In this document: piece by piece, positions 1 to 64,000 of the stretch
How positions within the stretch are numbered: position 1 is the stretch's first letter
How the letters are laid out: each line of letters opens with the position of its first letter
Notes under the pieces: model-generated
Told to the model about the DNA's origin: nothing
What the model saw: only the letters and a program-made list of their open reading frames with translations
Databases searched by the model: none
Virus record (IMG/VR): IMGVR_UViG_3300020050_010026
Location: 3,980 to 67,979 of that record
Origin: a virus
Direction: 5' to 3' (one strand)
Length of the DNA: 64,000 nt
Program-made: the position numbers and the translations under genes

Positions 1-2
1 GA

Positions 3-158
3 TTAGGTGATTTTACAAATATAACATCTGGTTCATCTACAGGTTATGGAACAAATACTCCTCAAATAGAATTATTAAAATTAATTATGGAAAAAGGTGG
101 TGAGCAAGGTAAAAAAATTGCAAGTTCTGCACTTAATAGAATACAAGCAAATAGATAA
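3..158 (+). CDS. C-terminal fragment of an upstream structural/virion gene (partial at window edge)
   Basis: Open frame running from the window edge to a TAA at 156-158 (…GGEQGKKIASSALNRIQANR*). Immediately followed by the ATG of the giant ORF at 161. Confidence 0.4.
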   Translation, partial: LGDFTNITSGSSTGYGTNTPQIELLKLIMEKGGEQGKKIASSALNRIQANR

Positions 159-160
159 TT

Positions 161-3100
161 ATGGAAGAAGAAGAAATAATTAATCCTAAACAAAAAAAGA
201 CAGTAGCTGCTTCTTATGATAATTCTTTTGATAATATTAAAAATATTACACCTGAACAAGCTCGTAAAAATGTTAAAAACATTGAAAAAACAGAAGGTTC
301 AGGAATTATTTTAGAATCGTTTAATACTTCTGGAAATAAAGATTATTTAAAAGGTTGGGAAAATCCTCACACTATTTATGGTGGAACTGGAGATATAAAT
401 TCAAACGATCCTTTTAGTGAAATACGTGCAATAAATCAAGGAAATTTAAACAAATTAGGAAACTTACCACTTAGAGTTAATACTAAAATTTTAGCAGAAG
501 TTGCTAAAATACCTGGATATGTTGGAGGATTAGCTGGAGGTTTATATGGAGAAACCTCAGATGCTATAACAGGTAAAAATGAATATTCTTTTACAGAACA
601 AGCTTTTAATAATTCATGGATTAAAGGAATAAGTCAAATAAATGAAAATGTAAATCAAGATTTATTACCTATATATGTAAAAAAATCTGTAAAAGATGGA
701 AATTTATGGGATAATGTTAGTTCTATAGATTTTTGGGCAACAGAAGGTGCTGACGGTATTGGTTTTATGGCTTCAATGTTAGTACCTGGTGCAATATTAA
801 AGTCGTTAGGTTTAGGTGCTAAATTAGCTCGAACATCTGAAGTAATAGCGTCAATTGGAAGTAAAGGAACTAAATTTCAAAAATTAATGTCAGGTGCTCA
901 AAAAGCGGCTAAATTAGGTTTAAATACTGAAAATTTTGATATGATAGGAGCAACTGTGGCTAATACTTATTTAGAAGCAGCAGCTGAAGCTGGAATGGCA
1001 ATAGATTCTTTTGAAAAAGAAAATAAAAATGAATTTATAGATAATGCACTTGCTTCTGGTAAAACAATAGAACAAGCTGAACAAGAATTTAATACACAAA
1101 AAGCAATTCTTGGTAAAAATATGTTTGTATCTAACGTTGCTTTATTAATAATTCCTAACGGAATTCAATCTGCAATGATGTTTGGTAAGGGAGCTAGTAA
1201 ATTTATGGCTAAATATGGAACTAAAGAGTTTTTAAAAAATAGTGGTAAAAGAACAGTAGGTTCAACATTATCTGAAGGTTTTATAGAAGAAGCTCCACAA
1301 ACTACTGTTGAAACTTATTTTAAAGAAAAAGCTAAAAAAAATAATTTAAAAGGAGATGGTTTATTTAGTTTTGATGATTTTGACCCTAAAGGATTAAAAG
1401 AAGCATATTTAGATACAATATCTTCAGTTGATGGACAAAAAGCAATATTTTTAGGTGGTGTTTTAGGTTCTTCAATGTCAGTATATCAAGGTAGAAAAGA
1501 AGATATTTATAATAAAAAAGAAAGTGATAAAGCTACATCTTTAACTGAAAGATACGAACAAACATTACACGCATTGACTGACACTAAAGGAAATGTTTCA
1601 TATGATTATCACAACAATCCTATTGTTAGTAATAAAGAAATAATTGCAAAATTTAGAACAATTGACGCATTAAGTGATAGATTTGATGAATATGATAAAG
1701 CTTTAGAATCTGGTGATGAAGAAACATTAGAAAAAGTAAGAAATAAAACTATTCAAGATGTAGTATTACCTTTTGTAAAACAAGGAGAATTAGGAATAGA
1801 AGCTTTAACTAACTATTATGATAAAATGTTAGAATCTGAAGATGTTTTAAATTCTGAAGATTATGAAACAATAAAAGAAAGAAAAGAAGAAGTTATTAAA
1901 ACTGCAGAAAGTGTTTCTAAAAAATATGATTTCTATACAAATTTTATAAATAAAAGATTTAATATTCCAATTAAAGCTAAAAATAAAGAAGAACAAAAAA
2001 CTTTAGATTTATTAAAAGCTCAATACTTTGATAAATTAAGTAGTTCTTATGCTTTAGCTGAAATGGAAAAAGAACAAGTTCAAAATAAATTAAAAAATGT
2101 AGATAAAGAACTAGAACAATTAAATAAAATTCATGGTTTAAATGAAGTAACTACAAATGAATTAATTAATGAATATGTTCATAATACAGACACAACAGAA
2201 TCTTTTACAAATAAAAAGAAAGATAATTTTGCTTCTAAAAACGAAGAATATAAAAAACTTTTAGATTATAAAAATAGATTACAAGATAAATTAAAAGAAA
2301 CTAATCTTGAAATATCTGAAAATTATTTTGATAATAAAAAAATAAATAATGATTTTTTATTAAAAGAAGAAGATAATATTGAAAATACATCTGAAATAGA
2401 AACAGATGAAGTTTTAGATGATGAAACGCCACCAGATGAATTAATGGCTACTTTTAGTAGCTCTAATCCAACTTCTGTAGTAACATCCCCAGTTGAAGCT
2501 TCTACAACAACTACACCTATTACAACTACTTCAGAGCCTTCAACAACAACAAGTCAGCCAGTTGCTAAGAAAAAGAAAGTTAAAAAAGTTGAAGATCCTA
2601 GAATTAAAGAATTAAATAAAAAAATATTTTTATTAGAAAATTTAAATAAAAAAGTAATATTAAACGGTAATATTAAAGGAACACTAATAAAAATAAATGA
2701 TGAAAGATATGAGTTACATGACGATAATTTTATTCATGAAATAAATATTAATGATATTAATTCTTTTAAATCAGATACTTTAGATTCTAAATATAATATT
2801 ACTAATATTACAGAAGACTCTGTAACTGTTAATGGTATAGATTATATTATCAATACTGATAGTAAAGGAAATATAGTTTCTTTATCACCTGTTAATAAAC
2901 CATCTCAGGAAATTAAAAATGAAAAATTAATTACTGCTGTTGAAATTAAAAGAAATCAGTTAGCATATAAAGAAGAAGTTGAAAACATTGAAGAAATTAT
3001 TGAAAAATTAGAAAATAATTATCCTAATCTTAATGCTATTTTAGATACTATTTGGGAAACAAATATGACAAATACTGTAGCTGAAGCTTTAGATAATTTA

Positions 3101-6100
3101 TACGAAGATAAGACTTTAACAAAATCTGAAGAATTACAATTATCATTATGGTTAATAGATGCTTTTAAAAGAGTAACCAGATTGTATAATGAAAAAAATA
3201 CAAAAGAAGAAACCGAAACTTTAAATCAGGCTTATAGTAATTTAGAAATAATAGAATCTTTATTATATAATTTAAAAATAAATAAAAATGAAACAGTCCA
3301 AAAAGAAAGAAGTGATTCAAAAAATGAAATTACTATCTCTTCCGAAAAAACTAAAACAAAAACTTCAGAAGTAAATAATCAAGAACTTGAACAATTAAAA
3401 AAAGAAAAAGAAGATTTACTACAACAGATAAAAGAAGAAAGTCTTGTATTTAAGATGCCTGAAATAACTGAAGAAGAAAAAATAGATTCTGTACTACAAA
3501 CTAGCGAAGTTGCTGAAGTAGAAAAAGGAGTTCAAAATCTTATAAATGAAAGTTTAGATGATGAAGGTAATCCAACAATAAGCCAAGAAGAATTCAATGC
3601 TTATATGGAACAACAAGATATTCCAGAAGAAGTAAAAGATGCTGTTGTACTTTTAAATGAAGAACAACTTAATACATTACCTACACAAGAAGTAATAGAT
3701 AATAAAGTAGAACTTATTAAAACTGAACTTGAAGGTGTTGATGAAAAAGATATAACTGAAGACGATTCTATTCATAAAGAAGAAGATGAAGATGTAGCTA
3801 ATTCATTTACAAATAGTAAAGAAGTTATTGAACCTGAACCTGAAAATAATTCATTAGGTCATAAAATTCAGAATAAAATTACAGAAGCTTTAGAGAAAAT
3901 TTATAAAATATTTGAAAAAACTCCAAGAGATAAAAGAGATGATAAAGTTACTTTTAGTTTAGGTGATTTCATTAATAACGATACAGTTAAAGATATTTGG
4001 GATAATTTTTTAAAAACTGGTAAAATTGATAAATCAGGTATTAAATGGTTAGAAGAATATTTACCAATAAAAGTTACCTTAACTAACGGAAAAGTAGAAG
4101 GTTCATCATTTTTAAAATCTAAAAAAGGCTCTCCTAATTTTGAAAGTTATGAATTACCTTTAAGAAAAGCGATTGTAAAAGCTTTAATTGAAAATAAAGG
4201 TGATTTTACTAAATTTGAAGGTTCGGTCCAAGGGCAAGGTAAAGGTAAGTTAAATTTAGATAATGCGAGTACACAAAATAATGTATTAGATATTAGTGTA
4301 CTTAAAGGAATGAAAAAACCTGAATTATTAAAATATCTTAAAGAAAATACTTATATTGTAAATCACGATAAACAATTAGTTCATGCTGAAACAGGACAAA
4401 AATCTATAGAAAGTTTTTTTAATGTTATAAAATCTTTTCATAGTGGAGATGTATTTTTAGTATTTACTAGACCTAATGGACAGAAAGTTCCTATTAAATT
4501 AAATAATAAAAGAATTACTCAAGAAAAGGCTGAAGCAACTGTTAAATTATTAGCTTTACTTTCTAATACAATTAAAACAAATCAATCAGATATTGTTTTA
4601 AATGATAAAGATTTCAAAAACTTTTTAAAAGATAATGTTGGAGAATTTTACTATAATCAATTAGAATTTGAAATAAATTTTTCTAAAAAAAATAATAATA
4701 AAACAAGATTAGAAGAAATAATTAATTATATTACCTATATTCAAAATAATAATAATATTAGTAAATTATTTATAGACAATAATGGAGATTTAACAATAGG
4801 TAGATTAATTCAAAAAGTTAATGAAGATTTACAAGTTGAAAATAATGATTATGATAAAAACCTAACAGCGATTGGTTTTAGAGGTTTTGAAGGTCAAAAT
4901 ATAGAATCTTTAATTAGTAATGAATTAGATGAAAACGCACAAGCTAGATTTAATCATTTGGTTAGATTTATTATGTACAAAAAAACTAATATTATTGCTG
5001 ATAAATTTACTGATGATAATTATATAGAACATGTTTTTGGTATTGGTGAAAATAAACAAAGTCTAGTTAGCACTAATGTTTCAGTAGATAAAGATATATT
5101 TGGAGGTTATAGTGATATATTTCTTAACAATGAAGTTACTACTTTAGAAGATGGTAAAGCTAAAGCTAAAGAATTAAAAGAAATTGAAAACACTGAAATA
5201 CCTTTAGCTAAAGAAGTTGTTTATAATGAACCTACATCTACTACTCAATCTGAAATAGAAGTTCAAAAAGCTGATATACTACAAAAAAAGAAAGAAAGGT
5301 TAGCAAACGTTAAACCTATGTATCATCATACAAATGTTGATACTAAAGACTTTAACTTTAATAATTTTCAAAGAGGGAATAAACAAGTTAGTCAATTTGG
5401 TGATGGTTTAAACGCATCATCAAATACCACTTCATTTCTAGTTAGTAGATATGGTAAACCAATACAAGGTGAAGTCAATGATGCTGATTTTGTTAAAATA
5501 GATGCTTCAAAAACTGAAAAAGAAGTATATGAAGAATTAAAAAAACAAGGTTATATATTTTCTGAGGTTCATGATACTAATGATGTTTTATCTGAAGTAC
5601 CTGGAGCAGCTATGGAGTTATTTACAGATTTTCAAAAGTCTAATCCAAATGTAAAAGGTGTTCGAGTAAGTAATCATATTATAGGTAATACTAAAGTTGC
5701 ACCATTTTATGTAATATATGATGCTAAATCATTTTATGGTCAAGGAGCTTTAAGTAAAAAAATTGAACAAGAAAGTAATGCAGAATTAGCTGCTTTAGAA
5801 AGTAAACCTAAAATTAATTTAGAAGATAAAAAAGCTGATATAGAAAGAAGAAGACAAGAAGAATTAAATGAAGAAAGTTATAGAATACCTATAGCAAAAG
5901 AAAGCAAAACATTTGTTGATGAAAATGGTACTAATTTAAAAATAACCATAACAACTTTTAAAAACGGTTCAAAAGTTTCACAAACAACTAATTTGGATAA
6001 TGGAGTTGTAACACCTAAGGAGTCTTATCCAAAAGAATTAGATAATGCTAAAATATATAACGCTGAGTCAGGAACTGAAATTAAGTTAGATGATACTAGA

Positions 6101-6760
6101 ATTGCAAAAAAAGAAGCATTATCTGATAGTAGAATAAGTGATAAAATCAATGCTAAATATGATGCAGAATTAGCTGCTTTAGAAGGAACTACATCAAATA
6201 TTGTATCTGCGTCTTTTACAGGACAGGGAACCACTCTTGAAATAGAAATCAAAGGAGAAAAGAAAGATTTTTTACTTACTTGGAATAGAAACAATACTAA
6301 TCCTACATTATGGGGAAATAAAAAAGAAGACGGTAGTTATACTACTACAGACGCATTTCCTTCTAAAGAAGATATTCAAAAATTAGTTGATAAATATGTT
6401 CCTATTAAATTATTAAATTTAATTAATGAATGGGTAGAAGCTTCTAAATTACCATCCGAACAAGTATTAGACACTCAAAGTAAAATAGAAAATAAAATTA
6501 ATGCAGAACTAAAAGCATTAGAAGAAACAGAAAATAATTCAGAAAATAATAGGATTATTGAAAATAATTTCGTATCTTTGTCTAAGATGGATAATATAAC
6601 AAATATTAGAGATAAAAATAAAATGATAGAGTTTGCTAAAGAGAATTTAGACTTTATTCCAAAATCATTAAAAACTTCAGAGAATTTTCAACAATTAAAA
6701 CAAGAATATCCTAATTCTGAAGCTTTAAATAAACAAGTAGATAAAATATGTGGTTTATAA
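161..6760 (+). CDS. Giant virion/ejected 'cargo' protein (2199 aa); function unknown
   Basis: Uninterrupted 6.6-kb ORF with phage-like codon usage and a coiled-coil K/E-rich central region. Ser/Thr-rich linker (PTSVVTSPVEASTTTTPITTTSEPSTTTSQPVAKKKK) at about nt 2460-2580. First of three contiguous giant ORFs, as in crAss-like phages. Confidence 0.7.
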   Translation: MEEEEIINPKQKKTVAASYDNSFDNIKNITPEQARKNVKNIEKTEGSGIILESFNTSGNKDYLKGWENPHTIYGGTGDINSNDPFSEIRAINQGNLNKLGNLPLRVNTKILAEVAKIPGYVGGLAGGLYGETSDAITGKNEYSFTEQAFNNSWIKGISQINENVNQDLLPIYVKKSVKDGNLWDNVSSIDFWATEGADGIGFMASMLVPGAILKSLGLGAKLARTSEVIASIGSKGTKFQKLMSGAQKAAKLGLNTENFDMIGATVANTYLEAAAEAGMAIDSFEKENKNEFIDNALASGKTIEQAEQEFNTQKAILGKNMFVSNVALLIIPNGIQSAMMFGKGASKFMAKYGTKEFLKNSGKRTVGSTLSEGFIEEAPQTTVETYFKEKAKKNNLKGDGLFSFDDFDPKGLKEAYLDTISSVDGQKAIFLGGVLGSSMSVYQGRKEDIYNKKESDKATSLTERYEQTLHALTDTKGNVSYDYHNNPIVSNKEIIAKFRTIDALSDRFDEYDKALESGDEETLEKVRNKTIQDVVLPFVKQGELGIEALTNYYDKMLESEDVLNSEDYETIKERKEEVIKTAESVSKKYDFYTNFINKRFNIPIKAKNKEEQKTLDLLKAQYFDKLSSSYALAEMEKEQVQNKLKNVDKELEQLNKIHGLNEVTTNELINEYVHNTDTTESFTNKKKDNFASKNEEYKKLLDYKNRLQDKLKETNLEISENYFDNKKINNDFLLKEEDNIENTSEIETDEVLDDETPPDELMATFSSSNPTSVVTSPVEASTTTTPITTTSEPSTTTSQPVAKKKKVKKVEDPRIKELNKKIFLLENLNKKVILNGNIKGTLIKINDERYELHDDNFIHEININDINSFKSDTLDSKYNITNITEDSVTVNGIDYIINTDSKGNIVSLSPVNKPSQEIKNEKLITAVEIKRNQLAYKEEVENIEEIIEKLENNYPNLNAILDTIWETNMTNTVAEALDNLYEDKTLTKSEELQLSLWLIDAFKRVTRLYNEKNTKEETETLNQAYSNLEIIESLLYNLKINKNETVQKERSDSKNEITISSEKTKTKTSEVNNQELEQLKKEKEDLLQQIKEESLVFKMPEITEEEKIDSVLQTSEVAEVEKGVQNLINESLDDEGNPTISQEEFNAYMEQQDIPEEVKDAVVLLNEEQLNTLPTQEVIDNKVELIKTELEGVDEKDITEDDSIHKEEDEDVANSFTNSKEVIEPEPENNSLGHKIQNKITEALEKIYKIFEKTPRDKRDDKVTFSLGDFINNDTVKDIWDNFLKTGKIDKSGIKWLEEYLPIKVTLTNGKVEGSSFLKSKKGSPNFESYELPLRKAIVKALIENKGDFTKFEGSVQGQGKGKLNLDNASTQNNVLDISVLKGMKKPELLKYLKENTYIVNHDKQLVHAETGQKSIESFFNVIKSFHSGDVFLVFTRPNGQKVPIKLNNKRITQEKAEATVKLLALLSNTIKTNQSDIVLNDKDFKNFLKDNVGEFYYNQLEFEINFSKKNNNKTRLEEIINYITYIQNNNNISKLFIDNNGDLTIGRLIQKVNEDLQVENNDYDKNLTAIGFRGFEGQNIESLISNELDENAQARFNHLVRFIMYKKTNIIADKFTDDNYIEHVFGIGENKQSLVSTNVSVDKDIFGGYSDIFLNNEVTTLEDGKAKAKELKEIENTEIPLAKEVVYNEPTSTTQSEIEVQKADILQKKKERLANVKPMYHHTNVDTKDFNFNNFQRGNKQVSQFGDGLNASSNTTSFLVSRYGKPIQGEVNDADFVKIDASKTEKEVYEELKKQGYIFSEVHDTNDVLSEVPGAAMELFTDFQKSNPNVKGVRVSNHIIGNTKVAPFYVIYDAKSFYGQGALSKKIEQESNAELAALESKPKINLEDKKADIERRRQEELNEESYRIPIAKESKTFVDENGTNLKITITTFKNGSKVSQTTNLDNGVVTPKESYPKELDNAKIYNAESGTEIKLDDTRIAKKEALSDSRISDKINAKYDAELAALEGTTSNIVSASFTGQGTTLEIEIKGEKKDFLLTWNRNNTNPTLWGNKKEDGSYTTTDAFPSKEDIQKLVDKYVPIKLLNLINEWVEASKLPSEQVLDTQSKIENKINAELKALEETENNSENNRIIENNFVSLSKMDNITNIRDKNKMIEFAKENLDFIPKSLKTSENFQQLKQEYPNSEALNKQVDKICGL

Positions 6761-6777
6761 AAAATAAATATTAAAAT

Positions 6778-9700
6778 ATGGGATGTACAAAAATTAGTAA
6801 AACTAATAAAGGTGAATCTAATTTATTTAATACTATATATAATGGAGTAGCTAATGGTAATGAACAATTAGCTACTCACTATTATAATTGGTTTGAAAGT
6901 AAAAGATTTGATGAATTATTTGGTTTTAATTATATTAATGCTTATAAAAAAGGTATTCAAAATGAAAGACTTGATGAAAATGGAGAACCTAAATTATTAT
7001 ATGATAAGGAAACAAGTAAATATTATTTCTTAGATAAAAATAATTTAAAATCTTATTTTCCATCATCTTCTAAGGGATTATCTAAAACATGGTCTGGTCA
7101 ACAAATTAAAAATGTAACATCAAGACTTGTTTCTTCATATTTTAAAAGATATTCTAATATCGATTTTAACAATATTGATTTTTCAACATTAACTAATTTA
7201 CCTAATTTAGATAAATTTATTAAACATGAAATTGATAAAAAAATTGCAAAGTTAAACGAAATTGTTGATAATGGTACTGAAGATGAAGCTGATGTTGCTT
7301 TAGCTAAATTAGGTTACTTAGAAGATGCTTCTAAAAACTTAAACGAACTTAAAGAATTAGTTGTTAAAAAGTTTAAAGATATTGGTGCTGATTATAGTGA
7401 AGATGAAGATAATGATGATTTTAGTGAAGATGTAAAAGAAACAAGTAGGGAAGGTGTTGTTGGTAAAGCTTCAATAGAACGTTCTAGTAGATCTAAAGTT
7501 ACAGCTAATGTTAAATTAAGATTAAGTTTATTAGATGATTTAGAAAATAAAGATGAACTTTGGGATGATTTTACTTTACTTGAATTTGATAAAGTTTATA
7601 AAAAACTTCAAGAGTTATTATCTAATAAAATTCCTTTAGAAGGAGAATTTTTATATGATAATTTTGTTAAAATAATAAATGAAAATGTTAAATATTTTCC
7701 TTATTTGAAACAACTAAATCAAATGTTAGCCGATAATAAAGATGAGAATTTTCCATATGAATTTACTCAAGCTTTTTATAAAGCTAAAAATACATTTGTA
7801 AATGAGGAATATAAAAAAAATGAAAAAGGTTATACTCAAGAAACAAGAGATTTATCAAATAGGACAGATAAAAAAGTAATTATTAAAGATAAACTTATTC
7901 AAGGATTTACTAATAAATTTATTGTAAAAGACTCAAATGGTAATTTAATTCTTTTTGACCATACTAAACAAGTACTGATAGATAGTATAAAAAGTCTAAA
8001 AGAAATGTTTAACCGTTCTGCAACATTATCTAATAAAGATAAAGTAGATGTAAAAAAAATAGAAGATTTTAAAACTTTTACTTTAAATACATTAAAGAAA
8101 CTAGGTTTAAATATTTCTGATAAAGGATTTAATCATTATATTGGTTATCCTATAGATATAAAATTAGAAAATTTAACTGAAGAAGAAAGAATTAAAATAT
8201 TTAATAATATTTATAATTTAGTTGCTAAATTAAGTAATTATGCTTTTAAAGAAGTAACTACTGATGTAAATAAAATATTTAATTCTACTAATGAATTTAA
8301 TAAATTAATTGATTCTGAAGTATTTGTTTCTGATAATGATATGTCGGAAGATATGGTTCGAATTGGTGGTGAAAAAAGATATGTGTTTAGTAATCCTTCA
8401 CATCTTCATATGGAATTAGAAAGATGGAAACAAGATCCTTCTATTTTATTAAAAGAATATTATAATGATCCTTATATGGAAGGATCCAGACTTGTTACTG
8501 AATGGTTTGAGTTAGATACAAATCAAGACAAATCTTTTGAAGAACTTGTAGAAATAGGTAGAAAAAATCTTAAAAATGTAAAACTTGGTATATTTGGTGA
8601 AATGACATTAGGTGGAGTTAAGAATAAATTTGAAAAAACAACAGATTTAGAATTTAAAGATTATTTTACAAACAATATAAATTCAGTATTAAACAATCAA
8701 GGTTTTGTAAGAACAATTACTCAAGCAGATAAATCTACAGAATTTGTCTTTAAAACACTTGTTAATAGAATTAAAGGTTATTTAGGATATAATACAACTT
8801 TAAATGAATTTGAAATAACTGACGAAGTTAAAAAAACTTATTTTAATTATTATTTATCTGAATTAAAAAGTGCATTACGAGCAGATCAAGTTGTTAACGA
8901 AGCAATTAAAAATAATGACGATACTAAATTAACTCCTCATTATCATTATCAGTATGAAGTTAAAAATGATAAAGGTGAAACAATTATAAATCAAAATCGT
9001 TTTGATAAATCTGGAAACGACTTTAAATCTCAATATTTTGATAAGCTAAATCAATATACAGAACAAGAATTAAGACTTTTAAAAGCAGATAAATTACCAA
9101 AATCTAAAATAAAATCTAAATTAGAAGAAGAAATTGTAAATATTGTATATAATAAAGACGGTTCTTTAAAAATAAAAGATTTAAGTACATTCACTTTAAA
9201 TGATTTAGAATTAGAAAGTAAATTTGGAGAATATCTTCAACAAATGATTACTTCTGAGGCTAGAGAAACACTTAAAGAAATGAAAAATCTTGGTATTATA
9301 GAAGTTAAAAATGGAAAATATTCAAATAAACTTTTAGATACTAATTTAGTAGAAGAAAATACAAGTGGTACTGGTGAAATTGGTATGAGTAATGCAATAA
9401 ATAAAATTGCAATAAATTACATGATTAATGGTATTTCTAACAGTATAGAATTTACCAAATTATTTACAGGGAATATTGCTTACTATAAAAATTCTGTGGA
9501 TTTTAAGAAAAGAGTACCTGCTACTCAATTAGAAGGAATCCCTCTGATACTAAAAAAAGGTGAAGAAGCTTTTAATATTGCTACAATTGAAGCAGTAATA
9601 CAAGATAGTCCATTTTTAGAAGCTTTAAAGAAAGATAATGATGAAAATGGTGTAGATGCTCACACAATTAAAATGTTGTCAGATATTAATAGTACAGATG

Positions 9701-12700
9701 CTCAAGCATGGTGTACTCCTGAAAGATGGAAGTTTTTAATAAAAAGAACTGGTAAATGGTCTAAAGCTCACGATGAAGTTTACAGAAAAATGCAATCTGA
9801 TAAAAATGAAAAGTGGTCTAAAGAGGAATTAAAACTAGCAGCTCAACCTTTAAAAGGAGGTTATTTTTATAAAATAAATGGTAAACCTACTTATTTAAAA
9901 TACTCTCTAGCAGTATTATCTAAAGCAATGATAAAAGGTACTGATTTAGAAAGAGTTTTTAATAAAATGGTTGAAAATAAAATAGATGAATTAATTACTT
10001 TTGATGGTGTTAAAGTTGGTTCAATAACTCCAACTAAAATACATGATGAAAATGGTAAAGTTTTACCTGATGAACAATTAACTTTTAATGTTCAAACTTT
10101 AAATAATCATGGTTGGAAACTTCAACAAGATTTACCTGTTAAAAATTTTAAAAATGCAGATGTTGGTTCTCAACTTCAAAAGAATATATCAGCAGGACTT
10201 AAATTTTTATTAAAAAATTCTAATTATACTTTTAGAGGTAAAAAAATAACAGGTGAAGAATTACAAAATGAACTTGTAAAAACGGTTGGTAATTTAAGTG
10301 ATGAGGGTTATAAGAGATTAATTAATAAAGCAGGTATTGATAAAGATGGTAAAATTACTAACACTAGAAAATTTTATAAATCATTAATTACTGAATTAAA
10401 ATCCAGAGGTGGTTCTGAAAATTTAATAAATGCTTTAGAATCAGAAACTTCACTATTTGGAATACCTCAAGCAACAGGTAAAATATTTCAAATATTTGCA
10501 AGTATGATTAATAAAGCGGTTATTAAAATTCAAACTAATGGTGGTTCATTTATTCAAATGGCTGATTTTGGATTATCTTTAGATGCTGTTACAAAAGGTA
10601 ATAGTGGTATAAGATTAAATCCAAATGTAGATGGTTTAAAACCACCAATGATTAGGACTAATGAAGATGGTAGTAGAACAGTTACTCCTGGTAGTGTATT
10701 TGTACCAGCATCATTCATAGCTAAATATATTCCAAATTGGACAGAATATTCTGATTATGAATTGTTTGTAAGTTATAATGGTGGTCATCCTATTATAGAC
10801 CACAGAATACAAGAAAATATTATTGGTTATAGAATACCTAATCAAGGTTTACCTTCAAATGATGCTTTAACAATTGCAGGAATACTTCCTGAAGCTGCTG
10901 GAGATACAATTGTAGCTTATGTCGGTATTACTTCTAAAACCGGTAGTGACTACGATATTGATAAAATGTATGTGATGTTTCCTCAATATGAAAAAGTTAT
11001 TGATAAAACAACAGAAGAAGCTGTTTTTGAACAAATTGAAAAGAACTTTAGAGGTATTAATAATGAAGAAACATTAAGTAATTATAAAAACTTTTTAGAT
11101 AAATTTGAAGAATTAGATAATGAAGTATTATCTGGTAATTTTATTTCAGATTATAAAAATATTGAAAATAAAGAAGAAAAAACTTTATTTTTAAGAAATG
11201 TAAGAAAAGAGTTAATAAAACAAATTGTTAATAATATAGATTCTAAACAAGTTAAAAATATATTTAAAGAATTGGAATTTAAAACAATCGGTTTAAAATA
11301 TTCTACAAAAGGTTTTGCTGGTGAACAAAATAAACTTATTGAAATATATAAATCAGTATTGACTAATCCTGAAGTATATAGTGATATAATGAAATCTATT
11401 GATAATGATTTTATTAAAAAAGAAATTAACGATTTAAAACCAGATAATTCAGATGCGTTTATGAATGCGATGAATCCTAGAGAAGATGTTAAATTAAGAT
11501 ATTCATTATTAGGAGCTAAAGCAGGTGTTGGTATGGAAGCTAATGCTATGACAGATATTTGGAGAACTGGTAAATTAATAATTACAAATTTAGCTAATTT
11601 TACTTGGGGTAATTATGATAAAACAACTAAAGAAACAGAATTAGATAAAGAATATTCTGAAGAATTATCAGAAGAAGATTTAAATTACTATGTTTCTGAA
11701 ATGATTAAAGAAGATGCACCTAAAGAAAGAGTTGAAGAATTTAAAAATTCAATTAAAAAAATTAAAATTGGTGAAACGTTAGGTACGATTCTTAATGCAT
11801 TTGTGGATATTGCCAAAGATCCTTATATTTCAAAAGGTAACTGGACTACTTCAACAACTAATGTTGGTAATTTAATGATTAGAATGGGTGTTCATCCATT
11901 ATATGTTATTAATTTCTTAGGTAATCCTATTATTGAAGAATATAATCAATTTCAACAAAATAATGAAGGATTATTTGATAATAATTCAGGAGATATATTT
12001 AATAAATTTAAAGAACATATTATTGAAAAATCTTTAGGAGATATAAATTCTAAATTTATTTTAGTTTATAAAACTTATTTTAATACTTTAAATAAAGATA
12101 CTTTTGAAAAAATTAAAGAAGAAGTATTAAACCTAGAAAATGGTAATAATTTAACAGAACAAGAGTTTGATTTATTTATAAAAGAATCAGAACGTTTAGT
12201 TGATGAGGTTTATAAACCACAATCTTTAAATTTATTTGATAGAACAACCGAACAATATAATAGAAATAAACTAAATTTAAAATACTTTAGAAACTCTATT
12301 AAAAATAAAGATAGTGTCGATTTAAATTTTAGAATTACATTATTAAATGAATTTAGAAATATTCAAAGTTCAAGTAAGTTTTTAAAATCAATTGTAGATT
12401 TTGGCAAATTAGATGTTAATGGTATAGGTAAAGATCCAAATATGATATTTCAATATGAAGATTTACTAACAGAAATTTTAGAAAATGCTGAAAAAACTGT
12501 TGATGAAAACGGTAAACCTATTAAAGGTGTTATAAAAGGTTTTGAATCTAAATTAGATAATACAATTCTTTCTAAATATTATAATAATCTTTTAAAAGTT
12601 AAAACTATTTTAGAACAAAATCCTTCAATGTTTCCAATGTCTATTGAAAATGTAAGAGGACTTATTAAAACAATGGTTAATGATATAACTAAATCTTATT

Positions 12701-14589
12701 CTAAAAAAGAAGAAGTTTCTGAAAAAATATCAAAACAATTTAGAACTTATATTTATTCAAAAGTATTTGACATACAAGATTCTGATAGAAAAAAAGTTAT
12801 AGATAACATGCCTAAATATTTACAAAAGTTTCAATTAGAAAATAAAGGTAAATATTTTATGATTGATAATTTAAATGTTGTTGGTACTGAAATAGGTTTA
12901 AATAATTCAGATAGATCATTAGAATTTCAAAGAATGTTTACTAATTCTTGGGAACAACTATTTGAAGATCATCCGCAATTTGCAGAATCATTAGTAAAAT
13001 ATAGTTATTTAACTTCAGGATTTAATTCTAATAGAACACAATTTTATTCTTATATTCCTTTTGAATATTTTATTAAATTAAATATAAACGGTAAACTTAA
13101 TGATATTTTTAATAAAGGTAATTTTGATGAATTTGAAAATAAGTTTTATTTAAATAATTTAAATGATACTTCTATTGTTAAAAATGTATTAGCTTCAAAT
13201 GTTTCAGTTACACCTAATAATGAAAATGGTTTAATATCTGAAAAGAATAAAGGTCAATTTATAACAGTTAACGATGAATATTACAGATTAATAGGTAAAA
13301 ATGAAGATGATTCATTTGTGTATATTAAAATTAACAATACACCTGTTACAAATGATTATAATGTAGAATTACAATTAAATTCATTTGATGACTCAATATT
13401 AAAAGTTGAAGAACCTTTAGAACAACAAGAAGAACAACCTATTACTTTAGAACCTGAAACTAAACAAGAAGTTAAATCTGAAATTATTGATAAAACATCA
13501 ATTCAAATGCAACCTCAAAATGTAGAAAAAATACTCAATGGTACAAAAACTACAACAATTAGAGAAAGCATTCCTAAAGGTGGTAATATTGCGGTAGGTG
13601 AAACTAAAATAGTTAATTTTGGTGGTAAAGATTTTTATGTAAAAAATAGAGGACATTTAACTATTCAAGAAGCTGGAGGACTAGAAAATATGCTAAAATC
13701 AGAAGGATTAAAATCTATTGATGATTTTATGTATAATCAATCTAAAAATTGGGCTAAAGGTAATGGTAAAATGTATGTTTTTGATATAAAAGAATCCAAA
13801 GAAGTTAAATCTGAAGTTAGTAATATGAACGAACTAACAAATCATTCGGGTGGTGCAAAAGGTGGTGATATGTTTTGGGATAATATTGGTAAAGAATTTG
13901 GTGTTACAAATCATAATCATTATACTACTAAATATTTTGAAGATTTAAAACAAAGTCAACAATTAGAATTATCTCAACAATATATAAAATCAGCAAAATG
14001 GTTAGGTAGAGGAGTTATTAATTCAGAAACATATGCTGGTAAATTAGTTAGAAGAGATATGATTCAAGCTAATAATAGTGATGCTATTTTTGGAATAACT
14101 GAATTAGTTAAACCTGGAATTAATGGTAGAAAAGGTTACAATAATAAAACAAATCATTCTATTCCTGAAGGAGGTACAGGTTATGCTGTAACAAGAGGTA
14201 TTTTAACTAATAAACCAACTTTTGTATTTAATCAATCTGATAATTATGGTAATGAAATTGGATGGTATAAATGGGATGTTAAATTAAATGATTTTATTAA
14301 AGTAGACACTCCAATATTGACTAAAAATTATGCAGGTATTGGTTCACAAGAAATTAATGAATTAGGTATTCAAGCAATTAAAGATGTTTATGAAAAAACT
14401 AAAAATTCATTATCTGAAATTAAAAATACTAATAAACCTCAACAATTATCTTTATTTGATCAACTTGAACAAGATAAACAACGTTGGGAAGAAGTTAAAG
14501 ATAAATGGATTGAATCTGGTAGAACTGAAGCTGATTTTAATTCTATGAGTAATGAAGAAAGAGAACATATAATTGAAAACTGTTTATAA
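6778..14589 (+). CDS. Giant protein (2603 aa); candidate virion-packaged RNA polymerase of crAss-like type
   Basis: Single 7.8-kb ORF. Contains a D1391-Y-D1393-I-D1395 (DYDID, nt 10948-10962) metal-binding-like DxDxD motif in the central region, as I recall for crAss-like virion RNAPs (phi14:2 gp66; double-psi beta-barrel, YonO-like), from memory not alignment. The position (about residue 1390 of about 2600) and the context between other giant cargo ORFs are consistent with that. Confidence 0.5.
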   Translation: MGCTKISKTNKGESNLFNTIYNGVANGNEQLATHYYNWFESKRFDELFGFNYINAYKKGIQNERLDENGEPKLLYDKETSKYYFLDKNNLKSYFPSSSKGLSKTWSGQQIKNVTSRLVSSYFKRYSNIDFNNIDFSTLTNLPNLDKFIKHEIDKKIAKLNEIVDNGTEDEADVALAKLGYLEDASKNLNELKELVVKKFKDIGADYSEDEDNDDFSEDVKETSREGVVGKASIERSSRSKVTANVKLRLSLLDDLENKDELWDDFTLLEFDKVYKKLQELLSNKIPLEGEFLYDNFVKIINENVKYFPYLKQLNQMLADNKDENFPYEFTQAFYKAKNTFVNEEYKKNEKGYTQETRDLSNRTDKKVIIKDKLIQGFTNKFIVKDSNGNLILFDHTKQVLIDSIKSLKEMFNRSATLSNKDKVDVKKIEDFKTFTLNTLKKLGLNISDKGFNHYIGYPIDIKLENLTEEERIKIFNNIYNLVAKLSNYAFKEVTTDVNKIFNSTNEFNKLIDSEVFVSDNDMSEDMVRIGGEKRYVFSNPSHLHMELERWKQDPSILLKEYYNDPYMEGSRLVTEWFELDTNQDKSFEELVEIGRKNLKNVKLGIFGEMTLGGVKNKFEKTTDLEFKDYFTNNINSVLNNQGFVRTITQADKSTEFVFKTLVNRIKGYLGYNTTLNEFEITDEVKKTYFNYYLSELKSALRADQVVNEAIKNNDDTKLTPHYHYQYEVKNDKGETIINQNRFDKSGNDFKSQYFDKLNQYTEQELRLLKADKLPKSKIKSKLEEEIVNIVYNKDGSLKIKDLSTFTLNDLELESKFGEYLQQMITSEARETLKEMKNLGIIEVKNGKYSNKLLDTNLVEENTSGTGEIGMSNAINKIAINYMINGISNSIEFTKLFTGNIAYYKNSVDFKKRVPATQLEGIPLILKKGEEAFNIATIEAVIQDSPFLEALKKDNDENGVDAHTIKMLSDINSTDAQAWCTPERWKFLIKRTGKWSKAHDEVYRKMQSDKNEKWSKEELKLAAQPLKGGYFYKINGKPTYLKYSLAVLSKAMIKGTDLERVFNKMVENKIDELITFDGVKVGSITPTKIHDENGKVLPDEQLTFNVQTLNNHGWKLQQDLPVKNFKNADVGSQLQKNISAGLKFLLKNSNYTFRGKKITGEELQNELVKTVGNLSDEGYKRLINKAGIDKDGKITNTRKFYKSLITELKSRGGSENLINALESETSLFGIPQATGKIFQIFASMINKAVIKIQTNGGSFIQMADFGLSLDAVTKGNSGIRLNPNVDGLKPPMIRTNEDGSRTVTPGSVFVPASFIAKYIPNWTEYSDYELFVSYNGGHPIIDHRIQENIIGYRIPNQGLPSNDALTIAGILPEAAGDTIVAYVGITSKTGSDYDIDKMYVMFPQYEKVIDKTTEEAVFEQIEKNFRGINNEETLSNYKNFLDKFEELDNEVLSGNFISDYKNIENKEEKTLFLRNVRKELIKQIVNNIDSKQVKNIFKELEFKTIGLKYSTKGFAGEQNKLIEIYKSVLTNPEVYSDIMKSIDNDFIKKEINDLKPDNSDAFMNAMNPREDVKLRYSLLGAKAGVGMEANAMTDIWRTGKLIITNLANFTWGNYDKTTKETELDKEYSEELSEEDLNYYVSEMIKEDAPKERVEEFKNSIKKIKIGETLGTILNAFVDIAKDPYISKGNWTTSTTNVGNLMIRMGVHPLYVINFLGNPIIEEYNQFQQNNEGLFDNNSGDIFNKFKEHIIEKSLGDINSKFILVYKTYFNTLNKDTFEKIKEEVLNLENGNNLTEQEFDLFIKESERLVDEVYKPQSLNLFDRTTEQYNRNKLNLKYFRNSIKNKDSVDLNFRITLLNEFRNIQSSSKFLKSIVDFGKLDVNGIGKDPNMIFQYEDLLTEILENAEKTVDENGKPIKGVIKGFESKLDNTILSKYYNNLLKVKTILEQNPSMFPMSIENVRGLIKTMVNDITKSYSKKEEVSEKISKQFRTYIYSKVFDIQDSDRKKVIDNMPKYLQKFQLENKGKYFMIDNLNVVGTEIGLNNSDRSLEFQRMFTNSWEQLFEDHPQFAESLVKYSYLTSGFNSNRTQFYSYIPFEYFIKLNINGKLNDIFNKGNFDEFENKFYLNNLNDTSIVKNVLASNVSVTPNNENGLISEKNKGQFITVNDEYYRLIGKNEDDSFVYIKINNTPVTNDYNVELQLNSFDDSILKVEEPLEQQEEQPITLEPETKQEVKSEIIDKTSIQMQPQNVEKILNGTKTTTIRESIPKGGNIAVGETKIVNFGGKDFYVKNRGHLTIQEAGGLENMLKSEGLKSIDDFMYNQSKNWAKGNGKMYVFDIKESKEVKSEVSNMNELTNHSGGAKGGDMFWDNIGKEFGVTNHNHYTTKYFEDLKQSQQLELSQQYIKSAKWLGRGVINSETYAGKLVRRDMIQANNSDAIFGITELVKPGINGRKGYNNKTNHSIPEGGTGYAVTRGILTNKPTFVFNQSDNYGNEIGWYKWDVKLNDFIKVDTPILTKNYAGIGSQEINELGIQAIKDVYEKTKNSLSEIKNTNKPQQLSLFDQLEQDKQRWEEVKDKWIESGRTEADFNSMSNEEREHIIENCL

Positions 14590-17500
14590 ATGAAAAATTG
14601 CGTAAATTTTAATAGTCCAGATGTAGCTAAAATAGCAGGAGAACTAAATGTTTCTCCTGTTGTTGCTGCTGCAAAAATAGGATTGTGGCAAAGTAAAAAT
14701 AATATAGAAGATAGATTTCCTACTGTTGATGAATTACAACAATCTAATAAGATTAATTATCAAAAGAATCAAACTAATTCTAACGAAGGTATAATTGCTT
14801 CTGAAAAAACTATTAGAGATTTGGCTGCTAAAATAGCAGATAGAATAGGTATGACTGTTAAATTTGAATCTGATAGAAGTAAAGAGTATAAGGGTAAAAT
14901 TGAAAATAATGTAGCTTATGTTAATTTAGCTTACGCTACTCTTGACACTCCTATACATGAAATATTAGGACATCCTATTATTAGAGCTATTAAAAATAAA
15001 ATAAGTTTTAAGGAAAAAGTTTACAACACTGACTTAGGGAAAGAAAGTATTTTAGTAGAACAACAATCTCAATTATACCAAAACCTACTCAAAGAACTTG
15101 AATATGGTAAAGGTAAAGAAGTATTAGATAGGATTAAGAGGGATTATGTAAATAAAGAACCTAAAACTATTTTAGATAATTGGAATCCAAAACAATACAC
15201 CTTAGAAGATCAACAGGAAGAAGCTATTGTTGAACTATTAGGTTTAATGACTGCTGAAAAACTTGATAATGTTAAAGATGGTAAGTTAATATCTTTACTT
15301 AAAAGATTGCTTAAAGAAATGAAACAATTTATTCGTTCTTTAATTAATCAAAAAGAAGTAGAAATTGATAAATTACCTGATAATATGACTATTAATGATT
15401 TATCAGATTTGTTAGCTTATTCTAATAGTAAATTAATATTACCTGGATATGAAGTAGAATATACTACTCCTGATAATATGAAGTTTAAAACTTATCAAGA
15501 AGCTAGTAATCATATTAGTGAATTAACTAAAAGTGTTGAAGATGTTGATTTAAGTAACACAAATATTAACTATAAAGATATAATTCATGAAATTCCTAAA
15601 GAAGTTAATAATTTTATCTATAAAGGAACATTTGGAGAATTTGGGGAAATAGATTTAGATTTAAAAGTTGAAAAAAGGGATGATGGTTGGTATTCAGAAA
15701 CACCTTATGACAGTGGTTTTATAAAAATAACAAATGCACAAGCTTTTCAATTTTATACTCAAGATCAAAGTAAAGGTGTTGCTAATATTAAAGAATTTAT
15801 GGAAAAAAACAAAGAGTATGAACAATCTAAAGAGATTATAGAAGAATGGAAAAAAGTAAATAACATTCAATATAATCCTGAAGAAATATATTCAAGAGGT
15901 CAAGAATTTAGTTCTGTGGTAGGTGCTTATTCGTCATTTGATGTAAATCTTATGATGCAAAATCTATTATCTCATATAGAAGATAATGAAAAAGCTGGTG
16001 GTAAATTTGCTATATCTGCTTATACTAAACCTGTTGATAAACAAATAGGTCATTTAGAAGGTGGTGGAGGTAAAATTAAGTTTAAACTATATCCTAAATC
16101 TAATGATATATTATGGGCTGCCAATACAGATGTTTATAGTGGTAGTGTTTGGGATGCTTCTGAAAAAGTTAATAAAGATAAGAAATCTGAGTTACTTGGA
16201 GTATCTTATACTAAATATCCTTCTTTACGTAGTATAAATACTGTTCAACCTAATTTAGCTGCTATTGTAGAAAATTTAGCATATCATCACAATGAACTAG
16301 GGATTACTTTAACTGGTAATAATTTTAGACTTGAATATGATGAAGATATTCCTTACACTACTAAAAAGATTATTGACGGAATTAATAAAATATTAGATCA
16401 AAAATATGGTAAATTAATTAAACCTGAAATTAATATTTTAAAAAATGTACCTGAAGAAGATGCTGAACTTTTTGATCATTTATTAAGATTAGAACAAGAT
16501 GATGAAAATTCTCATCCAGATGCTAATGCATTATTAAGTTCACAAGATAAAATAACATTACAAGAATTTAAAAAACTTTATATAATCCAACCAACACAAA
16601 CTAATGAAACTTTAAAAGAAAGTATTGATAGTATTAAAAATTCTAAAAATATTGATAAAAATAAAGATCAAACAATCATATATTTAAAAGAAAGGTTAGA
16701 AGATTTAAACAATGTTAAAATATTAAAATCTAATAAAAATAAAGACCCTTATAAAGATTATGATAGAGTTGTGTTTTTAGATGAAGTAATGTTGTATGAA
16801 CAAAATAAAGAATTTTTCTTTGTAGATTTAACAGAACAATATGCCGAACCAAATTCTATAACTAAAGAACAATTTGAAAAAGATCTTTTAAAATATGGAG
16901 ATGCTAAAAAAATTAAAATTGAAGATGATTATTATTTAAATGTTCCTGATAAAATATTCTCTTTCTATGAAAGATTTAATACCGAAAAAGAAGCAACAAT
17001 TTTTGTTAAAAATGAAAAAGATAATATTAATAAAAAACTAAAATCTTTAGAAAGTGATGAGGTAAAAGAGTACACTTCTCAAGCATTAATAAACACTAAA
17101 ATAGCAGCTTTAAAAGAAGTAGCTAAAAAACAACCTAGAAGTTTAATTAGAAGTGAGGTTAAACCTATTCAACAAGCAAGACAACCTTTATCTTATTTTA
17201 AAGATGAATTACCTTTTCAAAAAGTACCTTCTAAAGATTTATCTGAATTTGAATCTGATGAAAATGAATCTATTTTTAGTGAATCTGTTAAAGAACCTGT
17301 AAAAGTTAAAGAAGATAATTTTGAAGTAAATAAAAAATTATTGTTTGGTGATGAAAAAGATACAAATAAATCTTTTACAGCTAAAGAAGTATTACAAAAT
17401 ATAATAGATTTTGACTTAAATTTATCTGATGCTGGAACTAATTTAGTTTTTAAAGCAATAAACATTTTAAATTTAGCTAAAACTAGAGTTAAAATAATTA

Positions 17501-20500
17501 GTCAAGAACGATTTGACGAATTAACTAAAGATTCTAAAGGTGAAGGTACTGCTGTAATGGCTTATAATTATGATGCTGGTAATGTAATATATATTACTGA
17601 AAATTCTTTAAAAATGTTCAATAAAGAACAAATTTTAGAAGCTTTTATTCATGAAGTAGCTCATAATTTAAGTATTAAAGCTTTAGTTAATCCTGTAACA
17701 TTTGAAGAAAAAGAATTTCACGATTTAATATTTAAAGCTTTTGAACAATATAAATATTTAGGTAAAACTTTAAATGGTTCTGGTAGTTATGGTTTTACAA
17801 ATGAAAAAGAATTTGTAGCTGAATTATATTCAAATGTTGAGTTTAGAAAAGAAATTCAAGATTTAGAAAAAGGATTTTGGAAAAATTTTGTTGATGGTGT
17901 TAGGTTATTATTTGGTTTATCAAGAACATCTACTAATAATGAATTGATTAGTAGTATTTTATTAATTGAAAGTGTTGAAAAGTTTATTGAAAGTAATACA
18001 ACTGCTGATGAAAATGTATTTAAAAATGATTATTCAAATTCTTTTAATAGTGTTTTGTTTAAAAAAGTAAAAGATATTAAAGATGCAGATACTTACGAAT
18101 TAGAAACAATTGATAAAAAAGCTGAACATTTAGTTAATAAAGCCAAAAGTAAAGTTGCAGAATTAATTAATAGAACTAAGGCGTCTGATAAAGAAAAAGC
18201 TGGTGAATTTTTAGAAGAATTTAAAAAACTTGAAAAAGAATTAGAAACGTTATCTTCTTTAAATAAATGGAAAGCTATTACTGGTTATATGGTATCTTTT
18301 AAGTCAGCTATTGATAAATTAAACAATGGTTTAGAAAATAAATTCAAAGTTAAAGAAGTTACATTTAATGGTGTAAAATATACTAAAGTAAAAAATTTAG
18401 ATGGTTTTAAGAGTGAAAATGGAGAATATATAATTCCTGAAGACCAAAAAAGTAAAGTAGATAAAGATTTCTTTGAAGCAAATAATTTTATAGTTGATTC
18501 TAACTTATATAATGATATTGAAAATGAAGGAATTAAATCTTTTTCAAATAAAGATTATTTAAGTTTAGCAAATGATTATGATGATTATTTAGCTTCTTAT
18601 GATTTATTAGAAGAAGTTAAAAAGTTAATTGGAGATACGGTTAAAGACCATACATTAAATCGTGAAGATAAGTTAGAAATTAAACAGATTAAAGAAATAA
18701 TTAATGAAATTTCTAAACCTCATGACAAATTAATAGCTAGAATTAAAGATTTAAGAAAAGATTCTGCAATTAAATTATTTTCAGACCCTTCCAATAATAA
18801 AAAAGTTACAGCTAAATGGAGACGTAGATTATCCTTAGAATATAGTAAACTTAAACATCCAAAAGAATCTCGTGATGAATGGATTGGTTATCATTTAAAT
18901 AATACATATGCTGAAGAGTTTAAAAAAGATTTAGAAGATGCTGCTAGAAAAATAATTGAAAATCCTTATACTGATATTTCAAGCTATGTTAAAAATTGGA
19001 TGGATTTGTTAAATACAAATAGTCCTTTAATTAATATGATTGCAAATATTGTTGGTAAAATGAGAGATTCTATCTTAAAAGAAATAACAGTAATTAATTT
19101 TAAAATAGATGAAGTTTTTCAAGAATATTCTAAATTTAATAATTCACTTTCTATGTCTAAAAAACATGGAAATTTAGTTGAATTAAATGAATCTGAAGAT
19201 ACTTATTATTTAAAAGGTAAATATTCTATTAAATTTAAAGAAAATTATAATAAAATGTTAAATTCTTTATTAGAAAAGAATAAAGAACTGGAAAATTATG
19301 ATTATAAAAAAGACATAGAATATAAAAAATGGATTAAAGAAAATACGATTAAAAATGAATTAGGTCAAACAATACCTCATTCTAAATATTTAAACAAACC
19401 ATTAAATCCAGCTGAAGAAAAAGCTTTAGATTTTTTTAGAACACAAACTAAAAGTAATCATGAATTAAATTATAAAGGTAGGGGTGGTTTATATTCAACA
19501 TTCTTTGGTGCTGAATATTATAAACTACCATCTAAAACTAAAAGTGATGGTGAAAGAACTTTAGAAGGAGATATTAAAGGTCAGATTAAAGATAAATGGA
19601 CAGATTTAAAAGAAACTAAAGTTGATGACATTCATTATGGGGAAGCCTTTGATAGTAAAGGTGGTGAATTAAAAAGAGTTAAAATTAATTTTAGAGGTAA
19701 ATTAGAAAGTAAAAATCAATCATTAGATTTATTTACTGTTTACAGAGCTGAAGAAGCAAATGCTATTTCTTTTAAACATCGTTCAGCTAATGAAAATAAA
19801 CTAAAATTATTTTTAGATATTGCTAAAAATAAGGATTATAAAACAAAATCTTTATCAACTAGTAAATGGGCTTTGAATCTTTTTGCTAAGAAAGGAGTAC
19901 AAGGTCAAACTTTTTCAGGTGAACAAAGTAATGAATATGCTAAAATAAAAGGTATTTTAGAAACTGCTTTATATGATATTACTTCATATAGTGAAGTTAA
20001 ATTAGCAGGAAAGGATGTTAATAAAATTATTTCCAAGGTTAATGGAGCAGCTGCTTTTATTGGTATGACATTAAATATTGGTAGTGGTGCAGTAAACTTT
20101 TTAAATGGTCAAACAACGATGGCTATGTTAAGAATTGGTGGTAATTATATTAATAAATCAAATTTATCTAAAGCTGAATTAAATTATACAGCTAATTTAC
20201 CTAAAATAATGGCAGATATTGGTAATCCTGTTAAAAAATCATTTCACAATCAAATGTTAAATATGTTTGATATCATTGGTGGGATGAATATTAATAAACA
20301 AGATTTTTTAAATAACAGTACTGTAAAAGAAATGTTATCTTTACACAATGCTAATTTTATCAATGAAACTATTGAACACGGATTAAATTGTGTTTTAACT
20401 GAGGCTGTATTACGTTCAATACCAGTTATGAATAAAAATCATAAATATATCGATAAAGAAGGTAACGAGGTTAGTGAAGATAAAGCTGCTTCTATATTTG

Positions 20501-21354
20501 ATATGTTATATTTAGATAAGGATGGTATTTTAAAAACTAAAGAATATTTTACATATTCAAAATATAATTTAGTAGATGATTATCACACAACAGGTAAACA
20601 ATCTATAAATTATTTTTTAAAGAAAAATGTAGAAAATCTTTATGGTGTTTATGATAACAATATGAAAGCTGAAATAGCTAAAAATTGGTATGGTAAATTA
20701 TTAATGATGTTTAAAAGTTTCTTCTTATCTCAAATGGAATATAGATATAAAGGATTAAGAACTGCAAATAAAGCTAAAGATGAATTAGATGATGAAGATT
20801 TAACTTTTAATAATGCAGAGCAAGAATTTACTGAAGGTATTTATGTTACAGCGGTTAGAACTTTTTATCCTTTACTTAGACATTTAAATTTACAAATGAC
20901 TAAAGAGAATTTTAAAAATCTTTCTGATTATGAAAAAGCTAATTTAAGACAAGTATTTTTTGAAGTATCTTTAACTGCTATTTTATTACCTTTATTAGGA
21001 GCTATAATGGCAGCAAATGCTGGAGATGATGATGACGAATTATATTTCTTATTGTTTGCTTTTAGAAGATTGGAATCTGAAATGTCACAATTTAGAAATA
21101 TTGCTGAACTAAATAGAATGATTAGTAATCCTATTGCTGCAAATAGGTTTTTACAAAATGGTTTTACTGTTGTAAATGATATATTTACACCTATTAATTT
21201 CCAACCAGAAAAAAATGAAAGTTATTTTGATTGGTTAAGTGAAAATTCTAAAGGAGAAAATATAATGGGTAATCATGCTTTTAGATTTGCACCATGGAAA
21301 TCATTGTATATGAATACATATAAACAACGTTGGTCATTAATAGATAATAAATAA
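14590..21354 (+). CDS. Giant protein (2254 aa) with two zincin-like HExxH motifs and C-terminal transmembrane segments; candidate ejection/pore-forming protein with peptidase domain
   Basis: ATG directly abuts the TAA of the previous ORF. HEILGH (about nt 14956-14973) and HEVAHN (nt 17650-17667) zincin-type motifs. Hydrophobic helices near the C-terminus (…GAAAFIGMTLNIGSGAVNFL…, …VSLTAILLPLLGAIMAANAG…). Confidence 0.55.
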   Translation: MKNCVNFNSPDVAKIAGELNVSPVVAAAKIGLWQSKNNIEDRFPTVDELQQSNKINYQKNQTNSNEGIIASEKTIRDLAAKIADRIGMTVKFESDRSKEYKGKIENNVAYVNLAYATLDTPIHEILGHPIIRAIKNKISFKEKVYNTDLGKESILVEQQSQLYQNLLKELEYGKGKEVLDRIKRDYVNKEPKTILDNWNPKQYTLEDQQEEAIVELLGLMTAEKLDNVKDGKLISLLKRLLKEMKQFIRSLINQKEVEIDKLPDNMTINDLSDLLAYSNSKLILPGYEVEYTTPDNMKFKTYQEASNHISELTKSVEDVDLSNTNINYKDIIHEIPKEVNNFIYKGTFGEFGEIDLDLKVEKRDDGWYSETPYDSGFIKITNAQAFQFYTQDQSKGVANIKEFMEKNKEYEQSKEIIEEWKKVNNIQYNPEEIYSRGQEFSSVVGAYSSFDVNLMMQNLLSHIEDNEKAGGKFAISAYTKPVDKQIGHLEGGGGKIKFKLYPKSNDILWAANTDVYSGSVWDASEKVNKDKKSELLGVSYTKYPSLRSINTVQPNLAAIVENLAYHHNELGITLTGNNFRLEYDEDIPYTTKKIIDGINKILDQKYGKLIKPEINILKNVPEEDAELFDHLLRLEQDDENSHPDANALLSSQDKITLQEFKKLYIIQPTQTNETLKESIDSIKNSKNIDKNKDQTIIYLKERLEDLNNVKILKSNKNKDPYKDYDRVVFLDEVMLYEQNKEFFFVDLTEQYAEPNSITKEQFEKDLLKYGDAKKIKIEDDYYLNVPDKIFSFYERFNTEKEATIFVKNEKDNINKKLKSLESDEVKEYTSQALINTKIAALKEVAKKQPRSLIRSEVKPIQQARQPLSYFKDELPFQKVPSKDLSEFESDENESIFSESVKEPVKVKEDNFEVNKKLLFGDEKDTNKSFTAKEVLQNIIDFDLNLSDAGTNLVFKAINILNLAKTRVKIISQERFDELTKDSKGEGTAVMAYNYDAGNVIYITENSLKMFNKEQILEAFIHEVAHNLSIKALVNPVTFEEKEFHDLIFKAFEQYKYLGKTLNGSGSYGFTNEKEFVAELYSNVEFRKEIQDLEKGFWKNFVDGVRLLFGLSRTSTNNELISSILLIESVEKFIESNTTADENVFKNDYSNSFNSVLFKKVKDIKDADTYELETIDKKAEHLVNKAKSKVAELINRTKASDKEKAGEFLEEFKKLEKELETLSSLNKWKAITGYMVSFKSAIDKLNNGLENKFKVKEVTFNGVKYTKVKNLDGFKSENGEYIIPEDQKSKVDKDFFEANNFIVDSNLYNDIENEGIKSFSNKDYLSLANDYDDYLASYDLLEEVKKLIGDTVKDHTLNREDKLEIKQIKEIINEISKPHDKLIARIKDLRKDSAIKLFSDPSNNKKVTAKWRRRLSLEYSKLKHPKESRDEWIGYHLNNTYAEEFKKDLEDAARKIIENPYTDISSYVKNWMDLLNTNSPLINMIANIVGKMRDSILKEITVINFKIDEVFQEYSKFNNSLSMSKKHGNLVELNESEDTYYLKGKYSIKFKENYNKMLNSLLEKNKELENYDYKKDIEYKKWIKENTIKNELGQTIPHSKYLNKPLNPAEEKALDFFRTQTKSNHELNYKGRGGLYSTFFGAEYYKLPSKTKSDGERTLEGDIKGQIKDKWTDLKETKVDDIHYGEAFDSKGGELKRVKINFRGKLESKNQSLDLFTVYRAEEANAISFKHRSANENKLKLFLDIAKNKDYKTKSLSTSKWALNLFAKKGVQGQTFSGEQSNEYAKIKGILETALYDITSYSEVKLAGKDVNKIISKVNGAAAFIGMTLNIGSGAVNFLNGQTTMAMLRIGGNYINKSNLSKAELNYTANLPKIMADIGNPVKKSFHNQMLNMFDIIGGMNINKQDFLNNSTVKEMLSLHNANFINETIEHGLNCVLTEAVLRSIPVMNKNHKYIDKEGNEVSEDKAASIFDMLYLDKDGILKTKEYFTYSKYNLVDDYHTTGKQSINYFLKKNVENLYGVYDNNMKAEIAKNWYGKLLMMFKSFFLSQMEYRYKGLRTANKAKDELDDEDLTFNNAEQEFTEGIYVTAVRTFYPLLRHLNLQMTKENFKNLSDYEKANLRQVFFEVSLTAILLPLLGAIMAANAGDDDDELYFLLFAFRRLESEMSQFRNIAELNRMISNPIAANRFLQNGFTVVNDIFTPINFQPEKNESYFDWLSENSKGENIMGNHAFRFAPWKSLYMNTYKQRWSLIDNK

Positions 21355-21360
21355 AAAGTC

Positions 21361-21410
21361 AAAAAAAAAGCCGTAGCTACTATTTGTAGACTACGGCTTT
21401 TTTGTTTTTA
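21361..21410. terminator. Bidirectional rho-independent terminator between convergent gene blocks
   Basis: A9 run, then GC-rich hairpin gccgtag-ctac-tattt-gtag-a-ctacggc (21370-21397), then a T-rich run (tttttt g ttttt). Lies between the stop of the + ORF (21354) and the stop of the - ORF (21408). Confidence 0.8.
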
Positions 21411-22115
21411 TTCCATTTTCATTATTAATTCTTTATATTTCTCACACTTTTCTTCAAATTTAATTCTATCGTCAATAACTTTAAGTACATTATCAAATTT
21501 ACCTTCAGTTTCATTTTGAACTAAATTCCACATTTGTTGTGCAACTTCTCTAATTTCTAACTGAGCATGTTCACTATTTCTCAATTTAATGAAATTAGCA
21601 AAACTTCTCATATTAAAAGTTACATCAGCTTGAATTTGTGAATTATATGTTTTAAAAAATCTAGCACTTTCTTTAGCTCTTTTACGACCTAAAATAGGCG
21701 TTAACTGTTCTAGAGCTTTGTGATATAGCATATTACTTGTTTTAGTAAAATCAATAAGTATATCATCCCATTTAGTATATACATCTTCTCCAGTCTCTGT
21801 TACAACATTCCAATCTTCAGGAATATAATATTTATCTTCTTTTAATTCTTTATATCTAGCTGATTCACCATTAATATTAGACATTCTATGCTTTAATAAA
21901 TGAATATGACTAGCTATGTCAGTATCTACTAAAAAATGTACCGTAACCTTCTCAAAAGGTGTTTCGTGATGATTAGACCAAAGCATTTCTAATAAATTAG
22001 GAATTCTTTCTCTTTTAGCTTCTGTAATATCTCTTGAAGTACTTGTCCAAGCTGATTGTGCTATAACTTCATCACTTCCATAAAATCCTAATAATTCTAC
22101 TGTATTTTTATTCAT
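21408..22115 (-). CDS. thyX: Flavin-dependent thymidylate synthase ThyX
   Basis: ThyX signature KHRMSNINGESARY (RHR-x7-S-x-R motif), plus the N-terminal TPFEKVTVHFLV…HLLKHR segment typical of ThyX. Confidence 0.7.
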   Translation of the reverse strand: MNKNTVELLGFYGSDEVIAQSAWTSTSRDITEAKRERIPNLLEMLWSNHHETPFEKVTVHFLVDTDIASHIHLLKHRMSNINGESARYKELKEDKYYIPEDWNVVTETGEDVYTKWDDILIDFTKTSNMLYHKALEQLTPILGRKRAKESARFFKTYNSQIQADVTFNMRSFANFIKLRNSEHAQLEIREVAQQMWNLVQNETEGKFDNVLKVIDDRIKFEEKCEKYKELIMKME

Positions 22116-22794
22116 ATATTAATATATTTCCATTACTACTTAATTTACCAAATTTACCATCAGTAACAACACTTCCATTACTAAATATTGTAGGATAATC
22201 TGATAATTTTAAAGTTCCTGCATTAATAATATCTTCACAATTATGAATATGTCCAAATAATGAATATTTAGGTTTAATTCTATTTAAAATATGATCCCTA
22301 AGGCTTTTACAGCCACAATATTCTAAGTTACCTTCTCTACTATAACTTAAATCTAATATTCCTTTAGGAGGTCCGTGTGTAACTAATATATCTATATTTT
22401 CAGGTATTTGTTTCCAATATTCATCCATTTTATGTCTAGCTTTCATAAAATACCAGTTTCCAAAAGATGGAGTTATTGGACTACCATAAATATTAATTCC
22501 TTCAATTTCAACAAATTCATCTTCTAAATATATAATATTCATTGCATTACAAAATTCTCTTAATTCAAATGTTACATTAGCAGCATAAGCATCATGATTT
22601 CCTGCAATTAATATTTTATATTTTATTGGTAAATTTGCGTACCATTGTAAAAAATCTTTAGCTTCAAGTCCATTTTTAAAAATATCATAATAATTACTAA
22701 AATCACCTGAATGAATAACAATATCAATATTTTCTGGAATAGTTAATAATCTATGATAACTGTGAGTATCACTAATGTGCCAAATCTTTTTCAT
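22108..22794 (-). CDS. Calcineurin-like metallophosphoesterase
   Basis: Motifs HISDTH, IHSGDF, AGNHD, VTHGPP and GHIHN. These are the canonical MPP metal-ligand blocks (D-x-H / GD / GNH[DE] / H / GH-x-H). Confidence 0.75.
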   Translation of the reverse strand: MKKIWHISDTHSYHRLLTIPENIDIVIHSGDFSNYYDIFKNGLEAKDFLQWYANLPIKYKILIAGNHDAYAANVTFELREFCNAMNIIYLEDEFVEIEGINIYGSPITPSFGNWYFMKARHKMDEYWKQIPENIDILVTHGPPKGILDLSYSREGNLEYCGCKSLRDHILNRIKPKYSLFGHIHNCEDIINAGTLKLSDYPTIFSNGSVVTDGKFGKLSSNGNILIYE

Positions 22795-23077
22795 TTACTT
22801 CTTGTATTTTATAAGTTGAATTAGCTGTTTTTAAAATCATATTTTTTTTATCAAACGATTTTACAACACTAGTCCAAGCTTGAGGTGATGATGTAAATTT
22901 TAATGATGGAAATAAAAATAATTGTTCACCAACATTAATACCTAATTTCGGATAACCTTGAATTATTGTAGAACCAACATTTACTCCGTTAGGATGATTA
23001 CCATTAAATTTATCATCACTTATTTTAATAAGTTTTAAATATTTAATTTTTTTCTTCATTACTTTCAATTTTATCAA
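22772..23077 (-). CDS. hypothetical protein
   Basis: ORF in a compact same-strand array, overlapping its neighbours by a few codons. Confidence 0.4.
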   Translation of the reverse strand: MIKLKVMKKKIKYLKLIKISDDKFNGNHPNGVNVGSTIIQGYPKLGINVGEQLFLFPSLKFTSSPQAWTSVVKSFDKKNMILKTANSTYKIQEVNEKDLAH

Positions 23078-23378
23078 TCATACTAGCCATTTTTAATATA
23101 AGATAAATTACATTGTCTCCAAATTTCTCATCAATTGTAGAGATTTTAGGTAATATACCTTTTTCTAAATCATTAGTTATATCTGCAATAGATATTTCAT
23201 GTTTTAAAAGAAACCCATCTAATACTTTTTCACGTATTAAACCACTTCTTTTACTTCCTTCATCAAAGTTATGAAATACATTACCATTACGGCGATATTC
23301 GCATCCTTTAACAATAAGAGTTTCTCTAATACTATTTAAAAATATATCTACTACTTCATCAAATCTTTTTTCTGTCAT
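23043..23378 (-). CDS. hypothetical protein
   Basis: ORF in a compact same-strand array. Confidence 0.4.
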   Translation of the reverse strand: MTEKRFDEVVDIFLNSIRETLIVKGCEYRRNGNVFHNFDEGSKRSGLIREKVLDGFLLKHEISIADITNDLEKGILPKISTIDEKFGDNVIYLILKMASMIDKIESNEEKN

Positions 23379-23379
23379 A

Positions 23380-23769
23380 TTATTTAAACACTTTAATTAT
23401 ATTTTGTGTACCTACAGGATTCATACTATGTACAAACATAATAGGTAAATCTAAATTATTATGATTATAAAAGTTTTTAACAAATTTAGCACAATCAAGA
23501 CCTGTTGCTTCTTTAAAAGAATCATAATGTTTATTATATTTTTCTTCTCCAGAATACATGTCTTGAGTATAGTGTTCATCTGCAAGATCATGATCATAAG
23601 AAATATGCGTAATATCATTATAATTATTAGTTATAACTTCTATAAAATCATTGTAATTTTTTACTATAGTCCATTCTTCTAAATAAATAGGATTAAGTGG
23701 ACCAATTCTTTTATACATATAATTTACACAATCTTTTGGTATTCTAACATCATCTAAAAATACTTTCAT
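23380..23769 (-). CDS. hypothetical protein
   Basis: ORF in a compact same-strand array; no recognisable motif. Confidence 0.4.
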   Translation of the reverse strand: MKVFLDDVRIPKDCVNYMYKRIGPLNPIYLEEWTIVKNYNDFIEVITNNYNDITHISYDHDLADEHYTQDMYSGEEKYNKHYDSFKEATGLDCAKFVKNFYNHNNLDLPIMFVHSMNPVGTQNIIKVFK

Positions 23770-24059
23770 TATATTCCTCCTTTATATTTACCTTGTTTAA
23801 TATATTTTTTAAATTTATTTAATTTAAAATTAATTCTTTTCTCAACCTCTTCTCTATTAAAAAAATTAGATATAATTTTTAATCTAATTTCAACATCACC
23901 TAATTCATCAATAACTTCTTGTTTATCAACATGTTCTTTTTTCAAAGCCATTTGAGTTAAAACTAAAGCTAGTTCTTGAAGTTCTTCTGATGTTTTTAAT
24001 AAATTATATTTATAATCATTATTTTCAACAAGATATTTTATTATTTCTTCATTATTCAT
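23769..24059 (-). CDS. MazG-like nucleotide pyrophosphohydrolase (all-alpha NTP-PPase), putative
   Basis: Small helical protein with EELQE…(x)…DELGD, an EExxE/ExxD metal-binding arrangement like MazG/HisE. Confidence 0.4.
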   Translation of the reverse strand: MNNEEIIKYLVENNDYKYNLLKTSEELQELALVLTQMALKKEHVDKQEVIDELGDVEIRLKIISNFFNREEVEKRINFKLNKFKKYIKQGKYKGGI

Positions 24060-24074
24060 ATTAATTTATTTTTG

Positions 24075-24476
24075 TTAAAAATGCTTTTTTCCTAATCTAC
24101 AATATCCGTTATTTTTTAAATTTAATTTATGATTTTCAGATTTTAATTTCCCTTTAGACGCAATTGACATTTTCAATTTAGTTTCTTCTGATAATTTACC
24201 TGATTTACTATTATATGTTGTTAATCTACAATTTAATCCTTTTAAAACATTGTAATAATCTTGCCAATATCGCTCTCTTTCATTAAGTAAATTAATATCA
24301 CATTCTTCTAATATTTCAAATTTATGATTTTTTTCAAACATTAAACTATCATATAATTTTGTTTGAAATTTGCAATTTTGTAATTTTTTATATTGTTTAA
24401 ATCTTTTTTCAATATCAATACTTTGACCAATATATATTTTATCAGAAGGTGATGTTATCTTATAAATTCCTATCAT
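24075..24476 (-). CDS. GIY-YIG homing endonuclease with NUMOD3 motif (freestanding)
   Basis: N-terminal GIYKITSPSDKIYIGQS…R…Y…E (GIY-YIG). C-terminal SEETKLKMSIASKGK (NUMOD3-like). Confidence 0.65.
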   Translation of the reverse strand: MIGIYKITSPSDKIYIGQSIDIEKRFKQYKKLQNCKFQTKLYDSLMFEKNHKFEILEECDINLLNERERYWQDYYNVLKGLNCRLTTYNSKSGKLSEETKLKMSIASKGKLKSENHKLNLKNNGYCRLGKKHF

Positions 24477-24524
24477 ATTATTTGTATTTTATAATACAAA
24501 TATACAAAAAATTTATGAAAATTC

Positions 24525-25727
24525 CTAATTATTTTGCTTATATTTTTCAATACATTCTTGTATATTTTCACAATAAATTGTTTCAAATCCTGAAAAATTT
24601 TCAATCATTTTCTGAAACCATACAGTTTCTTGAGTGTCCTTTGTTAATAAAATAAAAACGTTTCCAATTTTTTCTCCATTTTTTCGTAATCTTCCAATTT
24701 TTTGAGTAAGATGTCCTTCAGAAGAATAATATGACATAATTATACAATTGTCTAAATTATCTAAATTTGCACCTTGCATTAATTTACGAAAGCTACCTAT
24801 AGTTTGTATCTTATCAGCTTCAAACGCTTCTCTAATAGCTTTATTTTCATCTTCAGAGTATCTTGACGATACTACATCTGGTGTGATTTGTAATAAACTA
24901 TCTAAACTATTACCAAATATTATAGTTTTACCTTCAATATTAGATAATAATTCCTTAACTGTATTTACTTTTGATGGTAAATTAAATAATAAATTACTTC
25001 TTTTTGTGGATGTTATTCTTATCTTTAAAGATTTCATTTCTAAATCTTCAATAAACCAAGATTTTTTATGTTCTTTATCCCAATAATCATAAGCTTGTTT
25101 TTCAGTTTGAAAAAAAGATTTAAACTGATTACCTGCTTTTATTGTTTTATTAACATCGTCTAATTCTTGATTAATAACATATACTTTTAAATTTCTACCA
25201 ACACCGTCATTTTTAGCTTGTGTTAATGTGTATTTAAAACAAATTGGAGCAATCTTATTGAGTAAATCACCTTTGGTAATAAAAGTATTATTAATTTCAT
25301 ATTTTGTATTAATATCAATTGTTGCAGATAAACCTACAATAGCATTATATTTATTATTAAAATAGAATTTAGAATATTCCGGAGTTAATGAATTATGTAT
25401 TTCATCAGCACCAATCAATCCGAATTCATATCTTTCTAATTTATAAGCTGATTGATAAGTTTTAAATTTTAAATTATAATCTTTTAAGGTATTTGTATTA
25501 AAAATAGAATCATATTTAATAATATCATCCCATAAATCTTTTTTTCTATCTGTAACTTCAGCAAGAAATAAGTGAACATCTTTATTTTTAGGCATTTTGT
25601 GAAGACAGTGTAGGAACATAAAAGTTTTTCCTACACCAGTCGACACATTAAATGTACCTTTTAAATTAGATTCTAACCATGAAGCTACTGCTTCCATCTG
25701 AATTTTATCTTTTAAAAGGTTGTTCAT
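24525..25727 (-). CDS. Superfamily-2 DEAD/DEAH-box helicase
   Basis: Walker A STGVGKT, Walker B/motif II GADEIHN, motif III SAT, motif VI QKIGRLRK. Confidence 0.65.
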   Translation of the reverse strand: MNNLLKDKIQMEAVASWLESNLKGTFNVSTGVGKTFMFLHCLHKMPKNKDVHLFLAEVTDRKKDLWDDIIKYDSIFNTNTLKDYNLKFKTYQSAYKLERYEFGLIGADEIHNSLTPEYSKFYFNNKYNAIVGLSATIDINTKYEINNTFITKGDLLNKIAPICFKYTLTQAKNDGVGRNLKVYVINQELDDVNKTIKAGNQFKSFFQTEKQAYDYWDKEHKKSWFIEDLEMKSLKIRITSTKRSNLLFNLPSKVNTVKELLSNIEGKTIIFGNSLDSLLQITPDVVSSRYSEDENKAIREAFEADKIQTIGSFRKLMQGANLDNLDNCIIMSYYSSEGHLTQKIGRLRKNGEKIGNVFILLTKDTQETVWFQKMIENFSGFETIYCENIQECIEKYKQNN

Positions 25728-25730
25728 ATA

Positions 25731-27596
25731 TTAAATCTCGCAACCAGCACCACTACAAGCAGCTTGGTCTTTTAAATTAGTAGTATCATTTACTTCAATA
25801 ACTTTTGTTAAATCTACATTTTTTAAAGAAAGCATTAGTTTTTCAAATTCTTCTTTTGTACAATCAGAAAAAGGCATTTGTTTATAAGTACCACCATTAT
25901 AAGGTAATACAGATAATCCATTATAATAATCTTTATTAACCCACATCCACTCACCTACAATTTTCCATTCATCAGGTCTTACAGATACAGTACAAGATAC
26001 ATTGTGTGTATTTTGACCTTTAATATGTCCTGTTTTAACCCAATCTTTAGAAATAAGTTTAACTCTTTCTAAAGCATCAATTGTAGATTCGTGTCGTGTT
26101 ATAGCTCCTTCTGGTGCTTTTTGTGGTACTGTGATTACCGCAGTAGTATTTGGACTAAAATATTCATCTTCAATTAACTCTGGATGATAAATAGCTAAAT
26201 ACTGATATAATGCTTCATTTTTATTAATACGCATTCTTCTTAAATAATAATCATTATGCCAAGCATGAATTCCTGATGATGTACCTAAAACTAAACTAGT
26301 AGTTCCAGCAGGTTTTACAGCAGTAGTTCTTGCTGCAGGATTAATACCTAAAACTTCAGCTAATACTTTATTTTGTTCAATAACAATGTTTGCAGCTTGT
26401 TCATAATCTAATTCAAGATTACTTTTAGAAGCAATACCTGTCATTGAAACACCAATTAAAGCATCTTTTTCAGTATTTTTCTTCCATATATCTCTAAGAT
26501 AATGAAAGTCTGTATAAGAAGCTTGTAATGTACCTATATAAGAAGCAGCTTGACATCTTTCATTTAAATCTTGTTGTGATTCAATATTAGACATATTAAT
26601 TTCACAAAGATTACAAAAAGAATTTGGTCTTAATGCTATTTCAACACAAGGGTTACTACCCCAATCTTTATCATTTGTAAGATAAAGACCTGGTTCACCA
26701 CTACCTGATGCTTCAATACGTTCCCACAATTTATCAAAAGTTTTTTTATCAATTTTATGACGTAATAAAACAGCTGAATTATTAGCACGACCTCTTTGTG
26801 GATTATTTTCCCACCAATTACCAGCTTTACAATTAATCATAGCGTCACTGTTTAAATCAAAAAGACTTAATAAAGCAGCACGTCTTATTCCTCCTGCTAA
26901 CACGGCATCTGCAATATGACATTGAATATCGTGACATTCTAAATCTGTTAATTTAGAATCATCTTCTTTTTCTCTTAAAATAGCTTCAATTTTAACTAAA
27001 CATACACGAAGTGGTTCAGGTCCTGGAGCTTTACCTCCAGCAGTTACTAATAATGCTCCTTTTTGTCTAATATCAGATAAATCAAATTGAATATGATTAC
27101 TTGATTTACTTGTATATGATTTAAGTAAAACTTTAATTGCATCTGCCCAACCTATAATAGAATCTTGAACAACATAACGTGTATGTTTGTTATAATTAGG
27201 TTTTTTTATAGATGGTAATTTTTCAACATGATGAGTTTGTACTGAATATCCAATCCCAGTACCTCCGAGCAAAAGAAACATTGTTTCACTAAAACTTCTA
27301 ATATCATCTACTGGTAAAAATGCACAATTGTAAATTCTACTATTATTCATTTCTATTGCTTTACCACCAAATTGTAAACTACGCATTGAAGGTAAAATTT
27401 TCTTAGTTAAAACAAAGTTTTTATAAACATTTTCAATATCATTTTTAATATTTGGATGTTTTTTTATATGCATTTGCATATTTCTTTCAACTAATTCTTC
27501 CCAAGTTTCTCTACGTTCTAACTCAGGTAAATGTTTGGCATATTTTGAATATACCGTAATATCACTTAATATTTTTTTATCTAAACTTAAACTCAT
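25731..27596 (-). CDS. Ribonucleotide reductase catalytic (large) subunit, class I/II family; no partner small subunit seen in the window, so class II is suspected
   Basis: Active-site block GSNPCVEIAL…CNLCEI (thiyl-radical Cys / Glu). PSMRSLQFGG…NC block. C-terminal redox pair CSGAGCEI. 621 aa. Confidence 0.6.
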   Translation of the reverse strand: MSLSLDKKILSDITVYSKYAKHLPELERRETWEELVERNMQMHIKKHPNIKNDIENVYKNFVLTKKILPSMRSLQFGGKAIEMNNSRIYNCAFLPVDDIRSFSETMFLLLGGTGIGYSVQTHHVEKLPSIKKPNYNKHTRYVVQDSIIGWADAIKVLLKSYTSKSSNHIQFDLSDIRQKGALLVTAGGKAPGPEPLRVCLVKIEAILREKEDDSKLTDLECHDIQCHIADAVLAGGIRRAALLSLFDLNSDAMINCKAGNWWENNPQRGRANNSAVLLRHKIDKKTFDKLWERIEASGSGEPGLYLTNDKDWGSNPCVEIALRPNSFCNLCEINMSNIESQQDLNERCQAASYIGTLQASYTDFHYLRDIWKKNTEKDALIGVSMTGIASKSNLELDYEQAANIVIEQNKVLAEVLGINPAARTTAVKPAGTTSLVLGTSSGIHAWHNDYYLRRMRINKNEALYQYLAIYHPELIEDEYFSPNTTAVITVPQKAPEGAITRHESTIDALERVKLISKDWVKTGHIKGQNTHNVSCTVSVRPDEWKIVGEWMWVNKDYYNGLSVLPYNGGTYKQMPFSDCTKEEFEKLMLSLKNVDLTKVIEVNDTTNLKDQAACSGAGCEI

Positions 27597-27817
27597 TAAA
27601 ATTTTTAAATTATTAATTAATTGTAAAATTTATTAATAGTTTAGTAATGTTTTTAAGTTTTTTTTTATTTTTTTTAATAAATTTTATTAAAAAAGAATCC
27701 CTAACAGCTTCACTACGTAACTAATTCTATATATTCAATATATAGAAACGGACGTTTCGGGTCTTTCAAGGTTACTGGTTTGGATTCAAGCTACTATAAA
27801 CCTTTGTTCACTTTATT

Positions 27818-27988
27818 TTATAACTTCATAATTACCATATGGAAAATATTGTCTTAATTCATTATATGATGAAAAACTTGCTAAAATAGCCCCTTCAGCA
27901 ATTGCTACAATATTTAAACACATGTTTTTAACTCTTACTGGTTTACCAGTGTATTTTTGAAATTTTATTTCATCATATATTGTCATAA
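27818..27988 (-). CDS. small hypothetical protein (57 aa, below the ORF-track cutoff)
   Basis: ATG at 27986-27988 directly abutting the dUTPase stop, open to about 27818. Found by reading the intergenic region. Confidence 0.2.
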
Positions 27989-28417
27989 TTATTTTCCGCT
28001 AGAACCAAATCCGTTATTCCCCCTTATAGTATCAGACAATTCATCTACCACTTCAAATTCAATTTTAGGAATTGGTTGAATTATTAATTGTGCTATTCTA
28101 TCTCCTACATTATAAATAGTTGTATTTGGAATAGCTTTAAATCTACATTTTATAGAACCTCTATAATTACTATCGATTGTGCCAGGTGAATTTGCTAATA
28201 TTAAACCGGTATTACTTATTGAACTTCTTGGTCTAATTTGACCTTCATAACCTTCAGGTATTTCAATAGCTAATCCTGTATCATATTCAATATAACCATA
28301 ATTACCTTTATCTACAGTTGTTACACTAATTGCTGTTAAATCTAAACCAGCATCACCTTCTTTAGAATATGATGGTATTACAGCACTTTCATGTAATCTT
28401 TTAATTTTTATATTCAT
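27989..28417 (-). CDS. dut: dUTP diphosphatase (trimeric dUTPase)
   Basis: Canonical motifs AGLDL, GLILANSPGTIDSNYRG, RIAQLII and C-terminal RGNNGFGSSG. Confidence 0.85.
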   Translation of the reverse strand: MNIKIKRLHESAVIPSYSKEGDAGLDLTAISVTTVDKGNYGYIEYDTGLAIEIPEGYEGQIRPRSSISNTGLILANSPGTIDSNYRGSIKCRFKAIPNTTIYNVGDRIAQLIIQPIPKIEFEVVDELSDTIRGNNGFGSSGK

Positions 28418-28961
28418 TTATCTTAAACGTTTCATTTTCTATTTCAACTTTTTCTCCTAATTCAGCATTATCATCTAATATTAGTTTATGTTTTTCAGAA
28501 CTTAATCTTTCTTCAATTTGTTTTTTTAATTTAGGATCTTTGTATAATATTTTTTTTATAGAAAGTATAAGATTTACACCAGTAGTTTTTTTACCATATA
28601 ATTTAGTCCAAAAATTTAAAATTTGCTGTTTAGCATCTTCTCCAAATTCTGAATACTTACTATCTCTTAAACAATAATATTCGTGTAAATATTCTTCTGG
28701 AAAATTAAATATATATAAAACTTTTTCAGAATCAATATCTATTAATTTTTTAAATAAATAAGATTCTGTCATTTTATGTTCATATTTTGTAAATTCTGGA
28801 TTTTTAAAAGAAAATTCATGTAAAATATAAAAACATTCGTTGAATTCTGAATTAGAATCAAACATAAATGTATTTTCTAAATTATTTATAAATTTTTCTT
28901 CTATACCTATTAATGGAGCAATTAATGGTAATAAATATGTTTTACTTTTATTATACCTCAT
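28401..28961 (-). CDS. hypothetical protein
   Basis: ORF in a compact array. Confidence 0.4.
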   Translation of the reverse strand: MRYNKSKTYLLPLIAPLIGIEEKFINNLENTFMFDSNSEFNECFYILHEFSFKNPEFTKYEHKMTESYLFKKLIDIDSEKVLYIFNFPEEYLHEYYCLRDSKYSEFGEDAKQQILNFWTKLYGKKTTGVNLILSIKKILYKDPKLKKQIEERLSSEKHKLILDDNAELGEKVEIENETFKINEYKN

Positions 28962-28963
28962 AA

Positions 28964-29275
28964 CTATTTAATTTGTAATTGATTATAAAATTTAATAAAT
29001 TTTACACATTCATTATAAGTTGGTTGTATATAGGGTATGTTATCTGTAATTATATAATATTTTTCTAAATCATCGTTTTCTGAACAAATATTAAGTATTT
29101 TTTCAACAACTTCCATTAACCAATTCCAATCTGTATCAAATTCTAATATAAATCTTGAATCTAATTTATAAATTGGGTCTGCTAAATTTTTAGGTAATAC
29201 ATATGTTACACAATTTTCAGTGTTAATTGTTTCCCAATTTAAAAAATTTGCGATAATTTTATTATTTTCTTCCAT
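28964..29275 (-). CDS. hypothetical protein
   Basis: ORF in a compact array. Confidence 0.4.
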   Translation of the reverse strand: MEENNKIIANFLNWETINTENCVTYVLPKNLADPIYKLDSRFILEFDTDWNWLMEVVEKILNICSENDDLEKYYIITDNIPYIQPTYNECVKFIKFYNQLQIK

Positions 29276-30300
29276 TAATTAACTTCTATAAAATTATCAT
29301 TTAAAATTAAACATCCATTTTGTTCATATACATCTTTGGAAAAATCATATTTATTGTGTTTCCAATGATAATATACTTTCTCAAGATTTTCATCTATACC
29401 TGTATAAAAATATCCAGATTTAGTTTTAAAACCTTTAATTGCAGCATGATTCCATTTTTCTGTAAATTCAAATATAATAGGTATGTTCTCAGATTTGCCT
29501 ATAAATAAGAATTTAAAGTTTTCTAATGTGTAATTAACTAAATTAAATTTATCACAAAAATATTTAAAAGCCATTCTGTAAATAGCACCTTGATAGTAAT
29601 ATCTATAATCTATAAAACTTTTTAAAAATGTTTCAGATTTACCTGATCCAGTTTTTAAATCAATCATACGAACTTTTTTATTTTTATGGTCTATTTGAAA
29701 TATATCTAAAATACCTTTAAATTTAAATCCTTTATATTCAATCTCAAATGGTAATTCGTGATAATTTTCAAAATCATTATAAAATATATCTTTAGAATAT
29801 TCATGTGATAGTAAAGTATTAACTGTATTTTTAGCACTTAAATGTTCATTAAAAGTGATTACTGTTTTATCTTTAATTTTAAATTGTATTTTAAGATATT
29901 CCCAAAATTCAATATTATCAAATTTAGAAATTAATGTATCTTCTTTAACAATATTATTCCAAAAAGCATTATTTTTAACTATTTTTAGAATAGTTTCCTT
30001 GGATGGTAATTTATCATAATTATTTAAAATAATATCACATAATTGACCCAACATTGCAGTCGGTTTATTATCATTATATATGTAATATCTATTAGAAAAC
30101 AATGGTTCTCCAGTTAATTTTTCAACAAGTAAATCATTAACTATTGAACCATGTTTAATTCCTTTATTCTCCACATCGCTTTTTCTTATTAAAGCTTGTG
30201 GTCCATTTCTGTCAAAATCTGACAGCCTACTATAACTGAGTGTTAGGTCAATTTTTTCTTCATTATTTAATATTTGGTTCAAATTGTTGTTCTTTTTCAT
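29275..30300 (-). CDS. PD-(D/E)xK nuclease (YqaJ/RecB-Cas4-like exonuclease), putative
   Basis: N-terminal LSYSRLSDFDRNGP. GILDIFQID (motif II D), MIDLKTG (motif III D-x-K), YYYQGAIY (QxxxY motif). Confidence 0.45.
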   Translation of the reverse strand: MKKNNNLNQILNNEEKIDLTLSYSRLSDFDRNGPQALIRKSDVENKGIKHGSIVNDLLVEKLTGEPLFSNRYYIYNDNKPTAMLGQLCDIILNNYDKLPSKETILKIVKNNAFWNNIVKEDTLISKFDNIEFWEYLKIQFKIKDKTVITFNEHLSAKNTVNTLLSHEYSKDIFYNDFENYHELPFEIEYKGFKFKGILDIFQIDHKNKKVRMIDLKTGSGKSETFLKSFIDYRYYYQGAIYRMAFKYFCDKFNLVNYTLENFKFLFIGKSENIPIIFEFTEKWNHAAIKGFKTKSGYFYTGIDENLEKVYYHWKHNKYDFSKDVYEQNGCLILNDNFIEVN

Positions 30301-30556
30301 CTACTTCTACATTAACAATAAGATCTATTATTAAATTTTGTAAATTATCAAGCTGTTTATATTCATTAACATGTATTTGATTATCTGAATTAGTGAAAAT
30401 ATCAATTTCTTTAATTTCCATTAAATCATCAATCAACAATCTTGCTGCATTTAATTTATTATTTTCTAATAAATTAAATAATTTATCATATTCGGTATCA
30501 TTTAATATAAAAGTACTTAATAATTTTATATTTTTTAATTTTTCTTTATTGTCCAT
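30263..30556 (-). CDS. hypothetical protein
   Basis: ORF in a compact array. Confidence 0.35.
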   Translation of the reverse strand: MDNKEKLKNIKLLSTFILNDTEYDKLFNLLENNKLNAARLLIDDLMEIKEIDIFTNSDNQIHVNEYKQLDNLQNLIIDLIVNVEVDEKEQQFEPNIK

Positions 30557-30570
30557 CTTGTTTTAATTAA

Positions 30571-31044
30571 TTAAAATATTTTCACATAAACTCCTGGATT
30601 TTCTTTATCTATATTATACCACTTATGTTTTCTAAAATTATCTTTATCTGGTAAAATTCCATCAATAGTCATTACTGATGGAAAAATATATTTTACATTA
30701 TCATCAGGAATTATATCATGTGCGGTAAGTAAATCAAATAAAATTTCTGTAGCATTTCCAAAATCAAAAGAATGTTTTGTATTTCTTACAAAATGAAATC
30801 CAATTAAAACAGGAAAATCTTTATTTTCCAACATTTTTTCAAACTGATTTCTAAATAATTCAAATTGATTTGGTTTATTTACATAACCTTTTACTATTTT
30901 TTTACTTGATGAGTAACTTTGTATTCCTAATAAATTAAGATATTTTTTAACTGTTTTAGAACTAAAAACACCCCTAGATGTTTTAATTTTGCTATTTTTT
31001 AATGAAGGGGTGTTAAAAGGTATAAAAATTAAATCATTTATCAT
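30571..31044 (-). CDS. hypothetical protein
   Basis: ORF in a compact array. Confidence 0.4.
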   Translation of the reverse strand: MINDLIFIPFNTPSLKNSKIKTSRGVFSSKTVKKYLNLLGIQSYSSSKKIVKGYVNKPNQFELFRNQFEKMLENKDFPVLIGFHFVRNTKHSFDFGNATEILFDLLTAHDIIPDDNVKYIFPSVMTIDGILPDKDNFRKHKWYNIDKENPGVYVKIF

Positions 31045-31065
31045 TTTTTAACTATTTCTGGTTTT

Positions 31066-32979
31066 TCATTCTAAACTTAAATATTCATCTGCTATAAAAT
31101 TTGACAATAGTTCTTGATGATTATAATGTAATAAATCTTGTCCTTCGCCTATTTTTATTACATTATTTTCTATAAAATTTGTTGTATTTAAAGAAATCAT
31201 TGGATTGATAAAAGGATCATTAATAGCCATAGGTTTTTTTTGTTCTTTTCTACTAAGTGGTCTATTTAAAGTTTTTTTTGAACTTGTTTGTGTTTTAGAT
31301 ATACTAGATATTCCAAAATCATTATGAGTTTTCCCAAAAGAACTATAAAAATGAAAATCATCTAAAAATTTTGGATCAATTGTATTAAATTGAGGTCGTT
31401 TTATTAAAATTTCCTCATCTAATTTAATATTATTTTCATTATTGTTTAATGATATTTTTTTATTAAAATTAAAATCTATTTTTTCAAAAATTTGAATTGA
31501 TTTTTCATCAAAAATAATATTACCATTTCTAGTTAATTCTTCAACTTTATGTTTTCTAAAACGAACATAATCAATTAAATAACTAAATATTTTACTCAAA
31601 GTATTTGATATATTAAATTCGTTTGAAATAAAAAACTTTATAAGATTTGTTAATGTTGATTTATCACCATAGGCTATATTTATTTTCTTAAAAAAACAAG
31701 GATCTTTTAATATATCATCTTGATGTTTTTGAGTAAATTTAATTAATATAGTATTTAATATTAAAAACATCAGTATTTTATAACTATCGAATGTTGGTGT
31801 ATGAATTCTAAATTCAATAGTTTGTTTATTTCCAAAAATTAATGGTATAAAATTATGTAAAAAATATCGAGTTTTAATATTCCATTTTTGATTACTATTT
31901 GTATCAAAAGGATGGCTTTCTACATTTCTTAGATCTTCACCATAATCTGCAAATTTTTTAGAATTAGATGTTAAAAATTTAAATAAAACATCAAAGTTTT
32001 TATTTATATTAGATTTATCTATTATCGGATCTAATTCATTAAATATTTCGAATATATTATATGGTTTACTATAATTTTTATTTTTAATACCCATATTATA
32101 TTTCTTATATAATGGAAATAATGAAAATATATCATCTTGTAACCATGAACTAGTTTTTAGAAAAGCTAATATAAATTCAGGAGTTCTTGGAATATTTCCA
32201 ATATGTAAATGTAAAGAACATGAATTATCATATATTGTTCTATATTCTAATTCTTCACAAATATCAATTACTGTTTGAACACCTTTTTTACCAGATAATG
32301 GAACTGTAACATATTCTAATCCTGAAATACTACCATCTCTTAATGGGATTAACCCTAATCTTTTAGTTACACGTTCTGGTACAAAACCTGCAATCGTTTC
32401 AAACTCTAATCCAAAAGTTAATGGTTCTATAAAATTACCAACACTTTCAACCTCATAATTTATTTTAGAATCATATAGATGATTGTACATATCTAAATGT
32501 TTATCAGTAATACCTTTTGAGTCATAGGGTAAACTTGTTTTATAATTAGATTGTGGTGGTAAAATTTTATTAAAATCGGTTGCTTTTAATAATGAAATAT
32601 GAAGATAATCACCTGTTATTAACCTTTCTCTATAATTTTTATTCTTTTTAAGAACTTCTTCATTAATAGCAAAAGTTTTAGTTCCATCCTCAAGTGTTAC
32701 TGGTATTTTATTTTCTTCATTTCTATTAAAATAACGTAAATTATTATTTTCAACTAATCCTAAGATTATTGCGTTTGAATACAATTGGTATTTTTTTTCA
32801 GAATAATTAAATATTACTTGACCGGTTTCATATCTATAAAATTTATCGTTAATTTTATAACAATCTCCTGAATTTTCAACATTAACATCACCTATTTTAT
32901 AATAACCATTTGTAAATTTTTTAGCTTTAGAAATAGGTAATTCTTCTCCATTTATTGTTGTTATATATTTTTTTGACAT
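31066..32979 (-). CDS. Amidoligase-like protein (glutamine-synthetase fold, COG2170/Amidoligase_2-like), putative
   Basis: FGLEFETIAGF (GS-like G-x-E-x-E metal site, compare GS 'GPEPEFF'). RDGSISGLEYVT. CSLHLHIGN (H-x-H metal ligands, compare GS 'MHCHMS'). The same motif set recurs in the 268-aa paralog at 34981-35787. Confidence 0.4.
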   Translation of the reverse strand: MSKKYITTINGEELPISKAKKFTNGYYKIGDVNVENSGDCYKINDKFYRYETGQVIFNYSEKKYQLYSNAIILGLVENNNLRYFNRNEENKIPVTLEDGTKTFAINEEVLKKNKNYRERLITGDYLHISLLKATDFNKILPPQSNYKTSLPYDSKGITDKHLDMYNHLYDSKINYEVESVGNFIEPLTFGLEFETIAGFVPERVTKRLGLIPLRDGSISGLEYVTVPLSGKKGVQTVIDICEELEYRTIYDNSCSLHLHIGNIPRTPEFILAFLKTSSWLQDDIFSLFPLYKKYNMGIKNKNYSKPYNIFEIFNELDPIIDKSNINKNFDVLFKFLTSNSKKFADYGEDLRNVESHPFDTNSNQKWNIKTRYFLHNFIPLIFGNKQTIEFRIHTPTFDSYKILMFLILNTILIKFTQKHQDDILKDPCFFKKINIAYGDKSTLTNLIKFFISNEFNISNTLSKIFSYLIDYVRFRKHKVEELTRNGNIIFDEKSIQIFEKIDFNFNKKISLNNNENNIKLDEEILIKRPQFNTIDPKFLDDFHFYSSFGKTHNDFGISSISKTQTSSKKTLNRPLSRKEQKKPMAINDPFINPMISLNTTNFIENNVIKIGEGQDLLHYNHQELLSNFIADEYLSLE

Positions 32980-32987
32980 TTTATATT

Positions 32988-34952
32988 TTAATTTATAAAT
33001 TCTTTCATATTTTGCATAGTATTGTCTATAAAGGAAATAACCTTTACTGCAAGATTATTTTCTGAATATTTTAAAACTTTATTTCGTATTTGTTGAAAAT
33101 CTTTTATAGGTTCTGTGAAATCTTCATCACAAATATCTCTAATAATTTGTTCAACTTCTTCTTCTTGAGCAATCATTTCTTCTAGTAATAATTCATCATT
33201 TTGTTCTAAAATTTCTAAATTATCATTTACTTTGAAAAGTACATTCTCAAAATCAGAGATTTTATTTTCCATTGATAATTTTATAGGTTCTTCTTCTATT
33301 TTGTAATAATCTTCTTTCATATTTGAAAAATAAAGACTAGTCTTTGTATCAATTAAATTACCATGTTTAATATTATATATTTTTTCAGCACCAAGTACAG
33401 TTGTTGTACCTGAATAACTAATTCCATTTTTTACAATATTTTGTTGATTAATGTCTTTTAATTTGAAATTAAGATTTATTACAGGATGTACTGCCACATG
33501 AGATAATTCAATATAATCTATAAAACTACCAGGTTTAATCATAGAAAATTTATGATAAAAATGAGTATAATCCATAGAAGTTCTTATTTGAACACCTTCT
33601 ACAAAATAAAAAAATGAAGGATTTATACATTCTGAAGATTGAAATGGAATTTTACCTTTAACATTAATATCTTCAGAAATAAATGATTCACCATCAAATA
33701 CTTTGTCAACAATATAATAAAATCTTTCAGTTGCATCTTTTATAGTAGTCCCTATATTATAGAAACCATATTGATTTATCCATACATAAATACCAGTTAA
33801 TAAATGACCATTTCTAAACCATCTTAATTTATTAAAATACGGTATTGATCTATAATCATTTATATGTTTTAAAGGTTTTTCCTCATATATATTTATAAAT
33901 CCATTATCTTTGTTTACTTCTTTCAAAGCGGGAAGATTTATTAAACTTCTTACTTCTTCTTCCTCTTTTTTCTTTTTTGTATTAGTGTGAGAAGTTTCAT
34001 TATGATTTTGATAGTCAAATTCTTCAGAAAAAGATTCATAAGTATTAAAATAATAATTGTTTTGTTTACTATAACTTAAATTTTGAGTAGCATTACTTCT
34101 TGATATATGAATTAATTCTGCATTTTTAAAATCACCATCTGTAATTTTATAAACTACATTAGATTCAATATCAATGATATTATTATCATTACCTCCAATT
34201 GTTCGTAATGATTCCTCTAATGAGGAATAATACATTGAATTTTTATTTTCAATATATACAAATAATGGTCTTTCAGTTGTTTCATGAGTACTTACAGCCC
34301 AATCTTTTGATTTACCTTTAAATAAATATAAAACATTTGGAGATGTTGTATCTGTAAAAGCTAATGCAGCTCCTCCAATATAATCATTTAAAACTTTAAA
34401 ATTTTTATGTTTATATATTATTTCTAATAATATTTCAGAATCTATTTTATCTCTATTTACAACAACTTCTGTATCTAACTTATCGTAAAAGGTATTTTTA
34501 GCTGTTTTTTCAATATCATATTTTTTAGCAAGTTCAATATGATTTTTTAAAGTTCCATTATGTGTTCCTATAAATATAAAATCACCATTATTATCACCAA
34601 ATCCAAAAGGATGAGCATTATATACATTTACAGAACCAACACTAGATTGTCTTGTATGACCGATCACTATAGGAAATCTTTTTGGTTTTATATCTTTATC
34701 TACAATAAAATCAGTATATAGTTTATTACTATCAATTCCAATTTGAATATCTCCGTCATAGGAAATACCACAAGAACTTTTACCTCTTTCTATATTATAT
34801 ATACCTAATTTATCAAATTTATCTTTATTAAAAGATTTTGGAGTTTTTCCAGCAAATCCAAACAATCCACAATTTAATGTATTATGTTTAGGTTTGAAGA
34901 TATATAATCCAATATAATGTATTATCAATAATATCAATATTATTTGTATCAT
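32988..34952 (-). CDS. Class-II glutamine amidotransferase (Ntn hydrolase) domain fused to an unknown about 400-aa C-terminal domain; about 27-aa hydrophobic leader precedes the nucleophile Cys
   Basis: …TLN-CGLFGF (nucleophile Cys after a leader, as in PurF propeptides). GHTRQSSVGSVNVYNAHPF (GH-x-R…N-x-HP). GTHNGTLKN (HNG-x-I-x-N block of AsnB/GFAT/PurF). Confidence 0.55.
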   Translation of the reverse strand: MIQIILILLIIHYIGLYIFKPKHNTLNCGLFGFAGKTPKSFNKDKFDKLGIYNIERGKSSCGISYDGDIQIGIDSNKLYTDFIVDKDIKPKRFPIVIGHTRQSSVGSVNVYNAHPFGFGDNNGDFIFIGTHNGTLKNHIELAKKYDIEKTAKNTFYDKLDTEVVVNRDKIDSEILLEIIYKHKNFKVLNDYIGGAALAFTDTTSPNVLYLFKGKSKDWAVSTHETTERPLFVYIENKNSMYYSSLEESLRTIGGNDNNIIDIESNVVYKITDGDFKNAELIHISRSNATQNLSYSKQNNYYFNTYESFSEEFDYQNHNETSHTNTKKKKEEEEVRSLINLPALKEVNKDNGFINIYEEKPLKHINDYRSIPYFNKLRWFRNGHLLTGIYVWINQYGFYNIGTTIKDATERFYYIVDKVFDGESFISEDINVKGKIPFQSSECINPSFFYFVEGVQIRTSMDYTHFYHKFSMIKPGSFIDYIELSHVAVHPVINLNFKLKDINQQNIVKNGISYSGTTTVLGAEKIYNIKHGNLIDTKTSLYFSNMKEDYYKIEEEPIKLSMENKISDFENVLFKVNDNLEILEQNDELLLEEMIAQEEEVEQIIRDICDEDFTEPIKDFQQIRNKVLKYSENNLAVKVISFIDNTMQNMKEFIN

Positions 34953-34980
34953 TTTTTATATTTTTTATAATTTATTAATA

Positions 34981-35787
34981 TTATGAAAATATCAATTTAA
35001 GTTGTTTTTCTTTTTCTATTTCTAGTAATAAAAATTCAGCTTCAATTCTATCATTTGAATCTATTACTTCTTGAACTTTTTTTGAAAATTTATCAATGAA
35101 TATAGAATCGTTATTATTTAATACCATTTCAACAGCATTAATTGTTTGATCAAAAACCCATTTTATTAATTCATCAGAATGAATCCAAAAATTAGATAAA
35201 GATCTACATTCTACTCCAAAACTTTTAATTCTGAAAGAACCTGCTTTACCATATAATTCTCTTCTTCTATTATCTGGATCTTTCAATAATGATGGAAGAG
35301 TTACAAAAATATCAAACATTTTAACAATTCTTTCGCTAATTTCAAAATCTGGATTTGGATAACCAATATGAACATGTCCTCCAACACATCTTAAATTTGT
35401 ATTTGAATTGGGTTTTGGATTTAAATCTTGTAAATATACATTAAAATCTGGTTCACAACCAAATGTTTTAGCTTGTTTTGTTTGTAAATATATTGGATTT
35501 ACATCATAAGAGGCTAAAACTGATAAAGCACAATTATTTGCTCCTGCTATTACTGATAAATGTTCTTTTACAAAATTTATATTTTCAATATATTCTTCAG
35601 ATGTTGAACATGCAGGTATGTTGAATTCAAATGCAATATTATCTGTTTGAATACAATGTCCTTTATCAGTAATTGGATGTGGTTCATTTTTAGTACCAGG
35701 TATCATTCCAACTGCAGATATTACTTCTCCATTTCTTTCTATAAATATTTCAGGGTCACTACCTAATTTTATATTATGTTTATTCAT
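34981..35787 (-). CDS. Amidoligase-like protein (small GS-fold paralog), putative
   Basis: GSDPEIFIE, GCEPDFNVY, GGHVHIGY, ECRS. Parallels the E-x-E / H-x-H / E-x-R pattern of GS-fold carboxylate-amine ligases and of ORF 31066-32979. Confidence 0.35.
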   Translation of the reverse strand: MNKHNIKLGSDPEIFIERNGEVISAVGMIPGTKNEPHPITDKGHCIQTDNIAFEFNIPACSTSEEYIENINFVKEHLSVIAGANNCALSVLASYDVNPIYLQTKQAKTFGCEPDFNVYLQDLNPKPNSNTNLRCVGGHVHIGYPNPDFEISERIVKMFDIFVTLPSLLKDPDNRRRELYGKAGSFRIKSFGVECRSLSNFWIHSDELIKWVFDQTINAVEMVLNNNDSIFIDKFSKKVQEVIDSNDRIEAEFLLLEIEKEKQLKLIFS

Positions 35788-35810
35788 GTTTTATCTATAT
35801 TGTAGTTTTT

Positions 35811-36632
35811 TTAAAAATTTTCATCATTTATTTCATCATAAATAGGTGGTAAATTTGTATTGTTTAAGTTATTATCGTTTAAAAATTTTTTTTCAATTAA
35901 ATAATAATCAATTAACCTTAAACATTCGTTTGAACCAATACTTCCAATACACCATTCAGGATGAGATTGAATACATAAACTATTTGTTATGTTATAATGT
36001 ATTATTTCTGGTTCTAAAAAATTTTTTGGTAATTCAATTTCATTATTCTCACCATTTAAGTAAGTATTACTTTGAAAATTTTTAGACCAACCAAGTAATT
36101 CATATTTAGATTTTTCTAAATTATAAGGAAACATCATTTGATGGTGATCTGAAGAAACTTGAATAGTTTTAGAACCTTCTATTGAATGTTTCTTCAATTC
36201 TATTATTTGTTCATTATTATTATGTCCAACCACATGTTGAATTAATTTACCACCATTATAAACAGTTAAAAATTGAGCACCTCTACATATTCCTAATTTT
36301 GGAATATTTCTTATAATAGAGTTAGGTATTTTACCATTAATTAATTTAAATTCTAACGCATCTCTTTGTGAATTTATATTAGTATATTTACCAACTGTTT
36401 CACCATAATATAAAGGGGAAACATCTTCTCCACCAGTAAAAACCATTAAATCAATTGATTTTACAATATCAACTGTTTTTTGATTAACATTAAGTATTAA
36501 TTCTTCAGGAATATTAATTATATTAATATTATAAGATTGTTTTAAAAAATTAACTATTGATTTGTCAACCATATTTGCACTAAAATATACATTTATGTTT
36601 TTTTTCATTTTAAATTGTTTTAGATTTTTCAA
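35811..36632 (-). CDS. Class-I glutamine amidotransferase, peptidase C26 / gamma-glutamyl hydrolase (PuuD-like)
   Basis: LMVFTGGEDV, nucleophile elbow LGICRGAQFL, HVVGH, catalytic QSHPE. Confidence 0.6.
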   Translation of the reverse strand: MKNLKQFKMKKNINVYFSANMVDKSIVNFLKQSYNINIINIPEELILNVNQKTVDIVKSIDLMVFTGGEDVSPLYYGETVGKYTNINSQRDALEFKLINGKIPNSIIRNIPKLGICRGAQFLTVYNGGKLIQHVVGHNNNEQIIELKKHSIEGSKTIQVSSDHHQMMFPYNLEKSKYELLGWSKNFQSNTYLNGENNEIELPKNFLEPEIIHYNITNSLCIQSHPEWCIGSIGSNECLRLIDYYLIEKKFLNDNNLNNTNLPPIYDEINDENF

Positions 36633-37527
36633 TTATTACTTTTCTAATTTCTTGAATATATTTTTTAGCACATACCGATAATTCATCTGTACCATTATCC
36701 ATTGAACTAGCAGAATTACATTCTAATAGAATATAATCTTGATAATCTCTGTATTCACCATCTTTATTAGTAGGTGTTTGAACTTTTACATCAAAAGATA
36801 ATATATCAGCTCCAATTGAATTTAATGCCGATACACAATCATCAATTATATCTTCCCATGAATTAGGTTTATTGAAATTTTCATTTTCTTCTAAAAACCA
36901 TACACATATATCGTCATGTCTTCTCCATTTTTGATCTTCTGGTACATCTGCTTTTAATGCTTTTCTACAAGCATAAAAACAACCTTGTTTTGTAACATGT
37001 AATCTAAATTCATAACCATAATTTATAAATTTTTCATAAATATAATTAGAAGGACTATGTGTTTTTAACCATTCATCTAATTCTTGAGCAGTTTTTATTA
37101 ATGTATTGCCTTTTCCTTTAGAACCATAATGCGCTTTTGCTACAATTGGAAACTTTTCAGAAGCCCAGCCTCTTAAAGATTCTAAATTAGAAAAAGTTGT
37201 CCAAATAGCTGTTTTTACATGAGCTTCTTCAAACTTTTGTTTCATTAATAATTTACTTGCTGAATTTTTAATACTTTGAATAGTATTTATTTCAATTCTT
37301 TTACCACCATTTGCGACTGTATCTTCAATTTCCGTTGTTGATCCAAATCTAACAACAGATTTAAAAGGTAATAAGTCTATATTTTTATATTTAGCTCTTA
37401 AACAATTATGACTAGGGTGTCTAGATAATATCATTGGTCTAAAAGTACTAATTTTTTTTGATTTTTTATTACCAATAACACCTCTACTGGTAAATAGATT
37501 AGATTGATTTTTTAAATTAGTTGTCAT
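36610..37527 (-). CDS. ATP-grasp ligase (RimK/glutathione-synthetase-like)
   Basis: FPIVAKAHYGSKGKGNTLI (P-x-V-x-K…GS-x-G-x-G). YIYEKFINYGYEFRLHV. C-terminal ILLECNSASS (E-x-N Mg site). Confidence 0.55.
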   Translation of the reverse strand: MTTNLKNQSNLFTSRGVIGNKKSKKISTFRPMILSRHPSHNCLRAKYKNIDLLPFKSVVRFGSTTEIEDTVANGGKRIEINTIQSIKNSASKLLMKQKFEEAHVKTAIWTTFSNLESLRGWASEKFPIVAKAHYGSKGKGNTLIKTAQELDEWLKTHSPSNYIYEKFINYGYEFRLHVTKQGCFYACRKALKADVPEDQKWRRHDDICVWFLEENENFNKPNSWEDIIDDCVSALNSIGADILSFDVKVQTPTNKDGEYRDYQDYILLECNSASSMDNGTDELSVCAKKYIQEIRKVIIEKSKTI

Positions 37528-38179
37528 ATTTTAATAATTTTCTTATAATTTTAGATGAGATTGGATCGTATATTTCTTCTGGATGATATTGTACTCCATA
37601 TATATTTTCTGAAAACTTAGCTATTTCAACATTTCCAAAATCTTTATCATTTGCAATAACTTCTATTTGAGATCCATTATTATTTATATCAAAATAACCT
37701 TGATGATGTAAAGAATTTACTTGGTATTTATTTTTTTTCAATAAATCTGTTGGGAAAACATTAAATGCAATATCTGTAAATTCTAAAGTATCTACTAACT
37801 CCATTCTATTTTTATTAGAATAATTGAAACCATAATTTTGAATAAGTTCTCCTCCAAATTTTACACATAATTGTTGAAATCCTAGACATATTCCAAATAT
37901 AGGTATTCCTGATTCAATATATTGATCAAGATTATTGTCATAAAAATATTGTTTCATTATGTCAGGATTGGATGTATAAAATCCAGGTACTTGATTCATT
38001 GATTGAGGTGCTATATCTAATCCACCTGGTAATATTAATAAATCAATAGATTTGTCAATTCCTTTTTGAGGTGATAATATTTGAACGATTCCAAAATTAC
38101 TTAACCATTCTATATAAGGTTTTGTAACACCAAAACTATTTTCACCTGTATTCCAACCTACTATTCCTATTTTTTTCAT
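37517..38179 (-). CDS. Class-I glutamine amidotransferase, peptidase C26 / gamma-glutamyl hydrolase (second copy)
   Basis: LLILPGGLD, GICLGFQQL, HHQG, QYHPE. Confidence 0.65.
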   Translation of the reverse strand: MKKIGIVGWNTGENSFGVTKPYIEWLSNFGIVQILSPQKGIDKSIDLLILPGGLDIAPQSMNQVPGFYTSNPDIMKQYFYDNNLDQYIESGIPIFGICLGFQQLCVKFGGELIQNYGFNYSNKNRMELVDTLEFTDIAFNVFPTDLLKKNKYQVNSLHHQGYFDINNNGSQIEVIANDKDFGNVEIAKFSENIYGVQYHPEEIYDPISSKIIRKLLKYDN

Positions 38180-38196
38180 TTTATTTATTTATTGTT

Positions 38197-38619
38197 TTAA
38201 TTTTTTAAATTTATTGTATAATTTATATAATCGTAATAATCATAATCGTCAATCATATTTTCATTTTTAATATGAGAATGTACATCCATATAAATATATG
38301 CTTTACCATAAGGAGTATCTATTAAAATCTTTTCACTTAAATTATTTTTATAATCTTCATAATAATATGTTTTTAATAGATTTATTTTTTCAAGTGTTTT
38401 TCTATCAATTTGATATACTTCAAATACAACAGATTTACTACCTTTTTTTATACCGACTTTACAAGCAATGTCTGGTAATTTTATTAATTGGTATTCCGGA
38501 TAAGATAAAAAATCTCCTAATTTTTTAGAAGTATCTAATAAGGAATGATTAGGTAAACCTTCTCGAAGTTCACAAAATACAGCAATTAAAATAGTTTTTT
38601 TTTCTGAAATTTTAATCAT
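38197..38619 (-). CDS. Gamma-glutamyl cyclotransferase-like (GGCT/AIG2 family) protein
   Basis: Architecture and motif spacing match the paralog at 47516-47911 (YGSLRKG…LGDF…Y…L…V…GEVYEVD…L…EGY…YG). Here the motifs read IAVFCELREG…LGDFLSYP…VFEVYQID…YGKAYIY. Confidence 0.4.
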   Translation of the reverse strand: MIKISEKKTILIAVFCELREGLPNHSLLDTSKKLGDFLSYPEYQLIKLPDIACKVGIKKGSKSVVFEVYQIDRKTLEKINLLKTYYYEDYKNNLSEKILIDTPYGKAYIYMDVHSHIKNENMIDDYDYYDYINYTINLKN

Positions 38620-38620
38620 T

Positions 38621-39634
38621 TTAAAAAAGTAATAATTGTGAAGTTATTAATTGTTTTGCTTCTATTAAGCCATATTTTTTAACAAAATCTGAAAAATCTT
38701 TACATTCATATTCATCTTTTATTATTATATTATAAACATCGAACGATTCTTTAAATTTTTGAGCAAAAATTTGACCCCAGTTATTTTCTTTATCAAAATC
38801 ATTATCGTAAAATATATAAATATCTTCAAATCTATTGATTAATTCTTGAAAAACTTGTTTTTTAGGTAATAAATTTTCACATTGTAAAGCAATTGATGGT
38901 ATTCCTGTTATTTCATGAATAGCCATTACATCTTTTAATGATTTAGTAATTATGAGAGTATCTCCTTTTTCAGGTAATTGTGACCAACCTTGCCATATAC
39001 TATTATTATGACTATTTATCCATTTATATATTTTATTAAAAGGTTGGTATATTTTATAAGTTTCTAAATCGTCTTTAAATTCTTTGAAACAATAAGCATG
39101 TTTATCAGCGGTAATTATTTTATCATTTATAAAAAAATAAGAAATTGGTTCAACGTTAAAAATTTCTAATGTTTTTAATGAAATTCCATATTGTTGCCAA
39201 TATAATAAATCATAAGATTTCCATTCTCTTTTTGTTTTTTTAATATTTAAAGTACCAGCTTTATGTAAAAATTCATCTCTATTGATAGGTATAATATCAT
39301 TTGTTTTAGATTTTTCAATTTTCTTAACAATAAAATCATCTTCCATTCCAAAATCTATTGCTATTTTTGATAATGCTTCAAAATAATTTAAATTAAATTT
39401 CATTTGAACAAATTTAATACAATCTCCACCACCTAATTTAAAATCTTTAAAACATATTTCATTATTTTCACCTTTAAAAAATCCAAAAGAAGCCGTATTT
39501 TCATTTCTAAGTGGTGATAACATTACTTTTCCTGGAATAATTTCTTCATTAATATATTTTTGATATATTTCAATATCTGTTATATATCTTAACAATTTAT
39601 TTTTTGTAACTAATTGTTTATTTAAATTAATCAT
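38621..39634 (-). CDS. DnaG-like primase (degenerate zinc-binding region + TOPRIM-like DxD), putative
   Basis: SPLRNENTASFGF…FKDFKLGGGDCIKFVQ resembles the DnaG CHC2 zinc-ribbon region with ligands substituted. IYIFYDNDFDKENNWG is a TOPRIM-like DxD; the conserved TOPRIM Glu is not obvious. Confidence 0.35.
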   Translation of the reverse strand: MINLNKQLVTKNKLLRYITDIEIYQKYINEEIIPGKVMLSPLRNENTASFGFFKGENNEICFKDFKLGGGDCIKFVQMKFNLNYFEALSKIAIDFGMEDDFIVKKIEKSKTNDIIPINRDEFLHKAGTLNIKKTKREWKSYDLLYWQQYGISLKTLEIFNVEPISYFFINDKIITADKHAYCFKEFKDDLETYKIYQPFNKIYKWINSHNNSIWQGWSQLPEKGDTLIITKSLKDVMAIHEITGIPSIALQCENLLPKKQVFQELINRFEDIYIFYDNDFDKENNWGQIFAQKFKESFDVYNIIIKDEYECKDFSDFVKKYGLIEAKQLITSQLLLF

Positions 39635-39636
39635 AC

Positions 39637-39819
39637 TTAATTTATTATATGTAATTTTCCATTAAAAATAAAACTTTCAATATCACAACTATTATAGATA
39701 AAATCAATTTCTTTACCTTTGGTTTTTTCTTCAATAATTTTAGCTTTAGAAACTAACATTTCAAAATAATCTTTCATACTTTTATTTTTTTTAACTGTTT
39801 CTTCTTTTATTATACTCAT
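39637..39819 (-). CDS. hypothetical protein (60 aa)
   Basis: Small ORF in a compact array. Confidence 0.3.
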   Translation of the reverse strand: MSIIKEETVKKNKSMKDYFEMLVSKAKIIEEKTKGKEIDFIYNSCDIESFIFNGKLHIIN

Positions 39820-39826
39820 TTTATTT

Positions 39827-40357
39827 TTAAATATTTATTACAGATAAATAAACTCTATTTTGTGTTCTTTTATTTATAACATTATGTATATCTTTCCAAC
39901 CATTTGTTTTTAATAATTTGCGTTGATTTATATTCTGTTCAATATCTGTACATAAAACAGCTGAATAACCCAATAATCTACCTAAATCTTGTCGTAATTG
40001 ATTTAAAATTGTACCAATTCTTTTATTTCTAAAATTTTCTTCAACTTTAACATTACACGATACCATAAAAGCACAACAATGTGGTAATTGATATAATTTA
40101 AAAGTTGATATTATATCATCATTAAATACAATTTTATAATTTCCTAAAGACCAGTCTGTTTGTATTATTAAAAAATCATCATAATTAAAAGTAATATTTT
40201 GTTCTTCACAATATAATCTTGCTTCTTCTTCAGATTTACTATGCTTTAATTCACCTATAATTTCATTATCTTTAATAAAATTAATTTCTTCTGGTTTACA
40301 ATTTAATATTCCAGATATTATTTTTCTATATTTATCTAATATTTGTAACGTTTTCAT
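39827..40357 (-). CDS. GNAT-fold acetyltransferase-like protein (paralog A)
   Basis: FRNKRIGTILNQL…GYSAVLCTDIEQNINQRKLLKTNGWKDIHN is a motif-A-like R-x-x-G-x-(G/A) block. Clear paralog of 58851-59303 (…LCTDVSDNIAEVKTLDKNGWKHIYN…). Confidence 0.4.
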   Translation of the reverse strand: MKTLQILDKYRKIISGILNCKPEEINFIKDNEIIGELKHSKSEEEARLYCEEQNITFNYDDFLIIQTDWSLGNYKIVFNDDIISTFKLYQLPHCCAFMVSCNVKVEENFRNKRIGTILNQLRQDLGRLLGYSAVLCTDIEQNINQRKLLKTNGWKDIHNVINKRTQNRVYLSVINI

Positions 40358-40388
40358 TTCATTTTGTTTAATTTTTAGTTAATATTAG

Positions 40389-40491
40389 AAGTTAAGACAG
40401 GATTCGAACCTGTAAGATATTGACCGTATCAAGCTCTTAATATAGTTTATCATTCTATAGAACTTTGTGTTTACCATTCCACCACTTAACT
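40389..40491 (-). tRNA. tRNA-like gene, atypical (103 nt): perfect 7-bp acceptor and canonical T-arm, long extra hairpin, non-canonical anticodon region
   Basis: Minus-strand read AGTTAAG…CAGG-TTCGAAT-CCTG-T-CTTAACT. Acceptor 7/7 bp, T-loop TTCGAAT, 3-bp D-stem GTG/CAC with a GG-containing D-loop. A 5-bp stem TATAG/CTATA has a 9-nt loop. A about 25-nt extra arm forms a 9-bp hairpin (type-II-like). No encoded CCA. Confidence 0.4.
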
Positions 40492-40664
40492 ATAAAACCA
40501 GTTTATACAGAGAGCTGGTATCTGAACATTTTTTAAGATACTATCTTATAGTAATGTTAACTACTAATGTTGAGAACATTTGTGTTGTAAAGGTATGCTT
40601 AAAATACTATTTATAAGTCAATCTTTCTACAATTCCTTTCTCAAGGGAACAACACATTTATTTA

Positions 40665-41231
40665 TTACCAATCAGTTGCTGGAGCTTGAGTTGAGTCAGT
40701 TGATGGTGCATCTGCTTCAATTCTTTCCATTAAATCTGCTGGTTTTTTAGCTAATCTTGAAACTGTTGTATCAGAAGATTCAACAAAATCAAAATATCTA
40801 AGTCCTAAATATTTAGAAGCTTTTTGTGTAGTACCATAAGTAACAAACACATTAACTGTTTTACCTTCACAGTTTTGTCTAATTAAAGAAAATAAATAAT
40901 CAACTACCTCTTTAGCTGTATCTTTATTTTCAAAAACAAAATCTTTTGGTAATACAGATTTAGCAATTGATAAGATTCTACCAATTGTCCATCCTTCTAA
41001 ATCTTTATTTCTTTTTTCATCAAATAAAGGATTTGCAACAGGATAATAAAATCCTACATTTACATCTCCAATAGCATCTGAAAATACCACCTTATAATCA
41101 GGTGCGTTATCTGGATCTACTGCTGTTTTTTTATTTACAGCAACTTTTACGTTATTAACTTTTCCTGCAATTCCATTATTGAAAATTGCAACACTTCCAT
41201 CAAAACTCTTATCATTTAAGTTAAAACTCAT
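40665..41231 (-). CDS. ssDNA-binding protein, putative (T7 gp2.5-like: acidic C-terminal tail ending in an aromatic residue)
   Basis: 188 aa. C-terminus …ERIEADAPSTDSTQAPATDW. Sits between primase/helicase genes in the replication module. Confidence 0.3.
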   Translation of the reverse strand: MSFNLNDKSFDGSVAIFNNGIAGKVNNVKVAVNKKTAVDPDNAPDYKVVFSDAIGDVNVGFYYPVANPLFDEKRNKDLEGWTIGRILSIAKSVLPKDFVFENKDTAKEVVDYLFSLIRQNCEGKTVNVFVTYGTTQKASKYLGLRYFDFVESSDTTVSRLAKKPADLMERIEADAPSTDSTQAPATDW

Positions 41232-41264
41232 ATATTCTTTCTTTTTTTAAATTATTTTTTGGCT

Positions 41265-41298
41265 TATATAAAAAAGTAAGTTTTTTACAGAAACTTAC
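41265..41298 (-). terminator. Intrinsic terminator-like hairpin downstream of the P-loop ATPase gene
   Basis: gtaagttt-tttacag-aaacttac (8-bp stem, 41276-41298), followed on the minus strand by a T6 run. Confidence 0.45.
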
Positions 41299-41332
41299 AA
41301 AACTGCTCGTTAATAGTCAGACTAAATAACTA

Positions 41333-42097
41333 TTATTCTATAAAAATTTTTGACCAATCAATGGTTAGTTTACCATCTTTATCAGATTCAATTAATGTTA
41401 TAGTTTGATTCTTCAAATGATCAGGTCTAGACCCTACAATTAAAGATTCTGAAGGTGCAAAATTTACTAAAGTTTTATTATCATCACGATATACATAACC
41501 TATTGCATCTACCTGAGAACATAGTATAGATGCTATTTTACCAGTTAATGCTAATCCTCTAGATTCCATTTCTTTTCCCTCTTTTTCAACAAACTTGGCT
41601 TTAAGGTGTCCTAAAATAATTAAGGTATCACACAAAGGTTCTATTTCATTTAAAATAACATCCATTGCTTCTCTAAGATATTGATAACCAGCTCCATTTG
41701 GTAGCTTAGTTACGTCTTCTCCAGTCCAATTTCTTCCCATTGGTGTTTTACGATACAAAATGTTTGCTAATTCCAATGCAATATCTTCTAATGCAGATAC
41801 AGTATCTAAAGTGATAAACTTATAAGTATAACCTCCTTTTTTTTCATTGGATTCTCTTATAGTATTAATTATTTCTTTTAACACTGTTAAAGGTGTTTTG
41901 TTGTTATCTCTTGCGAGTTGTAACACATTTATTTTTAAAGCATCTAAAAATTCAGAACCATTTTCTAAATCTAAAATAAGGTTGTTTTCTAAAGCAGCAA
42001 CTGCTGTAGTTTTACCTGATTTAGGATTTGAAAATAGAATAATTTTTTTAGGATTTACTCTAGATGCTTTACTTTTTTGTGTAGGTAATTCAATCAT
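41333..42097 (-). CDS. P-loop NTPase (RecA-like / AAA_24 Sak4-like ATPase), putative
   Basis: Walker A KIILFSNPKSGKTTAVAAL near the N-terminus. Walker-B-like CDTLIILGH. About 250 aa, a size typical of phage Sak4-type ATPases. Confidence 0.45.
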   Translation of the reverse strand: MIELPTQKSKASRVNPKKIILFSNPKSGKTTAVAALENNLILDLENGSEFLDALKINVLQLARDNNKTPLTVLKEIINTIRESNEKKGGYTYKFITLDTVSALEDIALELANILYRKTPMGRNWTGEDVTKLPNGAGYQYLREAMDVILNEIEPLCDTLIILGHLKAKFVEKEGKEMESRGLALTGKIASILCSQVDAIGYVYRDDNKTLVNFAPSESLIVGSRPDHLKNQTITLIESDKDGKLTIDWSKIFIE

Positions 42098-42133
42098 ACA
42101 TTTTTCTTCCGTCCATATACCACCACTATTAAA

Positions 42134-42383
42134 TTATTTTCTAATACTTTTTATAAAATTACACACTTTATGTAATTTTTCACCATCATTTGGTAAAGGT
42201 AGTTCTTTAAAATAATTTACTGCACCATCAAAATATAATGGACAAATAGTTCCACCACCGCCTTCTCGTCCTCCTAAGATTTCAAGGAATCTAATATTAT
42301 CTTTAAAAAATGTAACATCATAACCTAAATACTCTGGTATTTCATGTCTAAAAGGTGAAAACAATCCAACAACAACATTGGCC
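42134..42383 (-). CDS. DnaB/gp4-like replicative helicase, exon C (3' exon)
   Basis: ANVVVGLFSPFRHE…EILGGREGGGGTICPLYFDG aligns to DnaB …DADLIMFIYRDE…IIIGKQRNGPIGTV. The ORF caller's 'M' is a TTG coinciding with the intron omega-G, so it is not a real start. Confidence 0.6.
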
Positions 42384-43366
42384 AATATGTTATCTCATAG
42401 GCTCTTTATCCTATGATTCTATATGTTACCATATAGTTCAGACTATATCTTCAGTACCGTGTACTGCTGGGATTTCGTGGATATATTATATTCTGTAATA
42501 AATGTGAGAGCCTCACACTTTTGATTGTTTTACTCGACACATACTTTTCGTATTGGTTTATATCAGCCAAACGCCTGCATCAGGTTCTACTCTCACATTA
42601 TTACAGTTTCAATATCTAGTCGTTCGACCTTCTATAATCATTTAAATTATAGCTTGGTACGGGATTGTCCTATTAGGATATTCCCCGTTTAACCCAGTTA
42701 CGTGACACATTTATTTTGGAAGTTTATATAACATTGTAGGATGTATATGTTCAATAACTAATTCTTTAAATGTATTATAAAATTTAGCAGGAAGATAAAT
42801 TTTATTATCTGACATTATATTAAAACGAATTTTAAATTTATCAAATAAAAAGTCTATAAAATCTTCAAGTTCTATTTTATTAAAACAATTTGTAGAAATC
42901 ATTATTGAATGAGATGTTTTATAACCATCATCCATAAACATTACAGCTAAAGATAATTCATTAAAATAGGAATATATCCCTTTAGATATAACCTTTTTTT
43001 TATCTTTATAAAACATGTGATACAACTGTAATAATTCTTTTTTATTACAAGTTTCTAAAGTAGCAGACGTATAAAACTTACCATTTCTTTTATCTGGTGT
43101 TTTTCTTGTCCATATTTTAAATTTTGGAGATAATGATTGAATCATTTCTTTTTTCCATTCACAATATTCTGCTTGTTTTGGACCATGATCACATTTAAAT
43201 CTTGGGTTTATACATGCTTTATCAATTCTTAAATGACCATCTCCTAAGACGCATCCTATTAAAAATTGAATTTCTTTTTTAGGTAAATTCATATTTTATA
43301 TATTTTAAAATACAAAGATACAAAAAATATTCCACATTTCCTAATGTTTTTTAACTTTTTTTGCCT
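42384..43366 (-). mobile_element. Group I self-splicing intron (983 nt) carrying a LAGLIDADG homing-endonuclease ORF
   Basis: Minus-strand core elements: P4/P5-like ACGGGGAAT…AATCCCG; P7 5' GGTCGAACGACTAG; P7 3' GAAGATATAGTCTGAAC (the conserved 'AAGAUAUAGUC' S element). Exon 1 ends in U (…CAACGTGAT|). Omega-G at 42384. Joining restores …ETQRD-ANVVVGLF…, co-linear with DnaB. Confidence 0.75.
42711..43292 (-). CDS. LAGLIDADG homing endonuclease (double-motif, intron-encoded)
   Basis: Two LAGLIDADG motifs: LIGCVLGDGHL and LAVMFMDDGYK. Located inside the group I intron. Confidence 0.8.
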   Translation of the reverse strand: MNLPKKEIQFLIGCVLGDGHLRIDKACINPRFKCDHGPKQAEYCEWKKEMIQSLSPKFKIWTRKTPDKRNGKFYTSATLETCNKKELLQLYHMFYKDKKKVISKGIYSYFNELSLAVMFMDDGYKTSHSIMISTNCFNKIELEDFIDFLFDKFKIRFNIMSDNKIYLPAKFYNTFKELVIEHIHPTMLYKLPK

Positions 43367-44056
43367 ATCACGTTGGGTTTCTTTGTTTCCAGCTAGACCA
43401 TCTAATGTTGGTTTTAATTTGTTATATTTTTTATTTTCAATTGATTCTTGAGCAGCAGCTTGTTGTTGTATAACGACAGGTATGTATTTGAATCTATTAC
43501 GAAGTTTAATTAAATAATCTGAACTTAATTTTCCTATTGATTCATGTAATGTCATAGGTATTCCCGTATCATAATTTTTTTCAGGACTAATAAGTCCAAT
43601 ATGATCTATCATTACAATTACATATTCCTCAGGATTATTAGGTTCATAATAATCTTCAACTTCTATTGCTTTACCTTCTATAGTAATAGTTCTATAATGA
43701 ACTTTACCATTAGCTAAAGCATATTTTCGTACTAAATTGTAAATGCCGTATGGATTTCTCACATCATCGACAAATTCAACAATTTCTTCAATCTTATTAA
43801 AATATTCTTTATATTTTTCTATTACTTCTAAAACTTCTTGAGGTAAAATATTATCTGCTTTTGTACTTTTTAATTGAGTTGGACTCAATCTAATACCTTC
43901 TTTAATATATAAAATATTAGAGAATGCTGACAACATCTTTTCTTCTTTACTAATTTCTAATGTAAAATAGAATATTTTTAATTTAATATCTAAGTTATTA
44001 TCAATTACTTGTTGAATTGTATTGTATAAAAATAAGTAATCTGCAATTTGTGTTTT
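43367..44056 (-). CDS. DnaB/gp4-like replicative helicase, exon B (middle exon)
   Basis: The frame is open from a TAA at 44060-62. KTQIADYLF…IFYFTLEISKEEKMLSAF aligns to DnaB GKT-TFAMNL…LIFSLEMPSEQIMMRSL (H1a). YVIVMIDHIGLI is Walker B/H2. SIGKLSSDYLIKLRNRFKYIPVVIQQQAAAQ aligns to EISRSLKALAKELNVPVVALSQLNR (H4). The ATG at 43936 is an internal Met. Confidence 0.65.
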
Positions 44057-44071
44057 CGTTTAATAAAATTA

Positions 44072-44527
44072 TCATATTAAACATTGTTCTTCTGAAAAGC
44101 CCATTAATCCCATTAAATCATAATAAGAATATTTTCCTTTCCCTTTATTATTTAGTTTTGATTCACTATTATTATAATTATATAAATATTTATATTTATT
44201 ACTTGAATTCGACATATATATGATATTCATAAATACCCATTTATTTATATCAGTACAATATAATAATTTTAATTTTTTATTGTATCGTAATAGTTTTTCA
44301 ATTTGTTTAGCTAAATGTTTTTCTGAACAATTTGGATAATATGTTTTAATTACAGTGTGTAAATCTTCAAAACTTCTATTTGCTTGAAAACACTGTGTTT
44401 CTGTTAAATTAATATCAAAGTAAGTTTTTTTAAATTTAAAATCTACTTTGTTCATTTGATAACATTTTTTTAAAAACGTAGTAACTCTTTCTCCCTTTTT
44501 TCTTTCTACATCTACGTATAATTTCAT
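44072..44527 (-). CDS. hypothetical protein, family 1 (paralog of 46034-46462); intron-associated
   Basis: Shares …TETQCFQANRSFEDLHTV…LLYCTDINKWVF…YSYYDLMGLMG with the paralog …TIEQCKSTANRSITDLHRI…LVWCTQINKPVL…YSLKDYEEIMKK. Confidence 0.45.
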   Translation of the reverse strand: MKLYVDVERKKGERVTTFLKKCYQMNKVDFKFKKTYFDINLTETQCFQANRSFEDLHTVIKTYYPNCSEKHLAKQIEKLLRYNKKLKLLYCTDINKWVFMNIIYMSNSSNKYKYLYNYNNSESKLNNKGKGKYSYYDLMGLMGFSEEQCLI

Positions 44528-44550
44528 TTTCTATAATTTAATAATTAAAT

Positions 44551-45156
44551 TTATTGTTGATTTATAATACCATACCATAATTTAATTTGATTACCGGAAT
44601 TTGGATTAAAAAACCATTCACTATTTGATGTTGATTCTTCATCTAAAATTGTATAATAATCTTCAAAATCTTCTTGAAAATTTGTTGAAAACATCCACAT
44701 TCCTTTAGAAGTTTCTCTATCTATCCAATAGTTTATAACTTTTAAAAATAATGCTTGTTTTAATTCAAGTAAATCATCTTCATCGGTATTTACAAATTCA
44801 TCATTTTCAATATGATTTATTAAGTTATTAAGACCTTCAAATCTAACAATTCCACAAGAAAACTCGTTATTAGAATTTCTAGTTAAATTTACAGTTGTTA
44901 CTTTATCAATATTATTGATATCTATATAACTTAATTGATTATTTTGATAAACTATTGAATTTATACAATCCAATTCGGTTCTTAATATAGGTGTTGGTAT
45001 TGTAGAAGGTTCATCTTCAAATAATGATGAATGAAATCTTACGTTTTTACCATTATCATTAATGATTCTAATATAATCATCTTCTTCTAATAACACTTCG
45101 TAGATTTTACCTTCTGTTAATTTATAGTTTTTAGCGTTTTTGCAAATTTTATTCAT
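44551..45156 (-). CDS. hypothetical protein (intron-internal ORF)
   Basis: 201-aa ORF immediately 3' of the internal group I core; no recognisable nuclease motif. Confidence 0.4.
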   Translation of the reverse strand: MNKICKNAKNYKLTEGKIYEVLLEEDDYIRIINDNGKNVRFHSSLFEDEPSTIPTPILRTELDCINSIVYQNNQLSYIDINNIDKVTTVNLTRNSNNEFSCGIVRFEGLNNLINHIENDEFVNTDEDDLLELKQALFLKVINYWIDRETSKGMWMFSTNFQEDFEDYYTILDEESTSNSEWFFNPNSGNQIKLWYGIINQQ

Positions 45157-45184
45157 TTAATTTCTAAATTTAATATTTATATTT

Positions 45185-45300
45185 ATAGTCTAGACTATCT
45201 CATCATCCCATAAGGATGCCGGACGCTGTGGACTGATCGTAATCTTCCTAGTCGTTACACCTTCATCAGTCTTCCCTGAAGCTTGGCACGGTATTATCTA
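45185..45300 (-). ncRNA. Group I intron catalytic-core-like element (P6-P7-P8-P7'-P9), homologous to the core of the LAGLIDADG intron
   Basis: Minus strand: CCGTGCCAAGCTTCAGGGAAGACTGATGAAGGTGTAACGACTAGGAAGATT…GATGAGATAGTCTAGACTAT. Parallels TACCAAGCT…GAAGGTCGAACGACTAGATATT…GAAGATATAGTCTGAACTAT of intron 42384-43366. GC-rich island between two ORFs. Confidence 0.55.
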
Positions 45301-45987
45301 CTTAAAAACATGAAGTAAATATTTTTCAGCAGCTTTAAAATCTTTTGCTTTTAAAAAATTAAAAATAATTTTCTTTTCTTTTTTAAAATTTGAAGATGTT
45401 TTATAATCAAAAATATTATTATACAAACCATTCGTTTTCATATGATATTCTCCAAATATATTTTTAAAACTTTTTAAAGTTTTATATGGTTTATTAAGAT
45501 ATATTTTAGGACTATATCCAGAAGGATCGTAAAATCCATCCATACTTATATTATAATATGGTATTATTGTTTGTAAATTATTAAAATCATATTCTTTTGA
45601 ATTATAATAATGAGATAGTAAAAATGCATTTTGTATTTTTACACCTTCTTTATTCATAATTAAAGTATCTTCTAATATTTTTTTAATATTTTTATATCTA
45701 ACATATCTACAAATTCTAAAGAAAAAAATTTGTTGAGTTTCAAATTCACTTTCAAATTCAAAACTATTTTTTCTAACATTTGTTATTTTTGTTTTAAATC
45801 TAAATTTTTTAATAATTTTAATCAACAAAGATATATCGGTTTCATCATCTGAATAAAATAAATGTTTTAATCCTTCTTTATATCCATTACCACAAGACAT
45901 ATTTTGAATATAATAATTACAATTTAACATTTTTTCACCTCTTATTTTGTAAGTACCACTTTTTAATTTTCTTAAATATTTATTCAT
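45298..45987 (-). CDS. hypothetical protein (intron-internal ORF)
   Basis: 229-aa ORF whose stop abuts the group I core element. Confidence 0.4.
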   Translation of the reverse strand: MNKYLRKLKSGTYKIRGEKMLNCNYYIQNMSCGNGYKEGLKHLFYSDDETDISLLIKIIKKFRFKTKITNVRKNSFEFESEFETQQIFFFRICRYVRYKNIKKILEDTLIMNKEGVKIQNAFLLSHYYNSKEYDFNNLQTIIPYYNISMDGFYDPSGYSPKIYLNKPYKTLKSFKNIFGEYHMKTNGLYNNIFDYKTSSNFKKEKKIIFNFLKAKDFKAAEKYLLHVFK

Positions 45988-46033
45988 TTTTTAAATAGAT
46001 TTTCACCGTTTTCATCCGGTTTAATAATAATTA

Positions 46034-46462
46034 TCATAATTTTTTCATAATTTCTTCATAATCTTTTAAGGAATAACCATCTACTCCTTTTTTAGTAAAA
46101 TAATTATCTTTACTATACTTACTTATCCATTCAGAGGTTTTATTATTTACAAATTTTAAAACTGGTTTATTTATTTGAGTACACCATACCAATATAATTG
46201 ATTTGTCCTCATCCATAAATTGTTTTACAATTTTAATAACTTGTTCTAAACTTGTTTTTGGAAATCTAGATTGTACTATTCTATGTAAATCTGTAATACT
46301 TCTATTAGCTGTTGATTTACATTGTTCAATAGTACATTCTGGATCTGAATAAGAAATGTAAGCTTTACCTCTTAAAAAATACCTAATAAATTGTTTTCTT
46401 GTACTAGTTAAAGGTATGCTATTTAAAGAAACATAAATTAATTCTTGATTGTTTTGATTCAT
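46034..46462 (-). CDS. hypothetical protein, family 1 (paralog of 44072-44527); intron-associated
   Basis: See the paralog alignment under 44072-44527. Confidence 0.45.
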   Translation of the reverse strand: MNQNNQELIYVSLNSIPLTSTRKQFIRYFLRGKAYISYSDPECTIEQCKSTANRSITDLHRIVQSRFPKTSLEQVIKIVKQFMDEDKSIILVWCTQINKPVLKFVNNKTSEWISKYSKDNYFTKKGVDGYSLKDYEEIMKKL

Positions 46463-46537
46463 GTTTTTATATTTTTTTTTATTTTGTAAAATTATTATTT
46501 TTACATCTAAATATTACTATTTAGCTGGGCAAAATTT

Positions 46538-46715
46538 TACCCACTTTACTATTTGCAGTCACATTATAATATTTTCCTTGTTCTATACCTGGATTTTCTT
46601 CTTCAAATCTAGGTAATCCCCAAGGAATACAATTTATTTTACCTGAAAGAATTCTTTCACGTCGCTCTACTAAAGTGTTAAACACTCTACTGTATAAACT
46701 ATTTTGTTCTGTCAT
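46538..46715 (-). CDS. DnaB/gp4-like replicative helicase, exon A (5' exon; ends inside Walker A)
   Basis: MTEQNSLYSRVFNTLVERRERILSGKINCIPWGLPRFEEENPGIEQGKYYNVTANSKVG(K) corresponds to DnaB …TG(F)xxLD…GLxPGDLIIVAARPSMGK and T7 gp4 …VIMVTSGSGMGKS. The ORF runs 4 codons past the GK into the intervening sequence before a stop. Confidence 0.55.
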
Positions 46716-46718
46716 AAA

Positions 46719-47303
46719 TTATTTAAGTTGTGAAGTCCAATTGTCAGTTACTTTTGTATCTATCTCGTCAATAAAAGCACTCAATCTTGAACTTTCTTCT
46801 TTACCATCTTTTTTATAAATAAAATAATCAGCTTGTTGTAAATAAGTTAAACTATTTAAAGAATTTATATATATATCTGCAGCTTTAAGTATTTGTTGTG
46901 GTGAATATGTAGGATTTTCTTGCATCCATCTTTTCATTTTCTCTTTACAAGTACTTAAACTACCCATACTTCCAGGTTTTAAACCTTTCCATTTATTTCT
47001 AAATTCTTCAATAAATTCATTTAATTCATTATTAACGAGTCGTTCTGATTTTCTTATTTCTTTTTTGTTTTTAACAGAATTTATTTTTTCTATTAATAAT
47101 AATTCTATTAATAAATTACCTTTTTCACGAATAATTATTTCATTTTCAGTAAGTTTTATAAATTGTTTTTGTTGTAAGGAATCTAATATATTAGATTCTA
47201 CTTCTAAGTTTTCATACAAATGTATTAAACCTAGAAATTCATTAATAGAAATATTCTGTTCTTTCAATACTTGAAAATCAAGTATGTAAGAATTTTCTAT
47301 CAT
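46719..47303 (-). CDS. hypothetical protein (194 aa) immediately upstream of helicase exon A
   Basis: ORF in a compact array; could encode an N-terminal accessory domain. Confidence 0.4.
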   Translation of the reverse strand: MIENSYILDFQVLKEQNISINEFLGLIHLYENLEVESNILDSLQQKQFIKLTENEIIIREKGNLLIELLLIEKINSVKNKKEIRKSERLVNNELNEFIEEFRNKWKGLKPGSMGSLSTCKEKMKRWMQENPTYSPQQILKAADIYINSLNSLTYLQQADYFIYKKDGKEESSRLSAFIDEIDTKVTDNWTSQLK

Positions 47304-47513
47304 TTAATCTGATTTTATGAATAATAATTCTTCATTTTTATCAATTCTCCATAAATCCCAAACATCATCTCCTTTATTATAAGGTCCATTTTGTTTGTTA
47401 TGAACTTTTAATTCATTAGATAAACTAGAATCTTCAGACATATTATTATATAAGGCAACTTGCATATTTTCAGGATATTTCTTTAATTCTTCAATTAATT
47501 CAATAACAGTCAT
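47304..47513 (-). CDS. hypothetical protein
   Basis: Small ORF in a compact array. Confidence 0.3.
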   Translation of the reverse strand: MTVIELIEELKKYPENMQVALYNNMSEDSSLSNELKVHNKQNGPYNKGDDVWDLWRIDKNEELLFIKSD

Positions 47514-47515
47514 AA

Positions 47516-47911
47516 TTAATTCATTGTTGGTGTGAAATATCCTTGTTTAAAAGCTATCCAATCACCAGATTCTACAATTCTTTCTTTTGGTATATCATTT
47601 ACATAAATATACACACTTGCTTCACCATAAGGTGTTTCAATAGGTATTTTATCATAAAATGTATTATTACCACCAGGAGTATATCCTTCAAGTCGATCTA
47701 CTCTTTCAGCAGTTTTTTCATCTACTTCATATACTTCCATTGTTACAGATGTATTACCATCTTTTTTTAATCCAGGATAAAAACCTAAATCATAAAGACT
47801 AAATTCTGGATTAGTTTGAAAATCTCCTAAATAATTAGAGGTTGATAATAAATGATCATTACCCATCCCTTTCCTGAGGCTACCATACACCGATATTAAT
47901 ATTTTTTTCAT
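47516..47911 (-). CDS. Gamma-glutamyl cyclotransferase-like (GGCT/AIG2 family) protein, second copy
   Basis: YGSLRKGMGNDHLL…LGDF…YDLGFYPGL…VTMEVYEVDEKTAERVDRLEGY…YGEASVYIY is a classic AIG2/GGCT YGSL…EVY…D…EG layout. Confidence 0.55.
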   Translation of the reverse strand: MKKILISVYGSLRKGMGNDHLLSTSNYLGDFQTNPEFSLYDLGFYPGLKKDGNTSVTMEVYEVDEKTAERVDRLEGYTPGGNNTFYDKIPIETPYGEASVYIYVNDIPKERIVESGDWIAFKQGYFTPTMN

Positions 47912-48306
47912 TTGTTTTTTACTATTTCTATTAATTTTTTAAGACATTCAAGTTCTGCTTCTTCGTATGTTTTAAATATGGTATTTTCATTTTCTTCCAT
48001 ATAAGGAATCAGAATAACTTCTCTATATCCATAACCATCCATTTGAATATTTTTACAAATAATATAATGTAATCCATACTTCTCTCTAAAAAATCTGAAT
48101 GCTTGTTGATAAAGTGGTGCTATAATACAATATTTAGTTTGATTAATTGGGTCAATATCAGCATTAAAAGGATTTTCAGTACTTATATGAAAATATCCAT
48201 CTTTATAGTGTTTATTATTAATACTATAAAAACCAATACAAGGCTCATCAAATCCTAATTCTTTTAAAGCTAATGCTTCTACATAAGGTATAAAATCTTT
48301 ATTCAT
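47908..48306 (-). CDS. hypothetical protein
   Basis: ORF in a compact array. Confidence 0.4.
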   Translation of the reverse strand: MNKDFIPYVEALALKELGFDEPCIGFYSINNKHYKDGYFHISTENPFNADIDPINQTKYCIIAPLYQQAFRFFREKYGLHYIICKNIQMDGYGYREVILIPYMEENENTIFKTYEEAELECLKKLIEIVKNK

Positions 48307-48317
48307 ACTCTTTTATC

Positions 48318-48539
48318 TTAACGATATTGTTTTTTACCACATTTTATACAACTTGAAACTCTTACTTTATTGTTGTAAATTAATTCTGAATCGAACATGT
48401 GTTCACAAATATTAACTTTATAAATAGGTTCTAATATTTTCATTTCATTATAAAAATTTTGTAAATCCATCATCAACTTATCATCTTCAGGATATGAAGA
48501 TTTTATTCTATTTATATATTTATTTATTATGTTATTCAT
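48318..48539 (-). CDS. hypothetical protein (Cys-rich)
   Basis: Small ORF; C-x…CIKCG pattern. Confidence 0.3.
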   Translation of the reverse strand: MNNIINKYINRIKSSYPEDDKLMMDLQNFYNEMKILEPIYKVNICEHMFDSELIYNNKVRVSSCIKCGKKQYR

Positions 48540-48724
48540 AATATAAATTTTGTAAATTTCTTTTGTATTCTGGCATTGTTATATCTTCAATATTATTTAT
48601 TATTTCTAATATTGGGAATAGAAAGTATAATAATTTCATTATTTATTATTTTTAGAATCGTTTAATACTCTTTCTCTTACAGCTCCAGATAAAAATCCAA
48701 TCATAAAAAAGATTAATCCGATAG

Positions 48725-49021
48725 TTATTTTTTCATACATAGTGCTTTATTTTTAAATTGTTCAAACCATTTATTAAAATCGACTTCTACCCAATCTTGA
48801 TATCTATTCGACCATTCTCTACTGCTGGTATAAAATGCCTCTATAATATCGTCTTTAGTAAACATTTTCTTGTCTTGTTCTTGTTGCCATTTAGCACCAG
48901 CTATGAAGTCTTGTTTAGCTGATTCTACTAATTCATTTGCTTTTACTGCATTAGAAAAAGTATTTCTTTTAATTCTCCATCCATAGTTTTCAGCAGCTTC
49001 TTCAAGTGTTTCTTGTTTCAT
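48725..49021 (-). CDS. hypothetical protein
   Basis: ORF in a compact array. Confidence 0.35.
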   Translation of the reverse strand: MKQETLEEAAENYGWRIKRNTFSNAVKANELVESAKQDFIAGAKWQQEQDKKMFTKDDIIEAFYTSSREWSNRYQDWVEVDFNKWFEQFKNKALCMKK

Positions 49022-49554
49022 AGTTTATTTTTACGGTTATTGATCATTGCTTCTCTGACTAAGGGTGCTATGTGTGGAAGTTTTAGTATTTTTACTAGTT
49101 CCTCTTCACTACCAGCTTCTTTTACTAATTCATCCCAAGACAAAATTTCTTGTTTAGGTTCTAGAGGACCACAATCACAATAACTTGTGTGACCGCAATA
49201 GCATTTTGTTTTAGGTTCTTCTTTTGGAATGATTATTTCGTAATTATAATAATCAAATTCAGGATAATCTGTTTCATCTCTTGATTCTTTAAGAATTATC
49301 ACACTATTTATTTCAACTTCCTCACAACTTGGATTCTTAACAATCCATTGAAGAAATTCATCATCAATAGCTTGTACACCATCTTTGATTAGCAATTTAT
49401 TAGTAGTAAGTATTACTTTATAAGCATTCTGACCATTTCTATTCCTTAGAATATCTCCAGTAAATGAACACCTTGCCCATATTCCATTTTGAGTAACTTT
49501 ATCATTATTGTCTATTATGTATAACTCATTTTGTATTTTGTATAAATTCTTCAT
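49018..49554 (-). CDS. hypothetical protein
   Basis: ORF in a compact array; Cys cluster CYCGHTSYCDCG. Confidence 0.4.
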   Translation of the reverse strand: MKNLYKIQNELYIIDNNDKVTQNGIWARCSFTGDILRNRNGQNAYKVILTTNKLLIKDGVQAIDDEFLQWIVKNPSCEEVEINSVIILKESRDETDYPEFDYYNYEIIIPKEEPKTKCYCGHTSYCDCGPLEPKQEILSWDELVKEAGSEEELVKILKLPHIAPLVREAMINNRKNKL

Positions 49555-49757
49555 AAATATTTAAAATTTGTTTTGTTAGGTTTTTTATTTCTTATCATCT
49601 CCATAAAGTAGTTATAACAATATTGCTCTTTATGATAATTTTCCCAAGCTTCTCTTGCGCAATCAAAAACTTCATTAGTTTATATGTTCTATATAATCTT
49701 TTACGCATAGTAATAAATTACTTGGTTGATGTGTTGGTAATATGTGTAGATTTTTCA

Positions 49758-49949
49758 TTACCAATCATCATTAGTTTCAAAATTATCTTCATTCATTGCA
49801 AATATAAAATCATCTGCAATTTGTGAATCAACACTACCATGACCATTACATAAACTACAAGATTTATATTCAAAACCTTTAGTTTGTTTTGGAACCATAA
49901 TTTCTTTAGCTCCTAAACATTGTGGACATTCTATTAAATTATTGTTCAT
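49758..49949 (-). CDS. small zinc-finger protein (DnaJ-type CxxCxGxG repeats)
   Basis: CPQCLGAKEI and CSLCNGHGSV. Confidence 0.35.
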   Translation of the reverse strand: MNNNLIECPQCLGAKEIMVPKQTKGFEYKSCSLCNGHGSVDSQIADDFIFAMNEDNFETNDDW

Positions 49950-49952
49950 TTT

Positions 49953-50162
49953 TCAATAATTTTGTTCATATTCTATTTTGTTTGATTGTTTTTCATAATC
50001 TTCTAATTTGTTAATATCTATATAATCAGCAATTTGATGAATACTATAATTTAAACCTAAATCTTCTTCAATTTTTTCAGCAATAATTACAGGATTAGAT
50101 GTTTTATATTCATAACTTACTAAATCTACAGCTATAGCTAATTGTGAGTATGGTTTTGTCAT
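49953..50162 (-). CDS. hypothetical protein
   Basis: Small ORF in a compact array. Confidence 0.3.
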   Translation of the reverse strand: MTKPYSQLAIAVDLVSYEYKTSNPVIIAEKIEEDLGLNYSIHQIADYIDINKLEDYEKQSNKIEYEQNY

Positions 50163-50163
50163 A

Positions 50164-50403
50164 TTAAGGTAATTTAATTTCTATAGTTTTTCTAACTGGT
50201 TCAAAATCATCAGTTAAACCTGCTTCACTTACTTGTTTACCGTTTTTATCTGCTACAAATAATCCACAGACTTCATAAATTTCAGCACCAAACATACCAA
50301 AAGTTACAAAACCTTGTTCAAATATTTTATCTCCAATATAGATAGCTACTTCTTGACCTAAATAAAAGGTTTTATTTCCAATTTTAAATTGTAATATGTT
50401 CAT
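50164..50403 (-). CDS. hypothetical protein
   Basis: Small ORF in a compact array. Confidence 0.3.
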   Translation of the reverse strand: MNILQFKIGNKTFYLGQEVAIYIGDKIFEQGFVTFGMFGAEIYEVCGLFVADKNGKQVSEAGLTDDFEPVRKTIEIKLP

Positions 50404-50404
50404 T

Positions 50405-50908
50405 TTAAATTAATTTTAATGCTTCTTGTAAACCTTTTTCTAATGCTTCTTCATAAGTTTTCCAATTATCATATTCATCATACCAACCATTTACATTCTG
50501 ATTTCCGTTTTTATCTTTTTGTTGTAAAAAACCCCAACTTGTATAAAATTGTATTTTTGTTCCGTCAGAAGTTAAATCATGGTAACTTTCTACATAAATA
50601 TTATGAACTTCTCTTAACCATTTTTGAAGTAATGATTGAGTTGGTGCTGAAAAGGTTTCTAAATAATCTTGTTGTTTTGAACAACCAAAACATCTATCTC
50701 CAGTTTTCTTAGTTAACCATTTATCATTCCAATTTTCATTAAATTCTGATAAATTAAATTCATATTCATCACCATAATATCCGTTGGTTCCTTTAAGAGA
50801 ATTTTCTCTAAATTCACCATCTTCAAAATAATAAGAATGTTGTAAAATATTAAAACCTTTTTCTTTAGCTAATTTAGCTGTTTCAAAACTTATTAATTTT
50901 TCTTCCAT
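50405..50908 (-). CDS. hypothetical protein directly downstream of the DNA polymerase
   Basis: 167-aa ORF separated by 1 nt from the PolB gene. Confidence 0.4.
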   Translation of the reverse strand: MEEKLISFETAKLAKEKGFNILQHSYYFEDGEFRENSLKGTNGYYGDEYEFNLSEFNENWNDKWLTKKTGDRCFGCSKQQDYLETFSAPTQSLLQKWLREVHNIYVESYHDLTSDGTKIQFYTSWGFLQQKDKNGNQNVNGWYDEYDNWKTYEEALEKGLQEALKLI

Positions 50909-50909
50909 T

Positions 50910-52796
50910 TTAAAATAATTTTAATTGGTTGTTGTGATTTATTTCGTCAATAATCTTTTGTGTTGCAGATATATAATAATTATAATTAATATTATATTCT
51001 TCCCACGATTGTTGTTGATGATTATTATATAAAGTTACAGCTTGACCAACATTTACATGTTGCATTGTACCTTGACCGTGTTTTTGTTTAAATAAATAAG
51101 CACCTTTTTTATTAAAGTAATATCTATTTAATTGTTGTTGAATCTGATTATTCCAGTAAACTACGAAATCTTTACCAATCTTGTTACTTTTACAATAATC
51201 ATAGATATGTAAATCATATTTATCAGGATTAGAAATAAATTCTCTAGGTGAAATATCTTTAGTATAATAAGCTTCTAATGCTTTTGCTATTACTAATTCA
51301 TCTACAGAATTTCCTAATAATGGTTTAGGAACAAACAGTCCTTTTTGTTTATATTTACCATCTTGAGTTATTGCAATATAATTATTTACATTTTTATAAA
51401 TAATTTTAGAATATATTTCATGCTCTAAATCTAAATTAAATTTATTACATGTCATATCTAAAATTTCTTGATATTGTTTTTGCATATGTTTTGGAACAAT
51501 TACTTCAATACCATCAGTATTAGCTGAAACAACTTGCCAATTATTAATAATACAAGTTTCAATACATTTAGTTAAAATAATCTGACCAATAAGACGTAAT
51601 CTCATAGCACCTTCTGGATAATACAACCAACTATGTTGATTATCTATTAAACCTGAAGTTGAATTAAGAATAAGTTTAAGAAAACTATCTTTAGCTTTAT
51701 CTTTAGCTTTTTTAGCTATTAAACGTTCTGTTTTAACTTCTTTATATCTTTCTAATACTTCATTAAATCTTAAACAACCATAATTAATCATTAAATTTGG
51801 ATACAGTGAAGCAACATCAGAAGTTATAACAATAAAATCTTTATTAGATTCATATTGTTCATTTTCATTAACTGAATGTAAACCACCAATACCATAAGTA
51901 AGTTTAATAGATGTATTAGCTTGATTAACAATTAATTCTTTACTAAAACTATCTTTAGATTTTAAAATATCAAACCATAATTGTTTAAATATTGGCAATC
52001 TAAATTGTGGATCAAAACCATGTAAACATTCATTTAAATATAATACAGGTTTCTCAAATCGTTGTTTTCTGACTTCATTTACATTTTTACGAGTTATTCT
52101 ACAATAATCTTGTAATAATGCTTCAGAAGCAATCTTTGGAGCATCCCACGACCAACAATCAAGTTTATATTCTTTATTAATATTAGCTCTAAGTTTTATT
52201 TCATCTTCCATTTTATTACATAATAATTCAGTAATAGTTAAATCGTGTACTGTATTATATGTACGAAGTTTTGGTAAATCTTCTAAAGTTAATATTGAAT
52301 TAGGTTTGTATGGTAATTCTTGAACTACATCATAACCTAATTGTATTGCTAAAGATTTTAAACTAATCTTTTTAGATATTCTTAACATTTTAGACCAATA
52401 ACAAAATAAATCAATATCTGTCCAATTTGTTTTAAACCATTTTAATTTAGATATTTCATCATCATAAATATCTCCAATAATCTTATCTGATAAATATTTT
52501 AATTCACCACATATGTTTTCATATTTTAAATCTTTAAGATTATGATAATTCATTAAAATATATTTAATAATTAAATTATCATAATGCACTCCATTAAAAG
52601 TTATTAAAAAACCATTATATGTTTTAAAATAGTTATAAACTTTATGAATATCATTTTGTTGTTCACTTATTTCATAATAAGTAATTTGCTTTGTAATATA
52701 ATTCTTTATACCAACGCAAAAAAAGTTAGTATAAACTTCTATATCCATTACTATTTTTCCTTCATTCATCCATATATTTAATTTAAAGTGAGTCAT
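50910..52796 (-). CDS. Family-B DNA polymerase, compact phi29-like (protein-primed type) with 3'-5' exonuclease domain
   Basis: Exo I IVMDIEVYTNFF (D-x-E). Exo II ITFNGVHYDNLII (compare phi29 HNLKFDGAFII). Motif A DVASLYPNLM (Dx2SLYP). Motif B KLILNSTSG (Kx3NSxYG). Motif C ANTDGIEV (DTD). 628 aa. Confidence 0.7.
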   Translation of the reverse strand: MTHFKLNIWMNEGKIVMDIEVYTNFFCVGIKNYITKQITYYEISEQQNDIHKVYNYFKTYNGFLITFNGVHYDNLIIKYILMNYHNLKDLKYENICGELKYLSDKIIGDIYDDEISKLKWFKTNWTDIDLFCYWSKMLRISKKISLKSLAIQLGYDVVQELPYKPNSILTLEDLPKLRTYNTVHDLTITELLCNKMEDEIKLRANINKEYKLDCWSWDAPKIASEALLQDYCRITRKNVNEVRKQRFEKPVLYLNECLHGFDPQFRLPIFKQLWFDILKSKDSFSKELIVNQANTSIKLTYGIGGLHSVNENEQYESNKDFIVITSDVASLYPNLMINYGCLRFNEVLERYKEVKTERLIAKKAKDKAKDSFLKLILNSTSGLIDNQHSWLYYPEGAMRLRLIGQIILTKCIETCIINNWQVVSANTDGIEVIVPKHMQKQYQEILDMTCNKFNLDLEHEIYSKIIYKNVNNYIAITQDGKYKQKGLFVPKPLLGNSVDELVIAKALEAYYTKDISPREFISNPDKYDLHIYDYCKSNKIGKDFVVYWNNQIQQQLNRYYFNKKGAYLFKQKHGQGTMQHVNVGQAVTLYNNHQQQSWEEYNINYNYYISATQKIIDEINHNNQLKLF

Positions 52797-52887
52797 ACTT
52801 TAAATAATGGATTTGAAAGAAATAACTAGGCTGAATTATCTACCATTTAATCTATTCCTTAAATAGACACCTAGTTATTAAATTATT

Positions 52888-53706
52888 TTATTGTTGTTTC
52901 ATTAAAGTAACAGGAGTATTACCATATAATGGTGTTTTACCATCCCATTTTTCAATAAATTGTTCTTGAAGTAATTGTGATGTAATACCTGAACTTCTAA
53001 TTTTATTCTGTTCAGCTTTTAATACTTCTAATTCATTACGTTTACGTTGTTCAGTAATTTGTTGATCTAATACAGAAATATTTGTATTTACTTCATTTCT
53101 TGTATCAATTTTTTCTTTAACTTTTTTACTAAAATCTAAATTGGCTGAAAATGTAATTAGTTCTAATCCTTTAGCTTCAAATGATTTTTTAACTAAATCT
53201 TGCACTACATTTTCAAATCGTAAACTACCACCAGAAGTCATTAAACTATCTGTTGTATATTTTCTACTTTCTTCTTTAATTAAATCATAAATATGTGGTT
53301 CTAAAACATTAGATTCTAATGCTAACATAAAATCTTGACCATTACCTAATCTTGAATTTTGAAAAACTAAATCTACAACTTTATCTGGAATTACTTTATA
53401 GGAATATAAAGGACTTGCTGTAAATGCGGTATTATCAGCAGCTTTTAACTGAAGAGTTCTTTTAGTATTGTTTTCATCTTCATTGTTAAATTCACCTCTT
53501 TGTTCAAATGCTGGAACTTGAAATAATTCAGAACCTGGTGAAAAAATTGTACTAACTCTACCTTGAACTTTAGAATAATCTGATTTACCAGATTTACCAT
53601 AGTTTTCCATTAATACTCCATAATAATTTGGAGCTACACGATCACAAGAAGTTAATAATACTAAAGCTAATAAAAGCATTCCTGAAAATTTTAATAATTT
53701 TTTCAT
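52888..53706 (-). CDS. Predicted lipoprotein (signal peptidase II lipobox)
   Basis: N-terminal MKKLLKFSGMLLLALVLLTSC with the lipobox LLTS|C. C-terminal coiled-coil region. Confidence 0.5.
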   Translation of the reverse strand: MKKLLKFSGMLLLALVLLTSCDRVAPNYYGVLMENYGKSGKSDYSKVQGRVSTIFSPGSELFQVPAFEQRGEFNNEDENNTKRTLQLKAADNTAFTASPLYSYKVIPDKVVDLVFQNSRLGNGQDFMLALESNVLEPHIYDLIKEESRKYTTDSLMTSGGSLRFENVVQDLVKKSFEAKGLELITFSANLDFSKKVKEKIDTRNEVNTNISVLDQQITEQRKRNELEVLKAEQNKIRSSGITSQLLQEQFIEKWDGKTPLYGNTPVTLMKQQ

Positions 53707-54365
53707 TTTTTTTTAATTTTTAATTTGTTTTAAAATTGTTTTAATTGATATATAAATTGTTAATAATACATAACCTATACCTAACCATGCATTAATATGA
53801 TTAAAAAACCATATACCTAAATACAAACTTCCTAAAATTAGTAAGATTGTTAAAATCCATTTATTCATTTCTTAATTTTTAAATATTTAAATAATATGTT
53901 TTTTCTACCAAAATCTTCTGTTGATAATTTTTTACTTGGTGTAATTAATAAATAGATTAAATGTCCTATAAAACCTAAGGAAAAAATAACAGCTACTATA
54001 AAAATAACTGTTATTAATATTTTGTTAATCACTATAACTCAAATTTAATTGCACCTAAATCCCAACAAGTATCTTCAAAAACTTTCATGATTTGTTGTTG
54101 AGAACGTAAACGTCCTTTATCATCACGTAAAATAGCATTGTTAATACTACTCACTTGTTTACCACCATCCTCAAAATGATAGGTAACTGTTGTTAATTTA
54201 TCCATTATTTTTTTTCAGATTTAATTGTTATTTTAGATCCACATACTGTGCAGTTAGCTTCGGTTTCTTTTTCATTGATATTGAAAACACGATTTCCTTT
54301 ATCATATGTATTATCTTGAAAAGGATGAATACATTTACATTTTAAAATTTTTGTTCCGGACATAA

Positions 54366-54659
54366 TTAAGCTAATTGTAATTGGTTTTGAACTCTAATTG
54401 GTGATTTGATGTTTTGTTTAAAATCATTCCACATAGCAGTTCTTTGTTGTCTTGATACAAGTTCAACATTTTTCTCTTTATCAAATAAGTGATTCATACT
54501 TTTTCTAAAAGAAAGAAATCTTCCAACTTGTTTTTCTTTTACATCTCCATGACGAACCTTTGTAGTTCTTGATATAATTTCTTGGTCACCATTAATAATG
54601 TGACATGTTGTAGCGTTATTTTTATAACTCCAACGAACATTTAATCCTCCTAAATTCAT
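54366..54659 (-). CDS. hypothetical protein
   Basis: ORF in a compact array. Confidence 0.35.
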   Translation of the reverse strand: MNLGGLNVRWSYKNNATTCHIINGDQEIISRTTKVRHGDVKEKQVGRFLSFRKSMNHLFDKEKNVELVSRQQRTAMWNDFKQNIKSPIRVQNQLQLA

Positions 54660-54670
54660 AATTTGTTAAT

Positions 54671-55420
54671 TTATTTGTTGTTATTTAATTTTTCTTTTAC
54701 TAATTGTTTTAAACTTTCAGTTATTGCTTCTTTAGCCATTTTACTAATTCTTGGTGCAGGAATATTTAATGTATTATTTATAATGTCATTAATAGATAAA
54801 CAAGGCTTATTCATTAAAATATATTCTTCAGCTTTTTCTTTTGTTGAAAATTCTATAAAATTATCAGTAACATAAACTGTATTAATATGTTTTATTGCCA
54901 CTATATCAAATTTAGAGTTATGAACTCCATATGAATAATCACCATCAAAAATATCTACACCATCTTCAGTTGTGAATAATGGTTGTTTAGATTTTTTAAT
55001 ATTATTTAAATTATAATGCAATCTTGAACCATTTGGATTATTTGTATCATATAAAGCGGAAACCATACATTTATCATTTACAATATCAATTTTATTTATT
55101 GTATAATTTACATATTCACTAAAAACTTTATCACCAATAGTAAATATTTCACCATCTGACAGTCTTTTAACTGAATGAATTTTAAAATCTAATCTATGTA
55201 ATATTCCTTGATTATCTTTTTCTCTAAAAATATTATTGTTATTATCACTATAAGATAATATCTCATAATCTTTTTCAACAACTTCTTGCCAATCTTCACC
55301 TTTAATAATATCACCTAAAATTAAATTAGAATTTCCAATTAATGTTTGACATGATAAACCTGTTTTACCTCCTATTTTTATAACTTTATTTGTTAATTTA
55401 TGTTTAAATTTTCTTTCCAT
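54671..55420 (-). CDS. hypothetical protein
   Basis: ORF in a compact array. Confidence 0.4.
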   Translation of the reverse strand: MERKFKHKLTNKVIKIGGKTGLSCQTLIGNSNLILGDIIKGEDWQEVVEKDYEILSYSDNNNNIFREKDNQGILHRLDFKIHSVKRLSDGEIFTIGDKVFSEYVNYTINKIDIVNDKCMVSALYDTNNPNGSRLHYNLNNIKKSKQPLFTTEDGVDIFDGDYSYGVHNSKFDIVAIKHINTVYVTDNFIEFSTKEKAEEYILMNKPCLSINDIINNTLNIPAPRISKMAKEAITESLKQLVKEKLNNNK

Positions 55421-55469
55421 TTTATTAGGATATGTTAATTATTTTTCGTATATTTGTAAAAATTTTAAT

Positions 55470-55790
55470 ATGAAATCAACTCAAGAACAACGCTATATTT
55501 ATAATAAAAAATATAGAGAAAATAATATTGAATTAATTAAAAATCAAAAATTAATTGCAAGATATGGTATTATATTAGAAGATTTTAATAATCTTTTAAT
55601 TTTACAAAACAATAAATGTGCTATTTGTTTAAATGAACTTAAACAAGGACGTTCTACTCATGTAGATCATTGTCATAATTCTAATAAAGTTAGAGGATTA
55701 TTATGTGTAAAATGTAATCTTGCATTAGGTCTTCTAAAAGATAATATTGAAGCATTAGATAGAATATATAATTATTTAAAAAATACTTAA
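55470..55790 (+). CDS. HNH endonuclease (endonuclease-VII-like zinc HNH), freestanding homing-endonuclease candidate
   Basis: CAICLNEL…HVDHCH…NKVRGLLCVKCNLALG is a C-x-x-C…H-x-D-H…N…C-x-x-C-N layout. Lone plus-strand gene inside the minus-strand block. Confidence 0.7.
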   Translation: MKSTQEQRYIYNKKYRENNIELIKNQKLIARYGIILEDFNNLLILQNNKCAICLNELKQGRSTHVDHCHNSNKVRGLLCVKCNLALGLLKDNIEALDRIYNYLKNT

Positions 55791-55833
55791 TTTATGACAA
55801 TTCCTAATTATTCTTTAATTAATTTATATTTTT

Positions 55834-57198
55834 TCATAACTTAAAAATGTTTTTAGTTAATATTCTACATTGAGAATTTGTATTACCACTTCCTACATAT
55901 TCATAAAAAGCTACAGAATGACCATTAATATATTGTAAATCATAAATTTTTTTCTTACCATTATGGATAATATCACCAATTTCAAATCCATTATGTAATA
56001 CATATTTTTTAAATTGTTCAAGTGTGATTTCAGTATAACCTAATAGATTTTTAGGTTTATTGTATCCATAGCTTTTATCAGAAAACATACAACATGAATT
56101 ATTTTTAAGATATGCTACATTTTGATTTCTTCTATTATTTTCCCATTTATTTAAAATTTCAGCATTATCAACATTTCTTCGAACATACCATTTTTCAGGT
56201 AATTTGAAATCTTCTACAATTTGTTTAGATTCTGGATATAATTCAATTTTATCTAAACCAATACCATTTTTACCATGAATTTCAGTAATAGCACAAATAG
56301 CAGTTTTAGCATTATTCCATCTAAAACTTTTTATAGTCAATTTTCTACCTTTATTTGGTGAATTTTTAGTAAATACAGTAATTTTATCATTTAATTGATA
56401 AATAGCTCCTTCTGAAGATTCTACTCTAATTATTTTTCCAATATTTAAATCAATTCCTTCTTTTTCTAAAACTTTATCTTTAGGTTCTTCTAATTGTTCT
56501 TTTAAAACATATTGTTTAAATAGATCAAATGTTATTTCAGTATTACTTAATGTATTAAAAATAGATGTACAATGTACACCATTATAACCATAATACATAC
56601 CAATATTACCACTTCTTTCACCATCATTAGTATTTTTATTAATATAATCAATAACAGTTTTTTGATTTTCACTTGTCAATTTAATACACCATAATTCAGG
56701 TAACACAAATTCAGGTTCTTTAACTACAAATTGAGCATCATAAGCTTCTTTTGTTGATGGTTTAAAACGTTTCCAATTAGTTCCACACCAACCATTTGCT
56801 TTACCTTTTTCGTCTATAAAATTAAAAGTAGCTTCTAAATTATTTTTATTAACTATTTTATAAGTTTTACCTTTAATAAATTCTGCACTGTTTGCATTAG
56901 TTTCACCTATATATTCATAATATTCAGGAATAAATGTTTTCATAGCTTCTTCATAAGATATAAAACTATTAGCAGCGATACATACTTCAAGCCAATGTTT
57001 TTCTTCTGAAGTTGCTAATCTTAATTTACTAATATTAAAAACATTATCTTTATTTTTTCCAAATGTGCTACGATTATTTCCAATATAAAAACCTTTAATA
57101 CCTGTTTGATAATATTCAGTTTCATATTGAACAATATTTCCATTATTAGATGTGTAAATTTCACCTTTGATTAAATCTTTTTTTTTTAATTGTTTCAT
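55834..57198 (-). CDS. hypothetical protein with internal repeats (454 aa)
   Basis: Recurrent …KG(E/K)IY…N…I/V… segments, suggesting a tandem beta-repeat domain. Confidence 0.45.
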   Translation of the reverse strand: MKQLKKKDLIKGEIYTSNNGNIVQYETEYYQTGIKGFYIGNNRSTFGKNKDNVFNISKLRLATSEEKHWLEVCIAANSFISYEEAMKTFIPEYYEYIGETNANSAEFIKGKTYKIVNKNNLEATFNFIDEKGKANGWCGTNWKRFKPSTKEAYDAQFVVKEPEFVLPELWCIKLTSENQKTVIDYINKNTNDGERSGNIGMYYGYNGVHCTSIFNTLSNTEITFDLFKQYVLKEQLEEPKDKVLEKEGIDLNIGKIIRVESSEGAIYQLNDKITVFTKNSPNKGRKLTIKSFRWNNAKTAICAITEIHGKNGIGLDKIELYPESKQIVEDFKLPEKWYVRRNVDNAEILNKWENNRRNQNVAYLKNNSCCMFSDKSYGYNKPKNLLGYTEITLEQFKKYVLHNGFEIGDIIHNGKKKIYDLQYINGHSVAFYEYVGSGNTNSQCRILTKNIFKL

Positions 57199-57549
57199 TT
57201 TATTTATTTTAGTTAATTAAGAACAAACAACTTCATTGTTTATCCATTCTTCCATTTCATCTAAATAATGAATTTCATCTCTATCCATGATATTTTGATG
57301 TTTTAATTTTACAAATTTCGTATTGTTTATGTTCAATACCTACAGGTAAACCTATTACGTTTACACCTAACTGAAAGTATGTTACACATACTAATTTCCA
57401 CATATTCATATTTTATAATTATTTTAAGTTATTTTTAATTCATAATATTTAAAAAATGTGAGTTACTAATATATATCTGTTTTTACAGTTATACATTTTC
57501 ACTCACATATCAACTAACTAATCAAATAAACATTATGAAAGTTTATTTG

Positions 57550-57625
57550 GTGTTGTAACAGGGGTCGAACCTGCATCTACATAACACCCTGTTATATAAA
57601 TCTTACCCTTAGATATGATACAACA
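57550..57625 (-). tRNA. tRNA-like element (76 nt) with canonical acceptor/T-arm but non-canonical anticodon loop; possible pseudo-tRNA
   Basis: Minus strand: TGTTGTA…ATCT-AAGGGTA-AGAT…TATAA-CAGGGTG-TTATG…GCAGG-TTCGACC-CCTGT-TACAACA-C. Acceptor 7/7, D-arm with GG. The 7-nt loop has A at position 33 and a pyrimidine at 37. Confidence 0.3.
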
Positions 57626-57814
57626 ACTCCCTAATATTTAAACCATTGTTAATTTTGTACAATTAGTTTAAATGTCGACTTTTTTTTTTAATATTATCTT
57701 TGAATTTTCCAAAGACTTTCGTAAGATTTACCTTTTTTTCTAAAAATTAAAAACGATAATAAAGTTATTATGGGTATTACTATCATTGGAACAGTTTTAC
57801 AATACATCTTATTT

Positions 57815-58045
57815 TCATAATATTTTTTGATTTAAAAAGTTTATAATTTTTTTCTTTTGCATATGAATAAAAAAAGAAATAAACAATATGGAAGTAAGAC
57901 ATGTTAAAGCAAAGATTAAAGCTGCAAATATTTCAAAAGGTGTTGGATTTAATTTATTAAATAAATCAATATGTATAATTGTATATATGTTTAAATATAA
58001 TATATATATTAACATAAGTATTAATAATAAATGTTTTACTTTCAT
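57815..58045 (-). CDS. small membrane protein (two predicted TM helices; holin-like)
   Basis: MKVKHLLLILMLIYILYLNIYTIIHI… and …IFAALIFALTCLTSILFISFFI, followed by a basic tail. Confidence 0.35.
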   Translation of the reverse strand: MKVKHLLLILMLIYILYLNIYTIIHIDLFNKLNPTPFEIFAALIFALTCLTSILFISFFIHMQKKKIINFLNQKIL

Positions 58046-58377
58046 AATTTTAATTTTTTAAACTCAGAATATAAATAATCTACTGGATGAGATTCCCACC
58101 AACTTGATTGTAAAATAGAATTGAATTCGTAATCTAATTCATTATCATAATTTGGTAATTCTCCTAATTGTAACATTTTATCAGCTAAATGTGTCATACA
58201 AAATTCAAACCAATGAATTCTTGTAATATTTTTATTTTTAATAAAATATATATAACCGTCAGGTTCTAGATCATAATCATTCACACCTAAATATGTTTCA
58301 ATATATTCAGGAAATAATACTTTACACATTTCTAATAATTTAGATTTATGCTCTTCTGTTAATTCAATTGGTTTCAT
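58042..58377 (-). CDS. hypothetical protein
   Basis: ORF in a compact array. Confidence 0.35.
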   Translation of the reverse strand: MKPIELTEEHKSKLLEMCKVLFPEYIETYLGVNDYDLEPDGYIYFIKNKNITRIHWFEFCMTHLADKMLQLGELPNYDNELDYEFNSILQSSWWESHPVDYLYSEFKKLKL

Positions 58378-58646
58378 TTTGTTTGAAGTTTATCAAAATT
58401 AGATTTTAAATATTTTAAATTAGATTCTTTTTGTAATAATTCAATTTCTTGATTTTTGATTTGATTTTCTTTCATTTCAATTAAATTATTTTTTATTTCA
58501 TCTAAAATAATTAATTGTTGATGTGAATCCCAATTATCAAATATGTGTTGTGATAGTCTTTTAGCTTCCATTACAGCTAATTTACTAGTACCTGGTATAT
58601 AACATATAAATTTATATTTTATATATCTTTTAAAACGTTTAAACAT
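58374..58646 (-). CDS. hypothetical protein
   Basis: ORF in a compact array. Confidence 0.35.
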   Translation of the reverse strand: MFKRFKRYIKYKFICYIPGTSKLAVMEAKRLSQHIFDNWDSHQQLIILDEIKNNLIEMKENQIKNQEIELLQKESNLKYLKSNFDKLQTK

Positions 58647-58850
58647 GATAATCTATGTTAATTTAACGTTCATATTAAATGAACGACGATTGTTTCTAGC
58701 TACAGCATTAGCTAAATAATGTTTCAATTGTTCTTGTGATGTAAATTTAATTTCTCTTTTAAAGAAGTTAGGTTTACGATTACTGTTACTATTATTCGCA
58801 GTAATCTTTGGTGTGTTTTGTGTATTCATAATGTTTTTAATTTGTTTTAG

Positions 58851-59303
58851 TTAATTTAATTCTTTTATTGAAATGTTAATTTTATTACTTGTTCTTGGAT
58901 TTCTAAAATTGTAAATATGTTTCCAACCGTTTTTATCTAAAGTTTTAACTTCAGCTATATTGTCAGAAACATCTGTACATAATAATATTCCATATCCTAA
59001 TTCTTTAGCAATATCTATTCTAAAATTATTTAAAATAGTATTTACACCTTTATTTTTATAATTATTAGAAACAAAAACTCCTGTGCTAACACAAATACCA
59101 CAACAACCAATCATTTGTACTAATGTAAAATTAGATATTATTATTTTAGTATTTGTTACAGTAAATTTTAAACCGTTAGGATTATTTTTAACATAAATTA
59201 AAAGATTATATGTTAATTCTACCCATTTATTATCTAAAAAGATTTTTATTTCTACATCAGTTTTTAATAAATCTTTTAATTGTCCTATATATTTATCTAT
59301 CAT
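58851..59303 (-). CDS. GNAT-fold acetyltransferase-like protein (paralog B of 39827-40357)
   Basis: …GCCGICVSTGVFVSNNYKNKGVNTILNNF…GYGILLCTDVSDNIAEVKTLDKNGWKHIYNFRNPRTSNK; co-linear with paralog A. Confidence 0.4.
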   Translation of the reverse strand: MIDKYIGQLKDLLKTDVEIKIFLDNKWVELTYNLLIYVKNNPNGLKFTVTNTKIIISNFTLVQMIGCCGICVSTGVFVSNNYKNKGVNTILNNFRIDIAKELGYGILLCTDVSDNIAEVKTLDKNGWKHIYNFRNPRTSNKINISIKELN

Positions 59304-59638
59304 GATTGTAAAGATTCTAAAATTTTCATACCAATATGTTGTGATTCAACATTTTTTACTTTGGTAACTTCACTCCATGATTTTGACGATTCATATCTAA
59401 AATCATTTAATACAAAATTCCAATATAGGTTCCATAGATAATTAAAATAAGGTTTTGTTAAATAACCTAATTTGTTATACTTGTTTTTACATCTACTAAA
59501 TTCATCTTGTTGTACAAGACGTAAATGTTTGAATATTTCTTGTGATTCAATAGCTTTAATCATTGACATCACTTTAACTCCTTTATATCCAGCTTTTTCA
59601 AGCTCTGTTTTAGATATAAATTTTCTTTTTTTTTCCAT
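59300..59638 (-). CDS. hypothetical protein
   Basis: ORF in a compact array. Confidence 0.35.
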   Translation of the reverse strand: MEKKRKFISKTELEKAGYKGVKVMSMIKAIESQEIFKHLRLVQQDEFSRCKNKYNKLGYLTKPYFNYLWNLYWNFVLNDFRYESSKSWSEVTKVKNVESQHIGMKILESLQS

Positions 59639-59664
59639 AATGTTGTTAATTTTAATTAGTTAGT

Positions 59665-59913
59665 TTACCATTCTGTATTTGGATCATTACATGGTCTACC
59701 ATTAATGAATAATTCTGTACTAATAGAAGTATTTTTTATTAAAATACTATCAATTGATTGTGGTATATCAGATGTTTCTTCTAAATCATCTTCTGTAATA
59801 GTTCTTGTTGCTTTTTTAATTAATTTATCTTCAGCATATTTTAATCCGTAATAACACGTTTTCAAAATATCAAGTTTTTGTTTTGATAATTTTGTTAAAT
59901 CTAAATTTTTCAT
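59665..59913 (-). CDS. hypothetical protein
   Basis: ORF in a compact array. Confidence 0.3.
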   Translation of the reverse strand: MKNLDLTKLSKQKLDILKTCYYGLKYAEDKLIKKATRTITEDDLEETSDIPQSIDSILIKNTSISTELFINGRPCNDPNTEW

Positions 59914-60577
59914 AATGTTGTTAGTTTTAGTTTGTTATTGATATAATAAAAGAAATAGGTATTGTTTTTTCAAACTTTTTATCATCAAAAATAACATTTA
60001 CAGTATTAGTTTTATTGCAAAATGATATTTTATCTATTTTTGATATTATACCAGAATTATTCCATTCATCTTTATATTTTAATATCATAATTAGTTAAGT
60101 TTTAAACAGTTATTTAAATCAATAGTATTCCAAATATGTACATAAGTAAATTCACCATTTGGAAACCATAGTCTAAGATATTGAGGATTGCTCATAATTA
60201 AAATATTAAAAATAATGTTTCAATTATTACAATACAAATTAAAAATCTAATAGACATGTTAGCATTTTGTAATTGTATTTCTAATGGTAATTTTTTGTAT
60301 TCTGAATTTTTCATAATAGTTAATTGTTAGTTAATAATTTTTTAATGTTCAATAATAAAAAATAAGGGTCTAGATGTAAAAGACGGATTCAATATCTCTA
60401 ACATTTACGAAGACCCTTATTTTCGTTCTATTTAAGTGAGTGGCGTACTGCTCACAAATTTCTATTATATCATATAGACGGAGTGACTACGGGTTAATTT
60501 GTAAACAAATCGTTCCGACTGATGACCGTAACTGATAATATAATTTCATTCTCTGCCATTTTAGAGATTAAATATAG

Positions 60578-60650
60578 GGTGATAGGTGAGGGTCGAACTC
60601 ACATTTTTCTGAACCACAATCAGAGGCTTTACCCTTAAGCTACAATCACC
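60578..60650 (-). tRNA. tRNA-His (anticodon GTG) with 5' G-1
   Basis: Minus strand: g-GTGATTG-TA-GCTT-AAGGGTA-AAGC-C-TCTGA-TTGTGGT-TCAGA-AAAAT-GTGAG-TTCGACC-CTCAC-CTATCAC-C. All four stems pair. Anticodon loop is U-U-GUG-G-U. Extra 5' G opposite the C73 discriminator (His identity). Confidence 0.8.
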
Positions 60651-60680
60651 ATGTAAAAATATAAAAGAATTATATTTTTG

Positions 60681-60752
60681 TATTTCCAGAGAGAATTGAA
60701 CTCTCGTTTTTAGGTTGAAAACCTAATGTCCTAACCACTAGACGATGGGAAC
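60681..60752 (-). tRNA. tRNA-Glu (anticodon TTC)
   Basis: Minus strand: GTTCCCA-TC-GTCT-AGTGGTTAGG-ACAT-TTAGG-TTTTCAA-CCTAA-AAAC-GAGAG-TTCAATT-CTCTC-TGGAAAT-A. Resembles the bacterial tRNA-Glu D-arm (TCGTCTAGTGGTTAGGAC). One acceptor mismatch. Confidence 0.7.
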
Positions 60753-60811
60753 GGTTTCTGTATGCTTTACGTAAAGCTATGGTAGTACAGACACTATTAT
60801 TCCATTATTCT

Positions 60812-60938
60812 GTGGAGGTGCCGGCATCGAAACCGGGTCCATAAACAATTTCAATACAATAATATATTACAGCTTAGTTATAGATTTACGTGTTTAACTA
60901 CACATAGGTCAACTGATTAATCAGAATGACTCCACCAC
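60812..60938 (-). other. tRNA-like / hairpin-rich element (about 125 nt) of uncertain nature
   Basis: 3' part CCGG-TTTCGAT-GCCGG-CACCTCC-A resembles a T-arm plus acceptor. The 5' part GGAGTC…CTGATTAATCAG… forms a long imperfect palindrome. No canonical cloverleaf found. Confidence 0.25.
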
Positions 60939-61956
60939 TTCATTTAATCTAATGAAGAAATCTTAAAACAACTTAAAATTAAGCAGCAATTAATTCTTGT
61001 TTCCAAGAAAAATCACCACATATCACATCATTATTTAAAATGTTGTGAACTACTTCCATATTTGCTCTAACTTGAGCGTTTGTATTCTTGTCATTTATTA
61101 ATTCACCTTAGTTTACAGTTATCTCTCTGGCTGATTATTATATTTACTACTATCTATGTCAAATCCTGTCACCCCCTTAAAATAATCTCATTTTGATAGA
61201 ATGTGATTAGTATAACTATTTTCAATATCTTTATATAAATGATGTCACGAGAAACGTGCTTCTCTTACCCTATAGCGTACTAGGAGCATTTATAAAGGTA
61301 TTAAATGTTTAACCTATTTGAGAGTTTTATCATTGCAACTCACAAGTGTTTTCTTTTCTTCAGAAACCAATAGCACCCATTTAACATTGGGTACACCATG
61401 TTTTTATAAAATCACTTGTCCAAATTCTAGTGGAATGGTTACTATGTTGACGTACTTACAACACATGAACATCTTTACAATAAACACAACTGCTAGTACA
61501 GTTTATAATTTGGTGTGCGTACCTAATTCTCCACCTTCATTATTATTTATCTTCAAGCAAGTGATTATATTAAAAACATTGAAAAATACTAGGATTACTC
61601 CTTGGGTTTGCAATGGGTCGAACCCATACTACACACCTCAATCTTCTGTCAATTCAGAAGTAGTATCTTTTTATAAATTATACACCCTATGCGTGCATCA
61701 CATCTTTTTAGCACTTAATGTAGGTAAAATCTTATTATACATTATTCTTATGATTTATAAAATTCAATGTTTAACTTTTAATTTAATTTTGTTTATTACA
61801 ATCTTTACAATTTAAAAATTCTTTTTCATTTCCATGAATGATTTTATTAGTATTACAAAACCATTTCTTTTCATACGGAATAAATATTTCTTTAAAATCT
61901 TTATATTTATACAAACATACAAAAAACAATATCACGCAACTAAAAGGAACAAAACA

Positions 61957-62229
61957 ATGTTAAAAGCAACTGTAAAAACAAACAAAACTGAAACAATTAA
62001 AGGCACTGCAAAATCTGGAAAAGAATATTCCTTGATTGTTCAAAATGAAATTTATGTCACAAATGGGGAGGAACGGTTTCAATTGCCTATTACCCTTGAC
62101 GATAATCAGTCGCCGTATGAGCCTGGCGAATATCAATTTAGTGTTGAAGAAATGATACAAAAAGGTCGTTTCGGCCTAGAGGTAAAGCCATTTTTTCAGC
62201 CAAAATTAATAAAAATTCTAAAGCTTTAA
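61957..62229 (+). CDS. Filamentous-phage gene V-like ssDNA-binding protein (g5p)
   Basis: MLKATVKTNKTETIKGTAKSGKEYSLIVQNEIYVTNGEERFQLPITLDDNQSPYEPGEYQFSVEEMIQKGRFGLEVK aligns along its length with M13 gVp (…RQGKPYSLNEQLCYVDLGNEYPVLVKITLDEGQPAYAPGLYTVHLSSFKVGQFGSL…). AGGAA RBS 8 nt upstream. Confidence 0.7.
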   Translation: MLKATVKTNKTETIKGTAKSGKEYSLIVQNEIYVTNGEERFQLPITLDDNQSPYEPGEYQFSVEEMIQKGRFGLEVKPFFQPKLIKILKL

Positions 62230-62336
62230 CTTTGGAATGTATGAATTCCGAACTTCCGGAATACAAGCTTTTCTCGATTATTGCTTGAACAAAAAAAATC
62301 GAATTTCACTTAACTTTTAATTTTATAGGCAATCAA

Positions 62337-62534
62337 ATGAAAAACTTTTTAAAAAATGGTGGTTTAGTCCTTGTCGGTTCAACTGTAGCAATTCCTGCTT
62401 TTGCCGCTGTTCCTGCTTCTGTTACCACTGCACTTGGTGATATGAGCACTGACTCCATTACTATTGCGTCTTTGTCTTTTGTTGTTTTTATTGGTATTTT
62501 GGCTTTTACTTATTATCGTAGAGCTGCCAAGTAA
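62337..62534 (+). CDS. Inovirus major coat protein (g8p-like)
   Basis: 65 aa: signal peptide (…AIPAFA|A), short acidic segment, hydrophobic helix (IASLSFVVFIGILAF), basic C-terminus (YYRRAAK). Followed by a strong terminator, as for M13 gene VIII. Confidence 0.6.
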   Translation: MKNFLKNGGLVLVGSTVAIPAFAAVPASVTTALGDMSTDSITIASLSFVVFIGILAFTYYRRAAK

Positions 62535-62535
62535 A

Positions 62536-62568
62536 TACTAAGGGGGTGCAAGCCCCCTTTTTTTTTTC
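62536..62568 (+). terminator. Rho-independent terminator after the coat gene
   Basis: aagggggtgcaagccccctt hairpin followed by a T10 run. Confidence 0.8.
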
Positions 62569-62596
62569 TTATCAAAAAAAATTAAAGGTGATAAGC

Positions 62597-62962
62597 ATGG
62601 CTTGGTCATATAACGGATATTGCTACCCAACTCTTGAAAACATAGGTGACATTGTTAAATCAACTGACACTTATGTTTTATCTAATGGCTGGTCTTTTCC
62701 TTCTTCCTATACAGTGCAAGCTGGTACTGGTACGATCACTTATACTCTTTTGTATAAAGCTGGTGGTGCGACTACTGTTATGGGTTCTGTTCCTGGTGGT
62801 TCTTTTTCCCGTAATTATTCACCATGCACAAATGTTGGTTATTTAACGAATTATTCAGGTCTCGAGCTTACGGATGCTGTTTCAGTTTCTTGGATGGTTG
62901 TTCTTGTATGGGTTACTGCTTACACTTTTAAAATGTGGCGACAAGCTGCAAGAGGTTATTAA
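62597..62962 (+). CDS. hypothetical virion/minor coat protein candidate (122 aa)
   Basis: ATG at 62597 with AAAGGTG RBS. Ends with a hydrophobic helix (WMVVLVWVTAYTF). The ORF-track entry 62546-62962 is the same frame with an upstream extension. Confidence 0.4.
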   Translation: MAWSYNGYCYPTLENIGDIVKSTDTYVLSNGWSFPSSYTVQAGTGTITYTLLYKAGGATTVMGSVPGGSFSRNYSPCTNVGYLTNYSGLELTDAVSVSWMVVLVWVTAYTFKMWRQAARGY

Positions 62963-63036
62963 TGACTCCTGATTTTTATTTAATAGCTGTTTACATGGCA
63001 ATAACAGGTGCGGCATGGATTATATTCAACGGATAA
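62962..63036 (+). CDS. small hydrophobic virion protein (24 aa; g7p/g9p-like)
   Basis: MTPDFYLIAVYMAITGAAWIIFNG. ATG overlaps the upstream stop (TAATG). Overlaps the start of the g3p-like gene, as gVII/gIX do in Ff phages. Confidence 0.3.
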   Translation: MTPDFYLIAVYMAITGAAWIIFNG

Positions 63037-64000
63037 TACTTTTATTATTAATAACACCGGTTTCTTATGCCGCTGTTATGGATACATCTGGAAAATGGGT
63101 TGTTAAGCCTATTGGCGGAACTATGACAGTTAACCCAAGGGATATAAAAATCATTCCAACAATGGAATCAATGATTAATGATGCCTTCAGGAATTACAAT
63201 CCTGTTTCTCAAACGGCTCCGACATACCAAGCTTATAACGCCGGTGCGCAACCGGCTGCATCTGCTTCATCAAGAATGCATATACCTGTATCTGGCAAAT
63301 CAATTCCTGTTGATGTAAAGGGAATATTCAACAAAAGTAACATGGCGGCTGCCGCTCGTTTTGGTATGCGTGCATTACCTTATGCTTTTGCTGCTGGAGC
63401 AATATATGATTGGTTCACAAACTCTGGTTTTTCCGGTTCTGGTGATTCCATTAATAAAACCACTCCAGTTTATTCAAACTGTGAATATGCCGGTGCATAT
63501 ACTTCTTATGAAAGTTGTTTACAAACAATTGGCACAACTATAGGTTATTGTGAAAAGCCAACACCCGACTATTATGCTTGGTTTAGATACCAATGCGGCT
63601 CGGTAACTCAGTCATCAATTCCTGCAACTGATACCGATATTGAGCAAGGTTTGAATAATACTTCTTATGATCCTGTAGCCTCTATCCAGGATCTGACAAG
63701 TAAAGGTGTTATTCCTCAACCATCAGACCACCAGTTCACTTACCCACAATCAACCTCAGTTGGTGGGTCAACATCAACATTACCTGATGGTACTGTTCAA
63801 AATCAGGACACAACAATTAAGATTTCTGAAACTCCAACAACGGTAAATGGTACACCAACAAAAGAACTAACTATTATCAAAGAAACTGTAACTACAATAA
63901 CTAACACTAACAATACAACATCAACTACAACAACTGTAACTGCGCCTGATGTCCAACAGGATACGCAAGAACAGAAAACAGATTGTGACAAATACCCTCA
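63015..64000 (+). CDS. Inovirus adsorption/minor coat protein (g3p-like), 5' partial; continues beyond the window
   Basis: Open frame from ATG 63015 to the window end. Signal peptide MDYIQRIILLLLITPVSYA|A. Cys-containing N-domain. Thr/Asn-rich low-complexity linker (TTITNTNNTTSTTTTVTAPD). Confidence 0.5.
   Translation, partial: MDYIQRIILLLLITPVSYAAVMDTSGKWVVKPIGGTMTVNPRDIKIIPTMESMINDAFRNYNPVSQTAPTYQAYNAGAQPAASASSRMHIPVSGKSIPVDVKGIFNKSNMAAAARFGMRALPYAFAAGAIYDWFTNSGFSGSGDSINKTTPVYSNCEYAGAYTSYESCLQTIGTTIGYCEKPTPDYYAWFRYQCGSVTQSSIPATDTDIEQGLNNTSYDPVASIQDLTSKGVIPQPSDHQFTYPQSTSVGGSTSTLPDGTVQNQDTTIKISETPTTVNGTPTKELTIIKETVTTITNTNNTTSTTTTVTAPDVQQDTQEQKTDCDKYP

What the first reader, a model, noticed from the sequence alone, without database searches (positions are those of the whole stretch)
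44057..46537. 2.5-kb composite intervening sequence: second homologous group I core flanked by four ORFs including a paralogous pair
A compact group I core (45185-45300; GGTGTAACGACTAG … GATAGTCTAGAC) is clearly homologous to the core of the LAGLIDADG intron (shared CCAAGCT…GAAGGT.NAACGACTAG…GA.GATATAGTCT.AAC). It sits between a 229-aa and a 201-aa ORF. Two about 145-aa paralogs (46034-46462 and 44072-44527) share NRS..DLH and CT.INK motifs and sit near each end. Either this is one unusually large group I intron with ORFs in P1/P2 and P9 extensions, or a nested/twintron arrangement. The paralog family has no recognisable nuclease motif and may be a new intron-associated protein family.
Basis: partly seen in the sequence, partly recalled or inferred. 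Interest (0 to 1): 0.65.

Follow-up and report, generated by a model that had tools for sequence, protein, structure and literature searches.

The report
Four-gene group I intron in helicase
The replicative helicase gene of this crAss-like phage is interrupted by one 2.5-kb group I intron whose small ribozyme is broken into pieces lying between four protein genes, and in related phages those same genes are ordinary free-standing neighbours of an uninterrupted helicase, which is not how group I introns normally look.

Summary
Window 46538..44057 (minus strand, 2,482 nt) splits a DnaB-like helicase inside its Walker A motif (GK|T). Removing it, plus a second LAGLIDADG intron, gives an in-frame 371-aa protein that aligns end to end with uninterrupted homologues.

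It is one group I intron, not a twintron.
- P1/P2 lie upstream of ORF142.
- P3, P4 and the 5' strand of P5 lie upstream of ORF229.
- The 3' strand of P9 lies downstream of ORF201.

Rfam misses the window copy because ORF229 sits in L5. It scores orthologous copies without that ORF at 67-69 bits (gathering score 50). Twelve relatives show covariation in P1, P2, P3, P6, P7.1 and P8, and in the helices that close the ORF loops.

Each ORF occupies an optional slot. A relative has a 761-nt version with only the ORF151 homologue.

None of the four ORFs looks like a homing endonuclease. Their families also occur, in the same order, as free-standing genes next to uninterrupted helicases. The ribozyme pieces occur in every split locus of this class and in 0 of 54 unsplit ones.

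Splicing is inferred, not shown. I rate it a new variant of a known kind.

The parts
46539..46715 (-). Helicase exon 1 (59 codons, ending ...SKVG). Its last five bases, UGGGU (46543..46539), form the 5' strand of P1.
   Evidence: The spliced product aligns end to end with uninterrupted 370-374-aa homologues. The exon frame runs into a stop 16-18 nt into the intron (GKILPS*).
44057..46538 (-). The whole group I intron, 2,482 nt. The first base follows U46539 and the last base is the omega-G at 44057.
   Evidence: All 12 related introns keep the U.G pair at the 5' splice site and a terminal G.
46526..46534 (-). Internal guide sequence. UUUU (46534..46531) is the P10 strand and GCCCA (46530..46526) is the P1 3' strand.
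   Evidence: P1 cells are 98% paired, with one compensatory position (G-C x10, U-A x2). P10 is 95% paired.
46507..46524 (-). P2 hairpin, CUAAAUA-GUAA-UAUUUAG, with a GNRA loop.
   Evidence: 100% of cells paired; 3 of 7 pairs change on both sides. The MFE fold recovers it.
46490..46499 (-). P2.1 5' strand (AAUAAUAAUU), which closes the loop that holds ORF142.
   Evidence: RNAduplex and cognate versus non-cognate comparison. L208 keeps the helix with an unrelated sequence. It is weak in the window itself (-5.9 kcal/mol, z = -0.8).
46034..46462 (-). ORF142: predicted winged-helix protein, paralogue of ORF151. It occupies the slot between P2 and P3.
46023..46032 (-). P2.1 3' strand (AAUUAUUAUU).
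45996..46019 (-). 5' strands of P3 (CCGGAUG, 46019..46013), P4 (ACGGU, 46009..46005) and P5 (AUCUA, 46000..45996), with J3/4 AAA.
   Evidence: P3 is 100% paired with two compensatory positions (C-G/U-A 8:4 and 6:6). The Rfam alignment of the orthologous L003 and L197 cores assigns the same helices.
45298..45987 (-). ORF229, located in the P5 loop (L5). Function unknown. Its UAG stop lies in the P5 3' strand.
45193..45300 (-). Core 3' half: P5 3' strand, P4 3' strand (Q element), P6, R element with P7 5' strand, P7.1 hairpin, P3 3' strand, P8, and S element with P7 3' strand.
   Evidence: Coordinates; covariation. 91-94% DNA identity to relatives with the same P6/P7.1 modules, while the ORFs have dS 0.4-1.3.
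45165..45188 (-). P9 5' strand.
   Evidence: Pairs with 44531-44553 across ORF201 (-8.4 kcal/mol). The inner helix covaries in L197, L201, L208 and L211. In L197 the two strands are 51 nt apart with no ORF between them.
44551..45156 (-). ORF201, located in the P9 loop. It has an N-terminal DUF6501-like domain; function unknown.
   Evidence: The window sequence scores 20.4 bits against a cut-off of 23.8. 34 of 46 family members match DUF6501, best E = 1.8e-20. 223 family clusters at E <= 0.001. Free-standing orthologues in L008 and L011. dN/dS 0.35-0.41.
44531..44553 (-). P9 3' strand. It overlaps the ORF201 stop codon.
44072..44527 (-). ORF151, paralogue of ORF142. It occupies the 3' tail between P9 and the 3' splice site.
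   Evidence: Absent in L201 and L208, where the 3' splice site follows P9 by 7-9 nt. It is the only ORF in the 761-nt L197 intron. dN/dS 0.48-0.57.
43367..44056 (-). Helicase exon 2. Its first bases, AAAAC (44056..44052), form the exon strand of P10.

Best explanation
This is a single cis-spliced group I intron of 2,482 nt. It resembles subgroup IA because it has a P7.1 hairpin between P7 and the P3 3' strand. It is inserted after the Gly codon of the Walker A motif (SKVG|KT) of the phage's DnaB-like replicative helicase.

**Layout.** The roughly 300-nt ribozyme is spread over five non-coding segments. Four protein genes sit in four peripheral slots:
- ORF142 lies between P2 and P3, closed by a P2.1 helix.
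- ORF229 lies in L5.
- ORF201 lies in L9.
- ORF151 lies between P9 and the omega-G.

**Proposed mechanism (inferred).** After transcription, the long-range helices P2.1, P5 and P9 loop the coding regions out. P1 (exon UGGGU with GCCCA) presents the U.G 5' splice site. Guanosine attacks there. P10 (exon-2 AAAAC with the UUUU just 5' of the P1 guide strand) and the omega-G then align the 3' splice site, and the exons are ligated. A separate LAGLIDADG intron is also removed. The result is mRNA for an intact 371-aa helicase.

**The cargo.** The four ORFs are expressed from the precursor or the excised intron. They are not recognisable homing endonucleases. They belong to the replication-module gene families that flank the helicase in intron-less relatives.

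**Shown versus inferred.** Shown here: anatomy, exon continuity, covariation, and the strict co-occurrence of ribozyme pieces with a split helicase. Inferred: actual splicing, whether it needs protein help, and how the ORFs are expressed.
For: 1. **Exon continuity.** Removing 46538..44057 and 43366..42383 gives an in-frame 371-aa protein. It is covered 98-100% by uninterrupted 370-374-aa homologues at up to 77% identity, with no gap at ANSKVGK|TQIAD.
2. **Splice-site rules.** All 12 related introns show U.G at the 5' splice site, a terminal G, and P10.
3. **Covariance model.** Rfam RF00028 scores orthologous cores without the L5 ORF at 68.8 bits (L003) and 67.1 bits (L197); the gathering score is 50. 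In L197 P1-P2-P3...P8-P9 are contiguous. So the window's dispersed pieces are parts of one ribozyme.
4. **Covariation.** 92% of cells are paired, against 35-43% when partners are slid. 17 pairs change on both sides, against 2-4 when slid. None of 500 shuffles reaches the observed values for percent paired, pairs changed on both sides, or covariation score; for further pair types, 50 of 500 do. The compensated pairs include ones that span the ORFs: P3 spans ORF229, P1 links exon 1 to the guide sequence, and P10 links the guide sequence upstream of ORF142 to exon 2 downstream of ORF151.
5. **Bridging helices.** P2.1 (over ORF142) and P9 (over ORF201) keep complementarity through sequence change. 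L208 P2.1 scores -8.8 kcal/mol for the cognate pair and -1.4 to -4.3 for non-cognate pairs.
6. **Fold of the ORF-excised intron.** The 318-nt construct folds into P1, P2, P2.1, P3, P4, P5, P8 and P9 at -69.4 kcal/mol, z = -5.2.
7. **Optional slots.** Each ORF slot is empty in some relative while the RNA segments stay.
8. **Selection on the RNA.** Ribozyme segments are 91-94% identical between loci whose ORFs have dS 0.4-1.3.
9. **Co-occurrence.** At least four of the five diagnostic ribozyme strings (all five in all but L215) are present in every class-1 split locus. They are present in 0 of 54 loci with an uninterrupted helicase, even though those loci carry the same ORF families.
10. **Transcript continuity.** No terminator-like site lies inside the intron, and promoter-like sites are at chance level.
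Against: - There is no transcript or splicing data; everything is comparative inference.
- Rfam does not detect a group I intron in the window itself, even at E <= 10.
- The bridging helices are A-U only and weak. P2.1 in the window is -5.9 kcal/mol, no better than shuffles (z = -0.8).
- Ribosomes translating four internal ORFs would be expected to disrupt the long-range pairings. Coupled translation is known to interfere with group I folding (review PMC3984707).
- 1.13 kb separates the P7 3' strand from the omega-G. I found no convincing conserved P9.0 or closing helix for the ORF151 loop. The only candidate is a recurrent AUAAUUU motif, which is absent from L003 and L160.
- The collinearity of the cargo with free-standing gene blocks is not explained by ordinary, one-ORF-at-a-time invasion.
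Confidence: 0.85

Rival explanations
1. Twintron or nested arrangement: the intervening sequence holds two or more group I introns, one inside the other, removed in sequence.
For: Tandem introns do occur at this locus in relatives. L003, L135, L160 and L208 have a second complete intron (RF00028 90-96 bits) 9 nt upstream. The window's helicase has a second intron about 690 nt downstream.
Against: In the window only one set of P3-P8 elements exists between 46538 and 44057. The other spacers (76, 46, 23 and 14 nt) are filled by P1/P2/P2.1, P3-P5, the P9 3' strand and the tail, and are too short for another core. The extra introns in relatives are adjacent and separated by a 9-nt exon, not nested. 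The compact L197 intron shows that all the pieces belong to one ribozyme.
Confidence: 0.03
2. No RNA joining. Exon 1 is a decaying relic or a separate small polypeptide. The helicase is made from exon 2 onward, as gene callers predict (305-308-aa ORFs). The four ORFs are simply ordinary genes lying between the two pieces.
For: Automated gene calls in public contigs start the helicase at M/L-FLYN inside exon 2 (P0001, P0055, P0061). The four ORFs are orthologues of ordinary genes.
Against: - The break falls inside the P-loop (GK|T), so an exon-2-only product would lack Walker A.
- Exon 1 is conserved like the rest of the gene: 80-98% protein identity, and always directly after the g194 gene.
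- P1 covaries between exon 1 and the guide sequence, and P10 is kept.
- The ribozyme pieces are under stronger constraint than synonymous sites.
- They occur only where the helicase is split.
Confidence: 0.04
3. Discontinuous or protein-dependent splicing. The locus is transcribed in several pieces, or the ribozyme cannot fold alone. The dispersed segments would then assemble in trans or only with help from cargo proteins acting as maturases, for example the winged-helix ORF142/151 family.
For: - The ribozyme is physically split into five segments up to 690 nt apart.
- The bridging helices are weak.
- The ORF142/151 family is the one ORF kept in the compact L197 intron, and it recurs in different slots, including L5 in L201. 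That pattern is expected of a factor tied to the intron.
Against: - There are no terminator-like sites and no excess of promoter-like sites inside the intron.
- All pieces are collinear on one strand in canonical 5'-to-3' order.
- L201 and L208 lack ORF151.
- The family is also common next to uninterrupted helicases, where no intron needs help.
- A winged-helix fold suggests DNA binding rather than known maturase folds.
Confidence: 0.08

Closest known systems
Phage group I introns of subgroup IA with one looped-out ORF (T4 td, nrdB and nrdD/sunY; Twort and SPO1 introns). Background from my own knowledge and the review PMC3984707.
   Same: - Located in an essential DNA-metabolism gene at a highly conserved motif.
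- U.G at the 5' splice site, terminal G, P1/P10 guide sequence and Q/R/S consensus.
- An extra hairpin between P7 and the P3 3' strand.
- An in-frame stop soon after the 5' splice site.
- ORFs placed in peripheral loops. The 3'-tail ORF recalls the P9-region ORF of T4 nrdD/sunY.
   Different: - Four ORFs in four separate slots (up to about six in related class-2 introns) instead of none or one.
- None is a recognisable GIY-YIG, HNH, LAGLIDADG or other endonuclease.
- The ORFs are orthologues of free-standing phage genes and are under purifying selection.
- The catalytic core itself is divided by a 690-nt ORF in L5.
- The 3' splice site is 1.13 kb from P7.
Group I introns of crAss-like phages (Yutin et al. 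2021, PMC7886860) and the GIY-YIG 'homing endonuclease' that splits the helicase of crAssphage cr111_1/cr112_1 (NC_055880).
   Same: Same virus order (Crassvirales; relatives are labelled Steigviridae). Same kind of host gene (DnaB-family helicase, N-terminal region). A group I intron in a core replication gene.
   Different: Those introns were found through their endonuclease domains and carry a single HE ORF. [quoted passage not shown] The window intron has no endonuclease domain, so such screens would miss it.
Compact orthologue in IMG/VR contigs L197 and L198 (761 nt).
   Same: Same insertion site. Nearly identical P1, P2, P3-P5, P8 and P9 sequences. An ORF151-family gene in the 3' tail. 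Passes RF00028 at 67.1 bits.
   Different: It lacks ORF142, ORF229 and ORF201. P2 is joined to P3 by 1 nt and the P9 loop is 51 nt. It is what the window intron looks like with three slots empty.
Twintrons and twin-ribozyme introns (for example Didymium DiGIR1/DiGIR2), from my own knowledge.
   Same: A long composite intervening sequence with internal ORF(s).
   Different: Those contain two ribozyme cores. Here there is one core and no second catalytic RNA.

Membership tests
Group I intron (Rfam RF00028) | 5' exon ends in U, which forms a U.G wobble with the internal guide sequence in P1. | tested here: met
   Window UGGGU (46543..46539) pairs with GCCCA (46530..46526). The U.G pair is present in 12 of 12 related introns. 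One P1 position is compensated (G-C x10, U-A x2).
Group I intron (Rfam RF00028) | The intron ends in G (omega-G), and the 3' exon pairs with the 5' part of the guide sequence (P10). | tested here: met
   G at 44057. Exon AAAAC pairs with the (G/A)UUUU immediately 5' of the P1 guide strand. 95% of cells are paired across 12 sequences.
Group I intron (Rfam RF00028) | Conserved core P3-P8 with P/Q/R/S elements that scores above the family's covariance-model threshold. | tested here: met
   The window copy itself gives no hit, even at E <= 10, because ORF229 (690 nt) lies in L5. Orthologous cores without that ORF score 68.8 bits (L003) and 67.1 bits (L197), against a gathering score of 50. The window core segments are 91-94% identical to those of L002, L003, L159, L160 and L210; identity to L197 was not measured.
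Group I intron (Rfam RF00028) | Base-pair covariation supports the helices. | tested here: met
   92% paired, against 35-43% when partners are slid. 17 pairs have changes on both sides, against 2-4. None of 500 shuffles reaches the observed percent paired, pairs changed on both sides, or covariation score. The P2.1 and P9 bridging helices covary. P4 and P7 never vary, so they say nothing either way.
Group I intron (Rfam RF00028) | Removal restores an intact host gene. | tested here: met
   The in-frame 371-aa product aligns without a gap across the junction to uninterrupted homologues.
Group I intron (Rfam RF00028) | Guanosine-dependent self-splicing. | not testable with these tools
   Needs in vitro or in vivo RNA work.
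Subgroup IA (P7.1/P7.2 between P7 and the P3 3' strand) | Extra hairpin(s) inserted between the P7 5' strand and the P3 3' strand. | tested here: inconclusive
   One hairpin (45230-45248), whose outer stem covaries (GGA/UCC, GGG/CCC, AGG/CCU). I did not make a formal subgroup assignment, and my column assignment for the inner pairs was off.
Twintron | A second complete intron core nested inside the first. | tested here: not met
   There is a single set of core elements, and the remaining spacers are 14-76 nt.
Homing endonucleases (LAGLIDADG, GIY-YIG, HNH and others) as the intron ORFs | A recognisable endonuclease domain or motif in the ORF. | tested here: not met
   - Pfam and PHROGs give no endonuclease hit for any of the four ORFs, while the same scans find LAGLIDADG_2 (E = 2.4e-31) in the neighbouring intron's ORF.
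- hhalign of the ORF229 family against that LAGLIDADG gives probability 0.1.
- PDB profile searches are empty.

A novel nuclease fold cannot be excluded.
Winged helix-turn-helix DNA-binding proteins (ORF142/151 family) | A winged-helix fold. | tested here: inconclusive
DUF6501 (PF20111), ORF201 N-terminus | Score above the Pfam gathering threshold. | tested here: inconclusive
   The window protein scores 20.4 bits against a cut-off of 23.8. 34 of 46 family members match, best E = 1.8e-20. The domain has no known function.

The most novel reading that the evidence does not exclude
In this phage lineage the helicase group I intron would be a carrier of a multi-gene cassette rather than a ribozyme plus one homing endonuclease.

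The winged-helix ORF142/151 family would be a new kind of intron-associated or mobile gene, acting as a mobility factor, a maturase or a partner of an unrecognised nuclease. The basis for this is where it turns up:
- in three different intron slots;
- as the sole ORF of the compact intron;
- as free-standing copies on either side of the helicase.

The free-standing 142-(229)-201-151 blocks found upstream or downstream of uninterrupted helicases would then be the same cassette. It would have been released from the intron when the helicase was repaired from one side, or captured into it. On this reading a self-splicing intron mediates the shuffling of ordinary genes around an essential gene.
Probability: 0.2. 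Interest if true: 0.85.

Novelty: new variant of a known kind. Interest (0 to 1): 0.66.

Why it matters
Group I introns are understood as a compact ribozyme with at most one selfish endonuclease or maturase gene looped out of it. Here the ribozyme appears to tolerate four translated genes in four loops, one of them inside the catalytic core, and related introns seem to hold up to about six.

The genes are conserved members of the replication module and are not recognisable endonucleases. If splicing is confirmed, several questions follow:
- How does a 300-nt ribozyme find its parts across 2.5 kb of translated RNA in a bacterium with coupled transcription and translation?
- Is helicase production timed or throttled by expression of the embedded genes?
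- Can introns move or rearrange ordinary genes? The same gene block lies upstream of, downstream of, or inside the helicase in different relatives.

There is also a practical point. Screens that find phage introns through endonuclease domains miss this class. Gene callers mis-annotate the helicase as an N-terminally truncated protein of about 305 aa in public crAss-like contigs.

Tried and rejected
- **Rfam on the window.** No group I hit at gathering score or at E <= 10. This is explained by ORF229 in L5, and resolved by scanning ORF-less orthologues. A gathering-score scan of ten whole loci also missed the ORF-containing copies.
- **Megablast against GenBank phages.** No match for 41000-48000. 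The closest deposited helicases are below 47% identity.
- **R-element pattern GAAGGTNNAACGACTAG.** I replaced it with locus-specific patterns.
- **ORF201 function.** Only the DUF6501 domain; nothing from the PDB profile search.
- **AFDB50 fold search.** Unavailable.
- **First local folding script.** Timed out and was replaced by strand folding.
- **Relic test for an intron origin of the free-standing blocks.** No ribozyme strings in any of 54 uninterrupted-helicase loci, and no duplicate exon-1 hits. So the direction of evolution stays open. In the NJ helicase tree the window-type clade is nested among contiguous types. That weakly favours the cargo intron being derived, but introns and their flanking exons can move horizontally.
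- **Closing helix for the ORF151 loop.** Only a recurrent AUAAUUU motif, absent from L003 and L160. Not claimed.
- **P7.1 inner pairs.** My column assignment was wrong (33-50% paired), so the inner-stem covariation is reported from reading the sequences, not from that table.


Full report
**Context.** The window has 24.8% G+C, and the genes around the finding are on the minus strand. The interrupted gene is a DnaB-family replicative helicase. Its relatives in public data are crAss-like phages, labelled Steigviridae in one JGI record and in GenBank cr111_1. Megablast finds no close GenBank phage.

**Checking the observation.**
- ORF142 and ORF151 are true paralogues: 30% identity, E = 4e-13.
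- The helicase is in three pieces: 46715..46539, 44056..43367 and 42382..42134.
- Joining them gives an in-frame 371-aa protein. 370-374-aa uninterrupted homologues cover it 98-100% at up to 77% identity. There is no gap at the first junction, ANSKVGK|TQIADY, which lies inside the Walker A motif.
- The first intervening sequence is therefore 46538..44057, 2,482 nt. It is preceded by U and ends in G.

**One ribozyme in pieces.** Reading the non-coding segments gives a canonical group I layout (coordinates):
- P1: exon UGGGU with GCCCA.
- UUUU directly 5' of that guide strand is complementary to the first bases of exon 2 (P10).
- A GNRA-capped P2.
- After ORF142: P3 (CCGGAUG), J3/4 AAA, P4 (ACGGU) and the P5 5' strand.
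- After ORF229: the 3' strands of P5 and P4, P6, the R element with P7, a P7.1 hairpin, the P3 3' strand (CGUCCGG), P8, and the S element with the P7 3' strand.
- A long A-U-rich P9 whose two strands flank ORF201.
- ORF151, followed by the omega-G 14 nt after its stop codon.

Rfam does not find a group I intron in the window even at E <= 10. The reason is the 690-nt ORF in L5. In the related contig L003 that ORF is absent and P5 is a short GAAA-capped hairpin; there the same core scores 68.8 bits, against a gathering score of 50. In L197 a 761-nt version of the intron at the same site has P1-P2-P3...P9 contiguous and scores 67.1 bits.

**Comparative evidence.** I collected twelve distinct introns of this class from ENA, Logan and IMG/VR contigs. 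The ribozyme segments are constant, but every ORF slot is empty somewhere:
- The ORF142 slot is empty in L197.
- The ORF229 slot is empty in L003, L160, L211 and L197.
- In L201 the L5 slot holds an ORF142/151-family paralogue instead of ORF229.
- The ORF201 slot is empty in L197.
- The ORF151 slot is empty in L201 and L208, where the 3' splice site follows P9 by 7-9 nt.

On an alignment of the ORF-excised introns (A5), my stated structure has 92% of cells paired, against 35-43% with slid partners. 17 pairs have changes on both sides, against 2-4. None of 500 shuffles reaches the observed percent paired, pairs changed on both sides, or covariation score; for further pair types, 50 of 500 do.

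The informative pairs are the ones that span ORFs:
- P3 has two compensated positions across ORF229.
- P1 has a compensated pair between exon 1 and the guide sequence.
- P10 links the guide sequence upstream of ORF142 to exon 2 downstream of ORF151.

The helices that close the ORF142 and ORF201 loops keep complementarity through sequence change, and cognate strands pair better than non-cognate ones. The 318-nt ORF-excised window intron folds into P1, P2, P2.1, P3, P4, P5, P8 and P9 with z = -5.2.

The ribozyme segments are 91-94% identical between loci whose ORFs have dS 0.4-1.3. Most telling, the diagnostic ribozyme strings occur in every class-1 split locus (all five, except L215 with four). 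They occur in none of 54 loci with an uninterrupted helicase, although those loci carry the same protein families. The RNA pieces go with the split helicase, not with the ORFs.

**Twintron alternative.** It is rejected for the window. There is one core, and the remaining spacers (14-76 nt) are fully used by the helices above. Relatives L003, L135, L160 and L208 do have another, independent intron, but it is adjacent. It lies 9 nt upstream and leaves a mini-exon AAAGUGGGU.

**What the ORFs are.**
- None has an endonuclease signature in Pfam or PHROGs. The same scans identify the LAGLIDADG enzyme of the second intron.
- ORF229 models well (pLDDT 90) but matches nothing convincingly. It shows no profile similarity to LAGLIDADG.
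- ORF201 belongs to a large family (223 clusters) with an N-terminal DUF6501 domain.
- All four are under purifying selection, with dN/dS 0.16-0.73.

**The unexpected part.** These families are not intron-specific. In relatives with an uninterrupted helicase, the same genes in the same order are tightly packed free-standing genes. Four arrangements occur:
- Block upstream: [g194][142][201][151][helicase] in many IMG/VR loci, and [142][201][helicase] in L008. L010 has [142][235 aa][helicase]; its 235-aa gene gave no detectable match to ORF201.
- Block downstream: [helicase][142][229][201][151] in L155, and the same without 229 in L011.
- ORF142 upstream and ORF151 downstream of the helicase.
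- Block absent, as in L013.

The window arrangement is [g194][exon 1][142][229][201][151][exon 2]. So the intron cargo is collinear with an ordinary replication-module block that sits on either side of the helicase elsewhere.

In an NJ helicase tree the window-type introns form one clade nested among contiguous types. The block-downstream type appears twice. I could not establish the direction of change. No ribozyme or exon relics flank the free-standing blocks.

Two scenarios remain:
1. ORFs were captured stepwise into intron loops from the neighbouring block. This does not explain the preserved order.
2. The cargo was released when an intron-containing helicase was repaired from one side by an intron-less allele. 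This would explain blocks on either side, but there is no direct evidence for it.

**Mechanism.** I commit to cis-splicing of one large group I intron (confidence 0.85).
- Shown: anatomy, exon continuity, covariation and co-occurrence.
- Inferred: that splicing occurs, that it is autocatalytic, and that the ORFs are translated from the precursor or the excised intron.

Weak points are the A-U-only bridging helices (window P2.1 is -5.9 kcal/mol, z = -0.8). The likely clash with translating ribosomes and the lack of a clear helix bringing the distant omega-G to the core are two more. Protein-assisted or discontinuous assembly is the main rival (0.08). No terminator-like sites and no excess of promoter-like sites lie inside the intron.

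**Comparison with what is known.** Group I introns in crAss-like core genes are documented, but they were found through endonuclease domains (PMC7886860). GenBank cr111_1 has a GIY-YIG gene splitting its helicase. Classical phage introns carry at most one looped-out ORF (PMC3984707 and my own knowledge). I found no report of a phage group I intron with a multi-gene, non-endonuclease cargo. That search covers open-access text only.

A second class of introns at the same site has the 3' end AGUAACAAANNUG. These carry two to about six ORFs and also show group I R and S elements. Multi-gene helicase introns are therefore widespread in this phage group.

**Verdict.** This is a real feature, a member of the group I family, and a new variant in its architecture and cargo.

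Noticed in passing
window 43366..42383 (minus strand); ORF 43292..42711; guide sequence 42706..42700: The second helicase intron is 984 nt. Its LAGLIDADG ORF (Pfam E = 2.4e-31) lies between the 5' splice site (after ...CGUGAU) and the guide sequence GUCACGU, that is, in the P1 loop region. The intron ends in G before GCCAAU. It is absent from the relatives L002, L003, L135 and L159, whose exons 2 and 3 are contiguous. Rfam does not detect it in the window.
   Followed up: partly
L003 1957-2905 (also L004, L135, L160, L208): An additional independent group I intron lies only 9 nt upstream of this intron's 5' splice site, leaving a 9-nt mini-exon AAAGUGGGU. It carries a GIY-YIG or a 237-239-aa ORF and scores RF00028 90.5-96.5 bits. 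L209 and L216 appear to use a third insertion point 4 nt upstream. The Walker A coding stretch is an intron hotspot.
   Followed up: partly
L212, L214, L218, L220, L221, L222, L224, L227, L232 (between helicase exon 1 and exon 2): A second class of introns sits at the same GK|T site. It has a covarying P1/P2, the conserved 3' end AGUAACAAANNUG, recognisable R and S elements, and two to about six ORFs. The gaps are 1.2-3.8 kb; some gaps include a tandem upstream intron. Most of the ORFs are not detectably related to the window's four.
   Followed up: partly
window 60810-61176 (minus strand); also L197 142-510 and L220 672-1049: A phage-encoded tmRNA gene (RF00023, 55-58 bits against a gathering score of 47) is conserved in related phages. 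Two tRNA genes lie next to it at 60578-60752.
   Followed up: no
window 40389-40491 (minus strand): A tRNA-like hit (42 bits) with long insertions in the anticodon and variable regions. It may be an intron-containing or otherwise unusual tRNA.
   Followed up: no
L002 11002-12901; L005 5451-7342; L011 7273-9164 (window homologue 41333-42097 is intact): The AAA_24 / Sak4-like gene just downstream of the helicase is split in several relatives by an insertion about 1.1 kb long that carries a GIY-YIG ORF. This is presumably another intron. The window copy is uninterrupted.
   Followed up: no
public contigs, e.g. P0001, P0055, P0061, P0070, P0084, P0094: Automated gene calls annotate the split helicase as N-terminally truncated proteins of 272-308 aa that start inside exon 2. 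The real product is hidden in the databases.
   Followed up: yes
L201 2556-3098: In this relative the L5 slot holds an ORF of about 180 aa with the NRS..DL and C..IN motifs of the ORF142/151 family, instead of ORF229. The same family can therefore occupy three different intron slots.
   Followed up: partly

Follow-up and report, generated by a model that had tools for sequence, protein, structure and literature searches.

A tmRNA gene with a long conserved tag, beside tRNA-Glu and tRNA-His genes, and aberrant tRNA scaffolds in a crAss-like phage genome

The 64,000-nucleotide stretch of viral DNA analyzed here (the "window") carries a minus-strand cluster of stable RNA genes at 60577–61176, in the order tmRNA, tRNA-Glu(UUC), and tRNA-His(GUG) (Table 1). 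We consider it probable that this Crassvirales phage encodes a working tmRNA together with tRNA-Glu and tRNA-His decoders, and that two further tRNA-like genes of the window, elements A and B, are non-decoding tRNA scaffolds.

Table 1 Features of the stable RNA cluster and of the two outlying tRNA-like loci, in window coordinates.
Feature	Position (nt)	Strand	Basis
tRNA-His(GUG)	60577–60649 (with G-1, 60577–60650)	minus	ARAGORN; Rfam RF00005, 58.1 bits
tRNA-Glu(UUC)	60680–60752	minus	ARAGORN; Rfam RF00005, 64.1 bits
One-piece tmRNA (ssrA) gene, 364–367 nt	60810/60813–61176	minus	Rfam RF00023, 56.7 bits, E = 1.4e-19
tmRNA 3' hairpins, helix-2 3' strand, T-arm, and acceptor 3' strand (initially a "125-nt element")	60813–60938	minus	
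tmRNA tag frame: resume codon GAC, 37 codons DKNTNAQVRANMEVVHNILNNDVICGDFSWKQELIAA, then TAA	60979–61092	minus	Rfam alignment and family comparison
tmRNA PK1 segment ATCAGCCAGAGAGATAACTGTAAACTAAGGTGAAT	61101–61135	minus	Nearly invariant in the family
Promoter-like conserved block TAGGTTAAACATTTAATACCTTTATAAATG, ~110 nt upstream of the tmRNA	61287–61316	minus	Common to relatives
Element A, 103-nt tRNA-Leu-type scaffold	40389–40491	minus	Rfam tRNA, 42 bits (cut-off 29); syntenic homologs
Motif X, conserved pseudoknotted RNA just upstream of element A	40569–40661	minus	13 unique instances
Element B, 76-nt tRNA-Pro(GGG)-like gene	57550–57625	minus	Rfam tRNA, 23.6 bits (below cut-off 29)

Judging by its genes, the window derives from the genome of a crAss-like phage (Crassvirales). 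The best matches of its DNA polymerase are crAss-like phages, and the open reading frame (ORF) at 6778–14589 is a homolog of the virion RNA polymerase g066 of Cellulophaga phage phi14:2 (tblastn, E = 8e-167, 81% of the length), with the catalytic DxDxD motif present as DYDID at residue 1391. PHROGs returned no match for the three giant ORFs, the RNA polymerase being recognized subsequently by tblastn. The genome has a GC content of 24%, and its coding density in genetic code 11 is 89% across positions 1–60000, with the longest ORFs reaching 2603 aa. ORFs end in TAA (37), TGA (10), or TAG (4), i.e., all three stop codons terminate. GAA and CAU are used heavily, with GAA accounting for 1392 of 1471 glutamate codons; TTA makes up 1217 of 1572 leucine codons, and CCU is the main proline codon. 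Downstream of the tmRNA, the gene order is common to relatives L060, L067, and L054; upstream, it departs from that of the closest relatives, and phage-type conserved blocks reach at least ~61510. An inovirus-like module with a GC content of 35–46% begins near 61950.

Both tRNAs of the cluster were found by ARAGORN and by Rfam (RF00005 cut-off, 29 bits), in agreement with the two cloverleaves recognized in the initial annotation, including the G-1 of tRNA-His, which is encoded at 60650 on the minus strand and faces C73. They conform to the canonical elongator tRNA as defined here by RF00005 score, 5-bp anticodon stem, 7-nt loop, and U33. A U6:U67 mismatch is present in tRNA-His, the acceptor stem of tRNA-Glu includes G1:U72 and a C4:A69 mismatch, and CCA is encoded in neither gene. 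The two tRNAs would act as decoders for the heavily used GAA and CAU codons.

Next to these tRNAs, the initial annotation had placed a 125-nt tRNA-like element with a T-arm- and acceptor-like 3' end. This 3' end was correctly recognized, but the element is the 3' third of a tmRNA rather than a separate tRNA-like unit, and the gene reaches ~240 nt beyond the right boundary of 60938 originally assigned to the cluster. The RF00023 match is full-length (model positions 1–374) and exceeds the curated cut-off of 47 bits. In its sequence and predicted structure, the gene shows the acceptor stem, helix 2, and tag frame of a one-piece tmRNA, together with a predicted PK1 and a T-arm whose loop has 6 nt. 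In the acceptor stem, the 5' GGGGGUG pairs with CACCUCC, including G3:U70; the discriminator is an A at 60813, and the bases that follow are CAG, i.e., no CCA is encoded. The T-arm (CCGGU UUCGAU GCCGG) has a 5-bp stem and a loop one base short of 7 nt, and relative L067 likewise has a 6-nt T-loop, accompanied by compensatory changes in the stem. The window sequence aligns to PK1 of the RF00023 model, and PK1 variants in which CCAG...CTGG replaces CAG...CTG are compatible with one stem; otherwise PK1 is nearly invariant. No ORF of ≥40 aa overlaps the gene. In default mode, ARAGORN called only the two tRNAs of the window and not the tmRNA.

The 35-nt PK1 segment was found as an exact match in at least 69 viral contigs of IMG/VR, and 13 more family members, reached via a different motif, carry PK1 with 1–4 mismatches. 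Around PK1, the window and phi14:2 share 97.6% identity over 42 nt. Among 185,579 GTDB species genomes, the segment occurred in one contig, which is 4.9 kb long and phage-like, and the family was not found in any bacterial chromosome. Across these collections, the tmRNA family is virus-specific; this distribution, together with the crAss-like polymerase genes of the window and the gene order downstream of the tmRNA, marks the gene as viral, not host. ARAGORN calls a tmRNA in 42 of the 71 homolog regions, and an RNAalifold analysis of 18 family members revealed compensatory changes at 25 of 48 pairs, in the acceptor stem, helix 2, and the T-arm. Specifically, G3:U70 is present in all 18 members and acceptor positions 4–6 covary, while most of the ~20 pairs of helix 2 have compensatory changes. 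The window copy has the lowest RF00023 score of the family (other members, 77–87 bits). A group I intron interrupts or adjoins the tmRNA T-loop in relatives L060, L054, and L069, and the window copy is intron-free.

The tag frame lacks a start codon and, in the window, ends in the codons GCU GCU UAA, for a C-terminus of QELIAA-stop. Family tags are 33–45 aa long, with AA-stop ends in most members and VA-stop in a few, and residues Q, A, N, M, and V, which make up a Q-x-x-A-N-M-x-x-V core, are invariant despite synonymous codon variation. Synonymous and non-synonymous codon differences stand at 2501:3304 in the tag frame, as opposed to ratios of 634:5113 and 401:5047 for the two remaining frames. 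This codon comparison shows the family tag to be under selection at the amino acid level, and in the tag frame only.

Upstream of the tmRNA, the conserved block recurs ahead of non-coding RNA or tmRNA genes in L105, L009, L010, L148, L126, and phi14:2, and we infer that it is a promoter. By analogy with phi14:2, the cluster would be transcribed early from this block and cut by host RNase P and 3' processing enzymes and, because no CCA is encoded, its ends would be completed by the CCA-adding enzyme. The tmRNA would then be alanylated by the host AlaRS via G3:U70 and brought to stalled ribosomes by SmpB, presumably that of the host (a tblastn search with an approximate E. coli query sequence gave no SmpB match in the window). 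Translation would resume at GAC and append the 37-aa tag, whose C-terminal LIAA resembles a ClpXP degron and whose conserved core probably serves as a further site of recognition. In the infected cell, ribosomes would thereby be freed and truncated proteins removed.

The tmRNA gene of phi14:2 lies at 4031–4500 of its record, inside the g005–g006 junction (3911–4601, RefSeq numbering). This junction gives rise to a rightward transcript that is early, stable, and above most genes in level, and phi14:2 has been described as producing an early lncRNA that is already abundant at the earliest time point and has no assigned function (bioRxiv 10.1101/2020.03.07.982082). On this reading, in which the match is made via RefSeq gene numbers, the phi14:2 lncRNA contains the tmRNA gene.

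Several features of the window copy, i.e., its 6-nt T-loop, its low RF00023 score relative to the family, and its omission by ARAGORN, would fit a decaying pseudogene. We regard decay as very unlikely, given that all helices are intact, that the tag frame is open and ends in the canonical AA-stop, and that ARAGORN does recognize the tmRNA of L067, which has the same 6-nt loop and compensatory stem changes. In L060 and L054, the closest relatives, the T-loop carries a group I intron, so the short, intron-less loop of the window may instead be an intron-loss or homing-resistant allele. Another explanation would make the gene a host ssrA or an attachment-site remnant, with the inovirus-like DNA to its right belonging to a neighboring host or element, and the initial annotation had raised remnants of tRNA-targeted integration. 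tmRNA genes are classic integration sites, shared gene order does change upstream of the tmRNA, and the inovirus-like module is compatible with such an event. However, the tmRNA is full-length rather than a 3' fragment, its family occurs in viral contigs and phi14:2 but is absent from the bacterial chromosomes among the scanned species genomes, and phage-type blocks persist upstream of it. In addition, 60300–64000 contains no repeated tRNA or tmRNA 3' end, the far end of any insertion lying outside the window, and an integration origin is in our judgment scarcely credible.

The tmRNA could also be active for a purpose other than generic rescue, through either a phage-specific fate of the tag (adaptor, localization, or protection) or competition with the host tmRNA for SmpB. 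The tag length would suit such a role, tags down to 8–12 aa occurring among the other viral tmRNAs of the collection. So would the maintenance at the amino acid level of a core that lies well inside the tag, at a distance from the C-terminal degron, and the abundance of the phi14:2 RNA from the earliest time point. Conversely, a tag that ends in AA points to ordinary proteolytic targeting, and the window yielded no identifiable adaptor or protease gene. Overall, we hold a special purpose of this kind to be unlikely, and favor a working tmRNA engaged in rescue and tagging.

Compared to known systems, the window gene resembles the bacterial one-piece tmRNA (SsrA, RF00023) in its tRNA-like domain with G3:U70, T-arm, helix 2, predicted PK1, start-less tag frame, and AA-stop. 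It differs in being virus-encoded, within a family absent from the scanned bacterial chromosomes, in the 6-nt T-loop and a shortened region downstream of the tag frame, and in the length of the tag with its conserved internal core, bacterial tags being mostly ~10 aa. The T-loop of the Clostridium botulinum tmRNA is reported to be interrupted by a group I intron (Williams 2002, tmRNA Website paper), which would parallel the introns in or next to the T-loop of L060, L054, and L069, unlike the intron-free window copy. Phage tmRNAs occur in ~2.3% of phage genomes, e.g., Methylophilales phage Melnitz and Cellulophaga phage Calle, and phi14:2 is among the entries of a survey table (PMC9004378, PMC8776804). 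These, too, are ssrA genes carried by viruses, located close to tRNA genes and presumed to act early (PMC9004378, PMC8776804), although the Melnitz-type tmRNA is two-piece and riboswitch-linked, unlike the one-piece tmRNA of the window.

At the level of sequence, elements A and B are tRNA-derived genes in which the acceptor/T-arm "top half" is maintained and the anticodon arms are unfit for normal decoding. They are most likely non-decoding tRNA scaffolds that serve as RNase P/Z processing or stabilizing elements. Their perfect 7-bp acceptor and 5-bp T stems, as well as the 9-nt loop of element A and the A33 of element B, are as initially described, and covariance-model scoring, which had been proposed as a check, supports element A and not element B (Table 1). 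A search of 1.44 Mb of DNA from related phages yielded 36 anticodon-aberrant tRNA scaffolds of this type, compared to 0 in shuffled sequence, and exact IMG/VR searches with the 3' halves of elements A and B gave no match.

Element A combines an AGUUAAG/CUUAACU acceptor stem with a D-arm, a long variable arm, and a T-arm, and its anticodon arm holds a 19-nt hairpin (40441–40459) between positions 32 and 33, which makes the arm two-tier, with the 9-nt loop at its apex. Its Rfam tRNA match includes 23 inserted bases in the loop, and the element falls outside the canonical elongator definition. Syntenic homologs are present in L073–L078, relatives located via the primase gene. Pairing is kept in 98.8% of the acceptor/T-arm frame, and 9 of its 12 pairs have changed on both sides. 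L078 and L077 differ by the presence or absence of an insertion at the same 32/33 site; L074 and L075 have, at the same locus, unrelated middles without any anticodon loop. The insert helix (UAUAG/CUAUA) lies wholly within the insert, with no exon–intron bulge-helix-bulge, and a scan of 20 ORFs revealed no splicing endonuclease or ligase domain. In intron mode, the ARAGORN assignments of element A and its homologs contradicted one another (Asn-att, Leu-tag, and Leu-caa), and a tRNA that it called with a 2.6-kb "intron" was spurious. Just upstream, motif X has P1 and P2 stems that covary across its unique instances and matches no Rfam family. The AGTTAAC upstream of element A was considered as a duplicated acceptor strand or integration scar and rejected, since in other phages these bases are part of the conserved sequence that continues motif X on its 3' side.

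Element B has the anticodon loop CAGGGUG (A33, U37) and a D-stem lengthened to 6 bp. With its sub-threshold score and A33, it too lies outside the canonical elongator definition; among 115 canonical tRNAs from related phages, 108 carry U33. It is syntenic with the canonical tRNA-Pro(UGG) of L060 (6995–7067), of which it is, by this comparison, a diverged counterpart. Alternatively, it could be a decaying tRNA-Pro, in line with the pseudo-tRNA suggested for this position at the outset. Folding stabilities do not exceed those of shuffled sequences for element A (z = −0.77) or motif X (z = −0.47), and do so weakly for element B (z = −1.85, 14 of 200 shuffles folding at least as well), so that the case for both elements and motif X is a purely comparative one.

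The initial annotation had proposed that such odd tRNA-like genes might be suppressor or frameshift tRNAs, in this case for recoded late genes. In favor of this idea, stop-codon recoding is well known from crAss-like phages, the apical loop of element A has 9 nt, and with 18 nt (not 19) removed from the anticodon loop of element A, the remainder could read as anticodon UUA. However, neither element has a clean CUA, UCA, or UUA anticodon loop, the standard code accounts for the high coding density and the long ORFs, and TAA, TGA, and TAG all end ORFs; since no stop-codon recoding is seen in the window, the idea is unsupported. The 9-nt loop moreover sits on a 10-bp two-tier arm, which would be too long for ribosomal decoding geometry, and we consider suppression exceedingly improbable.

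Ordinary decoding would be restored if element A became a tRNA-Leu(UAA) upon removal of a 19-nt mini-intron, and if the A33/U37 loop made element B a nuclease-resistant tRNA-Pro. Without its hairpin, the loop of element A reads C-UUAAG, matching the prevalence of TTA among leucine codons, and the presence or absence of the hairpin in L078 and L077 is as expected for such an insert. Yet this removal leaves a 6-nt loop, the middles of L074 and L075 are unrelated and offer no anticodon loop, and we know of no bacterial or phage machinery that removes such short inserts, nor was any found in the window. Archaeal tRNA introns occur at non-canonical positions including 32/33 and in this respect resemble the short anticodon-loop insert of element A; unlike them, it has a self-contained insert helix and belongs to a phage with a bacterial host, and the ORF scan revealed no splicing endonuclease. 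For element B, the main proline codon would be readable by a GGG anticodon via wobble, but A33 removes the U-turn base, and the Rfam score is below the tRNA cut-off. Nuclease-evading phage tRNAs with anticodon-loop changes are documented, and they resemble the two elements in having loops off the host consensus (PMC10264068, PMC11555353). Those tRNAs, however, retain the 7-nt loop, U33, and decoding, whereas element B has A33, element A a 19-nt hairpin, and many relatives no loop at all. Taken together, decoding by either element seems improbable to us, and non-decoding scaffolds remain the preferred reading.

Viral RNAs of a comparable kind exist. The tRNA cluster of phage T4 includes stable RNAs of unknown function (species 1 and 2, rnaC/rnaD), and murine gammaherpesvirus 68 has tRNA-miRNA hybrids; by description, these are tRNA-end-like viral RNAs located by tRNA genes, processed by tRNA enzymes and non-decoding, processing being predicted for elements A and B. 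A broader and rather doubtful proposal is that a marine/freshwater crAss-like clade maintains a toolkit of non-decoding tRNA-scaffold RNAs, comprising the long-tag tmRNA, hypervariable-hairpin tRNA-Leu-type frames, and motif X. The frames would keep the acceptor, D-arm, and T-arm, with the anticodon region swapped for hairpin cassettes, including the small hairpin at 32/33. Host tRNA enzymes would make and stabilize these scaffolds, and anticodon-independent synthetases could charge them; the scaffolds might then deliver variable hairpins as small RNAs, or act as decoys in a conflict over host translation.

A phage tmRNA is of an already known kind. The puzzling part of this system is the aberrant tRNA scaffolds, which recur across related phages and, along with motif X next to element A, make up a defined set of candidates for new viral RNA biology. 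Both types of gene are readily missed or mislabeled by annotation tools, with ARAGORN skipping the window tmRNA and Rfam labeling element A a plain tRNA. A literature search returned no paper on the Crassvirales tmRNA family, its long conserved tag, or the identity of the phi14:2 "lncRNA". The peptide-selected tag of 33–45 aa raises the question of whether a specific adaptor or protease is recruited by its internal motif, or whether tagged proteins meet another fate. On the present reading, one of the two abundant, early, and stable lncRNAs of phi14:2 gains an identity as a tmRNA, and ribosome rescue and protein tagging may belong to the early takeover program across this branch of the Crassvirales.

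The initial annotation is confirmed in part, and its interpretation has partial support. The core of the locus is a phage tmRNA beside two ordinary phage tRNAs. Over the whole window, ARAGORN returned only two genes, tRNA-His(gtg) and tRNA-Glu(ttc), which Rfam also found, bearing out the two clean cloverleaves of the initial annotation. The G-1 claimed for tRNA-His is present (60650) and faces C73, with a U6:U67 mismatch in the same tRNA; tRNA-Glu has G1:U72 plus a C4:A69 mismatch, and neither gene encodes CCA. Since GAA and CAT dominate their codon pairs in the genome (GAA 1392 vs GAG 79; CAT 235 vs CAC 45), both tRNAs serve heavily used codons, and because both are missing at the corresponding position of one related locus (L067), they form a variable cassette. 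The 125-nt tRNA-like element described next to them (about 60814-60938) is not a separate gene: it forms the final third of the tmRNA and contains the T-arm, two hairpins, and the 3' strands of both helix 2 and the acceptor stem. The interval 60088-61318 is free of overlapping ORFs of ≥40 aa.

Coordinates of features in the window and in related phages (L numbers are fetched loci of related phages; PK1 is a pseudoknot of tmRNA)
Feature	Position	Strand	Remarks
tmRNA, full-length	60810-61176	-	Rfam RF00023, 56.7 bits, cut-off 47, E=1.4e-19
PK1 segment	61135-61101	-	after helix 2, before reading-frame resumption
Tag reading frame	GAC (61092) to TAA (60981-60979)	-	37 codons, DKNTNAQVRANMEVVHNILNNDVICGDFSWKQELIAA
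tRNA-His(gtg)	60577-60649	-	Rfam, 58.1 bits, cut-off 29
tRNA-Glu(ttc)	60680-60752	-	Rfam, 64.1 bits, cut-off 29
Element A, tRNA match, 103 nt	40389-40491	-	Rfam, 42 bits
Element B	57550-57625	-	TGTTGTA TC ATATCT AAGGGTA AGATTT A TATAA CAGGGTG TTATG TAGAT GCAGG TTCGACC CCTGT TACAACA C
Motif X	40569-40661	-	conserved pseudoknotted RNA motif
Motif X copies	L001 (phi14:2) 5840-5979; L004 2740-2881; L009 1837-1978; L010 551-696; L011 1370-1505; L032 11362-11514; L047 6824-6962; L063 10496-10651
Motif X copies	L073-L075		upstream of element A homologs
Intron-split tmRNA genes	L060 4620-5375; L054 9380 to end; L069 3280-3538		group I intron in T-loop
Example scaffolds	L003 8108-8203; L004 3465-3574; L042 1480-2014; L069 3891-3998, 9314-9419; L135 4852-4997, 5941-6069
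Conserved block TAGGTTAAACATTTAATACCTTTATAAATG	61316-61287	-	common to regions upstream of non-coding RNA/tmRNA genes of relatives and phi14:2
Second conserved block	about 61353-61322		in the same upstream regions of family members and phi14:2
ssDNA-binding protein	61957-62229	+	phrog_1199
Phage_Coat_B major coat protein	62337-62534	+	PF05356
ORF	62597-62962	+	inovirus-like module
Signal-peptide ORF	from 63016, past window end	+	inovirus-like module

Near the 3' end of the tmRNA, CACCUCC pairs with the 5' end GGGGGUG, giving G3:U70, and the discriminator A (60813) is directly followed by CAG, so that CCA is not encoded. The T-arm (CCGGU-UUCGAU-GCCGG) has a loop of 6 nt instead of 7. A 6-nt T-loop also occurs in L067; its stem carries compensatory differences (GCGGC/GCCGC), and ARAGORN accepts its tmRNA. 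A group I intron interrupts the tmRNA T-loop in the closest relatives of the window, L060 and L054, and in L069 as well; the L069 intron was detected by Rfam (RF00028, 91.8 bits), and those of L060 and L054, which have intron sequence in common, were identified by reading the sequence. The tmRNAs of the window and L067 are intronless with a T-loop one base short, and the short loop of the window may reflect loss of an intron or an allele resistant to homing.

We then took 42 distinct full-length tmRNA genes (314-469 nt) from the fetched loci. An RNAalifold consensus of 18 of these predicted 48 pairs, with compensatory changes in 25, covering the acceptor stem, ~20 helix 2 pairs, the T-stem and a hairpin past the stop codon; G3:U70 was present in 18/18. 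Tag frames start with GGC, GGA or GAC, span 33-45 codons and end in AA-stop in most cases and VA-stop in a few. An invariant Ala-Asn-Met sits inside a 14-codon core whose Q, A, N, M and V are fixed while their codons vary (GCT/GCA, AAC/AAT, GTA/GTT/GTG). Pairwise codon differences in the tag frame were 2501 synonymous vs 3304 non-synonymous, the corresponding ratios in the other two frames being 634:5113 and 401:5047. These ratios and the fixed core residues show selection on the tag at the peptide level, at a good distance from the degron-like C-terminus. Among other viral tmRNAs, recovered with a second-motif search, are some with tags as short as 8-12 aa (e.g., DNTYRVAA and ANDESYALAA), which makes the long ANM tag a family trait.

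The tmRNA could also be read as a host gene or, as the initial annotation proposed for the tRNA-like genes, as the remnant of a tRNA-targeted integration. The surrounding genes are those of a phage: the window has a GC content of 24% and three ORFs that are 2199-2603 aa long. Of these, the middle ORF is homologous to g066, the virion RNA polymerase of Cellulophaga phage phi14:2 (E=8e-167; 28% identity over 81%), and has the catalytic motif DYDID. The DNA polymerase of the window finds its best matches in crAss-like phages. The phi14:2 and window tmRNAs are 97.6% identical across 42 nt, and at this site of phi14:2 ARAGORN calls a tmRNA of 470 nt. Exact copies of the 35-nt PK1 segment are present in at least 69 IMG/VR contigs, many about 100 kb long, but in only one of 185,579 bacterial and archaeal species (one genome each); there the copy lies on a 4.9-kb contig that has an identical viral counterpart and was binned into a Flavobacteriales MAG. 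Downstream of the tmRNA (55000-61200), gene order is common to L060, L067, L054 and L008. Given these phage genes, the viral PK1 contigs, the single, phage-like species-genome match and the conserved gene order, we rejected the host-gene and att-remnant readings; the tmRNA is a phage gene.

Transcription of one member of this family has probably been seen before. In phi14:2, two long intergenic junctions, g004-g005 and g005-g006, behave unusually (Drobysheva et al., bioRxiv 10.1101/2020.03.07.982082): both are transcribed rightward above the level of most genes, and their transcripts, termed "long non-coding RNAs" of unknown function, are present from the earliest time point onward without declining. 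In the RefSeq record, which follows the numbering of that paper, g004 is 2194-2904 and g006 is 4602-4901, and a removed ORF (3590-3910) fills the g005 slot. Mapped by these gene numbers, the g005-g006 junction (3911-4601) probably holds the tmRNA (4031-4500, plus strand). Phi14:2 is listed among tmRNA-bearing phages in an ARAGORN survey (PMC9004378, Table S1); our literature search found no paper on this tmRNA family, its tag or the lncRNA link.

The g004-g005 junction, source of the other abundant lncRNA whose function is unknown, contains the phi14:2 copy of motif X, which in the window lies just upstream of element A, one of two isolated tRNA-like genes. The motif consists of GTGTTGT, the P2 stem, the loop CTTGAGAAA, the P2 return strand, a variable hairpin and ACAACAC AAATGA GTTCTCA(A/G)C. 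Covariation of both stems, P1 and P2, is seen across 13 unique copies, and the loop TTGAGAA could form pairs with TTCTCAA on the 3' side. In many phages the tmRNA follows motif X at a distance of 100-200 nt; no family in Rfam 15 matches the motif.

Conserved blocks upstream of the tmRNA indicate that phage-type DNA reaches at least 61510. A block at 61400-61510 is common to the window and L046, and a T-arm-like palindrome, ATGGGTTCGACCCAT, lies near 61615-61630. The 600 nt of 61230-61830 (about 30% GC) hold no credible ORF and may encode a further non-coding RNA. From about 61950, GC climbs to 35-46% and genes are inovirus-like, with a strong terminator hairpin (GGGGGTGCAAGCCCCC) and T-run after the coat protein gene; a JGI contig of 1354 nt (L071, sample 3300020049) matches 62054-63407 at 99.8% identity. 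The inovirus-like module could be a filamentous phage inserted in the crAss-like genome, or an assembly or concatenation artefact. Elsewhere, the replication module includes a LAGLIDADG_2 homing endonuclease ORF (42711-43292(-), PF03161, E=2.4e-31) adjoining a 326-nt gap (42385-42711); at the gathering threshold, Rfam detects no group I intron anywhere in the window. The same module (31066-34952; 47516-47911(-)) has amidoligase-like (phrog_2443), glutamine amidotransferase-like and gamma-glutamyl cyclotransferase-like (PF06094) ORFs, which may be part of a peptide or nucleotide-modification pathway.

Of the two isolated tRNA-like genes, elements A and B, element A scores above the Rfam tRNA cut-off and element B, at 23.6 bits, below it. 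Element B has a 6-bp D-stem, anticodon GGG, U37 and the A33 originally noted. It sits where L060 has a canonical tRNA-Pro(UGG), with aligned 3' ends, and position 33 is U in 108/115 and A in 3/115 canonical tRNAs of related phages. The tRNA-Pro counterpart, the sub-cut-off score and the rare A33 point to either a decaying tRNA-Pro or a specialised one, possibly nuclease-resistant (PMC10264068).

Element A reads AGUUAAG UG GUGG AAUGGUAA ACAC A AAGUU C, then a hairpin insert (UAUAG AAUGAUAAA CUAUA), then UUAAG AGCUU GAUACGGUCAAUAUCUU ACAGG UUCGAAU CCUGU CUUAACU U. The scaffold is of tRNA-Leu type: its D-arm is Leu-like and its variable arm long. The 19-nt hairpin (40459-40441) falls between loop positions 32 and 33, and the loop minus the hairpin is C-UUAAG. 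In L073-L078 the intergenic region preceding the primase gene carries homologs at the corresponding site; pairing in their acceptor and T-stems is 98.8% (slid controls, 35-52%), with both sides changed in 9/12 pairs. Their middles are unrelated and include, for example, D-loop hairpin inserts, 40-nt variable arms or a complete lack of an anticodon stem. L078 and L077 differ by a 17-nt hairpin (CCCAA AAGAUUA UUGGG) at the 32/33 site, its loop resembling AAUGAUAAA of element A, and this difference looks like an insertion polymorphism.

A search through 1.44 Mb of sequence from 158 related loci, for perfect acceptor stems of 7 bp adjoining a G+C-containing T-arm with a TTCRA loop, yielded 36 distinct elements uncalled by ARAGORN, and 0 in three shuffles; these criteria bias the counts to perfect stems, and the syntenic L073-L078 set is the unbiased test. 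The D-arm GGCGGAAUUGGUAGACGC is common to many of the 36, as are recurring frames (AGUCAGG/CCUGACU, GAUUGAG/CUCAAUC, UCCAGAG/CUCUGGA), and 25/36 have discriminator A. The elements conserve tRNA-Leu-type frames (acceptor, D-arm and T-arm) around middles that are hypervariable and range from 19 to about 100 nt. Several scaffolds adjoin tmRNAs, often in tandem, and some are scored as tRNA by Rfam. The suggestion that such genes are suppressor or frameshift tRNAs is unsupported in these 64 kb: code 11 ORFs cover 89% of positions 1-60000, and TAA, TGA and TAG each terminate ORFs.

Phage tmRNAs are already known from ~2.3% of phage genomes. What sets this find apart is the long, peptide-selected tag, the probable identity with a phi14:2 lncRNA and, above all, the maintained anticodon-aberrant scaffolds.

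Follow-up and report, generated by a model that had tools for sequence, protein, structure and literature searches.

The right end of the window (the whole 64,000-nt stretch of DNA that was analysed, taken from a 67,979-bp source contig) raises the question of why genes of a filamentous phage directly follow a long run of crAss-like phage sequence, and whether the two are joined in a virus or only in an assembly. The join is probably that of a chimeric contig, produced as an assembly or library artefact, rather than the product of biological integration.

The left 61.9 kb of the window is a marine Crassvirales genome of ~24% GC. The best matches of its DNA polymerase are Crassvirales genomes at ~30% identity, a primase, a helicase and a ribonucleotide reductase have family matches, and a block of giant ORFs contains three of 2,199-2,603 aa. 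Among cultured phages, DNA similarity to this part is confined to Cellulophaga phage phi14:2, in its tmRNA region.

The final 2.1 kb consists of genuine inovirus genes. Two complete inoviruses serve as references for this segment: L017, an uncultured inovirus assembled from Logan SRR22388110 (6,451 bp, a metagenomic circle candidate), and L044, the Methylomonas rivi WSC-6 contig NZ_JANIBK010000166.1 (7,396 bp). The following features were assigned on this side of the join:

61912..61956, + strand: inovirus-side leader of 45 nt, with the gene V ribosome-binding site AAAGGAA inside
61957..62229, + strand: gene V-type ssDNA-binding protein, 90 aa (PF02303, 30.5 bits, cutoff 25; phrog_1199, E=1.9e-8)
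62337..62534, + strand: major coat protein, g8p-type, 65 aa (PF05356, 33.8 bits, cutoff 23.5; phrog_7106, E=2e-14)
62540..62569, + strand: intrinsic-terminator-like GC hairpin AAGGGGGTGCAAGCCCCCTT plus T10, 3' of the coat gene (from the sequence)
62597..62962, + strand: ORF121, lineage-specific, with a C-terminal membrane helix (homologues in L017 and L044)
62962..63036, + strand: hydrophobic ORF of 24 aa overlapping the g3p start (region conserved with L017 at the translated level)
63015..64000, + strand: g3p-like adsorption protein, truncated by the window end after its first 328 aa (architecture and gene position)

The initial annotation had described an abrupt inovirus structural module after a crAss-like genome, foreign to such a phage, and Pfam and PHROG matches, synteny and a step in GC content bear this out. 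Its gene V-like protein is confirmed by the family matches listed above, by PDB chains of the f1/M13 gene V protein matched at E about 1e-4, and by an alignment of 78 aa to M13 gVp with 36% identity. The g8p-like coat protein named there likewise stands, being small, with a signal sequence and a basic C-terminus as in Coat B proteins, and the g8p region is 51% identical to that of L017. The GC hairpin with its T10 terminator and the small hydrophobic ORFs of that description are also present, the larger of the ORFs (ORF121) sharing 44% identity with L017 P0002 and 34% with its homologue in L044; in both of these genomes the homologue is placed between g8p and g3p. The g3p-like protein proposed there retains a signal-peptide-like N-terminus and a Thr/Asn-rich linker, and BLASTP against the L044 homologue gives only E=0.06. 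Its identity is drawn from a gene position shared with L017 and L044, from this architecture, and from the motif TDCDKYP that ends the linker as in L044, where the 456-aa protein has 86 more residues (~260 nt) beyond it. Scans of IMG/VR and JGI metagenomes with the g3p-like protein gave no match, and an inovirus-only contig of 1,354 bp from another sample is 99.8% identical over 62054-63407.

No Rep homologue was found in the window, just 45 nt of non-crAss sequence preceding gene V, and the absence of Rep upstream of gene V marks the module as an inovirus fragment. The leader carries one open frame (ending in KHTKNNITQLKGTKQC and a stop codon 2 nt past the gene V ATG), which may represent the last codons of the Rep gene that is missing here. 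The region 61177-61956 has no homology to that upstream of gene V in L017. A Zot homologue, encoded downstream of g3p and g6p in L017 and L044, was found nowhere in the window, nor were other inovirus genes elsewhere in it.

The position of the join was set by alignment to L045, a contig of the same strain from a different JGI sample (3300020037) and without inovirus sequence. Identity between the two is 99.8% over 59402-61911 and divergence is total past 61911, where L045 runs colinearly into an intact 143-aa crAss gene, as in relatives, and the window passes into inovirus sequence. The switch thus falls exactly at 61911/61912 (...TCTTTATATTTATA / CAAACATACAAAAAAC...), 45 nt 5' of the gene V ATG and ~0.9 kb further right than the junction that the initial annotation had set near 61.0 kb. 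The GC profile that was to be checked across the junction has a sharp step here, from 24.2% in the crAss part to 37.4% in the inovirus part, and nucleotide similarity to the related contig L020 stops at 61884. The supposed spacer of 0.8 kb of non-coding sequence to the left of the module is in fact occupied, and 60.4-61.9 kb as a whole is the crAss-like phage's own sequence, with these features:

60577..60649, - strand: tRNA-His(GTG) of the crAss-like phage (ARAGORN; Rfam tRNA, 58.1 bits; flanks conserved in relatives)
60680..60752, - strand: tRNA-Glu(TTC) of the crAss-like phage (ARAGORN; Rfam, 64.1 bits)
60810..61176, - strand: phage-encoded tmRNA (Rfam RF00023, 56.7 bits, cutoff 47; ARAGORN at a relaxed threshold)
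61408..61566, - strand: structured non-coding element B, conserved (relatives carry seven distinct versions, with an identical core)
61580..61679, - strand: conserved element A, the "tRNA-like fragment" of the initial annotation (alignment with L034, L036 and L008)
61783..61911, - strand: 3' remnant of a 143-aa crAss-like membrane/Zn-finger-like gene (translation matching the C-terminus of the intact L045 gene)

The join cuts the last of these at codon 101/102, leaving the last 42 codons and the stop in the window; the first 101 codons are missing. Homologues of the 143-aa gene lie 5' of the tmRNA in L020, L025-L027, L029 and L043, and the gene is intact beside the tmRNA in relatives such as L020, L029 and L043, the L020 copy having one in-frame TGA. 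General TGA recoding in the relatives was considered and rejected, as just one in-frame TGA is aligned with Trp. An ORF of 165 aa on the + strand (61318-61815), called as a gene on L045, is probably spurious because it reads antisense across the conserved RNA-like elements and into the 3' end of the 143-aa gene.

Among ~20 related crAss-like loci compared, none contains inovirus sequence. A junction-spanning pattern found no match in the JGI metagenome or IMG/VR collections, a gapped pattern in the JGI metagenomes included, and exact-protein look-ups recovered nothing beyond short contigs of other JGI samples (L001, L018, L019, L045 and L047). A near-identical contig of 85 kb (L024) stops ~7.7 kb before the junction.

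The RNA genes and elements beside the join make up a conserved small-RNA cluster of marine crAss-like phages, composed of a long-tag tmRNA and two unclassified structured elements, which is also found in the cultured phage phi14:2, where it is unannotated. The tmRNA has a G3:U70 acceptor pair and a predicted tag of AQVRANMEVVHNILNNDVICGDFSWKQELIAA followed by a stop, and homologous tmRNAs occupy the same locus in L020/21, L026, L027, L029, L031, L034, L042 and L043 as well as in phi14:2; a tRNA-Glu follows the tmRNA in L020, L026 and L029 also. Element B is closed by a helix (AAATCACTTG/CAAGTGATTT) with a U-run after it and contains conserved blocks inside, and RNAalifold recovered this helix with one GC to AU compensatory pair; the minus strand of 61395-61700 has a fold z-score of -3.5, and element B has no match to an Rfam family. 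Element A has a core of AATTTAnAnAAAGATACTA plus the hairpin YCTG-AATTGA-CAGR, which is conserved in L034, L036 and L008 with a U-A to C-G exchange. Its reading as a tRNA-like 3' fragment is upheld as far as the hairpins form, however neither ARAGORN at default settings nor the Rfam tRNA model calls it, and the T-arm-like GGGTTCGACCC is not conserved. As support for a tRNA or att site, default ARAGORN, the Rfam tRNA and tmRNA models and a permissive Rfam scan of 61150-61960 gave nothing credible; at a 70% threshold ARAGORN touches element A as a spurious "tmRNA", with only implausible intron-containing or permuted calls.

The initial annotation had left the choice between a chimera and an integration junction, with element A as a possible att site. 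Transfer RNA and tmRNA genes are a known integration route for prophages, the tRNA/tmRNA cluster lies less than 1.3 kb from the junction, and the hairpins at 61590-61665 are cloverleaf-like, all of which would suit an inovirus prophage integrated site-specifically at a tRNA- or tmRNA-type att site of the crAss-like phage, with that fragment as attL. The breakpoint, however, is inside coding sequence and not at a tRNA end; its distance is 735 bp to the 5' end of the tmRNA and roughly 250-320 bp to the tRNA-like hairpins. The fragment that tRNA models miss is unchanged in the inovirus-free L045, its core being conserved in other crAss-like phages without an inovirus. No direct repeat involving the junction and no att-like repeat was found within the 64-kb window, the distal inovirus end lying outside it, and the 2.1 kb of inovirus sequence in view has no apparent integrase. 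The inovirus was moreover entered between Rep and gene V: given the 45 nt before gene V and the position of Rep immediately upstream in L017 and L044 (about 245 nt and 22 nt, respectively, from Rep end to gene V), the join cuts the Rep-gene V unit and falls at no recognisable att or intergenic site. Site-specific integration is accordingly very improbable, and the att role proposed for element A is unsupported. Gene capture, in which a functional crAss-like phage would have domesticated the inovirus gV, g8p and g3p, is scarcely credible. The one point in its favour is that the ORFs are intact, with their own ribosome-binding sites and terminator, and against it stand the ~20 relatives that all lack these three genes, the unadapted composition of the segment, the 99.8% identical inovirus-only contig from another sample, and a filament coat protein without a conceivable role in a podovirus.

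Illegitimate, non-site-specific recombination in a doubly infected cell deserves more weight, though it too is unlikely. Part or all of an inovirus replicative form would have entered the crAss-like genome, replacing or splitting the 143-aa gene beside the small-RNA cluster, in a genotype dominant in the source sample. The contig was assembled through the join without a break, the gene V ribosome-binding site is left intact, and the inovirus GC of 37% would suit a flavobacterial host, as would the crAss-like phage, whose relative phi14:2 infects Cellulophaga. Marine Flavobacteriia, the class to which the phi14:2 host belongs, are compatible with such a GC, and co-infection, with real recombination as its result, may have taken place. 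The region upstream of the tmRNA is also mosaic among relatives, with a homing endonuclease in L020, and in L047, another JGI contig of the same strain, a different foreign segment enters at 61350, reads in the direction of the crAss genes and ends in a proper stop codon. With this second foreign junction about 560 bp away, the locus could be a true hot spot of gene flux. A biological join, whether a captured gV-g8p-g3p segment or a whole filamentous phage integrated in a lytic-type marine crAss-like genome, would have arisen in a flavobacterial cell infected by both phages, at a locus prone to recombination beside the tmRNA/small-RNA cluster, a reading that we consider rather doubtful. Against recombination, the join truncates both partners, a conserved gene of the phage and the Rep-gene V unit of the inovirus, it is known from one contig only, the same strain is found uninterrupted in L045, the inovirus segment has undergone no compositional amelioration, and the foreign part is apparently a short tail at the contig end. 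To our knowledge, hybrids between tailed phages and inoviruses are unreported, and a search of the literature found none.

A chimeric contig remains the favoured explanation, supported by the colinear L045 allele, the cut crAss gene and Rep-gene V unit, the lack of a junction repeat or further inovirus genes in the window, the GC step, the ~20 related loci free of inovirus sequence, and the inovirus-only contig from another sample. The source contig joins two unrelated replicons, a marine crAss-like phage of ~24% GC and an inovirus fragment of 37% GC, linked most likely by a technical event: a chimeric read or template switch in library preparation, or an assembler mis-join, which would fall in a very AT-rich and probably thinly covered stretch. 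The inovirus genes themselves are real genes of a new filamentous phage, and only their physical linkage to the crAss-like genome would be spurious. The gV, g8p and ORF121 proteins of the source contig are present in the protein collection searched and the g3p-like protein is absent, as are the cut genes of JGI contigs, which fits a g3p cut by the contig end and a foreign piece that forms a terminal tail of 2.1-2.4 kb. A 51-aa fragment at the left edge has no database match either, the same as the g3p fragment. The placement of the inovirus piece at the end of the 67,979-bp contig, drawn from this database absence, is moderately supported. Foreign ends on other JGI contigs of the strain also count for a chimera: the first 72 nt of L018 are Illumina adapter, and L047 changes at 61350 to unrelated sequence of higher GC, which has no DNA match and resembles the C-terminal part of a Caudoviricetes "exonuclease" at 56% identity, its origin being only weakly assigned. 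The requirement of a de Bruijn mis-join for a shared k-mer counts against a chimera, as do the intact gene V ribosome-binding site, the possible hot spot to which L047 points and the flavobacterial GC compatibility noted above.

If the join is an artefact, its value is one of curation, as the 67,979-bp contig should be split at 61911/61912 before it enters taxonomy, host prediction or gene-content statistics; unsplit, it would assign genes for inovirus coat and ssDNA-binding proteins to a Crassvirales genome. The 2.1-kb fragment also comes from a new inovirus lineage that has rarely been sampled, L017 and L044 being the only relatives found. If the join is real, it would be the first documented case of a tailed dsDNA phage physically joined to a filamentous ssDNA phage, and a remarkable instance of genes moving between two virus realms within a single host.

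Compared with known systems, the inovirus segment is nearest to L017 and L044, with which it shares the gene order of g8p, ORF121 homologue and g3p. In these two genomes Rep lies directly upstream of gene V, and g6p (DUF2523) and Zot follow further on, whereas in the window the module begins 45 nt ahead of gene V, fused to crAss DNA; their GC content is 47%, in contrast to the 37% of the segment. The Ff-type phages (M13/f1/fd, Inoviridae) resemble it in their OB-fold gene V protein, small g8p-type coat protein with a hairpin/T-run terminator, secreted g3p-like protein with a low-complexity linker, and genes all on one strand. Unlike them, the window has no g7/g9 between gene V and g8p and has the 121-aa membrane ORF and the 24-aa ORF between g8p and g3p; identity is low (36% for gene V), and no Rep, g6p or Zot/pI can be seen in the window. 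On the other side of the join, phi14:2 (Crassvirales, Steigviridae) and the related contigs (L020, L025-L043) share the crAss-type replication module, the giant ORFs and the early-region cluster of tmRNA, tRNA-Glu and conserved non-coding elements, however none of them carries inovirus sequence. Integrated inovirus prophages, found at tRNA genes or dif sites and for example of the XerCD-dependent CTXphi type or integrase-bearing, likewise place inovirus genes beside tRNA or tmRNA genes in a larger replicon. The window differs in that its junction is inside a protein-coding gene, with no att duplication, integrase or dif-like site seen, in that its inovirus is broken between Rep and gene V, and in that the "host" is a lytic-type phage genome. 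Chimeric metagenome and virome contigs share with the window an abrupt change in composition, a breakpoint that ignores gene boundaries, a foreign piece at the contig end, a colinear allele in another sample, and same-strain contigs with adapter or foreign tails. The foreign tail here differs in its length of over 2 kb, which exceeds a read pair, so that two real contigs must have been connected by one or more chimeric links.

The inovirus structural genes that the initial annotation had recognized at the right end of the window are borne out by Pfam, PHROG and PDB matches and by the following layout of open reading frames (ORFs).

61957-62229, plus strand: gene V-type ssDNA-binding protein, 90 aa (PF02303, 30.5 bits, cutoff 25; phrog_1199)
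62337-62534, plus strand: g8p-type coat protein, 65 aa (PF05356, 33.8 bits)
62540-62569, plus strand: GC hairpin followed by T10, read from the sequence
62597-62962, plus strand: ORF121, 121 aa, with a membrane helix at the C-terminus
62962-63036, plus strand: hydrophobic ORF, 24 aa
from 63015, plus strand, open at the window end: g3p-like ORF

A PDB search with the gene V-type protein matched chains of the f1/M13 gene V protein, and its identity to M13 gVp is 36%, calculated against an approximate M13 reference sequence. By two Pfam hallmarks, these genes are those of an inovirus structural module. The module is a fragment, as Rep was looked for and is absent; no homologues of Rep, g6p or Zot were found within the whole 64-kb window. 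The 107-nt spacer between the gene V-type and coat protein genes contains a perfect 6-bp hairpin (ATTCCG-AACTTC-CGGAAT, 62245-62262, plus strand), a candidate attenuator that could also be an RNA-processing or packaging-related signal.

The abrupt switch described in the initial annotation is also visible in the GC profile on both sides, which stays at ~24% on the left until roughly 60.3 kb, whereas the final 2 kb on the right have 36-39%. In the left part, three plus-strand ORFs of 2,199-2,603 aa precede a long replication module on the minus strand, with PHROG matches to a DNA polymerase, primase, helicase, ribonucleotide reductase and an exonuclease. The top matches of the DNA polymerase are Crassvirales genomes at ~30% identity, and the left-hand genome, that of a distant crAss-like phage, belongs to Crassvirales. 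Among cultured phages, Cellulophaga phage phi14:2 alone matches this genome at the DNA level, over ~110 nt within the tmRNA. At the left edge of the window, an ORF at 1-158 (plus strand, open at the edge) ends in …NRIQANR and a stop; it has zero relatives in the protein database and probably represents the last part of another giant ORF, the fourth, itself cut at the contig start.

To the right of the replication module, the minus strand carries tRNA-His, tRNA-Glu and a tmRNA at 60810-61176. The 0.8 kb that had been read as non-coding is crAss-phage DNA, holding the tmRNA, two conserved minus-strand elements (A and B) and the 3′ part of a 143-aa gene.

60810-61176, minus strand: tmRNA (Rfam 56.7 bits, cutoff 47; acceptor pair G3:U70)
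61408-61566, minus strand: element B, three near-invariant blocks with variable hairpins between them, a 10-bp closing helix, then a U-run
~61580-61679, minus strand: element A
61783-61911, minus strand: remnant of the 143-aa gene, last 42 codons and stop, by comparison with the same-strain contig L045

The tmRNA tag predicted by relaxed ARAGORN, AQVRANMEVVHNILNNDVICGDFSWKQELIAA, is unusually long (~32 aa) and ends in ELIAA. In the uncultured crAss-like relatives L020 (6740-7118)/L021, L026, L027, L029, L031, L034, L042 and L043, a tmRNA homologue likewise precedes the replication module; the predicted tags of these homologues differ, several having ANMQVVHNILN…ELAA in common. In phi14:2 (KC821624) a tmRNA without annotation (46 bits, E=6e-16) is found at about 4031-4502 of the record, overlaid by the small 'hypothetical protein' CDSs gp012-gp014. 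The tmRNA locus is shared by many marine crAss-like phages.

Neither element A nor element B matches any Rfam family. Element B was found in seven distinct versions, including those on the related contigs L038 (8329-8523), L041 (8514-8711), L036 (12382-12575), L037 (1479-1698) and L002 (4265-4526), its core also being present in phi14:2, and is a candidate new structured RNA. Element A, a second conserved small-RNA-like element that also occurs in L034 (9132-9256) and L036 (13263-13311), combines an invariant AAAGATACTA box with the hairpin YCTG-AATTGA-CAGR, which shows one compensatory exchange. This hairpin is the 'anticodon arm' of the tRNA-like fragment proposed in the initial annotation, and as a hairpin it holds, being conserved in L034, L036 and L008 (U-A to C-G); the proposed 'T-arm', GGGTTCGACCC, is not conserved. 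Folding of 61395-61700 gives z=-3.5 for the minus strand versus z=-2.0 for the plus strand. Abundant early non-coding RNAs whose function is unknown have been described from intergenic regions of phi14:2, namely g004-g005 and g005-g006 (Drobysheva et al., bioRxiv 10.1101/2020.03.07.982082); these regions differ in position from the tmRNA and the element B core located here in phi14:2. The conserved crAss-phage tmRNA and the two unclassified RNA elements may merit separate follow-up.

Within 3548-4391 of L020, a GIY-YIG homing-endonuclease ORF (3713-4372) directly follows element B, and the 3′ block of the element (…CACTAGAATTTGGACAAGTGATTTTT) is repeated at the end of this ORF. Because the ORF adjoins element B and a second copy of the 3′ block is present, the arrangement suggests that the homing endonuclease targets the element B RNA gene. 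Antisense to both elements, a frame that begins with TTG stays open for 165 aa (61318-61815, plus strand); it extends over the 3′ part of the 143-aa gene and is called as a gene on L045. A stop-free frame of 498 nt is unusual for DNA of about 30% GC; the frame is probably spurious.

Nucleotide homology between the window and L020 reaches 61884, and at the protein level it goes further, into a short Zn-finger-like C-terminal peptide on the minus strand. L045 (2,880 bp), from a different JGI sample (3300020037), is 99.8% identical to 59402-61911, with 5 mismatches over 2,510 nt, and has no sequence in common with the window past 61911. Across the breakpoint it reads ...TTTATATTTATA on the shared side and ATATCCTGGATTCC... 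beyond, running on into the 143-aa gene, which is intact in L045 and encodes a membrane helix at the N-terminus and a CxxC-type motif at the C-terminus; homologues of this gene lie 5′ of the tmRNA in L020, L025-L027, L029 and L043. The junction had been sought within the 61.0-61.9 kb stretch; because the identity with L045 ends at 61911 and L045 continues into the intact gene, the breakpoint lies between 61911 and 61912, within conserved crAss coding sequence and 45 nt ahead of the gene V ATG. For the inovirus, this position is where Rep should end. Codon 96 of the 143-aa gene, TGG (Trp) in L045, is replaced by an in-frame TGA in L020 (6513-6515) and L021, where the frame nevertheless continues into the conserved Zn-finger-like C-terminus. 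No further TGA-for-Trp cases turned up when other shared genes were scanned; recoding was therefore rejected and the TGA regarded as isolated read-through, a pseudogene or an error.

A single 67,979-bp JGI contig lists the gene V, g8p and ORF121 proteins together with the crAss-side DNA polymerase, the 2,199-aa protein and several small proteins, and the window therefore faithfully copies the deposited contig. The protein collection lacks the g3p-like protein, though it includes the three upstream neighbours; genes that a JGI contig cuts short are missing from this collection, as judged from the partial genes of L001 (1,354 bp, sample 3300020049), which carries inovirus sequence alone, 99.8% identical to 62054-63407, and stops short of the junction. 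The simplest reading is that the g3p-like gene is cut by the contig end, and the foreign segment would therefore be a terminal tail of 2.1-2.4 kb, the remaining 3.7-4 kb of the contig lying left of the window. IMG/VR and JGI metagenome searches found no other contigs with a crAss/inovirus join. Two further same-strain JGI contigs have foreign ends. L018 (JGI 3300005664, Ga0073685_1074569) is 100% identical to 57681-58530, and its positions 1-72 are an untrimmed Illumina TruSeq index adapter, CAAGCAGAAGACGGCATACGAGAT-GCCTAA-GTGACTGGAGTTCAGACGTGTGCTCTTCCGATCT, a technical artefact at the contig end. L047 (sample 3300020046) is 99.65% identical to 59632-61350 and unrelated beyond 61350; its positions 1-197 (197 nt, 35% GC) hold the end of a gene whose product is 56% identical (E=5e-5) to the C-terminal part of a Caudoviricetes 'exonuclease'. 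The switch in L047, some 560 bp away from the inovirus junction, marks either another chimera or a real mosaic boundary.

Site-specific integration, for which the initial annotation had offered the tRNA-like fragment as an att site, is contradicted by the position of the breakpoint, which does not coincide with the end of a tRNA or tmRNA, and by the hairpins themselves, which belong to the ordinary, conserved sequence of the crAss phage and also occur in the allele that lacks the inovirus. There are no att-like repeats in the window, and the inovirus was opened between Rep and gene V rather than at an intergenic attachment region. Within the window, the linkage lacks every feature of prophage integration for which it was tested, and at the sequence level it has those of a mis-joined contig.

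A technical chimera is the likely explanation of the join. The breaks in both partners ignore gene structure, the composition is wholly unameliorated, an uninterrupted same-strain allele exists, and the join is unique to one contig, in which the foreign segment is seemingly terminal; L018 and L047 likewise have non-biological or unrelated ends. The breakpoint also falls within a stretch of 18-21% GC, and Illumina coverage tends to fall in very low GC stretches. However, the gene V ribosome-binding site is neatly intact, a flavobacterial host could be common to the 37% GC inovirus and this phage, and L047 could equally mark the small-RNA-cluster flank as a true hot spot for foreign DNA. Because of these points, a genuine recombinant formed by rare illegitimate recombination is retained as an unlikely alternative. 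With a technical chimera preferred, the junction most probably does not represent a genuine biological feature.

In its own right, the inovirus fragment is a new representative of the inoviruses, with no DNA match in the GenBank phage collection. A set of 5.8 billion proteins contains, besides ORF121 itself, only one relative (44% identity), on the 6,451-bp Logan contig SRR22388110 (L017), and a GTDB genome scan added one further relative, 34% identical, which Methylomonas rivi WSC-6 encodes on the 7,396-bp contig NZ_JANIBK010000166.1 (L044); both contigs are complete related inoviruses. Similarity of the window's gene V to the ORFs in the gene V position of L017 and L044 is undetectable. The window's g3p-like protein stops at the motif TDCDKYP, beyond which the L044 protein has 86 more residues, and therefore only ~260 nt of the g3p-like gene lie outside the window. 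The gene order of L017 is canonical, with regulators, Rep, a ~100-aa ORF in the gene V position, g8p, the ORF121 homologue, g3p, g6p (DUF2523) and Zot; L044 follows this order, apart from an additional 181-aa ORF between g8p and the ORF121 homologue, and the gap from the end of Rep to gene V is 22 nt in L044, in contrast to about 245 nt in L017.
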